Shown: one piece after another, positions 1 to 64,000 of the stretch
Position numbering within the stretch: the first letter of the stretch is position 1
How the letters are laid out: every line of letters begins with the position of its first letter
NCBI GenBank assembly: GCA_035084275.1
Contig: JAYJKW010000344.1
Coordinates: 248,001 to 312,000 of the forward strand
Source of the DNA: Hydrolagus colliei
Lineage: Eukaryota
Direction: 5' to 3'
DNA: 64,000 nucleotides
Program-made: the position numbers and the translations under genes
Notes under the pieces: generated by a model
Told to the model about the DNA's origin: nothing
The model's input: the letters and a program-made list of their open reading frames with translations, nothing else
The model's database searches: none

Positions 1-369
1 TGGGAAAAGCTGATTTGTGGAAGAGTTTGTGCAAAAGGAAGATCTCCAAACAGTAATACACAAATTGTCTGAACGAATCGAATTACTCTACATACTTTGC
101 GACAGTCAGTGCAGAAGGGGAGAATATGTTGATGGCATCCAAGGAACACAGATACTAAGTTCTCAAAACATGCCAGCAAAACAACAGCAACAACAAAAAA
201 ATGCATTCATGCAGCGTCCTTCACATAGTATAGCTTTGTATAGCTTTCGACAGTCAGACACCGAGTCAGCAGGATGGGAGAAGCAATGGAGCTGGGGAGT
301 CCAGTGAGAAGGACATGAGAATGGTCCAGCTACAATGTGACGATTGCGTCCATGAGGATTTCGAAGGTT

Positions 370-700
370 GTGGGTGGGAGGTAGGTATGGTGGTGGGCAA
401 TTTAACGGTGGAGGTGGGAAAGAGTGTTTCTGTTCAACGAATAGATGTGGAATAGACTGTAATGCTGCTCTTCGAAATGGATGCCTAAGTTGCGTTTGGT
501 GATTCTGAGGGCGAGCCCAGGGAAGTTGAGGTTTTGAAACCCACAGGAGAGGAATTGTTGATCGGAGCCAAAGAGTATGGCTTTCGTTCTGCTGACATTC
601 ACCTTTTGAAAATTTGTCAAATTAGTTGAAAGAACATCAGTGAAGATGGATTCACAACCTGGTTTCATCCACATATATGTGAATGTTAACCTCATGTCTA
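370..700 (-). mobile_element. L2-type LINE RT C-terminal remnant
   Basis: Minus ORF 402..695 contains NVSRTKAILFGS...KRNLGIHFEEQ, resembling the L2 motif LNxSKTEAILFG...VRNLGVxFD; degraded. Confidence 0.55.
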
Positions 701-1599
701 CAAATTAAAATGTCGGCAGGAAGCATCTCGACATCAAACAGAGCAACATTCCATGCTATGAGACATTCAATATTTGAAAGAGAACTGATGTTGGTTTTTC
801 AATTGATCTATGGATAAAATAATCATGTAATACTCTACCTCCTTGATACCACAGCCCTTCAGTGCTGAACCAAGTGGTATCTCAGTCCTGTAGGGCAATG
901 CAGGTGAGAGAACAACCAGCCTGTCTTATTTTTACAATTGCAGGGGACATTTATGCTAGGATTTTTTTCAATTAGCTCCAGTAGATTCTGAAAACAAAAG
1001 CCTTGGCCCTTGTAATATTACCAGCTGGACAAATAGTTGAAAGATAATTAAAATTATAGCTTAATTGGGGAGCTGATTTGGGAGAAGAGGTGCGTCCGAC
1101 AGACGCAGACAAATCTAACCCTCTCACAAACAAACTTAAACAACACGACACAAACTGATCACTGCCAAAACTACCCGCGTCTCCTCTAGACTCAAACATA
1201 AGCCTCCACATACACAAACAAACCTACACCGCACGCACAAACGTAACCCCCCCACACATTCATATACAAATCTTCCTACCAACACAAACAACCTACCCGT
1301 CCACACACAAACCCATCCCCTACCAGCTACTCAAACACAACCCACATGAAACACGGGTATGTGGGGGAACCGCACAGGTTCTGACAGCGTTGTCTGGAAC
1401 AGGCAATGCACGTATTTAAAGTTAGTATCCCAATAGTGTTGAAACACATACGCATATCTATTGTGACTGATTGACTGCTTTTCCTTTGTCAACGTTTTAC
1501 AAATTTTGCAGTGACGGAATATTGTTTTAAACAAAGTTACTGATTCAACATGTAGAGAGATGGTAATTGCATTCTCCGTACTTGGATGTTCAAAATACT

Positions 1600-1870
1600 T
1601 AAATAATAATACTTGTATTTTGACACAGCGCTTTTCAATTGTTTTAGACGTATCAACTCGCTTCATTGGTTACACTGCAAAGCGAATTGACTGTATATTT
1701 GTGGGAGAAACGCAGAAGGCAAATGTGCACATCGGGGTCTCACCATCAGTCGTAGATTGAAATAACCAATTTATTATTAATTTTTCTAAGGGAATATCAT
1801 TTCGATTTTGATCAAGAACAACACCATAGACCTCTTAGAATTATGAAAGCCTATGCTACAAAGAGAGGAA
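1600..1870 (-). mobile_element. tRNA-derived SINE, 3' part
   Basis: Reverse complement reads tttctcccacaaatatacagtcaattcgctt...gaaaagcgctgtgtcaaaatacaagtattattatt, the same body and L2-like tail as the other SINE copies in the window. Confidence 0.6.
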
Positions 1871-2059
1871 GGAGAAATGGTGAATGGCTTCTATTTGCTG
1901 ACTGAAGGGAAGTACAGAATGGAGTCTACAATCTATCGGTATTTCGAACTCCTCTCCTTATAATACGCAACTGACGTAAATAGAAGGAATTCGATATACC
2001 TGTTTTCGGTTGACCCAAATCTAAGGAAAGTTGTACATTTATCACAGGAGATTGGACGC

Positions 2060-2530
2060 GGACATTCCAAGTTGATGAAGTGTGTAGACCATGGCAGATT
2101 AAATGTAGTATGGAAAATGCAAAGTGGTTCATTTTGGCAGGATATACAAGGATTGTAAATATACATCTGATGGTACAATCAAAAAGGGGATTCTACAACA
2201 AAAATAGACTTCGGGATCCATCTGAGCGAATCTTTGCCTGTGGATCAACCGGAAAAACATTTAGCAAAACATCATTTGTGGGGAAGTTACTGCAGTCTGA
2301 AACATACACAGGCTTCTGGTAGGGCGATGTCACAAACTCACCAGAATGGTAACAGAGGGAAAAAAAACATTAGAATAACAAGATGTATAAACCTAGTCTC
2401 TATTCCATTGAGAGTACAGGGTTGATGTTTCATCCGATTCAGATTTTAAGACTAAAGTGATTTGTTAGAGTAGATACAGTTAATCTACTTCCTCTTGTTG
2501 GTGAATGCATAGACAGGGGACGTAACCTAA
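2060..2530 (+). mobile_element. CR1 LINE RT/3' fragment, degraded
   Basis: ccatggcagattaaatgtagtatggaaaatgcaaagtggttcattttggc resembles the WQMxFNxxKCxVxHFG block of the intact CR1 at 21.7 kb. Confidence 0.5.
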
Positions 2531-3795
2531 GCACGGTCATTTTAAGGACATTTAAAGTGTGAAATTTGCTGGCAGGTATGCATCTTTAGTTACAGCGCAT
2601 CAGTATCCATCTCGCTCGAAAGCCCCTGGATGATGAATCCGTTCATATCTTCAGGAACGACGCGAGCAAAGAATGTGTTAGGTCAGTATTAATTGAAACT
2701 GGGCATTGTAGTTCACTGTACGAGGTACAGGTCAACTATGAACTTATATAATGGAAAACAGGATATGATGGCAGATTGCTTGGGTTTCCCTTCTGGGCTT
2801 AAACCACACCAGTTCTAGCGATGATCCAATGACTTCCCATAAGTGAACGGGTCGATTTAGAGGTAATCAAACTGGTTTCCATGTTTCTTCATGCCTTTGC
2901 ATTTGGCCAGCTATCCGACTTGCTAACATCCCAGGCTTCAATCCACTTCCTCCCCTCTGTTGGCTTAGTGTTTCCGCTTGTCGTTGTGCCCCCATTTCAA
3001 TGGTGGCCACGTTTTTACTGCATACGACCAAAATGTCCAGGACATTAATCCTCCATCCCTATTACTTTTCATACCCATCCAAGACTTCATGTCATGTTTC
3101 AAGAGCTTCCTATTCAATAGTTTCTAAGTTGGCATCCCATTAGCCACGCCACGACGCCATCCACCACCACTGTCCAGCTATCTGGAATGCTACACGTTGT
3201 GTGGGGTGCCCTATAATTAAGATTAGTTGTTTTAGATGTCATGTTAAATGGCGACAATGCATGTTGAGCCCAATATCGAACCTGCGAGTTGTCCTCCTTT
3301 GGCTACCCATCCCACTGTGGATTGAAGTCCCCACCCTGTGCTTCTTGAACCTCATCCAGAAATCCAACTGTCTACCCACAAACATGACCATCCCGCCTCG
3401 ATTACCACACATAACCCAACACACCATGTAGCTCACAACCATTAGCGATACACTATATTCGGGTGATTCCCACAGTTGATTATGACTCACAGCTGGGTTT
3501 TACCTTATCCAATTCTGCCTGAAAACGTATCTCTTTGTCTGTGCCAAGACCATCTTCCACACCTTGTTTAAATCCAACCCTCATCTCGGTATTGTCAGTA
3601 TTTTTGTTGTTAAGCGTTGTTTTATAGTCTTTCCTCCAAAATGTAAATTTATTAAATCAATGTAAATGTGTGCTAACGGTGACAATGTTTTGGTAAATGA
3701 ATTTTGTAAACTCACTTTCACATCCTTGAGCCGTCTCGTTGTTCATTGGTTGGCGGCCTACATTCCAAGTAAGAGATCTCGTTTTGATTTCATCC
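2325..3795. repeat. Left arm of a large diverged inverted repeat
   Basis: Reverse complement of 5095..6545; e.g. 2745-2880 matches the reverse complement of 6000-6140 almost base for base. Confidence 0.9.
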
Positions 3796-3929
3796 AGGGC
3801 TAAACCTTGGTTAAGTAATTCTACAAGTCTGATAATACTCCCTCACGAAAAAAGATGAGAAGCAATAAAGTATAGCATTACCTTGGGAAGGAAAACCAGT
3901 TTGGAGAAGGTTCAGGAAGACAGGTTGGA

Positions 3930-4250
3930 AAACAAACACAACAAAATTACATCGATGGAGCGCCTTCGATCGGGAGAATGTCCGAAGGCGCTGAACAGGT
4001 ATGTCTGGACCTGAGCGGGCATGGTGGTGGAGGGTCGTACTACCGGCAGCGGGAAGGAGAGTACAAAGGGGGGAGGGTTAGGAGGGCAGCAGAAGGCGCG
4101 GTCGACAAGGAAGTTCATAAGACCGGCCTCGAAGGAGGAAAGGAAGGATTTGAGGTGAAAGGATTGCGGCATATATTTCCACAGTGTAGATCTATTTTAT
4201 TCAGTGGAGTCAAAAGTTCCGGACTGGAGACTAGAAGAGGATAAACTTAT
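3930..4250 (-). mobile_element. L2 LINE 3' end fragment
   Basis: L2 tail hairpin (agcgcctt...aaggcgct) plus LxxxLKxFLxDxAF-type end of ORF2 on the minus strand. Confidence 0.7.
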
Positions 4251-4569
4251 GTTTGCACAGAGAAGTGTTCAGTCCTGGGACGACCTGAAATAAGGATGGC
4301 AGCAGATTCTATAATAGCTTCAATAAAGGAATCGGATTGGAAAAAAATAAAAAGGAAAGAAAAAAGCTGGTCTGCGGGGAATGGGTGTGGGAATTCGACA
4401 AGTTGGTACGATTTTCAAAGGGGAATGTTGGACGTTGGGACTCCACAAAACTGCAAAATTCTATTTTATATTCGAAAGTTGGATAAAGAAGCGTGTCAAA
4501 TAACCAAACTTGGAATCTTGTTTGGCCCATTTCCCCCACACCAGGCTCCTCGACCACATCACATCAAAC

Positions 4570-5045
4570 TTCACTAGGCTCCATTAGACCCCTTTCCCAC
4601 AGAGAATCGATTTCAGGATCCTCGTCCTCAACTTCAAGTTGTCCCCCGCATGTCCCACGCCCTTAACCCTCCTACCTCTCCGACCAGCTGTCTGCTTATC
4701 AAACTCTCCGCTCCCTGCGATCAACGGGCTCCGGCCTTCTCCATGTCAACTGCACGAACCGCCCTTCAACACAACGCCCTTCAACACACGTTGAAGTTGA
4801 AGTTGAGTTCAAACGTGTGTAACTCCACCGCCCAGTCCTTTTGCCACTCCCTCCATCGCCTCCTCTTCGTCCGTGCCTTCCGCTGCCCTCTTCACTCTTT
4901 CCCTCCACTCCTAACTGCCTTACGCCACTTCCCTCTTCTCTGCAGCTCTCCCTTTCTGGAGTGTCGTCCTGAATGCTCAGCGCCTTGGGACGTCTTCGCA
5001 ATGCGAAAGGCGCTGTATAAATGTAATGCTGTTTTTGTTATTAAT
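4570..5045 (+). mobile_element. L2 LINE 3' end fragment
   Basis: Ends gcgccttgggacgtcttcgcaatgcgaaaggcgctgtataaatgtaatgctgtttttgtt, the L2 tail shared with 28.3-29.1 kb. Confidence 0.75.
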
Positions 5046-5094
5046 GTATCTTCCTTTACCACCAGGCCTTCATACAATGAATAAAATAGATCCA

Positions 5095-6545
5095 TAATGG
5101 GGATCAAACGCAGATCTATTGGTTGGAAGGCAAGCCGTCAACCACTGAACTAAGAGACGGCTCAAGGATGTGAAAACGAGTTTCAAAAATTCATCTAACA
5201 AAACGTTTTCACCGTTAATAAAAATTTAGATTAATTTAACACATTTAGGTTTTGGGGGAAGGTCAAGATTTAAAAAAAAGGCTTAACAACAAAAGTGCTG
5301 ACAATACCGAGATGAGGGTTGGATTTAAAAAAGGTGTGAAACATGGTTGACAAAGAGATACGTTTTAAGGCAGAATTGGATAAGGTAAACCAAGGTGTGA
5401 GTCACAATCAACTGTGGGAATCATCTAGATAGAGTGTGTTGCTAATGGTTGAGAGCTGTATGGTGTGTTGGTTTACGTGTGGTGATCGAGGCGGGATGGT
5501 CATGTTTGAGGATAGGCAGTTGGATTTCTGGATGAGGTAGAAGAAGGGTGGAGAGTTCAATCCACAGTGGGATGGGTAGCCAAAGGAGGTCAACTCGCAG
5601 GTTCGATACTGAGCTCAACATGCATTGTCGCCATTTAACATGACACATATAACAACTAATCTTAATTATGTGGCACCCCACACACCGTGTAGCATACCAG
5701 AGGGCTGAACAGTAGTGGTGGATGGAGTCAACGCGTGGCTAATGGGATGCCAACATAGAAACCATTGAATAGGAAGCTCTTCAAACATGACATGAAGTCG
5801 TGGATGGGCACGAAAACGAATAGGGATGGGAGTGAATGTTCTGGACATTCTGGTCGTATGCACTAAAAACGTGGCCACCATTGAAATGGGGGCACAACGA
5901 CAAGCGGAAAGACAGAGCCAACAGAGCGGCGGATGTGGATTGAACCCTGGGCTGTTAGCAAGTCGGATAGCTGGCAAAATGCAAAGGCATGAAGAAATTT
6001 GGAAACAAGTTTGATTACCTCTAAATTGACCCATTCACTTATGGGAAGTAATTGGATCATCGCTGGAACTGGTGTGGTTTAAGCCCAGAAGGGAAACCCA
6101 AGCAATCTGCCATCATATCCTGTTTTCCATTATATAAGTTCATAGTTGATCTTTACCTCGTATAGTGAACCACAATGCCCAGTTTCAATTAATACCCTTC
6201 CCTAACACATCCTTTGCTCGCCTCGTTCCTGAAGATGTGAATGGATTAATCATCGATGGGCTTTCGTGCCAGAGAGATGCAGGTGTGCAGTAACGAAAGA
6301 TGAATACTGCCAGCTAATTTCACACTTTAAATCACCTTAAACTGTCCACTATCTTTGATTCCCCAGCAATTGGAAATAGATTAACTGTATTTGCTCTATC
6401 AAATCACTACATTCTTAAAATCCCAATCAGGTGATTCATCAACATTGTTATCTCAAGTGAATGGAAATTAGATTTATATATGTTATCATAATGAATTATT
6501 TTTTTGCCATGTTATCATTTTGGAGAGTTTGTGAAATTCCCCCAC
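5095..6545. repeat. Right arm of a large diverged inverted repeat
   Basis: Colinear reverse-complement match to 2325..3795 along the whole length; mirrored ORFs 3201..3431(+) and 5442..5681(-). Confidence 0.9.
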
Positions 6546-6589
6546 AAGACGTTTATTGATCCACCCTGTTTTGCGATGACTGAGACTAA

Positions 6590-7055
6590 ATTATATCCCA
6601 GGTTAATTTCTGGGATGAGGGGACTGACCTATGAGGATCGGTTAAATAATCTAGGGCTGTACTCTCTGGATTATAGAAGAATTAGGGAGGATCATATTGA
6701 AACATATAACATTCTTAAAGGGCTATATAACGTAGGCAATGATGGACTGTTTCCCCTGTTAGGAGAATCTTTTAGAAGAGGTCACAGTCTTAAAATTAAG
6801 GGTCAGCCTTTTAGAACAGAGTTGAGGAAAGTTTACTTCACTCAGAGAGTAGTGTATTTATGGAAGACACTATCCCAGAAGGTTGCAGATGCACAGTCCT
6901 TGAACATTTTCATGGCTGAGACTCATAGCATTTTGATAAATAGAGGGATTAGGGGATATGGGGATAGGGCAGGTAACTAGAGTTAGAGTAAGATCAGCCA
7001 TGATCTTATTGAATGGCGGAGCAGGCTCGAAGGGCCGAATGGCCTACTCCTGCTC
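6590..7055 (+). mobile_element. CR1 LINE 3' fragment
   Basis: ORF 6504..6980: GLTYEDRLNNLGLYSLDYRRIRED...GHSLKIKGQPFRTELRKVYFTQRVV; tail gggccgaatggcctactcctgctcc. Confidence 0.9.
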
Positions 7056-8002
7056 CTAATTCTTATCTTCGCAGATTGTTATTTTCTTACCCACCGTCTT
7101 GAAGTGTTACGTTAATGTTAATCGTTTCAATTTTAGTCAAAACAAACGATACTGATAATAATATTAATTCTTAGGGTTATCCTGATTGTTTTGAAACCTG
7201 AATTTCAACTGAATTGTACAAACTATAGATGTAGATTAGAAGAAATTGTATCTAAAGCTACAACAATAATCTGATCAATATTTTGATCCGTGTGTCATGA
7301 TTCCGCTGTAATTTGAGACAACTGTTGGAACGTGGAGAAGTCTATATTGCAATAGTGAGGGGAATGGTAATGATTGGAATAACTTATATATCCAGCAGAA
7401 ATGCAATATATTAGCAGAAACGGAAGAGGTGAACTTTAGTGAAGCTAAGTGGAACTCATCGAGTTGGGTAGAAAAGACGAGGAAATTGTATTGATTGGCA
7501 TTATGTAAGGATGTGCAGACTATCAAAGGAATTTACGAGCTGGTGGTGCCTAACCAAAATAACAACAATAAAAACAGCACCATAAGTTTCTGGAGCGCCT
7601 TTCAGGTCGACAGATTAACCAAATGCTTCAGGCATTGTACCCTTCTTAGAATTGAGTGAAAAAAGTGTTTATGCAAAAAAGTAACCTTTGGTGATTTGAT
7701 AGTTAGACGCAGAGAGAAGAAAAGTCAACCAGCAATCCCACATTTGTGCAATTCATTCTTAATATTCCAAATGGAGCACGGTGTTCAGATAAGGACATCA
7801 TATCATGAAAGGCAGTAAGGTAATGGAATCAATGATGAGAAGATGTACACAATGATATTAGGCATTCGGGCCAATTTAATCTCTGTACTGTTGGGGTTAC
7901 CGGTTGTATGGTTGACATTCTACTTAACGAATGGACGAACATTCTAGCAGTTGAGATAGAACAAAACAGAATGTGTGATTGAGCTCATGGTAGCTTAGTT
8001 GG

Positions 8003-8375
8003 ATTCCTGAAACTCAGCGGCGAGAGCACACGCCTGACAAGCATGAGATCTGTACTTGATTCCGGGCAGGTCAGGGCGAAACCGTGGGAAAGTTTCCTTA
8101 TTCTACACGCCTAAAAATAATCCTTCAAAACAAGAATTAAACCAAAGAAACTGGTCACTTTTGATCCACGACTGTTTGTGGGACATTGCTGCGCACAACT
8201 GGCTGCCGCGTTTCCCCCGCAAATTAACCAATTCACGTTACATTATATTCTGTGAAGCTGTTCGAGACGTCGATAACATGTGAAAAGCGCTGTAGCAAAT
8301 GCAAAGTTTATTATTATGATTATTAGTAGTAGTAGAAGCAGTTTTATTATTATTATTATAATTATTATTAAAAAG
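8003..8375 (+). mobile_element. tRNA-derived SINE (tRNA-like head, central body, L2-like tail)
   Basis: A/B-box-like head, body ccacgactgtttgtgggacattgctgcgcacaactggctgccgcg, tail tgaaaagcgctgtagcaaatgcaa(att)n. Confidence 0.8.
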
Positions 8376-8719
8376 CTGTAATGTTTGCATTGAGAGCAAC
8401 ATTTGCCAAGCTTCCACCTGACAGCCTTTGTAGAAACATTCGACATTTAAAGGTTCTCTGTCGTTCGGTGATTATGAACCTAAGTATAGGAAGCAGTTCT
8501 ATCTCTGGTGACAGGTGTACTGATCTTTTAGTGTGATGTCAGCTGTGTCCTATAGCACCGTTAGCCTCCCAGGCTGAGGAACTGGATATCCAACTCCAGC
8601 ACAGAGTGGAAAACATTCTGTCATTGGGTTTCCAGCACAACACCGCAGGCAGGTGAACTTGAAAGAGGCCCCGGACACGCCTCACCACTGGCTGAACTCA
8701 CTTGTCGGTCAGAGAATAC

Positions 8720-8935
8720 TCAACAAGCATGTTCAGCACTCACTGGGTGGAGGAATGAGTGTAGGAAAGGGAGGGAGTTAGGATGGCAGCAGAAGGCACG
8801 GTCGAAGAGGAAGTTCTTGAAACCGTCATTGAGGGAGGAAAGGGAGGAAGGGAGTTAAAGCGATTGGCCGATGGAGTTCCAGAGAGTGGGTGCAGAGAGG
8901 TTGATATTGTTGGGCGGTTATGGCGGGAGAAATGG
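8720..8935 (-). mobile_element. L2 LINE 3' fragment
   Basis: Similar to 3990-4150 (ggcagcagaaggcacggtcgaagaggaag...). Confidence 0.65.
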
Positions 8936-9811
8936 AGCATGCCAGAATTCGCTGAAAAGAAAATAGTCAATTCACTATTATTGTTTTGTAGAAGGGAATA
9001 TTATCTGGCAGGTGGTGTAAAGAAACTTGCCCAAGATTTTTCCCTGCCTGTTACCAATCCCTGATCTCGCGCTTTTAAGGCAACTGCGCTAACCACTGAG
9101 CTACAGGTCTCCAAATGATAACAAATTTGTGCGGCCTAGCACAATAAACAGACACTCTGCTCTACAATACGGTGAACATTGAGACGCCATCCAATTGTGA
9201 ACAGCGTTGTGAGAAATGAAAGGTTGATCATCCTGCCACATGTTCTGACAACTCTATAGGTCCCGCACAGCGGGTCTGTCTGTCACTGTTCTGGCCAATG
9301 TTGGTTTCGCATTCACTGGATGAAAACATTTACATGTGGGGGACGTTGTAACAGTTTGTGAACCAAATTCCAACTCTGTCGGAGTCTCCAAACCATGAAA
9401 TGATAGAAAACGTCATCTCTGGCCATTGTCCCCAGCGGCAATCCTTAAACCGTGATCTCGACTCACAAACAATGTTAAAAATGGCAAATTATTCTGATGC
9501 ATTTAAAAAAAAATGAGGATCGTTTTCATCTGGCTTTTATTCACAAAATGAGAAAAGAGAAAGCTTCCTATATTAGAAAAAAATATCCTGATCAGTATTT
9601 CGATCAGCTTGTCAAGGAGTTAACTTTCACTTCAGAAGTAGGAATGTCTACGTGAAAATAAATTTGGAATTTGCAAAGATGCTATCTGCGTATGTAACCA
9701 GTATGACTTCATTATACTAGCACAACATGCAAACCAGAGGCAGGTGAAGTTGACTGAAACCATAGGTGCGATGATTACTTTTGGCATAGAAGATGAGTGG
9801 AGGCAGAAATA

Positions 9812-10130
9812 TGGAGCTCCTGTAGCTCAGTGGGTAGAGCACACGATTTAGAATCGTCAGACCTGTGTTCGAATGCAGGCAGATCAGGGAGGAGCGCTAG
9901 GCAAGTTAATCCACACAACTAATAATTCTGAGTCCAAAAAATATACAATAATAAAACTTGGTCACTTCTGTCTACGTCTGTTTGTGATGGATACTGCTGT
10001 GCTGAACTGGCTGCCGCTCTTCGCCCACAACTATACAGTCAATTCACTTCACAGTATATTCTATGAAACGCTTTGACACCTTTCTATGATGTGAAAATGC
10101 TAGGTAAAATGCAAGGATTATTAGTATAAT
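9812..10130 (+). mobile_element. tRNA-derived SINE, near full length
   Basis: Head ggagctcctgtagctcagtgggtagagcac...gttcgaatgcaggc, conserved body and tail. Confidence 0.85.
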
Positions 10131-10548
10131 TATGTGCTGACTGGATTTGCAGCACATGAAACTGATCAGAAATCTCATGCCTGTCCATTTTTCCCCAGCC
10201 ACCACCTCAAAACCCTGATCTCAACTAAAAACAAAAGTTACTGACGCCAAACTGTAGGACTCAGAAGCAGGCACACAATGAACACCATACACGAATGATT
10301 TCATTCCAGCTTTGTGTTGTTGATCTCGGCAGTTTAAAATCAACTTATTCCCCCGTGAGCTCCAGTATATCTCCCCCCAAGGTATCAGTGATTGGTTCGA
10401 GAAACGAAACGCTGTTGTTGCTTCAGGTCTTTGCGAAACACAACCTATTGTCAGTGGAGTAATCTCTGTGTTATAAAGACTGGCAGGTTTGAATGCCAGT
10501 CTAAAGTGCTGTTACCGGCACTGGCAGTGTACACGCTGATCATAGACA

Positions 10549-10648
10549 ATGTTACGGGCTTTGGGCGATTACCCACTGCACTGGTTGCCTGTGATTGTTC
10601 AGGCAATGTTAGTTTATTATCCCATTCTAGCAATACTTGGGATAACAG
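10549..10648 (+). CDS. GPCR paralog 1, coding exon 1 (N-terminus and first half of TM1)
   Basis: ATG...MLRALGDYPLHWLPVIVQAMLVYYPILAILGIT+G, then a GT donor at 10649. The phase-1 junction joins in frame to exon 2 (G+CG=Ala, ...GITANLLTIVVL), restoring a complete TM1. Confidence 0.8.
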
Positions 10649-10744
10649 GTAATTATGTGTATATCGTATGTACATGTGTCGCGTTTTATCACACATACGT
10701 GCAAGAAAATCAAGGACTGCAAACAACAATAGAAATATTCTGAA

Positions 10745-11350
10745 ACGAAAAATACTATTGAAGCTGGAAATCTGAAACTGAAACAGGGAGTGCTGGGAAA
10801 ACTCAGCAGTATCTGTGAGAAACGAAATTGAGTCAGACTTTCGCGTCCACGACCCTTCATCAGAACCGTTATGATCTGAAGTGGCTGAATTCGATATTGA
10901 GGCCAGAGTGCTGTACGTTCCCGTGCAGATAGATAAGATATCAGCTCCCCTCCCCCTTTCCCGTCTCTCTGTTACAGAAGATTTATATTTTGTCACCATC
11001 AGAGTCATCGCTCCAGTCACTGTTTGTCGCCCGAGTATGTTGCCTGCCCTTCTCCAGTAACACCTGCCCTCCACAGTCATGTTTCAGCCCACCACTTTTT
11101 GCTTCACACGGTTGTCGCCTCTCCAGCACATACATCAACACAGTTTCTCCTTTATCTACGTTTTCTGTCCTTCCATTATCCTTTTTCTTCCTTGTCCTGC
11201 CTCGCTCTCTCTAAATTGCCCATTACTCTCCCTTCAAATATGGCTCAGTTCTGATGAAGGGTCGTCCAACAAAAATGTTGACTCGGTTTCCTTTCTCTAT
11301 AGATGCTGCCTGAACTGCCGAGATTTCCCAACTCGCTCTGTTTTTTATTT
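10745..11350. mobile_element. Penelope-like element termini inside the GPCR intron (one minus, one plus)
   Basis: tctgatgaagggtcgtccaacaaaaatgttgactc...tagatgctgcctgaactgccgag at 11248-11330 and its reverse-type counterpart at 10780-10870. Confidence 0.6.
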
Positions 11351-12539
11351 GTAGTAATATTCCTCTACTTCCAAATGCGTCCGTGGTTTCTTTAAAATCC
11401 ACGTAAACATATTGACGCTATCAATTTTAGGAAAGTGCGTCATCTAGTTGACGCAACACACTCCATTCCTTCACTGTCGCGTTGACACAGCCAATTTGTT
11501 TCTGAGTCTCCAAGAGGTGATCGAACCCACATCCGTTTGAATCAGAGACGAGCTTCTAAAGAGGATCAGATATTTATTTAGGAAGAACAGGTCTGTTAGG
11601 TTATGGGTAGAGATCTGGGCAGTGCGATTGAGTTGCTCTTTCAAAGAGCAGACACAGACCAGACATGCCGAATGGGCTGATTTTGCGCCACGAGATTCCA
11701 TGATTCTATGAGGCAATAATACTGTGTTGGAATACAACAAATATCTGTGGTGGTTTGATCAACTTGAGTGACTCCAAGCACACCTAAGTGAAATAAGTTC
11801 AGATCGGATCTGCCAACGGTTGAAAGGAAAGACAAGAAGGTAATGAATTTCCAGATATTCCACCTGTAAGTAAAATGGTTGCGATGGGGGCGGGTGTGAT
11901 CGATGCGATGAGAGTAGCTTGTCACTGGGCAGCGAGAGTCTGCTTGAAAATTCCAGGTCTGTGAGTAGGCTGAGAATCAGAGAGCTGTAATATACAGGAC
12001 ACGTGTGTAGGTTGGTTTGATGATAACTGAATAGGTCTGTGCTGTCATGTGTTGGAGGGGAGCATGGCCGTCACTGGGTTTGCGTAAATTCAGCGATTGC
12101 TGGGATTGAAGAACACGTGGAAATGTTTGGAGTGAGGTTGACGTTGTGATTGGAAGAGTTGGGGGCGATCAATGAGAAAAGATATAGCAGATACCGGAAA
12201 TTATTGGTTTCTGATCAGGCGTAGTGTACTTGAATTGCCGTAAATCTGTTTGTTTTGCTCAACGGATGGAAAACAACAACTTTCGATTCGCACATTCAAC
12301 GTCGAAATTGGTGTGATCAATGCGGTGGAGATTAGTTTCATTGAGGTTTTCAACCAACGAAGTCCGTCGCCTATTGTTATGGTAATGCTGCTTGCTTTAA
12401 CATGGAATAGTTAATGTACTTTGAAATAAATAGGGGCGGACATCCCGATGAACGATCCTATCTCAACACAAACAAACGTGTGACATTAGAAGACTCGCAC
12501 AATCCAAATCGTATGCCATCATAAACCTTCCATTTGGTG

Positions 12540-12850
12540 ATAGTGCTTTTGAAATCTTATCAACCCGTGTTCGAATCGTAGCAGATCAGGGTGAATCCTT
12601 GGGCAAGTTTCCTTATTCCATACACAATCTCACACAGACACACCTAATAATATCAGTCCAAAAATAGTGAAACAAAAACACGACTGTTTTTCGGCAAGCT
12701 GCTGTGTGCAATTGCTAGTCCCGTTCCGCTCATAAACAAAAAGTCAATTCACTTCACCGTACATTCTGTAAAGCGCTTTCTGACACAGACGATAAAACGT
12801 GAAAAGCGCTACCTCAAATGAAAGGACTAATATAGTACTGTTATTAGTCT
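12540..12850 (+). mobile_element. tRNA-derived SINE
   Basis: B-box gttcgaatc, cttgggcaagtttcc, conserved body, tail tgaaaagcgctacctcaaatg. Confidence 0.75.
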
Positions 12851-13034
12851 TTGTGACAGATCAGCGTGTTTCATGTCGTGATATGGAAGAGCTCGAAACT
12901 TCTGAATCAGAAGCCAGGGCTCTTTCGCTCTGCCTTGCTCTCCTTTTCAAATTTTCAATCTTATTTGAACCAAATGCCATCAACTCACACAGCTCCGACT
13001 TAAATATGTTTGTTTGTTTTTCATTGTCTTACAG

Positions 13035-13931
13035 CGAACCTGTTGACCATTGTGGTCCTGTCCCGCGGGAAGTGTGGTCTCTCCAAATGTACCAGCCGCT
13101 ACCTGGTGGCCATGGCGGTGGGTGATCTACTGGTCGCCATCAACGATGTGCTATTGAACAAAATCCGTCCTCTTTATTTCCCTGACGGATTTCTGGATAT
13201 CACTCCCGTGTGTTCTCTCAGAATTACACTGCTTTCAGCTGCGGGACATCTTTCAGTCTGGTTCACAGTGGCTTTCACCTTTGACCGCATGGTCGCTGTC
13301 TGTTGGCTGAAACTGAAAGCTAAATATTGCACCGAGAGAACAGCAGCCATGGTTATAGCAGTGATCTCTGCTCTGAGCTGTTCGATCAGCGTTCCCTGGT
13401 ACTTTAGTTATGAACCCTTGGGGATACTGGGCAATGTGCCTTGGTATTGCATTAAGAAAGCAGCTTTCTACACCTCTCTAATGGATTGTGTTTCACTGGT
13501 TAGACACAATTATAACCCCATTCGCTCCATTCTTTCTGATTTTGCTGTTGAACGCGGTGACCGTCAGACACATATTAGCGGCCAATAGAATCCGCAGAAA
13601 TCTCCTTCACCAGAATAGTGAAAGCGGTAATGATGCGGAGATGGTGAATCGAAGGAAATCCATTATTTTGCTCTTCACCATATCGGGAAGCTTCATACTG
13701 TTGTGGTTGATGTACGTTTTCGAATTCATACTTTCTCGAACCTTGGACAGTTTTGCCTGGAATCATTACACAGACCCAGTGTATGTTTACACGCATGTGT
13801 CGGACATGCTGATGCTTTTGAGTAGCTGCACGAACACCGTCATTTATGCGGTGACACAATCTAAATTCAGAGAAGAAGTGAAAATTCTGGTGATATATCC
13901 ATTTCAACAAATTCTTCAACGTGCTAAATAA
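13035..13931 (+). pseudogene. GPR139-like class A GPCR paralog 1, main exon, frameshifted
   Basis: Acceptor ttgtcttacag at 13034. Motifs NLLTIVVLSRGKCGLSK, LAMAVGDLL-like TM2, AFTFDRMVAVC, SSCTNTVIYAVTQSKFREE. The frame changes at ~13480 (TCT CTA A TGG ATT), so the TM5-TM7 half lies in a second ORF (13488..13931). Confidence 0.85.
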
Positions 13932-14869
13932 TGGACGACCTTAATCTCGGCTAGTAAATGGTTGACCAGGAATAACACCACTACACAAAATAGTTACAGT
14001 TCTGCAAGCTTATTCAACAACTCTGTTTGGGTCAGTTTAACAATTGAAACTGTTTGATAGGCTGAAATGTCTCCTTGCTGTTCCCAAATGGAACACCCAG
14101 ATTAATTTGAAATTAAGGTCACACAAGGTCAAATTCCTCGACGTACCAAAGATATACTCTTCTAGTTTAACACTAAATAATCACCATCCCAGTGTAGCCA
14201 GGCATTCCAAATTAATGGATTGTACAAATATGAGTTGATTGTGGTAGTTGACTCAGTTAACATCTGAAGAAGGTAAGAAAAGCGTGAGATTAAATCAGTG
14301 AAGAAGAAGTAACAGATAAACGGTGTGTGTAGAGATGCTAGCGAAGTCGATATTGAGATTTTTGCTGAAATGTAACCAGTGAATAATTTATTACAGTTTG
14401 TGAAAATTTTAAGGGAAAAAACTTCACCATTCATTTCAGATTAGTAAATATCAGTCACTAACAGCGGCTCCGAATTGTGACATTTGATGTGCAAACAATC
14501 CTGTAATTCTGCTGTGGAAAATACATGTACTGTTAGCTGAAGTGCACATTGCCTCCAATATGTTTGTATTTACTTACGCATTCATTTACCCAGCCAATAA
14601 AGCAATATTTACTGGATTTATACAAAAATAACTAATGTGTCATCTTTCATTCTCCTCGTCTTCAACGAGGTGTTTGTTCAATTAATGTTTGTTTGAAATA
14701 TAATTATATTCATATTAGCAATGGTCGATTTTGACAGGGCACTTTGTCAGCCACATGTATGTCTGCCGTGGCGGGAGCCGGCGGGTACTGAGTACGTGGT
14801 TGATAATAGTGGATCATGGTCTCCTGATACACCACATCAAAGGCTGGTAATATTTCCACTGTCTCTCCA

Positions 14870-15250
14870 TCTCTACACTGAGAATTCCCACTCGGCAGCT
14901 CCTGCCGCTGCCTTGGTATATCCTTCTCCGGGAAGCGAGTGGATGGTCCAACATAGGAAATGGTCTAAGGAAGTAGATCTATCTCTATTGAGAGTTCCTG
15001 CTGCAGTTTTAGTTTCTCCAACCAGGGGAAAGAGTCTCCCACTACCTACCCTGTCGTTCCCCTTAATAATTGTGTAGGTTTCGATAAGGTCAACTCTAAT
15101 TATTCTATATTCTAGAAAATGTAGATCTAGATTGCTCAACCTATACTGATAGACCATCACCTGATGCCAGGTACCAACCTAGAGAATCTACGTTGTATTC
15201 CCTCCAAGGCGAGTACGTCCTTTCTTAAATAAGCAGACCATAATCGTACA
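14870..15250 (-). mobile_element. CR1 LINE 3' fragment
   Basis: Minus ORF 14873..15160: LEYRIIRVDLIETYTIIKG...LFPLVGETKT. Confidence 0.75.
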
Positions 15251-15569
15251 CAATATCCTATGTGAGGCCAGTGTAGATTCCCTGCATGTGCAGTTGTAAT
15301 TTGAATTTTATTAATTGGAGAATTCATTATTTTTCTTTAACTGAGTCGTATAACTGAGTATCGACAGTTCTAATCTAAAGCTTTCTCTCTCTGGCCCCTC
15401 CGGAACTCTCCAAACAGTTCCATCACCAATCCGCCTCCACTCAAATCGCATCAGCCTCCTGGAGCATCCCTCCCAGCTATCGTGCCACAATCAGACATCA
15501 CGCTTTCTATGACGCCAATCTCTGGGACATTATCCCTCAGTGTGGAGTTCCTGAATCTCATTGGTTAGA

Positions 15570-15880
15570 GCAATCAGCTTAGAATTATGAGGTCTGTTTT
15601 GAAAACCAGTGAGATAAGGACGAAACCTTTGGCAAGTGTTCTTTCTGCACACATGAGCCTAATGATAATCCATTCAGAACAACTTCAATAATAAAAATTG
15701 GCTACCCAAACCACGACTGTTTGTGTGCCACTGCTGCGTGCAATTCGCTGCTGAGTTTCGCCCATAACTGTACATTCAACTCACTTGATAGTATATTCAG
15801 TAAAGCTCTTTGAGACGTCGATAAGATTTGAAAATCGCTATGTCAAATGCAAGGATTTTTATTATTATTATTATTACTCA
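15570..15880 (+). mobile_element. tRNA-derived SINE
   Basis: Body ccacgactgtttgtgtgccactgctgcgtgcaattcgctgc; tail ttgagacgtcg...aaatgcaaggatt(tta)n. Confidence 0.75.
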
Positions 15881-16492
15881 CCACTATACTAACGAAGATT
15901 CACATGCAATTGTATGTTAAATGTGCATTATATATATGTGTAGTGGATTGTGCTGCGCTGTGATTTCTGCTGTAATGTCAATCAATACAGCTACAGCAAT
16001 ATATCATCATTATTGCAGCAACAAGTGTCTTCACAGTTAAAGCGTTATTCATTCACTGTTAAATTGCAGCACAATAAATATTGCTACACGGGAACTTTAT
16101 ATATATATATATACACAAACACTTTTTCTTTGTTGCGCTCCTGTGGCGTTGTGTGATATCCTGTTGTGAGCCAGGCGGATCTGCATGGCTGTAGGACACT
16201 GATCATGACAGACCACACAGTGGGGAGCATTGGCAGAAATTGGGTGGAACAAACTCGACTCTGGGACCGAGATTCTGCTGTTCTTCTCCTGAGGAACCCT
16301 CAGAATCATGCCGCTGGCTTGTCTGCTGTGAGCCTCGCCGTGCAAAAAGCCGAAACTCGGACGATTGCGTTTTCAACAAATAATGATAAAAATGATAGGT
16401 TTATTTGATGTCGCGACTTACTGGTTCATCAGGTCATAAAACAACCTCCTTCACCAACAACAGCCATGTGTGATGACATAGATACCACATAG

Positions 16493-17488
16493 TCTGTTCC
16501 GTCGATAAGGATATTTTCCGATTAAATATATCGATGGGCTCATATCGAGATATACCGAAATATTGATATTTTCGGGTTTTGCGGCGCGGGCATTCGGAGT
16601 GTGCGGGCGTTCCGTGTGCGCGCGCATTCTGGGTGCGCGCGCATTCGGGGACTATTTCCTCAGGAGGTAAATATCCTTCTCTCTCTGTGTCTCTCACTCT
16701 CTCAACCTCAGTGTTTTTCTATCTGTGTGTCTCTGTGTTGCTCTCCCTGTCTCACATCGCCCCCGTCTCTATCTATGTGTATATTATCACATACACCCCG
16801 TTTCTCCTCCCACCCCGACGTGCCTATCTCGCAACCCCCACCCCCGTCGTCTCTCTCCCCCACCACCCTCCCAGCCATCCCTGTCTCCCTCCCCACCCCC
16901 CGCCGTCTCCCACTCCCACACCCCTTGCCGTCTCTCTCCCCCCCCCCCAGCCGTATCTCTCCCCCCAGCCGTCTCTCCCCCTCCCCCCAGCCGTCTATCT
17001 CTCCCTCTCCCCCCAGCCGTCTTTCTCCCCCTCTCCCCCCCACCCAGCCGTCTCTCTCCCCCTCTCCCCCTCTCACCCACCCCCCCAGCCGCCTCTCCCC
17101 CCCCTTCCCCCCAGCCGTCTCTCTCCCCCTCCCCCCAGCCTTCTCTCCCCCCTCACAGCCACCAGCCGTCTCTCTCCCCCTCCCCCCAGCCTTCTCTCCC
17201 CCCTCACCCCCCCCAAGCCGGCTCTCCCCCCCCCCCCCCACCCCTTGCATACCTGTATATTGTATTCGTGGACTATGAATACAATATGGCGACTTTGCAA
17301 CTCGGTCAGTGCATTGTGTATAGAGTTGTGCATTCTGGGTCTTGTAGTTCAGTGTGCTCGCATACCGGTTTTTTTACCCAACACCTAGAATTTTCGGTAT
17401 ATCGATATTGTTGAAATGTCTATATCGGCATATCGTTCTGAAAAATCATATCGGGTTTAGCGATATATCGATATATCGCCGGACTCTA
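16493..17488. mobile_element. Probable non-autonomous hAT-type DNA transposon with an internal C-rich tandem array
   Basis: Clusters of ATATCG/CGATAT subterminal motifs at both ends. Imperfect TIR (tctgttccgtcgata vs tagagtccggcgata). Flanking 8-mers ccacatag / cctgatag (6/8) as a candidate TSD. Confidence 0.6.
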
Positions 17489-18291
17489 CCTGATAGTATA
17501 TCATCATCCACAATATATTCAGTTCATGTTGCTACAAATGAACTTCAGAAGGAGATTGATCAGGATGTTCCACAGCATAAAGAGTAATTGATGAGGAAAT
17601 TCCTGCACTGGATCGTATCGAGTGTTGTTATAATACATTATTGGCTTCTCTCCATCTCATCGCCTTCCGTAATTTCATCGACAATAATCGTGTTGCCCTT
17701 CAGTCACAAGGCACCAGCCGCTGGAAATCTATCTCGGTATCTGCCCCTCAATCACTCTCTATCTTCAATGGAAAATATCACCGCTCACTTCCTTTATCCT
17801 CAACACCAAAGTCACCAACCTTGGAGATTGAGGTCTAAACTTTCCACTGTGTATTTCCTCATGTGATTTGCAAGTTGTTGTTATAGAATGATAAAAAGAT
17901 TTTCAACATCTGACTGCGGTTGATATAATCTAAACTGGATGTTCCATACTGGAGGGGGAGAAACGATTCTGTCGAATATTCGTCTGATCCATGTCACTGC
18001 TTCAAGTGTACTGGATTCTGTTAGACAATCGTTTCATAATTTAAAATGAACGGGAACTGATTCCATATTTTCGCATCATGGTCTTCAACTGCATTAGCAA
18101 ATGAATTCAGTTGAGCAGCAATAACGATTTTATTTTTACATGCTGCCTGAAATGTTCACAACTGTATCTGCCTCTACAAAACATAATTTGATTTCATGAT
18201 TGTGGTATATGTTTTCTTGCCAGAACCATTTGAATTTTGAAAGCGGGTGCCAATACTTAAGAATAAGTTTGTAAATTCAAAGTGAAATTAA

Positions 18292-18364
18292 TGTTTACAC
18301 CAGGTTTCAACTCTTGGACCTTTAACGTGTTAGGCGATCGTGATAATCACTACACTATGGAAAC
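18292..18364 (-). pseudogene. tRNA-Val(AAC) pseudogene
   Basis: gtttccatagtgtagtgattatcacgatcgcctaacacgttaaaggtccaagagttgaaacctggtgtaaaca; 73 nt, colinear with vertebrate tRNA-Val-AAC; anticodon stem and B-box disrupted. Confidence 0.85.
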
Positions 18365-18837
18365 TTCAGTGACCTATATTCATCGAGAGATGAATACAAA
18401 ATCAATGATGGCTTTCAGATCTTTCACGAAACTGAAATGCAGAATTGGGATTTAACTTACAGGTAAATATAAATTTTCAATGGATCTTTCGAATGCTTGT
18501 TCAATACGTGTTTTCTAAACTCTAATAATAGGAAGGTCACAAGAATTTAGGGCTTACAGTCAAGAAATCAACGACAGCTTCGTTACAATAATTTCTGAAC
18601 AAAAGCATCTGAATCTAACAATCAGTGTAATTTCCAACAATTTGTTCAGTGGGAAGCAAGCCGTTAAATCAAAATATCTCCACAACGAGCATCGGTAGAG
18701 TATCCTTTAAGCATTCCTTGAGATTATTACTCAATTCTATCATCAAAGTCTATCCACTCAGGCCATCGTCACTTCAGGGTCCACTTTAAAAATTATTAGG
18801 GAGAGAGTTGGTGGAATTATTATGCAAAGAAACATCA

Positions 18838-18918
18838 GAAAGTATGGCTGTGTGGATAAGGCGCTGGATTTAGGTTCCTGTCCCTTCGAAGACGCGGGTT
18901 TGAATCCCTCCGCCATCA
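18838..18918 (+). pseudogene. tRNA-Leu(TAG) pseudogene
   Basis: ...taaggcgctggatttaggttcctgtcccttcgaagacgcgggtttgaatccctccgcc, colinear with vertebrate tRNA-Leu-TAG including the long variable arm; acceptor stem degraded. Confidence 0.85.
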
Positions 18919-20007
18919 AATATTTATGATCCTGTTTATCTTGTACAGTGTCGACGTCAGATGTGTTTGGTGAACAGAAACAGATGTGTACGGATAAGTA
19001 CCAGGATGATCCCATCTTTCAATGATCAACCAAAAGACAGCATTTACTATCAAAGAGTCAAATAACCTGTGATACTTGTAATTGCCAGTCGATCACTTTC
19101 AGTCCAGCCCAAATAGCCTTTATCCACTAATTGCATTCACGGGCAGGAGGTAAATATCTTCTGACATGCAACCCGTCGTTGAATTCCGAAGGCACGTAAA
19201 CGAAAAGAGGTGGAAAGTCACTGACGTTCACAGAAAAAAGAAAAAACTAAATACGGTTGTGAGTTTTTAATTTCAAAATCCAGAAGCGAGCAACATATTG
19301 AATTTCACAATACTTCTTGGTAAAATGTTCTTTCAAAACATGAAAAAAAGAACTAGTTTTCAGTTAAGGTTGATTATCTCATATAGTTCTAACCAGCTTT
19401 CAAACTATTCTTACAAAACGCTGTTTCTTAATTATTGTATAGATTGAAGGAAATTGAATTTTCAAGCCAAGTTTACTTGATATAAAAGCGTTTTGTGGGT
19501 GATCCCAAAGTCTGTTAAGCAAACAATTACCCATAACAGAGTGGTCAGCGTCTAACAAAATGCGACGTTTCCCGTTTATCTAAATCTCAGCATTATTTGG
19601 ACCAGAAGAGCACTGGCCAAGTCTGAGTGACCAGAGATTTTGAGCTGCGCGGAACTGCTGCGTTTGAACCAGATAAACGAAAAAGTACCGCCTGGTGGAC
19701 CTTTGTTTCAAATAGCATTCTCCTTGTGTTGCTGCCAAATTTCCTCGGTTAAACTGGAGATTAAATTTGTAGCATTGGTTTTGCAGGAGAACCTGTGCAG
19801 CTTTCATGCACATTTTGAAATCTGTCAACTCTGACAGCAAAAAACACCTAATTAAGAACTCCATGTCATCTCTGTGATGCGATAGCACGTTATGTGAAAT
19901 GTAAGGAATCAAATCGAATCGAAGGGCAAGTGGAAGTAGAGAACACTCTACAAAGTAATTGTTTGAAGACAAGAGATTCTCTAAATAATTTTCATGCTGG
20001 TTTGTCT

Positions 20008-20089
20008 GTAGCCGTGGCCGAGTGGTAAAGTCAGTCGACTAGAAATCCATTGGGAAACTGCTCACAAGGTTTCGAATCCTACAACAACG
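20008..20089 (+). pseudogene. tRNA-Ser(AGA) pseudogene
   Basis: gtagccgtggccgagtggtaaag...gactagaaatccattggg...ttcgaatcctacaacaacg; 82 nt, colinear with vertebrate tRNA-Ser-AGA. Confidence 0.85.
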
Positions 20090-20726
20090 AGTACTGCACA
20101 CTGTATTAAGAAATGTGGACTAGTTGTTGTAATATTAGCACACTGGTACTAATCACGTATTGTGGAAACATTTTATTACCACAAAGATATTTCGTGAAAG
20201 TAACGAGACATTCTAATTTTCTAATGTGAAGTGTACCTGACTGAAAGATTGTCTTCATGATACTGTAATTAATAGTGATTTTGTGATATCTGTTCTAACA
20301 CCCGTCGCCCCCCACAACCCCGCCCACATCCCCTCTCGCCGTCTATTGCACAAGCTCCCTGTCAATCCATACCCATCTTTCCCAACCTCTCTCACTCCCA
20401 CCCCCTCACTCTCCCTAGCCTGACAGATTGATGCTAAGCCTTCTGCTCAACATTTAGGCGAAACCTGTCCTGAGCCATTTTCACTCTTTGCTTCTCATAA
20501 GAGGAGACACAGTATCAAAATTTAAAACAAATGAAACTGATAGCTCTAAATTGAGATGAACTAAATTTTCTGTTTAAAAAGGTATATGAGTGTCCTTATG
20601 TTTACATTGTTCCACTTCAAATTATTCTAACACAGTCGTGGTATGGTGCTGCGCTTCGTTGCTAAAATCTTAGAACAAACAGATAAGAGTCCAATTGATA
20701 GCTCTCGTGAATGTACACCACAGCGG

Positions 20727-20798
20727 TGACCTCAATGTGACTTGAACACGTAGCCTTCTGACCTGGAGTGAGACGCGCTTCCATTGCACCACGAAATC
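20727..20798 (-). tRNA. tRNA-Trp(CCA), mildly degenerate (likely pseudogene)
   Basis: gatttcgtggtgcaatggaagcgcgtctcactccaggtcagaaggctacgtgttcaagtcacattgaggtca; 72 nt. The cloverleaf is mostly foldable, with one mismatch each in the anticodon and T stems. Confidence 0.8.
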
Positions 20799-20909
20799 AA
20801 TAGCTTATCTCACATAAAAGGCTCAGTTGTAGAGGAGTGAAGGAAAACAGAAAACGAGATGGATTTAAAACAAAATTTGTTGAGTAATTTTCAGATTAGT
20901 ATGAAATGT

Positions 20910-21297
20910 TCGCTTTGGAGATTCATAGATTCATTGAATTTTACGGCACAATAGGAGGCCATTCGGCCCATCTAGCCTGTGCCGTCTCTTTTGAAAGAGC
21001 GATTCAATCCCACTGCCCTGCCCGCTCCCCATAGCCTAATATACCTGTTCTCCCTAAATAAAGATCTAATTCCCTTTCAAATGTTGTTGTCGAATCAGCC
21101 TCCACCACATTTTCAGGCATTGCATTCCAAATTCGAACAACTCGCTGAGTGAAAAGAATTCTCCTCAGCTCCCCTCTACTTCGCCTTGAAACTATTTAAA
21201 TCTGTGACCATGAGTCACAGATTCGCCCACGAGTGGAAATAGTTTTTCTCTATTTGCCCTGTCGAAACCCCTCATAATCTTATAAACCTCTATTAGG
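20910..21297 (-). mobile_element. CR1 LINE 3' end, inverted, abutting the next CR1
   Basis: Reverse complement closely matches 22187..22560, including the tail. Confidence 0.92.
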
Positions 21298-22575
21298 ACT
21301 CTTGCCTTACAAATCTGATAGAATTTTTTGATGAGGTATCGGAATGGGTGGATAATGGTAGCGCAGTTGATGTAGTTTACATCGACTTTCAAAAGGCATT
21401 TGACAAAGTGCCACATGAGAGACGTATGATGAAATTAAAGGCCCATGGCGTAAAAGGGACAGTGGCAGCGTGGATCCACAACTGGCTGCGAGACAGAAAG
21501 CAGAGAGTTGTAGTGAGCGGCTGTTTTTCAGATTGGAGGGAAGTGAGCAATGGTGTGCCACAGGGATCAGTTTTGGGACCATTGCTGTTTGTAATCTACA
21601 TCAATGATCTGGACTTGGGTGTACGGAGTACAGTTTCCAAGTTTGCAGATGACACTAAGTTAGGGAGAATAGTAAACAGTGAGGAGGATATTAGCCATCT
21701 GCAGGAGGATATAGACAAATTGGTAAAGTGGGCAGACACATGGCAGATGAAGTTTAATGCAGAGAAGTGTGAGGTGATGCATTTTGGGAGAAGAAATGAA
21801 GGGAGGCAATATAGGCTAGATAGTACAATTTTAAATGGTGAGAAGGAACAGAGAGACCTGAGGATTTGTGTTAGTGACTCGTTGAAGGTAGCAAGACAGG
21901 TAGACAAGGCTGGTAAGAAGGCATATGGGATACTAGGCTTTATAAATAGGGGTATAGAGTACAAAAGTCAGGAAGTGCTGACTAACCTCTATAGGACTTT
22001 GGTGAGGCCTCAGCTGGAATACTGTGTTCAATGCTGGTCACCACACTACAGAAAGGATGCGAAGGCATTGGAAAGGGTACAACGAAGATTTACTAGGATG
22101 GTGCCAGGATTGAGGGACTTCAGCTATGAGGAGAGGCTAGATAGGCTAGGGTTATTCTCTCTGGAGCAGAGAAGATTGAGGGGAGACCTAATAGAGGTTT
22201 ATAATATCATGAGGGGTTTCGACAGGGCAAATAGAGAAAAACTATTTCCACTCGTGGGTGCATCTGTGACTCGTGGTCACAGATTTAAAATAGTTTCAAG
22301 GCGCAGTAGAGGGGAGCTGAGGAGAAATTTTTTCACTCAGCGAGTTGTTCGAATCTGGAATGCAATGCCTGAAAAGGTGGTGGAGGCTGATTCGATAACA
22401 ACTTTTAAAAGGGAATTAGATCTTTATTTAGGGAGAACGGGTCTATTAGGCTATGGGGAGCGGGCAGGGCAGTGGGATTGAATCGCTCTTTTCAAAGAGC
22501 CGGCACAGACTAGATGGGCCGAATGGCCTCCTTTTGTGCCGTAAAATTCTATGATTCTATGATTCTATTCTATGT
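21298..22575 (+). mobile_element. CR1 LINE, 5'-truncated, with an uninterrupted RT C-terminal ORF (21348..22481) and (attctatg)n tail
   Basis: SCLTNLIEFFDEV, VYIDFQKAFDKVPH, GVPQGSVLGPLLF, SKFADDTKL, RRLRGDLIEVY; 3' UTR hairpin and octamer tail. Confidence 0.97.
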
Positions 22576-22889
22576 CATTTTGTTTAAAGTGTTGTCTGAA
22601 GATCACTTGAGTGGTCACCCTTCCCAAATCTAGAGCTGTTTGTTACCCTTGTCTTACATCCCTACCTGGTCAGCCGGCTCCCAGACTTCGGCTGCCATCT
22701 TTAACGTAAAGAATAACATTGCCTTTCGACCCAATCCGCTCGCAACCCACGCCCCCTCCCACCACTTTTGCTGACCTGCACTCCACGCTATGAAACAAGT
22801 GAAAATGTTCACCTTTAATCTGATTGGAACTGTGTAAGCGACAGAGAGAGAGTGCTTGTGAGACTATCTTTAATATGTTTTAATTCCAG

Positions 22890-23174
22890 ATCCGCTCCAC
22901 AAACCCACCATTTCCCTGAAACCACATTTCCCGGTGATTGTGAGCGGTGACAATGCGGTGATCTCGTGTTCTGGGAACTATCCTGGCAGCAACTTCTCTT
23001 TATACAGAGACGGCGAGTTTATCACATCACAAACTGCTAGAAATAGTAACAACACAGCCACATTCATCCCATTGGAGATCAGTGCAGGAAATTACACATG
23101 TAAATATACCACACAAAAAGGCAGCCGAGATTTCACATCTCCAGACAGCGAACGACTGGGAATCACTGTCTTGG
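22890..23174 (+). CDS. LRC-type (LILR/FCAR/GP6/OSCAR-like) C2 Ig domain exon D1
   Basis: ttccag acceptor, gtaag donor, 285 nt, phase 1-1: DPLHKPTISLKPHFPVIVSGDNAVISCSGNYPGSNFSLYRDGE...AGNYTCKY...SPDSERLGITVL. It has KP-x-I-S-L, two Cys, F-x-L-x-R-D-G in place of the canonical Trp, and a C-terminal S-xx-S-xx-L-x-I-x-V. Confidence 0.9.
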
Positions 23175-23379
23175 GTAAGAGTTCAGTAAAATCACACACA
23201 ATAACCTACTTTGTTTTTAAAATTTCCAGCAGCTCTTTCTGTCACCAATCTTTACACCATCGATCAACTTTCCATGTTGTCTCCTCGAGTTGTTTGTAGC
23301 CGGGTAAAAACTCAATAAAACAGTTTCCAAACCCCCAACTACCGAGTGACAGCCAAGCAGCTCAATGCCTGTGTCCCCT

Positions 23380-24330
23380 GTGCGTTGCTCCCTGGCACAT
23401 TATCACCTCCCCTGGTCATCTCTCCACCCTCTCCATCCAAATTCCCCCTTATCCCCATCTTTCACCTTCGTCCAAACCCCCTCTGTCCATCACATCCCCT
23501 CCTCCTCCCTACTTCCCCTCTCTACCCCAGTTCCCATCCCCCAATCTCCCAAGCGATCGTCACACAACAGATTCTGCGACCTTCGCTGCGTAGTGGCCCA
23601 GCGAATTTTCTGCCCTTCTCCGCCTTCTCGCTCTCCCCGCCCTCTCGCATCCGGAATCCCCTACATTACCACCTCTACTACTCTCTTTCTCACTGCTTCA
23701 ACCCCACCACCTCTCCTCTCCCCATCTATTCCCTAGCTACTTGGTTAATCTCACATCTCTCCTCCCTCCACGCATAGCACTCTCTCTATCTACTTGTCAC
23801 CCCAATCTACTCCAATCTCCACATGCTAAGACACCTCTCTGCCACCTCTTACCCATTCTCCCACACGTTCCCAACTTTTCATTCCTCTCACGTATCCGCT
23901 GTAACCAATCGCTGCCACAAATCGCTGCCATCGGCTTTCCCGCTCGGGCTATCTCCCAGGGGATAGAGCTCGGCTGGGGGAGGGGCTGATCTGGGAGAAT
24001 GGCTGAGCAGGAGGTGTGGATGACATGGGGGAGGGGGCTGAGCTGCAGCTTTGCGGCTGAGCTGGGGAGGGATTGAGCTCTGGTTGGGGTCAGTGGATGA
24101 TTGAGATGGGTCGAGTTCGTATTGAGGGCTGTGCTGGGGTTCAGGTGTCTTCTGGGATTTGGCGCTGAGTGGGTGTTGGGGGCTCGTCTGGTTGTGAGAA
24201 CTCAGCTGTTGATGGGGCCTGAGATGGGAATGCGGCTGAGCTGGCGGTGGGGATAAGATAGTTGCTAATCTGAATGTGGGACTGCAATGGGGGTGGGGCT
24301 GAGACTGAGTTTTAGTCAATGAGTCGCACC
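23380..24330. mobile_element. Degraded L2-like endonuclease-region fragments in both orientations
   Basis: PHVPNFSFLSRIRCNQS-like EN segment on plus (23860-23930); C-rich/G-rich strand switch at ~23960. Confidence 0.4.
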
Positions 24331-24750
24331 ATCTCAATCGACTTTGTGTGCATTTGTGGCTCCTGAATTATTGGATTCATTCCCCGATCGCGATCGTATC
24401 CTGTTGTTTGATGATGTGTCTGCAGAGCACAAGAGAAGGTCAGACTTCATTCGTGTCACCCTGCCCAAATCTGGAGCTGAGTGTTACCTTAGTCTCACTG
24501 CCCTATCTGGCCAACCCGTCACAACCATCGTCTTCCATCCTTTAGTTTAACGAAAAACTTGCTTTTGTCTGCCACTCACCCCCTCCCAACCCCCCCACCC
24601 CACTTCCCACCCCCTCACCACACTTAAATTGGCTTGGTCTGTACTCCACGCTATGAGACAACTAAATGGTCACTTTTATTCTGAACCGAACCGAGTACTT
24701 TTCACTTTGCGCGTTTTTATGACATAATCTTCATCGCTTTTTCATTCCAG

Positions 24751-25034
24751 ATCCACTCCAGAAACCCAACATTTCCCTGATCAGCGATTCGCGAGTATCT
24801 GTGAGCGGTGATATCACTGAGATCTCCTGTACTGGGGAGTATCCGGGCAGCAATTTCTCTTTGCACAGGACGACAGGTTTATCACATCACAACAAACTCC
24901 ACAGAATAACCACACGGCCACATTCATTCCATCGGAGATCAGTGCAGGAACTTACTGGTGTAGATACAGCGCACAAATAGAGGGCAGAGAGTTCACATCA
25001 CCAGACAGTGATCGAGTGGAAATCTCTTTACCGC
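24751..25034 (+). pseudogene. LRC-type C2 Ig domain exon D2, 1-nt deletion frameshift
   Basis: Paralog of D1 with intact ag/gt sites but 284 nt long. cacagg-acgacaggtttatc vs tacagagacggcgagtttatc marks the deletion (~24869). The corrected reading is DPLQKPNISLISDSRVSVSGDITEISCTGEYPGSNFSLHR...AGTYWCRY...SPDSDRVEISLP. Confidence 0.88.
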
Positions 25035-26039
25035 GTAAGAGCTCAGTAACTTCCCACACAACAACATAATTGACTTTGTACCATATACAGCTGCTCCTCT
25101 TGTAACCACCCTTTACACCACGAGATTATATTTCCGCGTTGTCTCCTGATGTCACCTGGAGTGTTTTCCCCAGTCGTACAATTATCCATGCGATAAAGCA
25201 GTTTCCAGACCCCACCCACCAAGTGATACCGACGCTGCAGAGATACTCCTGTGTGCAGTGCTCCCTTTTCCCCCCTCTTCACATCTCTCAGCAGGTAGAC
25301 TTTTTTTTGCCAAATTGAATGCAATGGCCAGAATAAGGGATGAGTAAGGGGCCACGAGGTTAATTCCTGGGATGAGGGGACAGACGTATGAGATCAGAAG
25401 ATTATCCATGATCTTATCGAATAGCGGGGCAGGCTGGATGTCCTACTCCTGCTACTAATTCTTATGTTCTTATGTTCTAATAACATGGATCTGACATTGC
25501 CTGAAGACATAAGGGAGAACGTGGCGATGAACAGTTGCACTTCAGGCTGGAGCACAGTATACAGTGCTATTCCCATTGTTCAGGATTAGTTAAACTGCTG
25601 TTTGTAATCTAGATTAATGACCTGCTCTTTGATATAGAGAGTGACGTTTAGAAATGCAAAGATGACGAAAAAAACTGGAAATGCAGTAAATTTGAGGTGG
25701 ATGGCAACAGATTTCAGGGGTGTGTGGACAGACTGATGGAATAGGCAAACGCACAGAAGAAGCAACTTAATGCAGATCAGTGTGAAGTGATGTATTCTCA
25801 GAGGAGGAAAGGGGAGAGACAATACACTGTATAGTATAGGATAACATTTTAAAGGTGAGGAGTAGGCGCAGAGACAAATGGGGTTTCCATTAAAAAAACT
25901 GAAAGCTTCCTGCCAACGTGACCCGAATCTCTTGAAATCCTCAGTCTATTCCACAACAGCAGCAACAACTTGCACTTATATGGTACCACGCAGAGTTGCA
26001 TCTTAGAGCGCTTCTCCTTCTCATATCTTCATCCATGTT

Positions 26040-26640
26040 TAAACTCCCATGGCTGCTGTTGCCTCCCCATCTAATTTGCTTCACATTGCACAGGATCAGT
26101 GCGGTTATGCCAGATGCCGTTTACCTTGGAATTATTCAAATGCAATTTATTGTTTCCATCCATTTCAATTCACGCTCACATTCAAAGACTGATCTCTCCA
26201 TCCGTGGTCTCCTGCGCTGGTCCAGCGACCCACAGCGGATGCTTGAGGAACAGCAACTCATCTATCTACTGGGGACCCTACAGCCCTCTGGCGTCAACAT
26301 TAGATTCATCCATTTCAGACCATAAGAGCTCCCCCTCCTCCATGATAATCATCACTTCACCTCTTCTTCCCAGTTTTGATTCGACCCATCCCTTTTTGTT
26401 CCCCACCGCTCCCATCTCTTTAACCCAACAATTAATACTTTTCTTCCATTGTCTTCTTTGTATACTTTGTCGTCATTGCCCTAACCCCCCCTGGTTAACT
26501 TGTCATTAAAAACCTCTCCGTGCCAACAAGCCGCACTTCTAACAAAGGGCTGTGGACCCGAAACGCTGTCTCAATTTTCTCTCTGCATGGATGCTGCCTG
26601 ACTCGCTGAATTTTCCCTGCAACTTCAGTTTTTGTTTGCT
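26040..26640 (+). mobile_element. Penelope-like element, GIY-YIG C-terminus and 3' terminus
   Basis: HFNSRSHSKTDLSIRGLL...RMLEEQQLIYLLGTLQPSGVNIRF; then cccgaaacgctgtc...gatgctgcctgactcgctgaatttt. Confidence 0.8.
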
Positions 26641-26729
26641 ATCGCAACATACACGTGTTTTCCATTCTTTTGGACACGCTGCTGACAGATGTAACCTTTG
26701 TTAATGGAATAATCATGTCTATCTCCCAG

Positions 26730-26878
26730 GTTCCTGGAATATGATGAAAATTGTAAACAGTGTGAGGATCAGTCTGGCGATCGGAGTGTTGCTGGTGACT
26801 ATTCTCCTGGTCGTGGTGGAATGCCGACCAGCAAAACCAGACACCAACCAGGAAAGGGTTATCCAGAATACCTGCTGA
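26730..26878 (+). CDS. TM/short cytoplasmic exon of the LRC-type receptor, with Arg at the TM N-terminus (activating type)
   Basis: atctcccag acceptor, phase 1: (G/R)SWNMMKIVNSVRISLAIGVLLVTILLVVVECRPAKPDTNQERVIQNTC*. The N-x-x-R pattern before a hydrophobic stretch resembles LILRA/FCAR NLIR; no ITIM in the tail. Confidence 0.75.
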
Positions 26879-27339
26879 CCTCTACACTGATCTCCCCTCA
26901 AAGCTCAGAAACCAGTTACCTCAGATTATCATCTGAATCAGACAATGGCATATTTCTCTTTCTCTTGATATGATTTCCTGCCTTTGCCTTTGCTCACACG
27001 CTTTGATCCACTCTCTTCCAAATTATCTGTCTGACTCCTGTAACCGGATGTGGATTTGACCACTTGAAGGCTGAGCGGCTGCACGCACAAGAAAATTACA
27101 AGTTCAGTAACAACTGTCAGGTATCATTTACCAACTTTCGCTTCAGAAAATCGTCTCAAACTAATTTTCCACGTTAACTGGAATGCAGGTTTTCTTTCAG
27201 TAAGCGTTGCTAGCACATATTTCTAAATATTTTTAGAAATGAATATTTTTTGATTTGTTAAGAGCATTTTTAACGCTTTGATGTGTTTGTTACATATAAT
27301 AAGATGAGCTCACGTTTATATTTTCATAGTGCCGTTCAA

Positions 27340-27625
27340 GAGCAATTGCGCTAAGAAATCTATGAACTTTTGTGCTGAAAACCTTTGAGACAGTTTCCTT
27401 ATTCCACGTGGCTTATTATACTCCGTCCCAATAAAACCACGACAATAAAATTGCTCATTTTAATCCACGACTGTTTCTGGGGGACGCTGCTGTGCGTAAA
27501 TGGCTGGCGGAATTCACCCACAAAACACACAGTCAATTCATTTTACAACATACTCTGTGAAGCGCCATGAGACGTCGATTAGATGTGAAAAGCCCTAAAT
27601 CGAATGCAAGGATTATTATTATTAC
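27340..27625 (+). mobile_element. tRNA-derived SINE
   Basis: Body ccacgactgtttctgggggacgctgctgtgcg; tail catgagacgtcgattagatgtgaaaagccc...gcaaggattattatt. Confidence 0.75.
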
Positions 27626-28221
27626 TAAACAGTCAGGTATTTCACCATATAACTGTTTTTTTTCAGATTTTTTGTGCAGCATCGAGGTTATGTTGAGATG
27701 TTCCAAAGATTAATCTTTAAAAAGTACTCCCTTGGCTTGGCAGGACATGTCTTGACGATAAGGATTGTAACAGGTGATAAGTTGGACGAAAAGTGTATGA
27801 AAATGTTTTGGATGATGATAATACATGAGCGGTGATGTGCATTTGGGGATTGAGGGGGGGGGGGGGGGGGGGAGGGGGATATTAAATCCAGCTGTGGTCC
27901 CTTACTGCTGTAGGTTTTACAGTTGTTGTCCAGCGGGGAAGGGATGTTTTGAAGAGATGGTCTGCGTACTGAATTGCTGTAAAATAATTGATTATTAAGG
28001 GGAGGGGTTGAGCAAACAGATCAGGGAAATGCTGTGTGTGTATTGCTCACTGACGTGCGTCAAACCGAACAGTTTCAAGAGGGAAGAAGAAGTCAATAGA
28101 TGCAAATTAGCAAAGCTACCTTGCTGTACCGGCTCATAGCTGCATACAGGATACTTTCACAAAGTATCACCTGTCTCTTTGCGTTTGATTATCTCGGAGT
28201 TAGAACTCTGAAAATCTGTTA

Positions 28222-28261
28222 CTCCTGTAGCTCAGTGGTTAGAGCACTTGCCTTACAAGCC
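28222..28261 (+). mobile_element. SINE tRNA-like head (5' 40 nt only)
   Basis: ctcctgtagctcagtggttagagcacttgccttacaagc matches the SINE heads at 9817 and 48.5 kb. Confidence 0.75.
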
Positions 28262-29097
28262 AGCGCCTCCGCACATCGGGCGCCGCCAGCCTCAATATCC
28301 AAGGCTGTACTCTCCACCTCACAAAGCCAGTCAGGAACCTCGGCATCATGTTCGATCAAAAACTTTCCTTCCTCCCCCACATCCGCGCCTTGACCGGCAC
28401 CGCCTATTTCCATCTGCGCAACATTGCCAGGCTCCGCAACTATCTTATCCCCCGCGCTGCCGAAACACTCGTGCACGCATACATCACCTCACGGCTGGAC
28501 TATGTAAACTCTCTCTTCGTCGGCCTCCCCAGTTCCTCCATTCACAGGCTGCAGGCCATCCAAAACTCTGCAGCCCGTGTACTATCCCGCACCCGACTCC
28601 GCGACCACATAACCCCCACCCTCGCCCGTCTCCACTGACTCCCCATCCTCCAGAGGATCGAGATTAAGATCCTCGTCCTCACCTACATGGCCTTACACGG
28701 CCTTGCCCCATCCTACCTAGCCGATCTACTCTCCCTCTACACGCCCACCCGGACCTTCCGTTCAACAGGACTTGGCCTGCTCCAAGCCCCCCGCCTGAAC
28801 CGCCCCACCATCGGAGGCCGGGCCTTCAGTTTCTCTGCTCCTACCCTATGGAATGCCATCCCTCAATCCCTCCGTCTCGTCTCTTCCCTTTCCTTTTTCA
28901 AGGCCGGTTTGAAGACTTTCCTCTTCGACCATGCCTTTTCTTCCACCCCGAACTTTTCGACCTCCCATTCGTGTTTCACCCATTCCCAAACACTCCCCTC
29001 CCAGCTCGGGTCACACGCCTCCTGTGCAGCGCCTTGGGACGTCCTCCCGAGGTGAAAGGGGCTCTATAAATGTAATTTGTTGTTATTTTTGTTGTTG
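28262..29097 (+). mobile_element. L2 LINE 3' portion, well preserved
   Basis: VRNLGIMFDQKLSFLPHI...TSRLDYVNSLFVGLP...RLQAIQNSAARVL...TIGGRAFSFSAPTLWN...LKTFLFDHAF; one TGG>TGA stop at 28636; tail (ttg)n. Confidence 0.95.
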
Positions 29098-29899
29098 GAT
29101 ACTTCGGCACGTTTTGCAAATACAACGACAACAACAAAATTACATTTGTACAGTGCCTTTCATGTCAGCAGGACGTCCCAAAGGAGTTGCGAAGTTATTA
29201 ATTCTGACCCCAGCTGAGGATAGTAGGGGATGGAAAGATTGCCGATGGTTCGATCAAAGAGGAGAGTCCTGAGGCGAGAATTGAAGGAGGCTATGGAGAA
29301 GGAGAGGCGGATTCTTATATTGCATGTGGTCTAAGGAATGTTGCCCAGCCGGGAACTATATGCACATATCTCACTGGTGAGGAGATGCTCAACCACTAAG
29401 CTACACTAATCGAACTTCCTGTCATCTGTCCTAAAATTAGCCCTTTAATGTTCAAAACATGTTTTCTTTAATCTACTCTCGTGGGACATCTTCATGCATT
29501 GTTCTGGCTTTACGTTTCTATTCCAATTTAAGTATTGCCCTCCTCCATGCACTCGCCTCTGAGTCATAAGTTCTTAACTATATAAATGGTGGACAAGATG
29601 TATAAACATGTACATATCTTTAATTCTGTTCTTGGGAGTCATAATCTAAAATGTCGTTAGTTATGTTGAGTATAGCTCAATGTTCTGTACCATAGACTGG
29701 TACGATGTTGATCGCAATCGTTTACAATTCACGACTGTTCGTGGGACACTGTTGTGTGTAATTGGCTGCCGCATTTCACCCACAAATGTATAGTCAATTC
29801 ACATTACATTGTATTCTGTGAGCACTCGGAGACGTCGATTAGATATGAAAAGCACTATACCAAATGAAGGGATTGTTAGTATTATTTATGCTTAAAACT

Positions 29900-31800
29900 A
29901 ATCATAGAATTGTATGGCACAACAGGAGGCCATTAGGACCATCTATCATGCGTCGGCTCTTTGAAAAGACCAACTGATACCCAGTTCCTCACTCTCTCCC
30001 CATAACCTTACAGACTCGTTCTTCCTAAATAAATATTGGATTATCTTTTAAAAGCTGTTATCGAATCGGCCTCGACCACCTTTTCAGGGAATGCATTCCA
30101 GATTCGAACAACCGGCTGATTGAATACATTTCTCCTCAGCTCCCCTCTTCCTCGTTTTGAAACTATATTAAATCTGTAACAACGAAACAGAGATTCGCGC
30201 ACCAGTGGCAACAGTTTTTCCTTATTCACCCTGGCGAATCCTATGATGATTTTTTAAACCTCTATCAGGTTTTATAAACCTCTATTAGGTCTCTGTTGTA
30301 GAGAAAATCTATCTAGCCTATCTAGTCTTTCCTCATAACTGAAGTCGCCCGATACAGATACCATCCTAGTAAACCTTCTTTGCACCCTTTCCAATTCCTT
30401 AATATACTTTTTATAGTGTGGTGACCAGAATTTATCACAGTGCTACAGCTGAAAACTAACCAAAGTTTTATAGAGGTTAGTCAGCACTTCATGAATTTTG
30501 TACGTTATAGCCCCTGGGGGACACAGCGTTATCCCTCGCGTTCGGTATTGAGACCACTGATCTTCCTGATATATATTGATGATCTGGACTTGGGCATAGA
30601 GAGAATTATTTCCAAGTTTGCAGGTGATACAAAGTTAGATAGGGTAGTAAATAGAGAGGAGGACGGAAACCAACTGTAAGCAGACATTCACAGAATGGTG
30701 GAATGGGCCGACGTGTGGCAGATGGATATGAATTTGGATAAGTGTGAGGTAATACACTTAGGTTGGAAAAATTATAGGAGCCAATATAAACTTTGCAGCT
30801 CAATCTTAAGGAGGGGTGAACGTAGAGCGAGATCTGGGTGTTAAAGTAAATGAATCATTTAAGGTAGCAGGGCAGGTAGATCAGGCAGTAAAAAAGGCAT
30901 TTGGTGTGCTGAGCTTGATTAGTAGGGGCATATAGTATAAGAGTAGGAGGTTATGGTTAATCTATACAAAACATTGGTTGAGCCTCAGCTGGAGTACTGC
31001 GTCCAGCTCTGCGCACCTTACTACAGGAATGACATTAAGGCACTGTGCCATATCATTCTATGGCTCTATGTTTCAATGATTTATAAAGCCTAGTATCCCA
31101 TATGCCTTCTTAATGGCTTTGACTACCTGTCCTGTCAAGCAACTAAGAAGGCATGCGGCATGTTATTGTTCATCTCTAAAGCTATAGAGTACAAGAGCAT
31201 GGAAGTCTTGCTGCAACTATATAGGGTCCTGGTTAGACCGCATCTTGAGTATTGTGAGCAGTTTGGGTCTCCTTACTTAATAAAGGACATACCTGCCTTA
31301 GAGGGTGTGCAGCGTAGTTTCACTAGGTTAGTTACTGGGATGTGGGGACTGACCTATGAGGATAGGTTAAATAGACTAGTGTTATGTTCTCTGGAGTACA
31401 GAATAATTCGGGGAGATCTGATTGAAACATATAAGATTCTTAAAGGGGTGGATCAATTGGACAGTGAGGGACTGTTTCCCTTGTAGGAGAATCTGTAATC
31501 AGGAGACATAGTCGTAAAATTAAGGGGCAGCCTTTTAGAACAGAGTTGAGGAAAAATTTCTTCACTCAAAGGTTAGTGAATTTATGGAGTTCACTACTCC
31601 AGAATGCTGTAGATGCTCAGTCCTTGAACATATTCAAGAGTGGTACTGATAGATTTTTAACATAGAGATGTATTAGAGGATATGGGAATAGGGCAGGTAA
31701 TTAGAGTTAGACCAGAAGATCAGCCATGATCTTTTCAAATGGCGAGGCAGGCTCGATGGGCCGAATGGCCTACTCCTGCTCCTAATTATTTTGTTCTTAT
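29900..31800. mobile_element. Compound CR1 cluster (minus 3' end 29900-30490, plus RT 30500-31030, plus 3' portion of a second subfamily 31140-31800)
   Basis: SKFAGDTKL; KAIEYKSMEVLLQLYRVLVRPHLEYC; CR1 tails at both outer ends. Confidence 0.9.
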
Positions 31801-34645
31801 GTCTTGCCTGCTACAAAGAGTTACTAGCATGTCTGTCTCTGAGTTCCCATTCACCCCTTAAAATTGTAGTATCCAACATATATTGCCTACGCTCATTTCT
31901 TCTCCCATAATGTATCACCTAACATTTCTCAGCATTAAACTTCATCATCGATGTCTTCTAGAAAATAATATCTGGGTGTATAGTACTGTAGTGCACAACT
32001 CGAGTGGATTCTGCAGTGACAGCAAACTGGATGGACCTTAGAGGTGTATCTTCAAGCAACTTCTTGTATTTTTATGGTCTTTGATAAGGATCCTTGGATT
32101 TGATATAGTGAACTGTTTGATAGATGCCTGCTCACATTGCTTCACAAATGATGTAGTAAAGTGGAATAAATTTACTATGTTACAATGTTGAGAATATGTT
32201 TGTGTGGTAAATAGTGTTCCACGAAAAAAGAATGCATTCAATATCCAATTAAATTTAGTAGACAAGTGGCCAGGGCAATGGGAGTAACTCCCATAACTTC
32301 TGCATATTGCCATTTGATCATTCAAATCCAAGCGAACACTCATAAAGTTTAACATCTCATTCTAAATTTGGTATGCCGAGCTCTGCACTGAGCGGGTCAC
32401 GTTAGACAGTATAGTCTGAATTCCCAAGGTGGAGATTGAATACTCTACCAATAGACTGAGCCATGAGATTGGTACCAGTGGGCCACACTGACCCATGTTA
32501 GTGTATGGCTTTTGAAACAAAAAAGACGATGAATAACTCTAAGGAATAAGAGAATGCTGACTTGGAATGATGTGAGGTATATTCAGAACAAATTGGTAGA
32601 ATGCCTAGTGCAGTGAGTGTGCAGTAAGATGATAAAACCAGCTAACGATATGTGATAAAATCATTTAAAGCAGGAAATATCACTTGTTTCAATCAAAAAT
32701 TAGATTTTCTATTAGGAAAATAATATCTCAGGTTATTATATAGTTTGTGACTCGATATGTCAGGCAATTACTGAGGTGGACGTAGAACTTAGTGGACATT
32801 TTTCTTGGTTCACCTAGCAAATTTTTAGGTTCTTACAGATGTAATCTCTGGATTTTGTGTAGTGCTTGCTCACATATGTTGAAGGCCGCAAAGCGCTTCC
32901 TATCTGTCATTGTGGAATGGAGTGAAACAAGGCAGCACGGTTGCTCTCAGCAATGCTCCATCAACCGCCAAGTTAATGCAGGAAAGTCAATGTGTAACAG
33001 TGTAAAGTATATTTCTCCATGATCAGTAATTCTCTTTGTTCCTGGCTAAAGTTACACGTGCACCTGAGTTGTAGCTAAGCACAGTCCCTGGGGCCCCAAA
33101 TTATTATTTATCACAAACCTGTACTGAATACACTCAGGTATTAGTCATGTAGGGCTCTCGCCACCAGGTGGAATGTCAGCATCCAATTATACACACCACG
33201 TGATTTCTTTTCGTAAGGGATTTACATGAGAATAACTTATTTGTATATTAATTTATACAACTTTTCCATGACGATGTGGCAAAGTTGCTAACTGGAGCGT
33301 TCCATTTCGATTCATATAAACCTCCGGTATACGGTCTCCATCTTATTGGAGTGAGCTACTCTCTGTACCAAGAGGGGGTTTCATTGGTTCTCTGCCAGGA
33401 TGTTAACTCCACTAATCTACAGGATCCAATACATTTACTACCCGATTCTCGCATGTGTCGGAGTCCCTGGCAAGTGATATGACCATATACAAGGCTTAGA
33501 TCAATGTGCAGTTCAGTTTTCAGGCTGACAGTGTGTGTAGCTCTCACTGACTCTCTGAATCAGAAAGCTGTGGTTTCTAACACTCAGTCAAGTCACTGAC
33601 CTCAAACTGGAGACTGAAAATCATATACTGTGCTGGCGAGTGAGCTCCCATGTGGGAGCTGATTGATTTACAGTGAGAAGCTAAGGAGGGCGGCCTGTCA
33701 CTTCTGTTCTACATTAAATATGTGGTGTGTTTTAAATCCTGAAAATGTTAAGTGATAGTGTTTGCTTCCTATTCAAGACACAGTGTGCATTTCACGGTTA
33801 AACGCGTTAAGTGTTGACCTCTCAGTAGTCTTTGTGTATTTTACGAGAGCAATTTGTACCTGATGCTCATACCCTATTCCAACAATTTTTGTTAATGCAA
33901 ACTTGTTGCTTATACTCACTGGTAACAGTTAGCAGCCTGCGAGCCTCCAGTGGGAGAGGGAGCATTCTGTGCCATACATGGTTGATTTATATTTTTCAGT
34001 GCTACAGCCTCGTGGGTCCAGTTTATATATATTTATCTATATATAGGGGCAAATATTTGAATGAACTGCACCTGGATGATGTTAACAAACCTTTGGTTTA
34101 ACTCATTGAGCATTACTGTAAGCCTCTTTTGGGTCTCACATAGGAGTGTAAGAGTGAGACGCATATTGAACTCACACTGGAGACTGAGACTCAATGGCGG
34201 TGGGAGAGCTGGGTTGATGGAGCACCTGCCATGCTAACCTGCCTTGTTAACTTTCTATCTGCAGTTTGTGAAGCAGAAACTTGTACGGCAATATGTAGTC
34301 TTAATCCATGGTAGAAAAGGTATTGGTAGCCATTGTAAAAGTGATATTAATACACATTTGCTAATGTAAAAAATCACTGTAATATGTTCTTAACATGTTG
34401 CAGTATGCAGAGGTTTTATTAAGCCTAATCTTCTTGTATCACTACGTTGATTACTATCGGTATGATGACCACATGTTATAAATTTCCATTGTCAAAATGC
34501 AAAGGACTTGTTATAGTGGAATTTCGCGTTCACAGACGGGGAGTCGTATTATTTTTACAGTGGCTAACAATAGGTAATCTACCGTCGTCCAAATATCTCA
34601 AAGAGCTGTACAGGATTCTGCTTTAAACCCTGCAGCCGTATATAG

Positions 34646-34809
34646 ATGTTACTCAGGCCGGCAGCACACTGTATAATATGACTCTCATGTTACTCAGGCA
34701 GGCAGCACGTTGTATATTCTGACTCTCATGTTACTCAGGCAGGCAGCACACTGTATAATCTGACTCCTATGTTACTCAGGCAGGCAGCACACTGTATAAT
34801 CTGACTCTC
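34646..34809. repeat. Minisatellite, 4 x 41 bp
   Basis: Unit atgttactcaggcaggcagcacactgtataatctgactctc starting at 34646, 34687, 34728 and 34769. Confidence 0.95.
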
Positions 34810-35089
34810 GTGACATCAGCTCCAACAGTGGGGCTCTCTCTCCTTGTGTGTTTGTGTCTCAGCCTCCACTGTGGCGTCAGTGTCCCAATAGAAGGCTGGC
34901 ACATTGACCACAGGCCTATAGCAGAGGCTGGTTACCATAAAAAGGAATCCTCTTCATTCAACTTGTTGCTTTAAATATAGATTCAAATAAGATCCACTTG
35001 CCCTCATCACTCACAAATTACACTGTAGAAAACGAACATTTCCCTCTCCTTTGAGTCTGGCGAACAATCGCCATGTTAAATATATGAAA

Positions 35090-35340
35090 ACAATAAACAA
35101 CAATTATCCTTGAGTTTGATATGGCGCTTTGCATGTCTTCTCAGCGTCTCAAATCGCTTCACCGTGTATATTGTAAAGGGAGTTGACTGAAAAGTTGTGG
35201 GCAACTTTGCTTCTTTTACTACACGGCTATTTGTGAGATATTGTTTTTTTGCAAATGAGCTTATTTGGCTACGGAATACAGAGGCAAAATAATTCTGCGT
35301 AAACACTGTGATGGATGAGGTAAAAAAAATCATATTAGCA
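35090..35340 (-). mobile_element. tRNA-derived SINE, 3' part
   Basis: Reverse complement contains cccacaacttttcagtcaactc...aagcgatttgagacgctg...tgcaaagcgccatatcaaactcaaggataattg. Confidence 0.6.
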
Positions 35341-38300
35341 ACTAAATGTGTAACTCGGTTGAAAGTGACGGGAAAGTTTTCTTATATTTGTGTACAAAGA
35401 AACAATGCACTACAATTTACATGTTGTTAGTGGCTGTGCTCCATTGTTGGACATGTTATCCGACAGCAACTGTTTGAATTAAGGAAACAAAGTTGATTTC
35501 AACAAGCCTGTGTTTAATGCTCGTGTACATTATCCTATGTGTCACACTCGAATTCGAGACTGAACCACAAAGGGAGACTTCTTTGCTGTCTGTAAGTGTG
35601 AAGATTCCGCCTGCCTTGTTAGCTTTTCATTTGCAGTCTTTAACGCATATTCACTTAGAGCAATTTGTTAGATTTGGACAGTGGAGAAAGATTATTGCTA
35701 ATTATTGTCAATAAAAAGTTAACAACTATACGCAAATGTAAAATATCACTGTAATATATCTATTCGGTTGGCTTTATATGGGAACTTTTATTCAGCTAAA
35801 TGTTCTATTAGCAACCTTCTCGAATTGGTAGCATTAGTTGTATTGTTTTATTGCTCACATTATTCGCTTCTAATGCCAGTTTGCTAAGTGAGTGTTAATG
35901 GTTGTACTTTACATTAACAGATGCGTATGAACGACATTTGTACACTGACTAGCATGGAGTATTCTCCATTGTCCAAAACTCTCATAGAGCTGTGAAGGAT
36001 TCAGCTATATATTCTGCAGTCATATTCAAATATTAGTGAGGCAGGCAGAACACTATATATTCCCACTCTAATAATATTATACTAACAATGCAACACTTTC
36101 TATTTGACTCTAAGTCTCGAGCATGAGGTGAGTGAATAATTGTTTTATTTTTTTCCTTGACGAATTATAATCAGGATTTTGGGGCAGGACGTTTTGCACA
36201 ATATTTGATGCCGGGAATCGAATCCAGGTTTCCCGCTTGTGTGGCAAGTCCACCAACACGTGAGTTGCAGGATAATGCAATGTGTAATAGCATTCCTTAT
36301 TCTTACTGGTCAATCATTCAATATTTCAACACAAGCAGAAAAGTGCGGGATGGAGGGTGAATTGATGCAATTGCCTTGATAAGAAGAGAAGTTCTACACA
36401 CACATGGATCCCAATGAGGCGAAAACAGGCGGTAAACAGTTATGTGGGTTAGGGGAAGTTCGCGGTAATAAAGAGAAGACAGGATGTAAAGGTGTTGCGT
36501 TCATTTAGAGAGAAAATATTGAAAACTACTGTAGAATACAGAGTTGTGGCTTTGGTTCAAGCACGATTGGACTCAGTGCAACCTGCTCCTGCATGGATTC
36601 ACCTTTTTGCAAACCAAGTGTGGCTGAAACAACATAGAGATGGAGGAGGACAAGGAGAATGGTTGGAGAAGCATAAAATGTGGAGGGCTAAATACATAAA
36701 GTACACTGGAGATTAGACAGCAGTTGAACTATTCGCAGGGAAGTAGGGTATGATGATGGGAATGCTGACGCTGTTTGGGAAGTGAACTTTTTCCATTATT
36801 CACGACCATCGGTGTGGGAGAGCAGGCGACGGTCGGAGATCAATAGCTGTACGAGGAAGGATAATATAGAATTCAATTTCATGTGGTCGACAAAGGTGAA
36901 TAACTGCTACTGTATGCAGTTTACACACATTTTCATACTTTAGCATGAATGTTCTTAACTTTCCGTAGTATCAAATTTGTGCCAAGACAGCAATGTTTTT
37001 CTCATATATCTTTTAAAATACAGAATAAATTAATTGAAACGTCCCACATCAGTAAGATGATGGTAAGGTAATGCTTGAGCAAATGTTAACGAATTTAGTA
37101 AGGTAAACTGTAATATATAGACATGGATTGGTTAAAGATAATCAACATAAATGTGTTAATAGGAAGGGAATTCAATTTAGCCCGTGCTATATATAATTTA
37201 GTGACGGAGGTGGAAGCAGTATATGCGCAATCTTCTGTATAAAGTTACTGCTCCTGAAATAGTGATTAGCACATCTCCAAGATGGCTCACTGTGTTTGAA
37301 AGAAGCTACAACAAAGTGGATAGACGGCTTGTTTGTTGATGAAGCTCAGAAACCAAAAGGCACACATCAGAGTGGCACAAAGTGGCGTGGGTGGAAATGA
37401 AAATTATATTCTTGTTATTTCCTTGAGGAAATAATTTCTTCAATAATTTCCTTATTTCCTTAAGCATTCTGAGATGCCGTCCGACGAAAAGGGCGTTATA
37501 TAAATCGAAGCTATTGTTGTTGTTCTGGAGGGATTATTATTATGTATAGAATGTAAGGAATCATGATTTCTTCCTACAAATTTCCTCACTTGCGATGTGT
37601 GTGCTCTAAGTACTACACCACGGACTACCACGCTGGAGTACTCCATTGTAGGAAATATATTTTGCTTGGAAGTGAGGCGTGTAAGGGACGACAACATTGC
37701 AGCCAATTGGCAAAGCCGTGCCCCACAAACATTCATTGATGAACCGTTACATTTGATTCCAGTTGTTGACCGTTGAATTGGTGGGCTGAGTGGATTTGGT
37801 GAGAACGTTTGACGGAGAAAAGGAGGGAGAAGAATGTAGCAGAGGTAGATCAGGAAGCTATCGAGGTGTTCGGAGCAGAATGAGAGGGGTGTTAGTGGGG
37901 GGAAGACTTGGCGGTGCGATAGATGAGCGATAGATAGATGAGCTGGATTTTGAGATTTACAATTGAAGGGTGATAATTTGTAGGGTGAACAAAGGACGGC
38001 TATTTGTGATGACAGAGGAGAAAGGGCATAGGTCAACGTAGCGAGGTATGATGGAGGGTATAGACGACCGGTGTGGTTTCTGTCAGGGGAAAAGTTTGCG
38101 CCAGGTGAGACCCAGGTATTCGTAAGGGCGAAAATGTCGATGTTTTCATCTCAATAAGTTGCTGGATGGTGCGTGTTTTATTAGAGTGGGAATGGACATA
38201 TTGTAAGTTGATCCAGGGGAGATGGTTGGTGCGAAAATAAACGACTACAACAAAAAAAATACATTGATGGAGCGCCTTTCACGACGGGCGGATGTCGCAG

Positions 38301-38539
38301 GAGACGGTAATGTTGGATAATTAATGGTCGCGATAGTGGTGTTGCGAATGGTCAACACACCGTCAATCTGGTGCAACAAACAATCAGGAAGTGAGATGCC
38401 CTGGCAACTCACTCATTTTAACTTGAATCCTGGCGCACCCATTCCACTTCAACCTTTCGCTCTGCTCGGCTGGCTCCAGGCTACTGCTTATACCCAGTGG
38501 CATCTACCCATTCTGTTGAGTATAACCAGTACAACAACA

Positions 38540-39110
38540 AAATTACACTTATGTAGCGCCTTTCACCTCAGGAGGACGTCAAAAAGCGCTGAACAGTCAT
38601 TTCGTGTCCAGACAGGGAGAGGGTAAGTGTGGGTGTGAGGGGGGGGGGATCGGGAATAGTGGGGGTGGGGGGGAGGTTCGGTGTAAGAGGAAGGGATGGA
38701 GAGTAGAAGAGTGGGAAGAGTTAGTGAAGCGCAGTCAAAGAATTACGTCTTTAGACCGGCCGTGAAGGAGGAAATGGAGGACGTGAGGCGGAGTGACTCC
38801 GGGTTGGAGTTGTACAGTGTGGGAGCAGAGAGGCTGAAAGCCCGGCCCCCTATAGTTCGGCGATTATGGCGATGGTCGCGGAACAGTCCTGAGTCTGTTG
38901 AACGGAGTGTGCGGGCAGGTAGATAGAGAGACCAGTAGATCAGAGAGATAGGCGGGGGCAAGCAGTGAATGGCCTTGAAAGTGAGGAAGGGGATCTTGAA
39001 TACGATCCTCTGGGTGATGAAGAGCCAGTGGAGAAGGGCGAGGGTGAGAGGGATGTGGTCGCGAAGCCTGGTACGGGAGAGTACACGAGCTGTAGAATTC
39101 TGAATGAGAA
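38540..39110 (-). mobile_element. L2 LINE 3' portion
   Basis: Minus ORF: LPARTLRSTDSGL...TIGGRAFSLSAPTLYN...FTAGLKT; L2 tail at 38545-38590. Confidence 0.9.
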
Positions 39111-39397
39111 TACTGTTCTCTCAGTAACTCTAAAGGCTCTCACTCAATCCCTCCGGTTTATCTCTTCACTCAAGTCCCACCTGAAGACTTTCCCTTTCGA
39201 TGAAGTTGATAATAACCTCCAAATCCTTTTTCCGGTGGCTCGTTGTTATTCTCCTTTATTATCAAGCACTCCAGTACTTTCCTGTGAAGTTTCCTGTGTA
39301 AACGTAAGCTGCTGAAGAGTCCGTATCAACCCTAGTTTAATTCTCTGCTTTCAACAATAATAATAACAATAATAATAATAATAGATATAATCCTTGC

Positions 39398-39439
39398 AGG
39401 TGGAGAGAGTGCAGGTGCTATCCTGCACTCTCTCCACCT
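39398..39439. repeat. Perfect 18-bp hairpin with a 6-nt loop
   Basis: aggtggagagagtgcagg - tgctat - cctgcactctctccacct. Confidence 0.95.
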
Positions 39440-39760
39440 CGCCTGGCGATAGATTATATTTTATATCATTTATAGCATTTTATATCATTTTATATCATTT
39501 TATATCATTTTATATCATCTATTTAATCTAGTGTTTTGTCTGGTGGTGATATATTGGATGTATGGTGATATTTTTCACGCGGACCACCCGCTCCCGAGAC
39601 TAGAGATCTTCGGGCTGGAACGATCGCGGGGACAGAGCTTTCACGCTGTGCACCGCTCAGCCCACCAGCTGGAGCGGCTTCCATCGCTGCCGGTTCTTCC
39701 TCTATGGGCGGTCGGCCAACGAAGCCATCTTTTTGGACGACGGGGAGTATCGCGGAGGGA

Positions 39761-39910
39761 ATGGCGGCCACTCGCTGTCGGCGCTTCCTCCGGCTGTGCG
39801 AAGAGCGGCCCCTCGACAGGACCTGGGAAGGCCGCGACCTCGGCGCTTTCCTCAGGCAGCGGGTGGCGCACGTCTTCCGCGAGGGGGAGAGCGAGGGGGA
39901 GAGCGCCCAG
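39761..39910 (+). pseudogene. UQCC2: UQCC2 (complex III assembly factor) N-terminal/exon-1 fragment
   Basis: [50 protein letters not shown] vs vertebrate [46 protein letters not shown]. There is a 12-nt tandem duplication (gagggggagagc) and W>R / Y>C substitutions; no downstream exons found. Confidence 0.9.
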
Positions 39911-39917
39911 GTGCTGC

Positions 39918-40050
39918 AAGCGACGGGTCATCTCGTCGCGGGAGATCCAGACGGCGATCGGGCTGCTGCTGCTGCTGCTGCTGTGCGAGCTGGCCAGACA
40001 CACCGTGTCCGAGGTGCCAGGGCCATCACCGAGTCCCCGGGTTCATCGGC
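39918..40050 (+). pseudogene. H2B: Histone H2B C-terminal fragment
   Basis: [32 protein letters not shown](G)ARAITES vs H2B [37 protein letters not shown]; (CTG)7 expansion and a 1-nt deletion at the SEG codon. Confidence 0.88.
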
Positions 40051-41179
40051 TGAGGAGCCGGTCGGTTTTGGGGCCTGATACCACACTGGGCCCTTTTTTC
40101 CGCGCCCTTTCTTTCCCCCGCCATCTCAGGGATCGTCCGGGCGGGCGGCGAGGACAGGGAGTGGTTGCTGGACGATTGTTGGTTGTTGTTTGTTGCTGTT
40201 TTTGTTGTTAATGTTGTTGCTTTTGTTGTTTATTATTGTTTATTGTTGTTGTTTGATTCCCCCCACCCCTGCCCCCATCTTCTTCTTCCCTCACTCCCTT
40301 TCCCCACTTTCTCTCCTCCCTTTTCCCTTCCGCCCCCATCTTCTTCTTCCCTCACTCCCTTTCCCCACTTTCACTCCTCCCTTTTCCCTTCCCTCCCTCT
40401 TCCCTCTTCCTGATCTTGCCCCCACCCATCTTTCCCTCCCTCTCTTCCTTGCCCCCCTTTCTCCCCCCTCTTCCTCCCTAACCCTAACCCATCCCACCTT
40501 TCCCTCCCTCTCCCCCTTACCCTCTTTTCCCCCTTTCTCTCCTGGCCCCATTTTCGCGATTGTTTGTGGGACACTGCTGTGCGCAATTTGGCTGCCGCGT
40601 TTCGCCCACAAGTATACAGTCGACGTTCCTGCTTTTCTTCCCCCTGCCTCGACCCCTCCCCTTTTGCTTCTTTACCCCCTTTTTCCCCTAGTCCCACTTC
40701 CGTGACTGATTGTGGGACACTGCTGTGCGCAATTTGGCTGCCACGTTTCGCCCACTAATATGCAGTTACTTTTCCTACTATGCTTTATCCTGCCCTGATC
40801 CTTCCCACCCTGCTCTTGTCCTACCTGACTGTACAGCGCCTTGGGATGTCCTCTCGACGTGAAAGGCGCTATATAAATGTAAGTTTTGTTGTTGTTGTTG
40901 TATAGCATATATAGCTTTTCACGTATTCTAAATGTGGAGTCCTTTAACTCAGTGGGTTGAAGCGCTCGTCTTGAAAACGTGAGGCTCGTGTTTCCAATCT
41001 ACGTTGGACAGAGAGAAACCTCGAGCAAGTGTCCTTTGTGCATACGACTGATAATAATACGACCAAAAAACTATAATAAATCGGTCAATTGAATCCACGA
41101 CTGTTTGTGGGGAAACTGCTGTCGCTTTTCTCCCACATCTATACAATCAATTCATTTTCGGTATACTCTGTGTATCAAC

Positions 41180-41740
41180 AACAACAACAACTTCGATTTA
41201 TATAGCGACCTTCACGTCGGGCGACGTCTCAGAGCGCTTCACAATAGTGGATCCCGGGATCGAGCCACGGCAGGAGTAGAAAGGTAACCAAAGGCGCGGT
41301 CGAAGAGAAATGTATTCTGATGGCACATGAAGCTGAGTAAAGACGGGGCGAGGCGAAAGTAGTGAGGAACGGAATTCCAGATCCTTGGGGCAGAGTGGCT
41401 GAAAGCACGGCCACTGAGTGTGGAGTGGCGGATTCTGGGGACCTGGAGTATGGCAGAATCGTTGCAACGAAGGCAACGGGAGCTGGTTTGAGGAGAGAGT
41501 AGGTCAGAGAGGTAGGGGAATGCAGAGAAGTGGAGTGATTTGAACACAAGCGTGAGGATCTTGAAGTCCATCCTATCTTGGACATGGAGACAGTGAATTC
41601 TGGCAAGGACTGGGGTAATGGGGGTGCGAAGTTTGGTGCGGGTGAGAATGTGCGTGGCAGAGATCTGAATGAGCTGGACTCTGTGGATTGTGGATGAGGG
41701 GAGACTGGCGCGGAGGTCATTGGAAAAGGGGAATTGGAGT
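41180..41740 (-). mobile_element. L2 LINE 3' portion
   Basis: Minus ORF: DFKILTLVFKSLH...STLSGRAFSHSAPRIWNS...FLFDRAF. Confidence 0.9.
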
Positions 41741-42448
41741 TACTTTGAGGCACAGGCTAGAAGACGATCAATCGCGTTATTAAATTCTAACTCTAAGTAT
41801 TAGCATTATTTTGTATGAAAGCACTTCACATCATATACTGCTAAGTGAATTATCTGTATATTTTGGGGCTGTGTATTAAATCCCTCAATATCTTTCACAG
41901 CCTTCACTCTGTTAGCCGCCGGCCTGAAGAGCACAATGTCAATTCTTGTTGTTGTGATAGAGTGGACCACTCGCCATTGATTGGAAGTTACGACATTACC
42001 CTTATTGTGTTGTACAAACCCAGGATTATTTTGATGCCTGAGCTGTGCGACACGCAGATAATCATACCTGAAATGTGTTAATATTTCAGGACAGAGACGA
42101 TGATATGCTGTGTTAAGCCATCACATGTAATAGATAAAGGTCATCTCGGAGAAACATAGAATGTTTCCTCACAGAAAGCAGTCAGACTTATTATATCTGT
42201 GCTTGGCAATTGGTATTCATGAAAATGATTCAAACGATTTGATGCGAACATAAGTCTGTTATGTTTTAGGTTCACACAAGAGTCCAAGATCACATGGTGG
42301 ATCAGTTGTGGGATTGACAGGTATCACCCACTAACTCGGGAGCGTTTACTCCTCCGCTCTGATGTTGTTGCTATCAGTGCTCTTTAATAAGCGATGAGTG
42401 ATATTGCTGCCACAATTTGTCACAATTTTTTCTCTCCCTTTTTTTTAG

Positions 42449-43329
42449 TGAATGTTCTGGCAATCGTAATCCTGTCTAGGGGAAGGTGCGGCCTCTCGAA
42501 AGTCGTCACTTTCTATATGGAGGCGATGGCCGTGTCAGATCTAATGGTTATTATCAACGATGTGCTATTGAATCGCATCAACAACATGCATTTCCCCTTC
42601 AGCTTCTTGGCCTACACCCATGTATGCAGATTGAGAATCGTTCTGGTGGTCTCTGCCACTCTATGTTCCATTTGGCTAACAGTCGCTTTCACCTTTGATC
42701 GCTATGTCGCGATTTGTTGTCAGAAAATAAAGCAAAGATATTGCTCTGTAAAAACGGCCAGTTTGGTTATTACAACAATGTGTGTGCTCAGCTGTATGCA
42801 ATGCATTCCAATTTATTTTATTTATGTTCCGCTTGTCGTAGATACTATTCCAAAATATTGCGTTGAAAAACCCAGTTTTCACACTTCACTGTACTGGAAA
42901 TATTTTGAACGGTTGATCCGTGCGTTCAATCCTGTAATAGTATCCGTTCTCATTACCGTCGTCAACGCCCTGACTGTCAGACACATTTTAGTGGCCAACA
43001 GAGCCCGCAGGAGAATCCGCGGTGACAGCAGTGGAAATAACCAGAATGATCCCGAGATGGAGAAACGGAGAAAATCCATCATTTTGCTCTTCGCTATATC
43101 CGGCAGTTTTGTACTTTTGTGGATGACAAATGTTGTACATTCTTTAAAATGGTCAGTTGCAGACTACCAAAATATACCGACGGACATCAGCACTCCGTAT
43201 ATCGTCCAACAAACTGGATTTATGCTTCAGCTACTGAGCTCCTGTACAAACTCTTGTATCTACGTGTTGACCCAGCGCAAATTTAGAGAAGAGATCAAGA
43301 AGATTGTAAAATGCCCGTTTGCCAATTAA
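42449..43329 (+). CDS. GPR139-like class A GPCR paralog 2, main exon (open frame; first coding exon not identified)
   Basis: Polypyrimidine tract plus AG at 42447-48, phase 1: (V)NVLAIVILSRGRCGLSK...AFTFDRYVAICC...RRKSIILLFAISGSF...SSCTNSCIYVLTQRKFREEIKK*; no stops or frameshifts. Confidence 0.88.
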
Positions 43330-43424
43330 AGTATTATTATTCAGCTAGTTTGATTGTAAATAATTTCCACATCGCCTGCGTCATTTACTATTGCATTGAT
43401 GTTACCAAAAAAATAAGCATTTCA

Positions 43425-43720
43425 AGCCACCACTGTTTGTGGGGACGCTGCTGCGGGCAAATCGCTGCTGCATATCGTCCACAAATATACAATCGCATTG
43501 TAGGCGAATCGCGGTAGCCATTTGCGCATAGCAGTGCTCCACAAACAGTCGTGGAATGAAATGACCAATTTTATTATTGTGGTTTGTTTTGGACGGATTA
43601 TGATTAGGCTTGTAGAGTGTGCAGACTTGCCCAAGGTTTCGCCATTACCTTCCTTGATTCGAACACAATTCTCCCTTGCTTGCAAGACAAATGCTCTAAG
43701 CACTGAACCACAGTAGCTCC
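43425..43720. mobile_element. Two SINE bodies tail-to-tail (plus fragment 43425-43495, minus copy 43500-43720)
   Basis: ccaccactgtttgtggggacgctgctgcgggcaaatcgctgc followed by its near reverse complement gcggtagccatttgcgcatagcagtgctccacaaacagtcgtgg. Confidence 0.8.
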
Positions 43721-43939
43721 ACATGGTGGTGCTTTCAAACCCCACCTTGTGATTTCGGATCATACTGTCTAAATTGACCCACTCAGTGCAGAACTCAATG
43801 TGTTACGCTTACGTTTAGATGTTGAACTGTCTTAAATTTTGCTTGGATGTCAACGATCACGTGTCACTCTTGAAAACAAATGGGAGTTCATCCCAGATTC
43901 CTGGCCAACAGTCTACGAAACACCATTATCCAGCACTTT

Positions 43940-44400
43940 CCCAGCTAGCATTCGATTGTTAACTAAACGTTGCCTGAACGTTTAGTTAACATTCTGCTCG
44001 AGGTCGAACGTCCAACGTTCGCAGTCAACGTTCGCTGAACGTTAAGAGAACAACTTTCACCAGCGAAACGTAAATTTCATCTGCTTTCAATTTTTATTGA
44101 TTGTCTATTCTTTTTACTTAAGCATGATGTGTCACTGTTGACCGATGGGCAGTTTTAGAATTTGATTTAGTTTTTGTTAATACGTTGCCTGAACGTTGTC
44201 TGAACGTTGTGCCTCATGTTTATAGCCTTGATATTGTTAAATAGTCTTGATTTGTTTGTGTGTGTGTGTGTTTGCAATAACATTGAATTACGACTTCAAT
44301 GTTAGGATGTAGAGGTCATTTTGTATTTTTTCTTCATATTTTCCATATTTTGGGGGACCAATGAAAAAGCATCAGCTGGACGTTCAGTGAACGTTCAGTT
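43940..44400. mobile_element. Possible non-autonomous DNA transposon end with AACGTT subterminal repeats
   Basis: Starts CCCAGCTAGCA; at least 8 AACGTT palindromes within 460 bp; no matching right TIR found. Confidence 0.45.
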
Positions 44401-46907
44401 GACTAAGTTCAGTTACTTTTCCCACTACTCGGAAAATAAAAAATCCCCATTGTTGATCTGCAGAAATAATTGTCCGCGTGTGCAAACGAGTGATGTAGGG
44501 GAGTCCTCTTTCATGCTATTCGCGTTGGTCAATCGTGTTTGCGGAGGACGCTGTGCTTTATGTTTACATCTTGAATAAATTTATGCAACTTTTCCGGAGT
44601 TATTAATGTTATTATAATTGCCACTAGAACATTAATGTTTTATTAAGATTTATACTTTGATCGACTTACACTGGAGGAGACGGGCCCGGCGGCGCCCGCG
44701 GCCGATTCCCGCTATTTTCCGATAACAGTTACACTCAGGGTTTGCCATTTGGCTGGAAAAAAAACGGCCAAATTCGAGAAATCTGGCCTTAGACAATTTC
44801 GTATGTCCGAGAAAAACATTTATTTCCCCAAATTGATTTTGCCCTTTAACATTTGTTTGGCCGTGAAATGATTTTCTTTGGGTTTGCATTGTTTATTTTG
44901 TCTTTCTTTCTCTATGTGTTTTATGACTGGCAGATGCTGCAGAAAAATACTGAAAGCCGTTATAACTCTTCCGAAAAGTATGGGGAGAGTCGCTCTCGAG
45001 CGCTGTTCTCGAGTCATGAGGCCACGGCACAGGAACTTCATTCTCGACCTCCCCCTCCCCATAGTTTTGCAAGTAGTACGTACGCGCGTGCGCACACATT
45101 ATACTAGTACATGTATACGTACGCGCACACACACACACACATTATACTACTCCATGTATACGTACGCGCGCGCACACACACACATTATATACTATTACAC
45201 GGGCGCGCGTCGACCAAACAATCAGGTGGTGATTTGGCCGTGCCACGTGCCGCGCCGGACGTGAGTTGAGGTAGTCGTGGCTGCGTGCTCTCTGCCACAC
45301 TAACAGGCCAGTACACAGGATTCTTAATGGGGGGGGTGCGGATTGGGTAACAAGTTAAACAACGCTGAGAATTGGCGGCTCCGAGTGTGTTTGAACCAGC
45401 CTGAAAAAGACTCATAGAGTGAGATCGGGGAGAGACTCACAGACTTTCCTGATGCTAAACAAACGAATAATTATAACCAAGGCACAGTATAGCTCCACAC
45501 AACCCCTACACTGCGCTCAGTCGCAGATGTTCACCATGGAGGTCGTGCTGAGTGGGTGAGAATGAGACCATCCTTCGCTTCACTCCCTCTGTGACTCCAG
45601 CCTCTCGGTTCCATTATTCCCACGAATCCAGCGAGATCACGAAGATAAACTAGAATGGAGAACAACAACAACTGAGTACTTGGGAAATGGGAAAAGCCTT
45701 CAACATTTCTATTGCAGTGTCCTGTGCCCTGTACAAATAATACATTCCCGGTCTTTCTAGCCAAATCAGCTATTTCTGAATGCTTTTGTCCGTTTTCCCG
45801 ACGATGGGTGCTCTGCACGGTATTCTGTCTCACAAATCAATCAGCCATCCCCAGAAATGAATTAGAAATAGTCTGAAGGGTCTTTGAGGCCTCCAGCCCT
45901 GGAATCAATTGTGTACAAGATTACAGCCCCGAGGTACAAACCAAAACTATTTTGAAAAGTGGTCGCTTGAGAGATGGATCTGGATGACGTACACTCACAA
46001 ACTTTCAATAGATGGAGCATTCACTGTAGGCAAGATCTAACCTTGCGCGTTTATTAACAGCTATTTCAGGCAGGCATCATAGGCAGAGAGAGGCATGTGA
46101 CACAATCTACATCCTTCTGTATTCAAAAATGCTATGATTCTATAATTCTGCGGGCAGTTGAGCCCCAGTCGCAAAGAGGATATTCCTGGTTTGGGTAATC
46201 TGGATAACAAAAGCACCGGTAATGCTTGTCATTAATTGCTCTCAATACTATTCTTTTGGGTTTAGATTGCTAAAATCCAACGGTATCCAAACGCATAGTC
46301 ATGCCAGCAAACATTATACACCTTCTGTAATTGGCGAGCCAGTATATATCTCTACAGTAATAGAGTGCTCATTCCATACCAGTAAATGGGAATTTACATG
46401 TTTAGGTGAGTTGCATTGCAATATCATGGTTTAGTTTGGATCGTGTCAATCATTCCAACATGCTGCACCGCTCAGGAAAATGAAAATGAGTGTGTCTTGT
46501 ATAGATTTCACGTCAAGCCAAGAAAACGTGGAAAGTGAGTGGGATATCTCGCGAGTGATGTGCCTTCGTTGCTGAGGATGGCTCTGTGTGTACCAAAGAG
46601 AGAACCTGTAATGTGCTCCAGTAATGCGGGTGGAGCTGAAGTTACATGAATGGCTGTCATGTTCCTCCAGTTCTCAGAGTGGAGCTGCTCGCGTTTAGAA
46701 TTCCCTCCCGTTTCCCTTTGCTTCCCGCTCCTTTCCAATCTTCAGATCGCACCTGAAGATATTTATTGAAAGTCACCCTTACGTTCACTTCCCCCACTCC
46801 CCTTGGCTCGGCTTAAGAATATGCCACTGTCACGCGCTCTCAGATTCACTGGCATGGAGGTCGTGATGTACATTTAAGTTGCTGTTGTTGTTGTGTGTGA
46901 AAGAGGC

Positions 46908-47344
46908 TGCAATGTTCCCGCAGTGCTGAGGGTGGCGCTGTGTGTGTGTCTGTGTTTGTTTGTGTGATACAGACCCTGCAATGTTCCTGCAGTCCTCAGG
47001 GTGGAGCTGAGTGTGTGTGTGTGAGAGAGAGGGAGCGTCTAATGTTCCCGCAGTGTTGAGGGTGGCTTTGTGTGTGTGCGAGAGAGCCTGTAGTGCTCTC
47101 GCAAGTGCTGAAGGTGGCGCTGTGTGTGAGTGTGTGTGTGTGAGAGAGAGAGAGAGAGAAAGGGGGCGTGTAGTGTTCCAGCAGTGCTGAGGGTGGCGCT
47201 GTGTGTGTGTGAGTGTGAGAGAGAGAGAGCGTGTAGTGTTCCCGCAGTGCTGAGGGAGGCGCTGTGTGTGTGTGTGAGAGAGAGAGCGTGTAGTGTTCCC
47301 GCAGTGCTGAGGGAGGCGCTGTGTGTGTGGGTGAGAGAGAGAGA
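46908..47344. repeat. Compound minisatellite, 7 units of a ~35-bp core joined by (TG)n(AG)n linkers
   Basis: Core gtagtgttcccgcagtgctgagggtggcgctgtg repeated with variants. Confidence 0.9.
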
Positions 47345-48169
47345 AATAATAATAACATTACATTTCTTTCATTTGTTTTATTGTGAGAAACGGAGAGAGC
47401 GAGAAGCTGTAACGTGCCTCCAGTGCGTTTTCAAACTATATTTGGCGTTTTCAAGCTATAATTACCATCTAATTGTGTATGCAACAGAGAAGTGTGTGGA
47501 GAACCTGGATTTATGTATGTACAATTTATGTTTGTACCGATGAAGCTGATTGACAGGTTTCAAACCGTGTTAAACAAGAGTTGCCACCATAGCTGAGCTA
47601 CAGAGAGAAACAGTGGCAGTAGAGAGGGTAATGCACTCTGGGATGGTGCCCTTCATGAAGCTGTCGCTGTTTGTTGCGCATGTCCTTGGCATTAGGGATC
47701 AGAAGTTGCGATTAGCATAGAGTGAAGTTTTCAGAGAGCATTAGAGTTAGGGTGAGGACAACCTTATTCTATCCTTCGTCATCTCTCGGCTGGAATACTC
47801 CAACACCCTTCTCTTCGGTCTTTCCTCCTTCAATATTCACAAATTTCCTCCCATCTAAAGCTCCACCACTTGCATTCCTTGCTACACTAAACTCTGCACA
47901 CCGGTTACCCAATTCATTGTCACCTATACTATCGCCCTATTAAAGAGTCAGCCTCCAAGACCCTCAATATGTTGCTTATATCCATCTACGCCTTTGCCAA
48001 ACCCTAGCTTTCCAAACGCGCCTCTCCTCACAGCAAAACCCACTCCCTCTGGCGTAACCAATTGATCGAGGGGAGCAACAACTGCATCAAAATCAATTAC
48101 TTTTTGAAAAAAAAGTAATCCAGAGACTTACGTAAAAGTGAGCCAAACTTGGAGCAACTAAATGGTGAA

Positions 48170-48510
48170 AAACAGTTATAATAATAATAATCCTTGCATT
48201 TGATTTTGCACTTCCCACATCTAATCAACATCTCAAAGCGTTTCACAGAATATACTGTAAAGTCAATTGACTGTATATATTTGTGGGCCAAACGCGGCAG
48301 CCAATTGCGCACAGCAGTGTCCCACACACAGTCGTGGATTGAAATGACCAATTTTATTGTTGCATTTTTTTTTCTAGAGGGATTAGTATTAGGCGTGTGG
48401 AGTAAGAAAAGTTGCCAAAGATTTCGCCCTGACCTGCCTGGAATCGAACATAGGTCTCCCCAGCTTGCTAGACACGTGCTCTAATCACTGAGCCACAGGA
48501 ACTCCACAGT
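48170..48510 (-). mobile_element. tRNA-derived SINE, near full length
   Basis: Head gagttcctgtggctcagtgattagagcacgtgtctagcaagc...gttcgattccaggcagg, body and tail intact. Confidence 0.88.
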
Positions 48511-49223
48511 TAAGGGAGCAAGCAGACACACCAAAATGTCTCAACATGTAACTCTTAGTTGTGGCTGATACTACAACAATCCTGGGGCTGTGCTTCACTG
48601 TGAGGTGTGCAGTCCTTCAGGTAGGAATTTTAACCCATATCTACCCGCCGTGGATGTTAAACACGTCAGTGCAGTGTTCTAATCGAGAAGGGAATTTTTC
48701 CTGCTGTCCTGGCTAACAATCTTCCCTTGAAATCTGGTGATAACAGGAACAAAAACGGGTACATACACAGAGTCTTCTACGCATGGTATCGCCCACAGTG
48801 CTTAGATAAGATATGATACGGATTTGAATCTATCCTACAAGATTTTAAGTAATAATAAATTAGTCATTTCAATTGACTACTGTTTGTGGAAGTCTCCTGC
48901 ACACAATTGGCTGCTATGTTTCGCCCTCAACATATACAGTCAACTCGCTTTACAGTAGTGTGCTCTGAAGCACTTTAAGACATCAGGAATACTTGATAAG
49001 TCTCCATAACAACTGTAATAATCATATGATTATCAATGCAAAAGACCATATTGACTTCCGAAATTCACTTCTGTTTCAGAACAGGTGTATGCGATATTTA
49101 AACTCAAGAAACACTGATAGATCATATCTCCTAAAACATAATTCACCCATGCACTGCATTAGAGTCGACCTTCGGTACATGAGTTCCACATGCAGACACA
49201 CAGCATGAACTCACAAACTTCTG

Positions 49224-49497
49224 NNNNNNNNNNNNNNNNNNNNNNNNNNNNNNNNNNNNNNNNNNNNNNNNNNNNNNNNNNNNNNNNNNNNNNNNNNNNN
49301 NNNNNNNNNNNNNNNNNNNNNNNNNNNNNNNNNNNNNNNNNNNNNNNNNNNNNNNNNNNNNNNNNNNNNNNNNNNNNNNNNNNNNNNNNNNNNNNNNNNN
49401 NNNNNNNNNNNNNNNNNNNNNNNNNNNNNNNNNNNNNNNNNNNNNNNNNNNNNNNNNNNNNNNNNNNNNNNNNNNNNNNNNNNNNNNNNNNNNNNNN
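49224..49497. other. Assembly gap (274 N)
   Basis: Run of N. Confidence 1.
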
Positions 49498-52400
49498 CAA
49501 CTCAGGCATGTTCATGCACACGGTTTGTGGTACAATCTGGCATCAAAAATTCAACGTGGGGATTAATCCCACAACTTTATTTCACAGAAGCGAGATTTCT
49601 GCCAAATGTTAGCGGCCATAGTTTTGACTAAACTCATCATACATACAAACTGAATCAACACAATTTACTTCTTTCCAAACCCCGTATACAAACAGCCAGA
49701 GACACGAAAGTTGGAATAATTCCTGAACAGTTTTGGCTTCTTTTTGGTTACAACTTAAAAATACTTTTCTGAAGATCGTTTTGAGTGCTTCAATTTTACA
49801 CAATCAAAAAAGATCCTAATTCATCCAGACTATTGTAATCGATTTTAATGCTTTATTGTGAAGTGTTCCCTTATATTTACAAACAGCAACGGTTTTTATA
49901 TTCTATGTAGAATTTTTTTTACTTTAAAAAAAAAAAAATCTTATTTCCACAGACATAGGGCAGCTGTAGAGAATACCCTGTGTTGTTAATTGTAATATTT
50001 GGAACCAGTTTCTAGCAGATGGTTTAAAGTCAGATTTATATTAAGAGGAAGTCGATCTAAATTACTGTCAGAAAATGCAGGTGTTTCATGTAGATAGGAA
50101 ACTGACTCATTTTTGGATAATCGCATGACCAGAGGCAATGATTTCTTGTAAATGTTGTATGAACCACAGTGACCCGGGGCAGCTGGATTCAGTACAGTGT
50201 TCATCAAAGCTAAGTTATTAATTTAGATACATAAAGCTGGCTATGTTTGTGTCTTAGTTTGGCTAGCGATAAGGATTATAGCGTGGTGGGGCGGGGCTGA
50301 TTGTTGTGTGTACCTCAGTGAAGGTGAATTTACCTAGTTTAAGTTTCCAGGTTGAATGATTCGAAACGATACTTGGAACTTAATCAATACTATGTGTCAG
50401 CCTATATCATCCAAGTGGGTCATTTTGCCTTCCAAGCATTGTCACTGACAAACCAGCCAGGTTGCCTGCCTCAATGGCAGGACTGGAGTGGCAAACTGAT
50501 TACCGAAGCCAGTGGAGAATCATGCACTTCTGGTCTTAGTATCTCTACAGGCCAAAGCACTTATATACACTATAGTCTACCTTGTCAAATTCTTCGTGAA
50601 CCAGCTTTTATGTGTATGTGGTTAACACACACACACACACAAACACATACACACATACGCACAGATACACACCAGAAACACAGATGTGAATACACATATC
50701 ACAATATGTAATAACCTCCTATGTATATATCCCATTTTATTTTTTGTTTCTGCTAAAATATCACTCCCCTGAATGAAGGATCCTCGCTCTTCTCTGTACA
50801 TTCTCTTCTTCAGGCCCAGTATTCTGGATACTCACTGGTGCAGCCCTAACAATATTTAATGACCCCCATGATAATTTCTGAGCATTTCAGCGGTAATTGA
50901 TTCAGTGTGTTGTTAGTTTTCTCAGTGGCCATATCATCGAATTGTCTGTGCTACTGTGGGATTGAGGGAATTAACATCCTTCCAACATTGCAGAGTTCCT
51001 AACTTCCTAGAGTGCACTAAACGCTGCAAATGTATTTGGACTTGTACACAGAAGACCTGAATGCAAAATTCGGTAAATTATCAAATAATTTTATTGTACA
51101 GGTGGATACGGCAGGATATGGGAATGATCGATGGGAACATTTCCACATCGACAGAGATATACTCTGCTAATGAAACATGTTGACAGATATTGAAAGTTTC
51201 AAAACATGCAAGTTTAAAATAAAATCAGTTTACATTCAGTAATCGGTTAGATCTAGTTCCAAAAACGCTTATGCAGAACTGACTTAGAATTTGTGACAGT
51301 GTTTAACAAATTCCAAGTTCTTAAATGCGAAGTTTTTCTGCATAAATTATCAAAGCAAGAAACAAGTAAGGTTTCTTCTTTCTAGTGATCATTCTCAGTG
51401 AAGTTAAGGGAAGGAGGCATATAGAGGGATGTGCAATCACAAAACATTGCCTGCAATTGAAATTCAAAACAAGTCTGCGGAATCACTGTTTGAGTGGAGA
51501 TGGTAGACGCACAAATTGACGATTTCTTGAATAACACATGGGTAGGTTTATTTTCCACAACAATATGTTTAGAAACAATACCTAATTTGAGATAATGTAT
51601 GTATATGTGACTGTGAGGATGATAGAAATCTGATTGGCTCGGCACTAGTCATTTTTGTCTCTCAATGCTTTAGTTCTGACTGAGCTATTATAGTGGACTC
51701 ATGATACACTTAATGCAACACTAAGTGATATTAATAAAATTATTACACGTGGAAAACTGTTCTGTTTGCAAAATGCTTAATATTTTGCGTCCTTCCTATT
51801 GCTCAATATATACCCATTGGGTGTTAGCAGATGGGAACTAGGCTGAAGTTATCTATTGTGCAGACGTCACTGGACTCTGTGGTAGCTGGAGAGACACTAC
51901 CATTTTATTTCTGTGGTAGCTGGAGAGACACTACCACAGAGTGCAACCTGGAAGAGAGAGCTCCCAGAGAAACTCAATGACCACTGAGTACATAACAAAT
52001 GTTGACACCAGAGACAATATAAAATCACGATAGTAATCTTTAGAAGGGGACGTTCTGTATCAATATTGATGCGAGTTGGGCTAAGGGAGCCAGATCAATT
52101 TTACATGTAGGGAATTTAAGGCCATATTTCTATTTTTGTTTCAGTCTGGGCGTATCATGATGTTATTAAAGAATGATAATAATAATTGCATTTGCTTTAA
52201 GGTGTATCAAGTCAGCAGTATGTCCCATCGTTTCACTGTTTAAAGTGTGAATAGGTGTCTGGGCCACAGCAGGATTTGGGCTTGATGGTCTGCCATTGTG
52301 ATGCTGCCAATCAATGTGTGCAGCTCAGCACAGGCAGGAGAAGTTGTGAGTGTGTACAACAAATGACACACTCACATTGTTCTGTAAATACTGTAACACA

Positions 52401-53074
52401 GAGCGGTGTGTTACTCTATTAGAACAGCCGTGCATCTGAAGCAGTAACTGGGTGTGGAGATGATCACTGGGGGAATAGAAGCAGCTGCCGGTTAAAGAAG
52501 TGAAGGATCTACAGAAGCGGAAATGTTGCTGCACATTAATAATCTCAGCAAAACCCGAGGTGAAGGTGGACGGTTCAAATCAAAAACTTTTGAAAAGCGA
52601 TAAGATTTGAGGGAATCTGAATAATTTGGTGAGCAGGAGAAAAGGCACAATTGACACAATAATGTAAAGAAAGCTTTGATACTTTGCACCGCATTTATTA
52701 TTTCGTATTGATGCAGTGGACAGTATTTTCAGACGTTATGAAACAGGAGCAGATAAAAGAAAACACGAAGCTGCTGATTAAAATCAAAGACAAATCCACA
52801 ACAGCCATTTTATTTCTTCAACATTACGCCACTCAAATGTTGAACAGCAAATACAAAATATTAAAAAATGTCCGCCGTTACCCATTTTTTTCATTACTGC
52901 TCAAGTCAAATTAGCAAGTAAGGATTATTAAAACAAGAAGAGTCATTATAATTGTTGTATTTGCATAATACAAAGGTTAATTCCAGCGAAGATAGACATC
53001 ATATTTTCGGTCGCCATATATTGCTTCTCAACATCAGCAAATGAGGCACCTGGGTGCAGCTGATATTCCGAAAT

Positions 53075-53083
53075 TCATTTTAC
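53075..53083 (-). CDS. IGHM: IgH TM2 exon (VK*)
   Basis: tttacag|GTA AAA TGA; phase 0, matching the TM1 donor. Confidence 0.85.
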   Translation of the reverse strand, partial: VK

Positions 53084-53755
53084 CTGTAAAATATGAGTAG
53101 ATATATAATTTAAAGGTTCTGCTTGGGTCAGCAGTTATTGATGACGGTTGCGTTTATTGATATATTTTTTACAATATACACACAGATGCATACAAACACA
53201 CACACCACACACACATGCAGACAGAAATACAAACACAGTCAGACACACAAACAGACACAGACACACACACACACAGACAGAAATACAAACACACAGACAG
53301 ACATAAACAGACACACACACAAGCTCAAACGATTCTGTGTGAATTGATTTTTGTCTGCTGGTGACTGACGCAAGTCGCCCTTTGCCAAGTTTTGCATACA
53401 AACACATATACCACAGATATATGCGGACAGAAATACAAAATACACATCTTAAAGCCAGGCTTTAAAGCTTCCACTAGATATTCATAGAACTATATATTCT
53501 GCAAATTACGGTTGGATTTTGCCTCTATCGATAACCAGTGAGCATATATCAGCAGTGATTATTGGTATGTAAGGGTAATCGGATATTTTCATCAGCAACA
53601 CAGAGTCTGGACACAATGATCCAGCCTTGTACAGACATGGGGATTAACCCAGCAGAGTGGACGCAATGCGCATCACTATCAGTACTCTCAGGAAACAAGT
53701 GTTTAACAGCATTTGTTAGATCACATAATGTCGTCAATGAATTTAATATCCTCAC

Positions 53756-53886
53756 CTTAATTATAGTGACGGTGGCGCTGTAGAATATACTCAGGAAGAA
53801 GAGGATGATGAATGTGGAAGCAGTAGGCCAGAGATTCTCACTTTCATCTTGTTGAAAACTTTCCACTATAAACTCGGTTGGGAAAT
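53756..53886 (-). CDS. IGHM: IgH TM1 exon
   Basis: ctcccag|(D)FPTEFIVESFQQDESENLWPTASTFIILFFLSIFYSATVTIIK|gtgagg; conserved antigen-receptor TM (CART) motif. Confidence 0.96.
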
Positions 53887-55994
53887 CTGGGAGGTTAGCA
53901 AAGAAGAAAATATTCAGAGGGAACACAAACTTGAGTTTAGTGTTATTTTTACTCTTTGTTTATTAATGACTATACGGTTTCCAATTGCGCTCCCTTACAT
54001 TGAACCAAATGGGCCCAAAGACACTTGCACACTTATCGACTCACACAGCACCATTTATGTGCATCCTGCCAATTAATACAAGCATTAACATTTCAGAGAA
54101 ATTAAGGAGAAATGGTTAATAATGTTTGTGGATATCAATTATATAATCCATGAAATAAATTTGGGGTCACTTTGGGAAACTTTAATTTGTAGAATACCAG
54201 AAGGATGAATATCCTCACATTGAGACTTTGCTGGTAGAAAATGGAAGAACTATGGCAATCCTCCAATTTCACCTTTCCAACTGTTTTCTTGTCACTAACC
54301 AAATACCATTTCAGATTGCGTCACTTTGTTATTGGGTTGAATAAACATATATTCCAAAAGATCTCTGTACAAAACACCAGCTCTAACTTTGTACGTTGCG
54401 TTTATTTTCCTGGGTGTCAGAGTTTCAAAATCTATCCTGCATTTTAACAGGTTTTATTCGATACTCTCCTCATTTTTTCTTTTACCTTCACTTTTTACGA
54501 GAAAAACTACAATGATTGAAGTTGTTCCGCATCGCTATAATGCCAATCACAGGCATCATTTTCATGCTCTGTGTGAAATAGTCCTAAACCTACATTGTAG
54601 GAGTGTGGAGAAGCCTGTGTTTAAGTGACTCTCTTGCTGTACCCTCTTTGTATAATAAAGTGTATGGAGCACCACACCGTACTCCAACCACATCCCTAAT
54701 AACGCTATTTCAATTAACTGCGCGAAAAGCGCGATATCATTTTAATTTTCCAAATCTTCCCCATTGCACTGAAACAATATGAATCCTTTGGAGAACATAC
54801 TTCCAAAATATACTTGAAATAAGCAGTTGTTTCAATATTCGACTGCATTTCTAAATTTCTACCAACAAAGCTAACGGTCTGATATTACGAAATGTGCCCA
54901 CTTCATTCCTCATTGTGAACCTTACCCCTGTTACATCCAGAACAATGTGTTTACAAGTGGTACCATGGTTAGTTAAAAATCGTTAATATTGTTTCAAAGT
55001 TAGTGCTGTGTGTGAGGTGGATTGTGTATTTTTTTGCTGATATGTCTGGATGGGCCTTGGCCTGGGCGTTTGTGAACATTTTGGGTGCGGGCTGTGTGCT
55101 TGTGCTGATGTATAGGTGGCTGTGTGTGCCTTTGCGCCCAGAAGGATGCAATGTTTGTGTGGGTCCGTTTGAGTGTGAGATTGTGTGGGCCTGGGTGTGT
55201 GATTGCGTATGAGCATTTGTGCTTGGGTATGTGAGAATGGGGGTCAGGTGGGTGTGATTATGTGTGAGTGCGTGTACACCTAATGTGTGTGAGTGGGTGT
55301 GATTCGGTAAATGTGTGTGGGAGCGAATTGGCCTGGATTGACGTGAATGTGTGAGTGTGTGTGGTTCCAGTTAGATTTGAGGGTATTAAGCTATGTGTAA
55401 GCCTGGGTTGGTGAAAGTTTGAGTGAATGTGCTTAGATGAGTGTCTGGTTGGCAGTGAGTTTGTGTCGGTGTGTGGAGTGGGTGAGCATGGCCCTCACTG
55501 CATTTGAGTTTGCACGATTCTCTTTGTTTATGAAGTAAAAGTCTGGGGAAGTCTATGTTGAAGTGAATATCTTCCTGTACTCAGATCTGCTTGTGTGGAA
55601 GAATCTGCAATTTTACATGAATTCAAGCAGTATAGCCCATAAACATTGTTACGTGTGGAACAATCATTGTGAATGATAAAGAAAATATCATGAAAGGGAA
55701 CGTGCGCAGAGGTCCCGCCCAATTCCAAAACAAGCTGCAAATCAACCCAAACTGAGTTTGCATTGTCGCAAGTGATGTGGAATAATTTGTGTGTTTTGAA
55801 TTAACGTTTTGGAGGTTAATTGATACGTGTCAAAACCCATCCTCATGCATGCTCATACCAAACTGACATTGCTACCAGCTTCATAATAACATTGCATCAA
55901 AGATAATATGTATTAATCCTCACTCTGGAAATCATCTGCATCATTAATTTTAAATCATCCCCTCCGTACGTGACTCAGTAATGCAACAATGATC

Positions 55995-56000
55995 TTTATT
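55995..56000 (-). terminator. Candidate polyadenylation signal of the secretory IgH transcript
   Basis: AATAAA on the minus strand ~90 nt after the secretory stop codon. Confidence 0.7.
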
Positions 56001-56088
56001 TAAATTACCTTTCATGAAACCAAACTGACAATGAAATGGTGTGGAGACAGGTGCACACAGCAATATGCATAATTGTATTGGTAGATGC

Positions 56089-56480
56089 TTATTGACATGC
56101 ATTCACAGTGTCCATCAGGACAAGGGAAATGTTTACAAAACTTGGTTTACCGCTGGATTTGTTAACGGTTCTGGTCAAGGTCTTCAGTGCGAAGGTTTCA
56201 TGTCCGACAATACAGGAGTAGGAGAAGCCTCTACCCCACTCTCCAGCTGAGATGGTCAACATGCTGTACATGGAGTAGTTGCGATCTGCGCTATCTGCCA
56301 TCAACTCAGTGTTCTTGTAGTTGCTGACATCTATCTCCTTGTCATCAACAGTCCATTGCACAAAGATCTCTTTGGGAGCGAAGTCCTTCACCAGGCAGGT
56401 GAGGGTGACAGACTGCTGAGCAGTCAATTCTGCTGCCGAGGGGAGGAGGATGTACACTGATGGTTGTTTTGTGTGGTCAA
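56089..56480 (-). CDS. IGHM: IgM-type CH4 exon with secretory tailpiece (internal donor for the TM form after 56151)
   Basis: (V)DHTKQPSVYILLPSAAELTAQQSVTLTCLVKDFAPKEIFVQW...YSCIVGHET...VNKSSG|KPSFVNISLVLMDTVNACQ*; tailpiece N-I-S sequon and penultimate Cys. Confidence 0.97.
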
Positions 56481-56915
56481 CTGTGGGACAAACACAATCA
56501 AATCAATACATTAACGTAATCAATCAAATAATACGTTCATGCGCAACATGCAGTTGAACAAATTGAGAATGTCTGTGTTCAGTGGTGTTTTCTGAAATTT
56601 CCTCATATAACTTTATTAGGTCCACCCAGAGAAAACTGGTTTAGGTGTTTCCAACTAAACTCATTGAGAACATTTCTCACATTCTCCAAGAAAAATAATT
56701 TATTTATTTATTGTGGATATTATTCACTGAATAATAAGGTATTAAACTACTTATCAACTTATATAAAGATAGGTTTTCTGGCCTCTTTGATAGGCAACAA
56801 ATCCACAGATAGATGGAAAGACAATACAGTCCAGAGACAGTTACTAATTGTTTTCACGATTATTTCCATTGTCTACATTCTAAAACCACGTATTTCCCCA
56901 AATCTAGCTCCATAC

Positions 56916-57224
56916 CTGTCCTCTGAAATATCTTTTCTCTGACAGGAGTTGGCATATCTTCGTGGCTGGCAACGCAGAAGAACTCCTTCCCACTCTTCCA
57001 GTCTTCTGTAGAAACGTTTAATTCACTCATCACTTCATGACGCTCAGTGACAGATGGTTTCCCATATCCAGATAGTTGTTTCTCTCCTTGTGTCCAAGAC
57101 ACGTTGACATCAAGTGGTGCATTATCCACTACACAGGTCAGTGTTACAGAGGATTCCATCAACACCTGTTTTGGTGAAAGTGGAAGGAAATAGATCTTGA
57201 CATTCCCAGTGGGATCCTCACAGT
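56916..57224 (-). CDS. IGHM: IgM-type CH3 exon
   Basis: ttctag|(D)CEDPTGNVKIYFLPLSPKQVLMESSVTLTCVV...VSW...WKSGKEFFCVASHEDMPTPVREKIFQRT G|gtatgg; 309 nt, phase 1-1. Confidence 0.96.
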
Positions 57225-57948
57225 CTAGAAAAGGAAAAGAAAGCTTATTCACAAATATCAGCCAATAGGCATGTTTCGTATTCGTTCAGGCTGATCAATA
57301 GTGTACACACACATTATCAGCTTCTGGATGAGATAAATACAGACTGTTGTTTACCAACGCAAGGATCGTTTGGTGTTGGAATAATGTACTGGAAAAGACA
57401 TGGTTATGGTTAGTCCTGACCCTATCCCTAGCGAATCTCAGAAGCCCTGCATGTTAATTGGCCGATTGATATCGCATATCCATCGTCTGATAATGAACAA
57501 GTATTAAGCAAATACGTTCGATGAGTAGTACCTCAGCAGTGTGTGTCATCTGCATACCTTCTTGGATTACACAAATAGTCTGTTTGTTTTCAGAGAGTTC
57601 AGTGAAACTGGAGATTGGGGAAATGTGTGGAATGTGAGAATTGCATCGTCGGTCACATGGACCTGTGAGAGGTATGATATGTGCCCTTGAGAAGCAGATC
57701 AGTAAATGACTGACATAGTGTGTCTGCTTGGCCACCCGCTGATACGTGAAGAGGATCAGGGCCTGATTTCCTCATGTTGTGCAGGTCAACAAAACACTGG
57801 ATCAATGCTCACATGTGCAATGTCCTCAGTGAAATAACAAAAGGGGGTGAAATGAAATGAGCTATTTGATCTCATAGGAGTGGATAATGGGAAGCATTAC
57901 CAGAAGCACATTGTTGCCATGATTCTCAACTGGTTCTTTGCTTCATAC

Positions 57949-58278
57949 CTGAGGACTTGGTGATGTTCTTGACAATGTATGTCTGTGTTGGGCTATGGGA
58001 AACCTGGCAAGTGTAAACCGAGCCACTCCTCCACTCTCTGGCGAGGACAGTCAGCCGGCTGCTGGTGGTGAATGTCCCATTGTCTTCTTTAACGGAGGGA
58101 GAGGTCTCAACCCCCGAGGTGATGGGCTCCCAGTCCTTCAACCATTTAACTGTCAGTTCATCTGGACGGAAGCCAGATATCAAACAGACAGCAATGCCTG
58201 GTTTGTGGATTGCAATATCTTCAGGAGATGGCTGAGTGAGGATAACAACTGGGGGCGATGGCTCCTGAATTTCATCAA
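57949..58278 (-). CDS. IGHM: IgM-type CH2 exon (copy b)
   Basis: tttcag|(V)DEIQEPSPPVVILTQPSPEDIAIHKPGIAVCLISGFRPDELTVKWLKD...YTCQVSHSPTQTYIVKNITKSS G|gtatg; 330 nt, phase 1-1. Confidence 0.96.
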
Positions 58279-59281
58279 CTGAAATGCATGAAATAATAGG
58301 TTATGTTTTGTGCAGTTCTTATTAATATTGAAGCAAACGTTGATTTCAGCCCGAGTGTGGACACCTCTCTGTTGGAGCTTTATATATTTGTATCTTCCCT
58401 GTAAAGATAGTCTTATCATTCTCACCTTACAAAATTCTAATCTCCTCAATCTATTCATCTGACTTAGTGAACTAAATGTTAAAGTGGGCCTGGAGTTGAA
58501 AACTCTTCTGCTCTCCTTTACCCGATTCCTACCACTGAACATTCCTTACATCTTGCACTCCAAAGCTATGTAGCTCCCCTTCTCTATGTCCCACCTTCTC
58601 ACTGTCTAGTTTCTGTTGTTCCTGTGTCGTGTCACATTATTCATCTATCTTCCCCAGTCCATCTCAACTTCGTCGAGTACTTTGTATCCCGTTCATATAT
58701 GCCCTTCATCTGCGGATAAAGCAGCATTCGAGAAATTAGTGTAATTTGGGAATTACAGATTCTCTGTGATGGGATTTCATTTAATCCAGTGAAGAAAAGT
58801 GACATACTCACATCTGCAATAGAGAATTCTACAATCCAGACTAATGATAATAATATTCCTTATATAGCTACAGAAAATTTTAATGTTTTTGAGGCGTCTA
58901 AAGGTGCTTACCAGAATAGACCAGGAAACAAAATTCGATGTACATTTTATTCGCAAAATGCGGCAGCCAAGGGCTCACTGCAGTGTCCCATGAATTTGGT
59001 GCATTGAAGTCATTGATTTTTATTTGAATAATAATTAGCTCCCAGAAATGCGATACACCAATGGACTGACCACAGGTTTCATACTTTCTTCCAGGTGTTC
59101 AGATATATGTGTAGTAACTAAACTAGCCCAATCTTTTGTCCTGCCTGGGAATCAAGCCAAAAATTCTAGTTTGAGATGTGAATGCTCTAACCACTGATCT
59201 CCAGGACTCCACATGTAAGCAATACAGGAAACTCAGAGCCACAACATTGCCACATGCATCAGCTGGCGCTGCGCCCCCTAC

Positions 59282-59605
59282 CTGTGGGCATGGTGATGCT
59301 CTTGACAATGGTGGTGTCGGTGGGACTGTGGGACACCTGGCATATGTAAACCCCGCCATTCCTCCATTCTCTGGCGGGGACAGTCAGCCGGCTACTGACG
59401 CTGAATGTCCCATTGTCTTCTTTAACCGAGGGAGAGGTCACCACACCTGAGGGCACGGGCTGCCAGTTCTTGAGCCACTTAACACTCAGTTTATCGGGAT
59501 GGAAATGGAATATTAAGCAAACAGCTGTGGCCGGTCTGACCATTGCCATGTCTTCAGGGGAAGGATGTAGGAGGACAACAACTGGGGGTGACGGTTTTAC
59601 AATAT
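59282..59605 (-). CDS. IGHM: CH2-like exon (copy a) in the position normally held by CH1
   Basis: ttgcag|(D)IVKPSPPVVVLLHPSPEDMAMVRPATAVCLIFHFHPDKLSVKWLKN...YICQVSHSPTDTTIVKSITMPT G|gtagg; 324 nt; 73/104 aa identical to copy b by hand alignment. Confidence 0.95.
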
Positions 59606-61070
59606 CTGCAACAAATTAAATAAAAGTTTATGATTTGTTCCATAGAAGTACATTTTGTTGTGCGATACATAATGATAGTGAAATGCCAGCCATGATGTGG
59701 AAATTCCTCTCTCATCGGCATACCTTTTTCAATCTTCCCTATAAAAGAAAGCCTTTAGAAAGATGAATAATGCGATCTCTTCAATCAATTTACCTGATGT
59801 TTTAAACTAAACTCTATAGAGGGCTTGCATTTGAGAACACTTCTATTCTCCCTGCCCACGTACATCTCATTCAGCATTCCTCAATTATTGATCTTTAAAG
59901 ATAACTCAGTGTCATTCTGTGAGTCCTGCTTCCCCACTGTCTGGTGAGTGTTGTGTCTGTTCCTTTTCAAGCTGCTCGCATATCTATCCCACTCCAACTT
60001 AACAGGTCATGTCCTTCCTACCATTGGTCTATATATGACGATTAGCTCCAGATATGGAGGTATATATGCGTGTGTGTGCATTAGTGCGTGTGTAAGTGCA
60101 TATAAGTACTACTAACTGTAGAGGTTTTCAACCGAGGCCGTGGCTGCTTGCAGTTGAAAATAAAATATCCCATGACGCTAAACTAAAACAGAATGTATTC
60201 TCTCTCGCTCCCTCTCTATCACTCTGTCTCGTCATACTAGTCAACAATCCCCCCCAAATATTATTTCTCAATCACTCTACCTTGTTTTTGTGACAATGGT
60301 CTGTGCAAAAGGCTTTTGCGCTTTGCTTAGAAAATACAGACAATCCACTTTGCATTATGTCCTGCGTTTTACCACCACGCTAGGCATCGTATCTAATGCA
60401 AACATTATAAAATGACGTATGTGCACATGACAGCGTGCATAACTGCACCGAATGACAACAGTTGACTTCATTTATTTGTACTATTCATCATAGTTTGTTT
60501 GGATGCAGCTGTAACTTATTTGTTGTGCGTTGAGGTGGTGTTAAGCGGGAGGTAGGGGTGGGGGGGCAGGAGGTTAATTGCCTCCAAGGTGTTACATTTG
60601 GCATTTTGCATTTAAATGTACTTCAAATTGAAGCTCCCAACAATGTAGTTTTAGCTGTGAAAACCTGTGTGAAAGAAACTGCTGATCAAACAGCAAAGCA
60701 TTATCTGCCTGCCTGTCTATGTACTGCTTGATCTCACACTCAGTTCTCCGAGATGGATTGTAACTTCTTCTCGATCTTGTGTCATATTTCAGATGTCAAT
60801 CAGTGAAAAAAAGGCAGTGATGACTGTCAGTGTCTGTCTGTGACCCTGGAGTCAGTGACGCTGAATCGACAGAGAAGCAGCTCAAAGCCACCAATTTTTG
60901 GACTGTGTTTCTATAGGTACATTGGGATCATAAATCTGACTCTGACCAATAAGATTTCAGAATTCAAAATCACACCGAATTTTTAATTGCCACTAAAATT
61001 CAAATTTAGCTTCAATTTTGAAAACGTCTATTAATTTGCTAAAATAAACTAATGTCAAGGTTCCTCAGAG

Positions 61071-62337
61071 ATGCAAATAATTTTACACCTAAAATTAAAA
61101 ACGTGAGCAATACTTGTTTTGGCGTTTGCTTATTCAATTGACCATCTTCAGACTGTTGACTCAATTACCGATCAATTGCGACCAGATTCCCGCAGCGTTG
61201 TGTTAAAATAGTTCATCAATTGTTTATACTGATAATAAATTGGGCATTTGATTTAGAGCCTTATTATGTCTTCGTGAGATCTGAAAGCGCTTGATGGAAT
61301 ATACTGTGAAGTTAACTGGCAGCTCGTTTGGGGAAGAAAAATATCTGCCTGAATGTTGACTAAGATTGGTCCATTTTAGCTCTTTTGCCTACTCGAGATG
61401 CCATATAATGGTTCAGTGTTTTACATGAGAAATAAAGGAGAGTCATCAGTGTTGTGCCGGGGACGAACCTCTCACAGAGAATGCTGTCTGACAGTTAGGG
61501 TGATACTGATTAGTGGAACCTGAAGCAGCTGCTAGCACAGCGATAAACGGAGACACAGAAACGTTCCAACACATTTACGTGTATTTTTGCCACACACCTG
61601 CACCGAAATGGTTATATAACGGCAGAGGCTGAGGTTAAATAACAATGGATGGCGGAGACGCTGCCTTGATTGACAAGCCAAGCAGTTGAGCAGTCACGCG
61701 TTGCGAACATGATGAAAGAATAGTAATTGTCAGCGTTTGGTTTAGTTCATTACCACGCGTTTGAGTGGTCTCATACCATTTAACAGAATATACTGTAAAC
61801 TCAAATGTCAGTGTGATACTTGGGCGAATTTCGAGAGCGCATTTCATACAGCATTGACCAACAAACAGTTATGGGTTGAATGAAGAATTAGTATTCTCAT
61901 CATTATGGTTATTAAGGGATTATTACCAACAAAGAAAGAGGTTCCTACCTACTGGTAGGTAAACAGATTTGTGTGTGTGTGGAGCAAGAAAAGTTGCCTA
62001 ATGTTTCTTCATACCTCAGAAACAAATCTGGTTATTCCCGCTTCTCCACCAGGCTACAGGAATCACAGAACTTACATAATTCGTGTTTACTTCACAGTCT
62101 GTATAAAGCTGAATTGTGGTAGATTGCTGAGTTAGTATTTACATATCCTGTTTACATGTTGCAGCCATGTCCCTAAGGCTGACACGCAGAGGCAGGTGCT
62201 ACAAACACTGAACAACAAGCGTCGCTGTCGTTTGTGCAGCTGTTTCCTGCCCTTGCGGTCACTGTCTTGTTGGTTATAAATACACTGAATAAAATTATGA
62301 TAAAACTGAAGATTATGGTCACTCCTGCCATGCAAAT
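61071..62337. promoter_or_regulatory. Two perfect octamer motifs (ATGCAAAT at 61071 and 62330) upstream of the first C exon
   Basis: Motifs read directly; an enhancer role is inference only. Confidence 0.3.
61720..61900 (-). mobile_element. tRNA-derived SINE, 3' part
   Basis: Reverse complement has body tggtcaatgctgtatgaaatgcgctctcgaaattcgccc and cagtatattctgttaaatggtatgagacc. Confidence 0.55.
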
Positions 62338-64000
62338 CCTCAAGTAATAACAAACACTTTGGGATCATTTATCTGTACCTTAATTTTTTTGAATAGTATA
62401 ATAATCTGAAATTAAATTTGCTTTGGCAATTCAGTTTTTCATAAGATCTCAGGAAAACTTGTTTCAGAAATCAAATTGAGTTTACCATTTATTCACATGG
62501 AATGTTATGCTTTAACAGAATGTAATCTCCTCGCGGCCAGAGACTATGTTGATTCCTCGGTCTGTTGGAAGATGTTAACGAAAACAAACCTACATATTAC
62601 TCTGTTCTACCGCTGGTTCTGAGGGTTAAACATAAACCGAGCTCTCAGCCTCTCTCTGCACAGTCAGTAATCTCAATTTCAGCTGTTTGCAATTACGTTG
62701 TTCAATGCCGTCTAATGAAGTCTCACAAGTAATCACAGAGCAAACCATCACACCCCGAACACAAACAGATTCCATCCAATAATCCACAAATTACTCAATC
62801 TTCGCTTATTCTCAGCCCGAAGCACTCAGTAACTGAACAGTCAACACACACACTCCCTTTCCGCATCACACATGAAGTTCAGTACATTCAGCACAGTCAG
62901 AATTCCTTGCAGCACAACTAGTTACACAACATAATCTAATCATGTAATTAGAGGGAAATGAGATACCGTTTCCTTTCATCCCCAGCTCTGCAGGACTTTG
63001 AGCTAATCATCTCTGAAATCATTAGTTTGTGACTGATGCTGTTGTGTGACAAACATCTCACAAGCAGCTGCTACTTTTGCACTCCAGCATGGAAGTCACA
63101 GATTAGCGTTTGTTTATTGAACACCATCTCTGTTTTTTCCCCTACACAGCAGTTAATTTTAAGCAGAAAGCTGATGATTATAGATGAACAACGCTCTCTT
63201 GTGTGACAGAACATTGCGAGGAAGCACAATTCACTCAATCGCTGTAAAAATAAATTACCGTTAATTCTGAACTGCTAGTGTCACAGTTAAAATCGAGATT
63301 GGTGTGTGGGGGCCGCTGAGGAAATGAAACTATGAAACACATATTAATGTCTATATTAATTCGAACTAAAACCTTCACACTTATTTCAGTATGAACCGTG
63401 CACGTTGATTTGCTGTTGATTTCAGTTACTTACCAGCAACATGAAACAAAAATAAGATAACATTCCCAACAATCATCCCATTGCATTCAATCTACTGGTT
63501 TGTTAGTTGTAGAACAATTGAATCAAATATTGATTTTAAAAAATAGACACTAATCTCACATTTGGAGGAAATTTTATCTGTAATTTAAGATTTTGCTGTA
63601 GTGTATAAGATTACTTTGTATACTTAGAATTTGAACATTTGATGCTGAGTAACTCTGGTAAACCTGTTTCAAACCGAATTTAACAAGTACCCACATTTTT
63701 ACGGGATTTTACGCGTTACCAATCAATAAAAACATCCCCTATTATTTTGCTAACATATGTAAAGCATGAGGCGCTGCATTTTTAGTCACAATCGAGCATT
63801 ATGATCCGGCATTACTCGCAGATGGATATTCGTTGAATGAATAATGCACAAGTTCAAAGCACAAACAGCCAAATCACTTTTAGCAGAGAAAAAACTCCGA
63901 AATAGTCCGTTCATTAAATCAAATGTCTGTCAAACCGAACAAAACAAGCATATAAACAGAAAAGTTAAGAGCAGTGAGTGAGTTTTTGTCTCTTTCTTAC

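Follow-up and report, generated by a model that had tools for sequence, protein, structure and literature searches.

Three exons in the 64-kb stretch of DNA analyzed here (the window) are best read as the 3′ portion of a single gene in a holocephalan multigene family of LRC-like paired receptors, in a copy that is probably a pseudogene or gene fragment. We favor this reading because the second immunoglobulin (Ig) exon is frameshifted and because the 22.9 kb 5′ of the first yielded neither a leader nor any further coding exon belonging to the family. The three exons, two for Ig domains (D1 and D2) and one for the stalk, transmembrane segment (TM) and cytoplasmic tail, share one strand and are phase-1 compatible (Table 1).

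Table 1 Features of the receptor gene and their positions in the window
Feature	Position	Strand	Description
Ig exon D1	22890-23174	+	285 nt; AG/GT splice sites; phase 1-1; frame open
Ig exon D2	24751-25034	+	284 nt; D1 paralogue; AG/GT splice sites
Stalk, TM and cytoplasmic exon	26730-26878	+	phase 1; AG acceptor; stop TGA at 26876-26878
Intron and exon duplication unit, copy 1	22779-23284	+	copy 2 at 24643-25146
AATAAA hexamers (two)	27430-27449	+	about 550 nt after the stop; pattern match, candidate polyadenylation signals

Two Ig exons, one of them frameshifted

The D1 exon translates to DPLHKPTISLKPHFPVIVSGDNAVISCSGNYPGSNFSLYRDGEFITSQTARNSNNTATFIPLEISAGNYTCKYTTQKGSRDFTSPDSERLGITVLG, in which both Cys are kept (ISCSG, YTCKY) and three N-x-S/T sites occur. 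D1 matched Pfam Ig_2 at 6e-9, its AF2 model reached a pLDDT of 83, and it shares 55-68% identity with 32 holocephalan family domains. Protein matches to this exon in Callorhinchus milii were as strong as 4e-105, and the similarity of D1 is well past chance level. D1 is an intact LRC-like C2 domain.

D2 is 76% identical to the D1 exon at the nucleotide level and has lost one nucleotide between 24868 and 24869, where it reads CAG^GAC compared with CAGAGAC; the extra A is present in all four paralogous exons aligned with D2. No long homopolymer stands at this site. D2 is open over its first 40 codons and again, in another frame, over its last 55, and a straight in-frame reading ends at the TAG at 24978-24980. 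For the protein search and the tree (row win_D2), the two open halves were joined with an X at the frameshift, with no stop read through. The first-pass annotation had described two tandem C2 Ig exons; both are indeed present and LRC-like, but the second is frameshifted at 284 nt.

Six of six invariant family columns are kept in both D1 and D2. We set dN/dS aside as a discriminator of the state of the two exons, as its range (0.4-0.7) was the same for both. Because both halves of D2 are open, the invariant residues are kept, the splice sites are good and dN/dS is equal, we regard the deletion as either recent or an assembly error.

Both copies of the duplication unit match the C. milii locus L001:11198-11701. 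Identity between them is 67% and 74% in the flanks and 76% in the exon, and fainter similarity extends back to ~22600 in copy 1 and ~24440 in copy 2. Within the D1-D2 intron, 24311-24488 matches the L001 intron at 10895-11065.

A paired-receptor family in Callorhinchus milii

All 24 protein matches at 55-61% identity came from C. milii, the only species with relatives above 50% identity even when representative matches were included. These relatives, together with the IgM-type C-region exons in the window, bear out the cartilaginous-fish host named in the first-pass annotation. Both D1 and D2 fall within the C. milii clade of the domain tree (support 99/93, with 98/89 at the inner node). The C. 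milii proteins bear automatic names such as ‘osteoclast-associated immunoglobulin-like receptor isoform X2’, ‘immunoglobulin superfamily member 1-like’, ‘alpha-1B-glycoprotein-like’ and ‘deleted in malignant brain tumors 1 protein-like’. The protein collection searched had no annotated product identical or nearly identical to that of the window gene.

Family members, of which the P0004 gene on MU249930.1 is an example, are built from one-exon, phase-1 C2 Ig domains, sometimes with SRCR domains in front. The domains are of the type DPLQKPxISLKP...NYPGSNFSLYRDGEFI...AGNYxCxY...FTSPESERVGISV, to which those of the window conform. Two types of end follow: an uncharged TM with an ITIM tail (VTYATV, IIYANL or PVYATV in C. 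milii), or an N-x-x-R/H TM (NVAR, NVGR, NIVH or NVLH in C. milii) with the short Tyr-less tail ECRPxKxDxxQERVI. As the same Ig domains occur with either end, the family is one of paired receptors, and the window copy carries the activating-type end. The second leader exon (S2) measured 36 nt in three of three mapped family genes, one at L002 and two at L004. Members with a single Ig domain exist (P0015, P0020), and disabled exons are found elsewhere in the family, such as L003 6934-7227 with its in-frame stop. Matches below 11.2 kb that could be taken for L002 belong to L003, so row L002_up5 of alignment A1 carries no meaning.

The window gene is therefore a new member of a family that is annotated but of which we found no description in the published literature. 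To this extent the first-pass view of a family poorly characterized in chondrichthyans holds, but its genes are already annotated under LRC-type names.

Placement of the Ig domains among LRC and Fc receptors

By sequence, profile and modeled fold, the window Ig domain lies nearer to LRC receptors than to FcR. The best PDB matches of D1 were LILRB1/B2, PIR-B, OSCAR, KIR3DL1 and NKp46, with phmmer values of 8e-12 for LILRB1, 2e-8 for OSCAR and 2e-7 for KIR3DL1 compared with 2e-4 for FcεRIα. The family profile gave 7e-22 for PIR-B and 2e-9 for NCR1 as against 2.6e-8 for FCRL5 and 1.6e-5 for FcεRIα, and hhalign scored 79-111 against LRC domains and 48 against FcR. In the Foldseek search, the top 12 matches were all LRC receptors (NKp46, OSCAR, CHIR-AB1, LILRA2, LILRB1 and PirB, with TMq 0.71-0.76), GPVI ranked 18th, and no FcR appeared in the top 50. 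By these four comparisons the Ig domain is LRC-like, in agreement with the LILR/KIR/GP6-type signatures first noted in it. Sampled non-holocephalan matches that carried a family name were called IGSF1, A1BG-like, LILRA6 or DMBT1, never FcR/FCRL; the remaining sampled matches were unnamed or had generic names.

In the domain tree, FcR domains split off (98/94) on a stem of 0.75, the LRC and fish stems measuring 0.22, tetrapod LRC domains grouped together (91/75), and fish domains formed a separate group (95/81). As this tree comprised only three major groups, left out FCRL and LITR domains and had no root outside them, an LRC and an FcR lineage cannot be told apart by its topology. As the fish clade falls outside the tetrapod LRC group, we assign the window gene no orthology to any named tetrapod LRC gene. 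A homology search and a tree of D1 had been proposed in the first-pass annotation: in the search LRC families rank first, and in the tree D1 sits in a fish clade apart from FcR.

It is very unlikely that the domains belong instead to FcR/FCRL or another IgSF lineage, with an N-x-x-R TM that is shared or convergent. The family profile does reach FCRL5 and FcεRIα, and a tree of this composition leaves room for such an origin; however, every LRC family ranks above FcR in PDB phmmer, profile, Foldseek and hhalign comparisons, the FcR domains stand apart on their long stem, and the S2 exon of the family measures not 21 nt but 36, the length that is the rule in LRC genes.

The transmembrane exon

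The last exon translates to GSWNMMKIVNSVRISLAIGVLLVTILLVVVECRPAKPDTNQERVIQNTC, followed by the stop. N-S-V-R lies near the outer end of the TM, and an acidic E comes directly after the hydrophobic stretch. The first-pass annotation had quoted a TM string with an Arg, which stands six residues into it, and a short tail lacking an ITIM; both descriptions proved exact, the cytoplasmic tail having 19 residues with no Tyr and thus no ITIM. The C. milii model P0004 matched this exon at 2.9e-8 (tblastn), and DNA similarity to L001 covers the exon and continues for ~115 nt beyond the stop.

The N-x-x-R TM motif, the role of which has been described (PMC6557307, PMC4536121), is a hallmark of FcRγ-coupled LRC receptors; the NxxR subtype is defined by the Arg, an Asn at −3, an acidic residue at the C-terminal end of the TM and DYT upstream, and the motif is also found in Xenopus FCRL and SLAM receptors (PMC6557307). 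The window TM has NSVR and the closing Glu and lacks DYT. An HMM built from seven tetrapod NxxR TMs ranked it fourth of 3266 pieces, with 4.8 bits and E 3.7, and uncharged TMs of the family scored higher. Because this score is not above background, we do not treat the exon as a demonstrable homologue of the tetrapod NxxR exon, and the window TM appears to resemble tetrapod NxxR TMs at the motif level only. Among the best 150 matches, an NxxR-type TM with a clean hydrophobic stretch was found in tetrapod proteins only.

Leader search and state of the copy

The first-pass annotation had found no leader exon in the window, and all of our searches agree. Blastn with the C. milii S1 and S2 exons gave no match in the window; nor did a leader emerge from tblastn of 28 family proteins, from a protein HMM built on five S2 peptides and run against the six-frame translation, or from nhmmer with DNA models for the S1 and S2 exons, the last of which also drew a blank at L001 and L003. 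Scanning de novo (ATG, hydrophobic run, phase-1 GT donor) returned no usable leader exon upstream, its candidate at 5445 being poor and lying 5′ of another gene, and an upstream scan for AG-36nt-GT mini-exons gave none with usable splice sites. No further family exon (SRCR, other Ig or ITIM tail) was found in the window, and the 22.9 kb upstream of D1 contain a GPCR gene, which is disrupted, and LINE sequence. As evidence of truncation the missing leader is weak, because P0004, P0007 and P0020, the gene models nearest to it in C. milii, have none either and searches with the SRCR-type leader exons found no match at L001 or L003. A turtle LILRA6 gene model, consulted for the length of its S2 exon, has no leader.

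Translated as it stands, the deletion in D2 would cut the protein short before the TM, and the best possible product would be a one-domain receptor, made only if exon 2 were skipped and an unrecognized leader existed. The gene could instead encode an intact two-domain activating receptor if the missing base reflects an error of assembly or consensus and if its leader is unrecognized or farther off. A single lesion in an exon whose halves are open and whose invariant residues and splice sites are intact is consistent with this, as is the fact that the closest C. milii paralogues are themselves modeled with no leader. Nevertheless, we consider it unlikely, as the deletion site lies outside any long homopolymer, the upstream space is taken by the disrupted GPCR gene and LINE sequence and yielded neither a phase-1 hydrophobic ATG exon nor a usable 36-nt mini-exon, and the protein collection holds no matching product. 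More doubtful still is a functional one-domain receptor in which D2 is a skipped pseudoexon and D1 is spliced straight to the TM exon. Such splicing is compatible with the shared phase 1 of the two exons, the single-Ig members of the family have the corresponding design, and human KIR2DL1-3 skip pseudoexon 3; however, the splice sites of D2 are consensus, so skipping is not expected, and a leader, of which the searches found none in the window, would still be required.

We thus retain a pseudogene or gene fragment as the preferred reading of the copy. The first-pass description of an activating leukocyte receptor consequently applies to the design of the family, with its activating-type end, but not necessarily to the window copy, given the D2 frameshift and the missing leader.

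Genomic surroundings

Across the 64 kb, in which part of the ORFs were compared with protein families, the other coding features recognized were two rhodopsin-type GPCR genes, a LINE RT and IgM-type C exons, the IgM-type C-region cluster lying 29 kb from the receptor gene. One GPCR ORF is intact and the other GPCR gene is disrupted. The LRC is framed by RPS9, TSEN34, MBOAT7, TMC4, LENG1, CNOT3, PRPF31 and TFPT (PMC6557307), and none of these framing genes was recognized within the window.

Adaptor pairing and wider significance

By analogy with tetrapod LRC receptors, the Ig domain or domains of such a receptor would bind ligand, and the TM Arg would pair with an ITAM adaptor dimer, most probably FcRγ, through the TM Asp of the latter; the adaptor would then recruit Syk. 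FcRγ pairing and leukocyte expression of the window gene are both putative. In Scyliorhinus torazame, a protein that carries the FcRγ annotation (P0336) retains the TM Asp (CYVLDAILF) and the ITAM (YTGL...YESL). The FcRγ profile search reached catshark and bichir, with no Callorhinchus entry among the 120 matches listed, and a search with the human sequence, a shallow query, gave tetrapod matches only.

Tentatively, we propose that the holocephalan family, with its paired ITIM and NxxR ends, LRC-type domains and 36-nt S2 exon, is the cartilaginous-fish counterpart of the LRC and signals via FcRγ. If so, the LRC/NxxR-FcRγ module would date to the jawed-vertebrate ancestor. This would contradict a survey that found neither LRC-type C2 receptors nor FcRγ in sharks and in which both LRC homologues and FcRγ first appeared in bony fish (PMC4016189), as well as the view that the NxxR TM can be traced only to amphibians, the situation in fish being called uncertain (PMC6557307).

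How LRC/FcR paired-receptor systems arose is not settled. To this question the window copy and the related C. milii genes add LRC-like domains with N-x-x-R/H TMs or ITIM tails, and an LRC-like leader, in a holocephalan. This receptor design, together with the annotated catshark FcRγ with its TM Asp and ITAM, makes the question of LRC origin testable at the bench. The window locus alone adds little, as it is probably a dead copy of a kind common in fast-turnover receptor families. CHIR-AB1 binds immunoglobulin. Given the distance of 29 kb between the window gene and the IgM-type cluster, some family members might, as a bolder extension of the proposal, bind immunoglobulin as well, as FCAR does.

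Comparison with known receptor systems

The closest system is the C. milii family itself. L001 and the window share the exon order D-D-TM, with 72-80% nucleotide identity in the exons and conserved pieces of intron; the TM/tail exon of the family (N-x-x-R/H ... ECRPxKxDxxQERVI) is homologous to that of the window, and a rhodopsin-type GPCR gene adjoins in both. In contrast, the TM of the window copy carries Arg at the position of a His in P0004 and P0002, its nearest C. milii relatives, and this copy has neither an SRCR nor a divergent N-terminal Ig exon and is frameshifted in D2.

The nearest domain relatives outside holocephalans are ‘IGSF1-like’ multi-Ig and SRCR-Ig proteins of elasmobranchs and teleosts, at 30-43% identity, from Amblyraja, Narcine, Chiloscyllium, Pristiophorus, grouper, seabass and Collichthys. 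They form the one fish clade with the window domain, and a teleost member also pairs SRCR with such Ig domains, like some holocephalan family members. Most of these proteins, however, are much longer, with up to 20 matched Ig stretches.

The tetrapod NxxR receptors (LILRA, OSCAR, FCAR, GP6, NCR1, TARM1, IGSF1 and Xenopus ILR1-4; PMC6557307, PMC4536121) share with the window gene an LRC-like C2 domain, the Asn-x-x-Arg, the acidic residue that closes the TM and a short motif-less tail. Tetrapod LRC receptors and the holocephalan family both include ITIM-bearing inhibitory counterparts, but identity between the window domain and tetrapod LRC domains is only 25-30%. Classical FcR/FCRL share a C2 domain per phase-1 exon, a two-exon leader and FcRγ use. 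The similarity of classical FcR to the window domain is remote and below that of LRC receptors in every comparison, and FcR-like genes follow a 30/21-bp leader rule, with an S2 exon of 21 bp as against 36 nt in the holocephalan family (PMC2413239).

Receptor exons and their surroundings

The observation made in the first-pass annotation is real: exons A, B and C share one orientation on the + strand and have consensus splice sites (see table). Re-reading of exon C returned the identical transmembrane (TM) string, with its Arg near the N-terminal end and a short tyrosine-free tail, and two AATAAA hexamers were matched ~550 nt downstream. The likeness between exons A and B continues into the introns on both sides, indicating that an intron-plus-exon unit was duplicated. 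The intron between them holds a long low-complexity stretch (23300-24300), in which a GA/G-rich block comes after a CT-rich one.

Features of the window and of related Callorhinchus milii loci (L001, L002, L004)
Feature	Position	Strand	Description
Exon A (Ig, D1)	22890-23174	+	285 nt, phase 1-1; intact Ig domain, both cysteines, three N-glycosylation sequons
Exon B (Ig, D2)	24751-25034	+	284 nt; paralogue of exon A, 76% nt identity
Exon C (stalk/TM/tail)	26730-26878	+	starts in phase 1; codes GSWNMMKIVNSVRISLAIGVLLVTILLVVVECRPAKPDTNQERVIQNTC then stop
LINE reverse-transcriptase ORF	21348-22481	+	377 aa, open; Pfam RVT_1, 8e-25; ends ~400 bp upstream of exon A
GPCR paralogue	13010-13931	+	split into two overlapping ORFs, probably disrupted
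Rhodopsin-family GPCR ORF	42394-43329	+	311 aa, intact
IgM-type CH4	56092-56457	minus	with secretory tail (...GKPSFVNISLVLMDTVNACQ)
IgM-type CH3	56863-57252	minus	
Two CH2-like exons	57929-58300 and 59262-59615	minus	very similar
Further GPCR paralogue	L001 19568-20261	-	beside related C. milii receptor gene
SRCR-Ig entries	L002 19441-37100; L004 10001-28834 and 36860-38834		also protein P0058

The exact 311-aa GPCR ORF was not in the protein collections on exact look-up. Because a GPCR paralogue lies beside the receptor gene in L001 as in the window, the two gene families seem linked. On the other strand, IgM-type heavy-chain constant exons (56092-59615) begin ~29 kb downstream from the receptor exons, and a run of 274 N (49224-49497) marks an assembly gap or masked sequence.

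A holocephalan family of paired receptors

A protein search with the window pieces, in which exon B was entered as two open halves joined by X with no stop read through, returned 24 proteins, all from C. milii at 55-61% identity; the window's own product was not among them. Exon A used as query in an exhaustive HMMER search gave 754 proteins, and all sampled matches above 50% identity that carried a species name were from C. milii, the next best (25-43%) being elasmobranch and teleost multi-Ig proteins and tetrapod proteins named IGSF1, A1BG-like or LILRA6. In a maximum-likelihood tree of 73 domains, D1 and D2 nested within the C. milii clade (support 99/93, inner node 98/89), which points to C. 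milii or a near relative among the holocephalans as the source of the window. Locus L001 matches the window in its exon order (D1, D2, TM), with 72-80% nucleotide identity across the three exons and conserved intron stretches. The assignment of the window exons to this family is sound.

The C. milii proteins follow a paired-receptor design, in which one domain type is joined to either of two ends. The inhibitory-type end has an uncharged TM and tails with ITIMs (VTYATV, IIYANL, PVYATV); the other has a TM with NVAR, NVGR, NIVH or NVLH and the tail ECRPxKxDxxQERVI, and exon C is of this second type (N-x-x-R/H TM, short tail). In two activating-type TMs (NVLH and NIVH, in P0002/P0003 and P0004) His replaces the Arg. 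Some members are chimeras of the SRCR-Ig kind: they carry between one and three SRCR domains N-terminal to the LRC-like Ig domains, and have an NxxR-type end in some genes, an ITIM-type end in others. Since SRCR and this type of Ig domain also occur together in a 'DMBT1/Hensin' protein of the teleost Collichthys lucidus, this architecture may be old. The family is already in public annotation under LRC-type names, and our literature search found no paper describing it.

State of the window copy

Both tandem Ig exons reported earlier are present, but exon B carries a 1-nt deletion that had been overlooked. Alignment to exon A and to three undamaged exons of C. milii loci placed one missing A between 24868 and 24869 (CAG^GAC versus CAGAGAC). 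Exon B is open in one frame for its first 40 codons (DPLQKPNISLISDSRVSVSGDITEISCTGEYPGSNFSLHR) and in another for its last 55 (DDRFITSQQ...EISLPR), and uninterrupted translation stops at a TAG (24978-24980), so that an mRNA including exon B would code for a truncated product without a TM.

We consider the window copy to be, most probably, an activating-type member reduced to a pseudogene or 3' fragment. Apart from the deletion, exon B looks sound, retaining six of six family-invariant residues and a dN/dS against paralogues of 0.4-0.7, the same as exon A, which argues that the lesion is either recent or an assembly error. An intact gene with an erroneous assembly is an appreciable, if unlikely, alternative; the deletion site has no long homopolymer, and broken exons are not peculiar to the window copy, since a C. 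milii Ig exon of the same family (L003 6934-7227) carries several substitutions at conserved sites besides an in-frame stop. A one-domain form produced by skipping exon B is improbable.

The 5' end bears on the same question. Where mapped, C. milii genes have a first leader exon (S1) of 25-28 coding nt and a second (S2) of exactly 36 nt, and neither has a counterpart in the window by blastn, protein HMM, nhmmer or de novo scan; tblastn with 28 family proteins over the 64-kb window found exons A, B and C only, which bears out the earlier report of a missing leader. The leader models gave no match in L001 and L003 either, where gene models begin inside an Ig domain, and the absence therefore weighs less than the frameshift in favour of a pseudogene or fragment. 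The 22.9 kb upstream of exon A contain the LINE ORF, low-complexity DNA and the split GPCR gene. Related LINE copies (70-83% nucleotide identity) occur elsewhere in the window (e.g. 30041-31045) and in L001, and a long CT-rich tract coding Pro/Ser/Leu (16579-17414) is open in several frames.

LRC-like or FcR-like domains

D1 had been proposed to be of leukocyte receptor complex (LRC) type, and four independent comparisons of sequence and predicted structure favour LRC-like over FcR-like. With phmmer against PDB, LILRB1/B2, PIR-B, LILRA6, LILRB3, OSCAR, KIR3DL1, LILRA2, NKp46 and GPVI all ranked above FcεRIα. A profile of 33 family domains matched PIR-B (7e-22), LILRB2 (2e-13) and NKp46 (2e-9), compared with FcεRIα at 2e-5 and FCRL5 at 3e-8 without any significant single stretch. 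In hhalign, the family profile reached 79 with six human LRC receptors, 111 with the full set of tetrapod LRC rows and 48 with three human FcRs, the LRC-FcR yardstick being 69-84; the human reference ectodomains agree with PDB chains over their full length, at about 2.2-2.3 bits per residue. The best twelve Foldseek hits of the AlphaFold model of D1 (pLDDT 83) were all to NKp46, OSCAR, CHIR-AB1, LILRA2, LILRB1 and PirB, with GPVI at rank 18 and no FcR in the top 50.

In the 73-domain tree, which covered FcR, LRC and fish domains but not FCRL and LITR, FcR domains separated at 98/94 with a stem of 0.75, and the LRC and fish stems each measured 0.22; as the tree has three groups and lacks an outside root, topology alone is indecisive on LRC versus FcR. 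A 36-bp S2 is typical of LRC genes (KIR, LILR, FCAR), and S2 measured 36 nt in each of the three family genes in which it was mapped, so gene structure agrees with the LRC reading. FcR-like genes follow a 30/21-bp leader rule (PMC2413239).

The TM motif and FcRγ

According to PMC6557307 and PMC4536121, no LRC element is better conserved than the NxxR (Asn-x-x-Arg) TM, through which FcRγ associates and which has been followed back to amphibians and birds; the two papers also record the motif in FCRL and SLAM receptors of Xenopus. By extension from tetrapod LRC receptors, an FcRγ dimer would be the partner, its Asp pairing with the TM Arg, and would signal through ITAM and Syk, and ITIM-bearing paralogues would counterbalance this signalling. 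A profile search recovered proteins annotated as FcRγ in the catshark Scyliorhinus torazame (P0336), with the TM Asp (CYVLDAILF) and ITAM intact, and in the bichir Erpetoichthys (P0337), with the conserved TM (C-Y-V-L-D-A-I-L-F) and ITAM; none of the matches listed was holocephalan. A 2014 survey reported no FcRγ in sharks (PMC4016189), a negative that the annotated catshark protein contradicts. Together, the family and this protein are at odds with published datings of the origin of the LRC system.

An HMM built from NxxR TMs of seven tetrapod proteins scored the window TM at 4.8 bits (E 3.7, rank 4 of 3266 six-frame pieces), and uncharged family TMs scored higher, at 7-9 bits. This control weakens the comparison and confines the resemblance to the level of the motif. 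The N-S-V-R at the outer end of the window TM, the closing Glu and the spacing between them match turtle, tortoise and primate NxxR TMs; the upstream DYT motif is absent.

Follow-up and report, generated by a model that had tools for sequence, protein, structure and literature searches.

A window of 64,000 nucleotides from the ratfish Hydrolagus colliei was analysed, and we consider it probable that the region described here comprises the whole constant part of a heavy-chain cluster derived from IgM and without CH1, of the type belonging to chimaeras (Holocephali). The same layout is known from both ratfish and elephant fish, where it has been described as probably giving a heavy-chain-only antibody, and the present gene is an additional, unannotated copy. 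That CH1 has been replaced and that the antibody is light-chain-free are well-founded inferences, the V-D-J segments and the splice from J to the first constant exon falling outside the window.

Organization of the constant region

The constant-region half of a cartilaginous-fish IgM gene occupies positions 53075-59605 on the minus strand, in six clean exons. The limits proposed in an earlier note on this DNA were exact, coinciding with the TM2 stop codon and the start of the first constant exon. The features, in the direction of transcription, are:

59606-64000, minus strand: partial intron 5' of exon A, presumed J-to-C intron; GC 0.387, AT-rich, mostly unique, one small repeat
59282-59605, minus strand: exon A, first of the constant exons and a duplicate of CH2 type ("CH2 prime"); 324 nt, phase 1 on both sides
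57949-58278, minus strand: exon B, resident CH2 exon; 330 nt, phase 1 on both sides, CH2 profile 160.2 bits
56916-57224, minus strand: Cmu3 exon; 309 nt, CH3 profile 148 bits, starts D-C-E-D
56089-56480, minus strand: Cmu4 with secretory tailpiece GKPSFVNISLVLMDTVNACQ and TAA stop; CH4 profile 196.9 bits
56145-56151, minus strand: membrane-form splice donor within Cmu4, AGCG/gtaaac; exon part ends at 56151
55995-56000, minus strand: AATAAA, about 90 nt past the secretory stop codon
53756-53886, minus strand: TM1, acidic spacer and transmembrane helix ending in ENLWPTASTFIILFFLSIFYSATVTIIK; 70% identity to the TM region of C. milii P0011
53075-53083, minus strand: TM2, Val-Lys-stop (GTA AAA TGA)
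52809-52814, minus strand: first AATAAA past the membrane-form stop codon

All exons have polypyrimidine-AG acceptors, and all but the terminal ones have GT donors; the four C-domain exons are joined in phase 1, and the TM1-TM2 junction is in phase 0. The C-domain introns other than the one 5' of exon A measure 0.4-1.0 kb, that between exons A and B being 1.0 kb. After splicing, the reading frames of the secretory (450 aa) and membrane forms are open, the junction from the donor at 56151 to TM1 keeping the frame, and the 1.35 kb of coding sequence contains neither a stop nor a frameshift. Ig C1-set folds are too similar to tell CH1 from CH2. Pfam recognised four C1-set domains in the gene, and a sequence search of the PDB found it colinear with the human IgM constant region 8gzn, a generic match that does not discriminate CH1 from CH2. 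The window also contains an intact GPCR gene from a huge GPR139-like expansion, with a best identity of 57-59% to C. milii.

Both ends of the gene are intact, as the earlier note had stated, with open frames and the two exons TM1 and TM2. The N-I-S sequon and the penultimate cysteine are both present in the tailpiece GKPSFVNISLVLMDTVNACQ, which is identical, letter for letter, to the tail of the C. milii secretory IgM P0001. The transmembrane segment is of the conserved mu type, and polyadenylation signals follow both the secretory and the membrane end. The additional cysteine at the start of Cmu3 (D-C-E-D) is likely to form a bridge between heavy chains.

Identity of exon A

Judged by its sequence, exon A is a CH2 paralog and not a CH1. 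With domain profiles built without the window's own sequences, it scored 154.9 bits for CH2, against 59.9 for CH1, 49.9 for CH4 and 38.7 for CH3. Its identity to 30 CH2 domains was 42-74%, compared to 26-37% for 18 CH1 domains. In a tree of all four domains, exons A and B fell in the CH2 clade and not with CH1 (SH-aLRT 96), and a tree placed both in the holocephalan CH2 clade with support of 100/100; profiles and trees assigned the Cmu3 and Cmu4 exons to the CH3 and CH4 clades of holocephalan IgM. When exon A was regrafted on the CH1 stem with the rest of the tree fixed, the likelihood dropped by 12.2 lnL and the placement was rejected (p-AU 0.021). AU tests in which exon A was constrained to the CH1 clade gave p values of 0.53 and 0.67, with slightly better likelihoods, but the constraint can be satisfied by moving the long CH1 stem onto the exon A branch inside the CH2 clade; these tests are uninformative here because they probe the rooting of CH1 and not the identity of exon A. 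Placing exon A as sister to all CH2 domains gave a p-AU of 0.41 and was not rejected, so that its place inside the CH2 clade is not fixed by the trees.

The cysteines agree with what had been read from the letters alone, namely that exon A offers none for bonding a light chain: it has only two, at positions 30 and 89, both intradomain, whereas the CH1 domains of conventional relatives have an additional N-terminal cysteine, as in LLPYCGQ or LLPTCGQ. Exon A has one sequon, NGT; the NIT sequon retained in exon B has been lost from it. Its first codon would become Asp (G+AT) once a J segment supplies its last base.

Duplication of CH2 and relatives in Callorhinchus milii

The first two constant exons had been taken for CH2-type paralogs, about 70% identical, with intact phase-1 splice sites. 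This description holds: the AG and GT sites were confirmed, and exons A and B are 69% identical in protein over 107 aligned codons (70-71% by tblastn, E 1e-47) and 76.6% identical in DNA. The pairwise dN/dS of 0.33, in which constraint is not assignable to either copy alone, together with the dS of 0.61, indicates an ancient duplication on which purifying selection has, on average, been acting. The flanks are homologous at 59606-59638 versus 58279-58311 and at 59775-59851 versus 58440-58516 (76% and 73%), suggesting that the tandem copy of CH2 took in at least a few hundred bases of the upstream intron. The terminal branch of exon A is 0.43, the longest in the Callorhinchus-type CH2 set, compared to 0.21 for exon B; since the NIT sequon has also been lost, constraint may have been relaxed on exon A alone.

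The closest relatives of the gene are IgM sequences of Callorhinchus milii, mostly computational gene models from UniProt, with 60-83% identity per domain, the upper value being reached in CH4. Exon A is closest to P0047, an exon-A-like exon with a similar read-through into the intron (74%), and exon B to P0048 (76%) and P0004 (75%). The tandem arrangement recurs in P0030, which begins with the end of a domain of the P0047 type and continues with a second CH2, and in P0051, where the end of one CH2 joins the start of another without an intron. In P0015, J (WGQGTKVTVTD) is fused straight to a CH2-type domain. The gene is as distant from each C. milii paralog as these are from one another (63-81%). 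Neither exon A nor exon B groups with its positional counterpart in the trees; with about 110 columns, a sister relationship of A and B, or of A and P0047, was neither rejected nor supported. A search with the exon A reading frame returned five proteins, four of them from C. milii, and the ratfish COS5 sequence was not among these matches. No identical or near-identical protein or transcript of the gene was found among 5.8 billion proteins, the best match being 83% over one domain.

Upstream sequence and alternative explanations

The absence of a recognisable CH1 in the 4.4 kb upstream of exon A, claimed in the earlier note, was borne out: tblastn with 46 relatives found no CH1-like sequence in 59606-64000 or in the rest of the window, and the best non-exon match of the CH1 profile, searched in six frames over the whole window, reached 8.8 bits (E 0.16). 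V, J and RSS were likewise found neither in this 4.4 kb nor elsewhere in the window, and the V-D-J end of the gene would have to be sought past base 64000.

Cartilaginous fish have many IgH clusters, some of them pseudogenes, and the constant region might be a non-functional orphan, its V-D-J missing, pseudogenised or out of frame, giving no antibody or sterile transcripts. The lack of V, D, J and RSS in the 4.4 kb upstream would fit this, as would the lack of a near-identical expressed sequence in the protein search and the roughly twofold faster evolution of exon A relative to exon B. We nevertheless think it unlikely. All six exons and every splice site are intact, the whole 1.35 kb has stayed open, and dN/dS is low over a deep duplication. 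In these clusters the J-C intron normally runs to several kb, and it is therefore expected that J is not reached within 4.4 kb.

A conventional, light-chain-pairing mu chain of five domains (CH1-CH2a-CH2b-CH3-CH4), with its CH1 more than 4.4 kb upstream and outside the window, has clearly less to recommend it, and we hold it to be very improbable. Only the limit of the window leaves room for it, and nothing in the sequence favours it. The remaining C-domain introns are much shorter than the distance it demands (0.4-1.0 kb), the proximal intron 5' of exon A is a copy of that 5' of exon B, P0015 goes directly from J to a CH2-type domain, and the ratfish gene outlined in a passage of PMC3149040 pairs the loss of CH1 with a duplication of CH2. 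Least credible of all is an assembly artefact that would have placed CH2 exons of separate IgM clusters side by side. A multi-copy family such as the IgM clusters is difficult to assemble, and the window does contain one N gap, at 49224-49497; this gap, however, lies about 3.6 kb past the last exon and about 8.5 kb from exon B, outside the stretch that separates the two CH2 exons. The two exons moreover differ by 23% in DNA and have distinct flanks, and P0030, P0051 and the ratfish literature independently back the tandem arrangement.

Proposed model and significance

For a CH1-less heavy-chain cluster, we propose a tandem duplication of an ancestral CH2 exon, of which exon A is the copy, now adjoining the J-C intron in the usual place of CH1. 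A V-D-J unit upstream of base 64000 would be spliced through its J to exon A, with ...TVT-D-IVKPSPP as the resulting junction. Since exon A is of the CH2 type and lacks the CH1 cysteine, a light chain would find no site for covalent docking on this chain. CH1 is the domain by which BiP retains heavy chains without a partner in the ER. With neither this domain nor the docking site present, export as a heavy-chain-only molecule becomes possible. The additional cysteine of Cmu3 would bridge two chains, an unaltered tailpiece would leave IgM-style polymerisation possible, and the membrane form would still pair with the signalling chains of the B-cell receptor. Light-chain-free function and polymerisation are thus what we infer from the gene's sequence.

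Heavy-chain-only antibodies have independent origins in camelids, in sharks (IgNAR) and, by genetic evidence, in chimaeras, whose version is the least studied and the sole one built on a polymerisable IgM. The present gene opens no new question. As an additional intact cluster it is a further data point on how the class is constructed: the CH2 copy appears to have moved with its upstream intron, the heavy-heavy cysteine, the tailpiece and the B-cell-receptor anchor are retained, and the relocated domain has about twice the divergence. Peptides and primers specific to exon A are targets for a protein-level test, which a 2011 review called still missing. A bolder proposal, which we regard as doubtful, is that the product is secreted as a tailpiece-linked heavy-chain-only polymer and that the CH2 duplication is separate from the one in C. 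milii and ratfish, or extensively reshaped relative to it; the latter part is suggested by the failure of exons A and B to pair with their positional counterparts. If true, the polymer would be a multivalent array of single-domain binding sites, and CH1-less IgM would have originated or been remodelled repeatedly within chimaeras. We know of no natural antibody shown at the protein level to be a heavy-chain-only polymer.

Comparison with known systems

With conventional chondrichthyan IgM the gene shares Cmu2, Cmu3, Cmu4, the tailpiece, the TM exons and the cluster-type genomic style. A conventional H2L2 IgM within the window was rejected, there being no CH1 or its light-chain cysteine and an additional CH2 being present. 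The identity to the conventional IgM P0016, the one H. colliei sequence retrieved, ranges from 54-57% (CH2) to 65% (CH4), below that to C. milii sequences. The IgM1gj of the nurse shark is a short IgM with three C domains, a missing CH2 and a germline-joined V (PMC5192425); a gene of this type was rejected as well, as CH2 is here duplicated, not missing.

Shark IgNAR is, like the chimaera type, a heavy-chain-only receptor of cartilaginous fish arranged in clusters. Its C domains number five and are related to IgW, and its V is of the NAR type. An identity with IgNAR was discarded, the four C domains of the present gene all falling in the CH2, CH3 and CH4 clades of IgM; its identity to the IgW-like protein P0039 is 28-38%. 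IgNAR is reported to be absent from C. milii (PMC3964593).

Camelid IgG2 and IgG3 resemble the present gene in being derived from the animal's own conventional isotype by removal of CH1. In camelids the CH1 exon stays in the genome and is skipped through a donor-site mutation, whereas the present gene has no CH1 exon in the window and the CH2 copy keeps the number of C domains at four. The isotype also differs, being a polymerisable IgM here and IgG in camelids. The positions of GLEW in conventional VH are those altered in camelid VHH, and the V regions of C. milii P0015 and P0043 have QREN/QQEN there; the V domains of these relatives thus have hydrophilic changes at the same framework-2 positions as the camelid ones.

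The nearest known systems are those of the chimaeras themselves. The CH1-less IgM cluster of ratfish, "COS5", is said to have been described by Rast et al. 1998 (Immunogenetics 47:234), and Anumukonda et al. 2022 (Eur J Immunol 52:247) reportedly, to go by the title, treat IgM-derived heavy-chain-only genes of the elephant fish. By its published description, on which our comparison rests, COS5 lacks CH1 and has a duplicated CH2 instead, as in the present gene. The portion of PMC3149040 devoted to ratfish gives the IgM gene as having lost CH1 and duplicated CH2, and adds that the protein had not yet been examined; there and in a passage of PMC2150980, which speaks of "the specialized H chain (COS5) in ratfish", a light-chain-free heavy-chain dimer is proposed. 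The earlier note was thus right that such a cluster is known in ratfish, but its word "rare" undersells how well known the architecture has become, as the 2022 paper and reviews indicate: an excerpt of the review PMC11659936 lists "holocephalin IgM HCAbs" as an established candidate heavy-chain-only antibody, and one of PMC12227049 (refs 73, 74, the latter being Anumukonda et al.) cites the literature on chimaera heavy-chain-only IgM. The IgM-derived heavy-chain-only genes of C. milii offer evidence for both a J-to-CH2 junction and a tandem CH2-CH2, and their secretory tail is identical to that of the present gene; P0015, P0018 and P0019 have one CH2 before CH3, whereas the present gene has two.

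A complete constant-region gene on the minus strand

Translation of the region and inspection of its junctions resolved a constant-region gene of six clean exons on the minus strand.

Exons of the constant-region gene, from translation and splice junctions
59282-59605, minus strand: exon A, the first constant exon
57949-58278, minus strand: exon B, the resident CH2 exon
56916-57224, minus strand: Cmu3
56089-56480, minus strand: Cmu4, secretory tail and stop
53756-53886, minus strand: TM1
53075-53083, minus strand: TM2 (Val-Lys-stop)

At every splice acceptor of the gene a pyrimidine-rich tract precedes the AG, every donor is GT, and the four C-domain exons are joined in phase 1. An internal donor in Cmu4 (AGCG/gtaaac, exon part up to 56151) gives an in-frame junction with TM1. 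The secretory frame (450 aa) and the membrane frame are both open, and AATAAA signals lie downstream of both ends. The secretory tail reads GKPSFVNISLVLMDTVNACQ, the same sequence as in Callorhinchus milii secretory IgM. The encoded chain contains four C1-set domains according to Pfam, and in a sequence comparison with the PDB it was colinear with the human IgM constant region. These exon ends coincide exactly with the span 53075-59605 proposed in an earlier note, which had also been right about the intact phase-1 splice sites and the intact secretory and membrane ends. The TM1-TM2 intron harbors an (AC)n-rich microsatellite at 53192-53321, and the only N run in the window (49224-49497, 274 bases) lies about 3.6 kb past TM2, the last exon of the gene.

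Exon A encodes a CH2 domain

At the protein level, exons A and B share 69% identity over 107 aligned codons (70-71% by tblastn, E 1e-47) and at the DNA level 76.6%, with pairwise dS of 0.61, dN of 0.20 and dN/dS of 0.33. Their upstream introns are homologous for about 33 nt next to the exon, and a 77-nt homologous block is found at the same offset farther upstream in both, indicating that the duplication took intron sequence along. Exon A was scored against CH1, CH2, CH3 and CH4 profiles, built from 18-39 chondrichthyan domains with the window's own sequences excluded. It obtained 154.9 bits with CH2, compared to 59.9 with CH1, 49.9 with CH4 and 38.7 with CH3; the scores of exon B were 160.2 with CH2 and 62.7 with CH1. 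Pairwise identity of exon A ranges from 42% to 74% with CH2 domains and from 26% to 37% with CH1 domains. In the trees, CH1 formed a separate clade (SH-aLRT 100), and both exons fell within the CH2 clade (SH-aLRT 96), inside a holocephalan CH2 group (100/100). Regrafting exon A to the CH1 stem, with the remaining tree fixed, led to a loss of 12.2 log-likelihood units (p-AU 0.021). Looser AU tests did not reject a grouping of A with CH1, but the constraint could be satisfied by the long CH1 stem sliding onto the branch of A, and we therefore regard them as uninformative. The description of the two exons as roughly 70% identical CH2-type paralogs is thus accurate, and the phylogeny of both exons against CH1 and CH2, which the note had proposed, agrees with it.

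The intradomain pair are the only cysteines in exon A, confirming that the first exon lacks a cysteine for light-chain bonding; the conventional CH1 of C. milii, of H. colliei and of sharks has an extra N-terminal one in all cases. The NGT sequon is kept in exon A, and the NIT sequon of exon B is lost in it. Cmu3 begins with D-C-E-D, and an extra cysteine also opens CH3 in several C. milii sequences. Judging from sequence, the cysteine at the start of Cmu3 is the obvious candidate for a heavy-heavy bridge.

The upstream region and the nature of the gene

Motif and RSS scans revealed no CH1, V, J or recombination signal in 59606-64000 or elsewhere in the window. Neither tblastn with 46 relatives nor CH1 and V profiles run on all six frames detected any such segment in the window, and a heptamer scan of the upstream 4.4 kb returned zero heptamers. 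The claim that no CH1-like exon is present in these 4.4 kb was therefore correct. The 59606-64000 stretch is AT-rich and nearly repeat-free. In chondrichthyan IgM clusters the J-C introns are usually several kb long, and a V-D-J unit would thus be expected just past the end of the window.

The gene is intact and its first constant domain is a CH2, so the observation behind the earlier note was sound, and we uphold its interpretation of an IgM-type heavy chain with CH1 replaced by a second CH2, a candidate light-chain-free antibody. It is probable that the gene represents the constant portion of a CH1-less IgM cluster of the chimaera type. An upstream J would then splice to exon A, and the chain may escape light-chain dependence because CH1 and its cysteine are absent. 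Heavy chains could be bridged via the Cmu3 cysteine, the intact tailpiece would allow polymerisation, and the conserved TM would be compatible with B-cell-receptor function.

Given a window empty of V and J on one side, and two open frames with clean junctions on the other, an orphan or pseudogenised cluster seems unlikely. A conventional five-domain chain would need its CH1 far upstream, beyond the 4.4 kb that profile and tblastn searches found empty, and we find this more improbable still. A mis-assembly could in principle have juxtaposed two CH2 exons; with the same tandem arrangement supported in C. milii, we give it very little credence.

Other features of the window

An intact single-exon rhodopsin-family GPCR of 311 aa is encoded at 42394-43326 (plus strand; Pfam 7tm_1, 75.5 bits). 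Its family is the "probable GPR139" expansion, which is very large in chondrichthyans (2030 matches at E<=1e-20); the top identity of this receptor is just 57-59%, in C. milii, and no exact copy is on record. A second GPR139-like receptor at 13004-13928 (plus) is spread over two overlapping frames, 13004-13585 and 13482-13928, which match 7tm_1 in its N-terminal and C-terminal half; a pseudogene with a frameshift, or else an error in sequencing, is the probable explanation.

At 21297-22478 (plus) lies a 394-aa ORF for a LINE-type reverse transcriptase (Pfam RVT_1, 88.8 bits). Its C-terminal motif, …YEDRLNxLGLxSLxxRR…, recurs in shorter fragments at 6495-6977 and 31094-31483 (both plus), indicating several copies of one retroelement family in the window. 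Adjoining this LINE copy downstream is a lone Ig-like domain ORF at 22874-23296 (plus; Pfam Ig_2/Ig_3, E 1.6e-8). It contains GNYTC, a motif typical of domains of the leukocyte or Fc-receptor-like kind. The window opens with a weak CH3-profile match at 333-401 (minus; 11.6 bits, E 0.019), which may be either a chance hit or what is left of a further Ig-like exon. Within a GC-rich block at 38-41 kb, a stretch at 39800-40000 (plus) containing …ARHTVSE… resembles by eye the C-terminal part of histone H2B; the enclosing ORF had no Pfam match, and the stretch may be a decayed fragment. Apart from the microsatellite in the TM1-TM2 intron, two low-complexity tracts were noted, a proline-codon-rich block (16500-17400) and a degenerate tandem repeat (46800-47550).

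Comparison with known CH1-less clusters

The top matches of the gene are all C. milii IgM sequences (60-83% per domain), followed by H. colliei conventional IgM (54-65%) and sharks (43-56%). Its distance to each C. milii paralog is about that among those paralogs themselves (63-81%). By these similarities the sequence would come from a chimaera, probably Callorhinchus or a near relative, and the gene would be either a divergent cluster that lacks annotation or the ortholog in a sister species. Several C. milii entries, designated here by P-numbers, display the same design. P0047 has an exon-A-like exon, 74% identical to exon A; P0030 starts in the last part of a P0047-type domain and continues with a second CH2; P0051 has an intron-free junction from CH2 end to CH2 start; and in P0015 a J (…WGQGTKVTVTD) is fused directly to a CH2-type domain. 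The first two bases of exon A, AT, with a G from J would give Asp, as after TVT in P0015. At the position of GLEW in a conventional VH, the V regions of P0015 and P0043 have QREN and QQEN, and the same framework-2 positions are altered in camelid VHH. As computational models from other loci, these entries are evidence for the class and not for the V of the gene described here. Within the exon B-Cmu3 intron, the translation of 57562-57705 (minus) shares 37.5% identity over 48 aa (E 3e-4) with a P0030 segment that likewise represents intron read-through. The cluster can thus still be aligned to C. milii clusters in its non-coding parts, which hints at a close source species or very slow divergence.

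The CH1-less architecture has already been published for ratfish, where the cluster with a duplicated CH2 in place of CH1 was called "COS5" (PMC2150980). The earlier note had called it known but rare: it is indeed known, and better known than this wording implies. A 2024 review places "holocephalin IgM HCAbs" alongside IgNAR (PMC11659936), and a 2025 paper uses a "single-domain Hydrolagus IgM V" and cites Anumukonda et al. (PMC12227049). The gene described here is an additional member of this published architecture.
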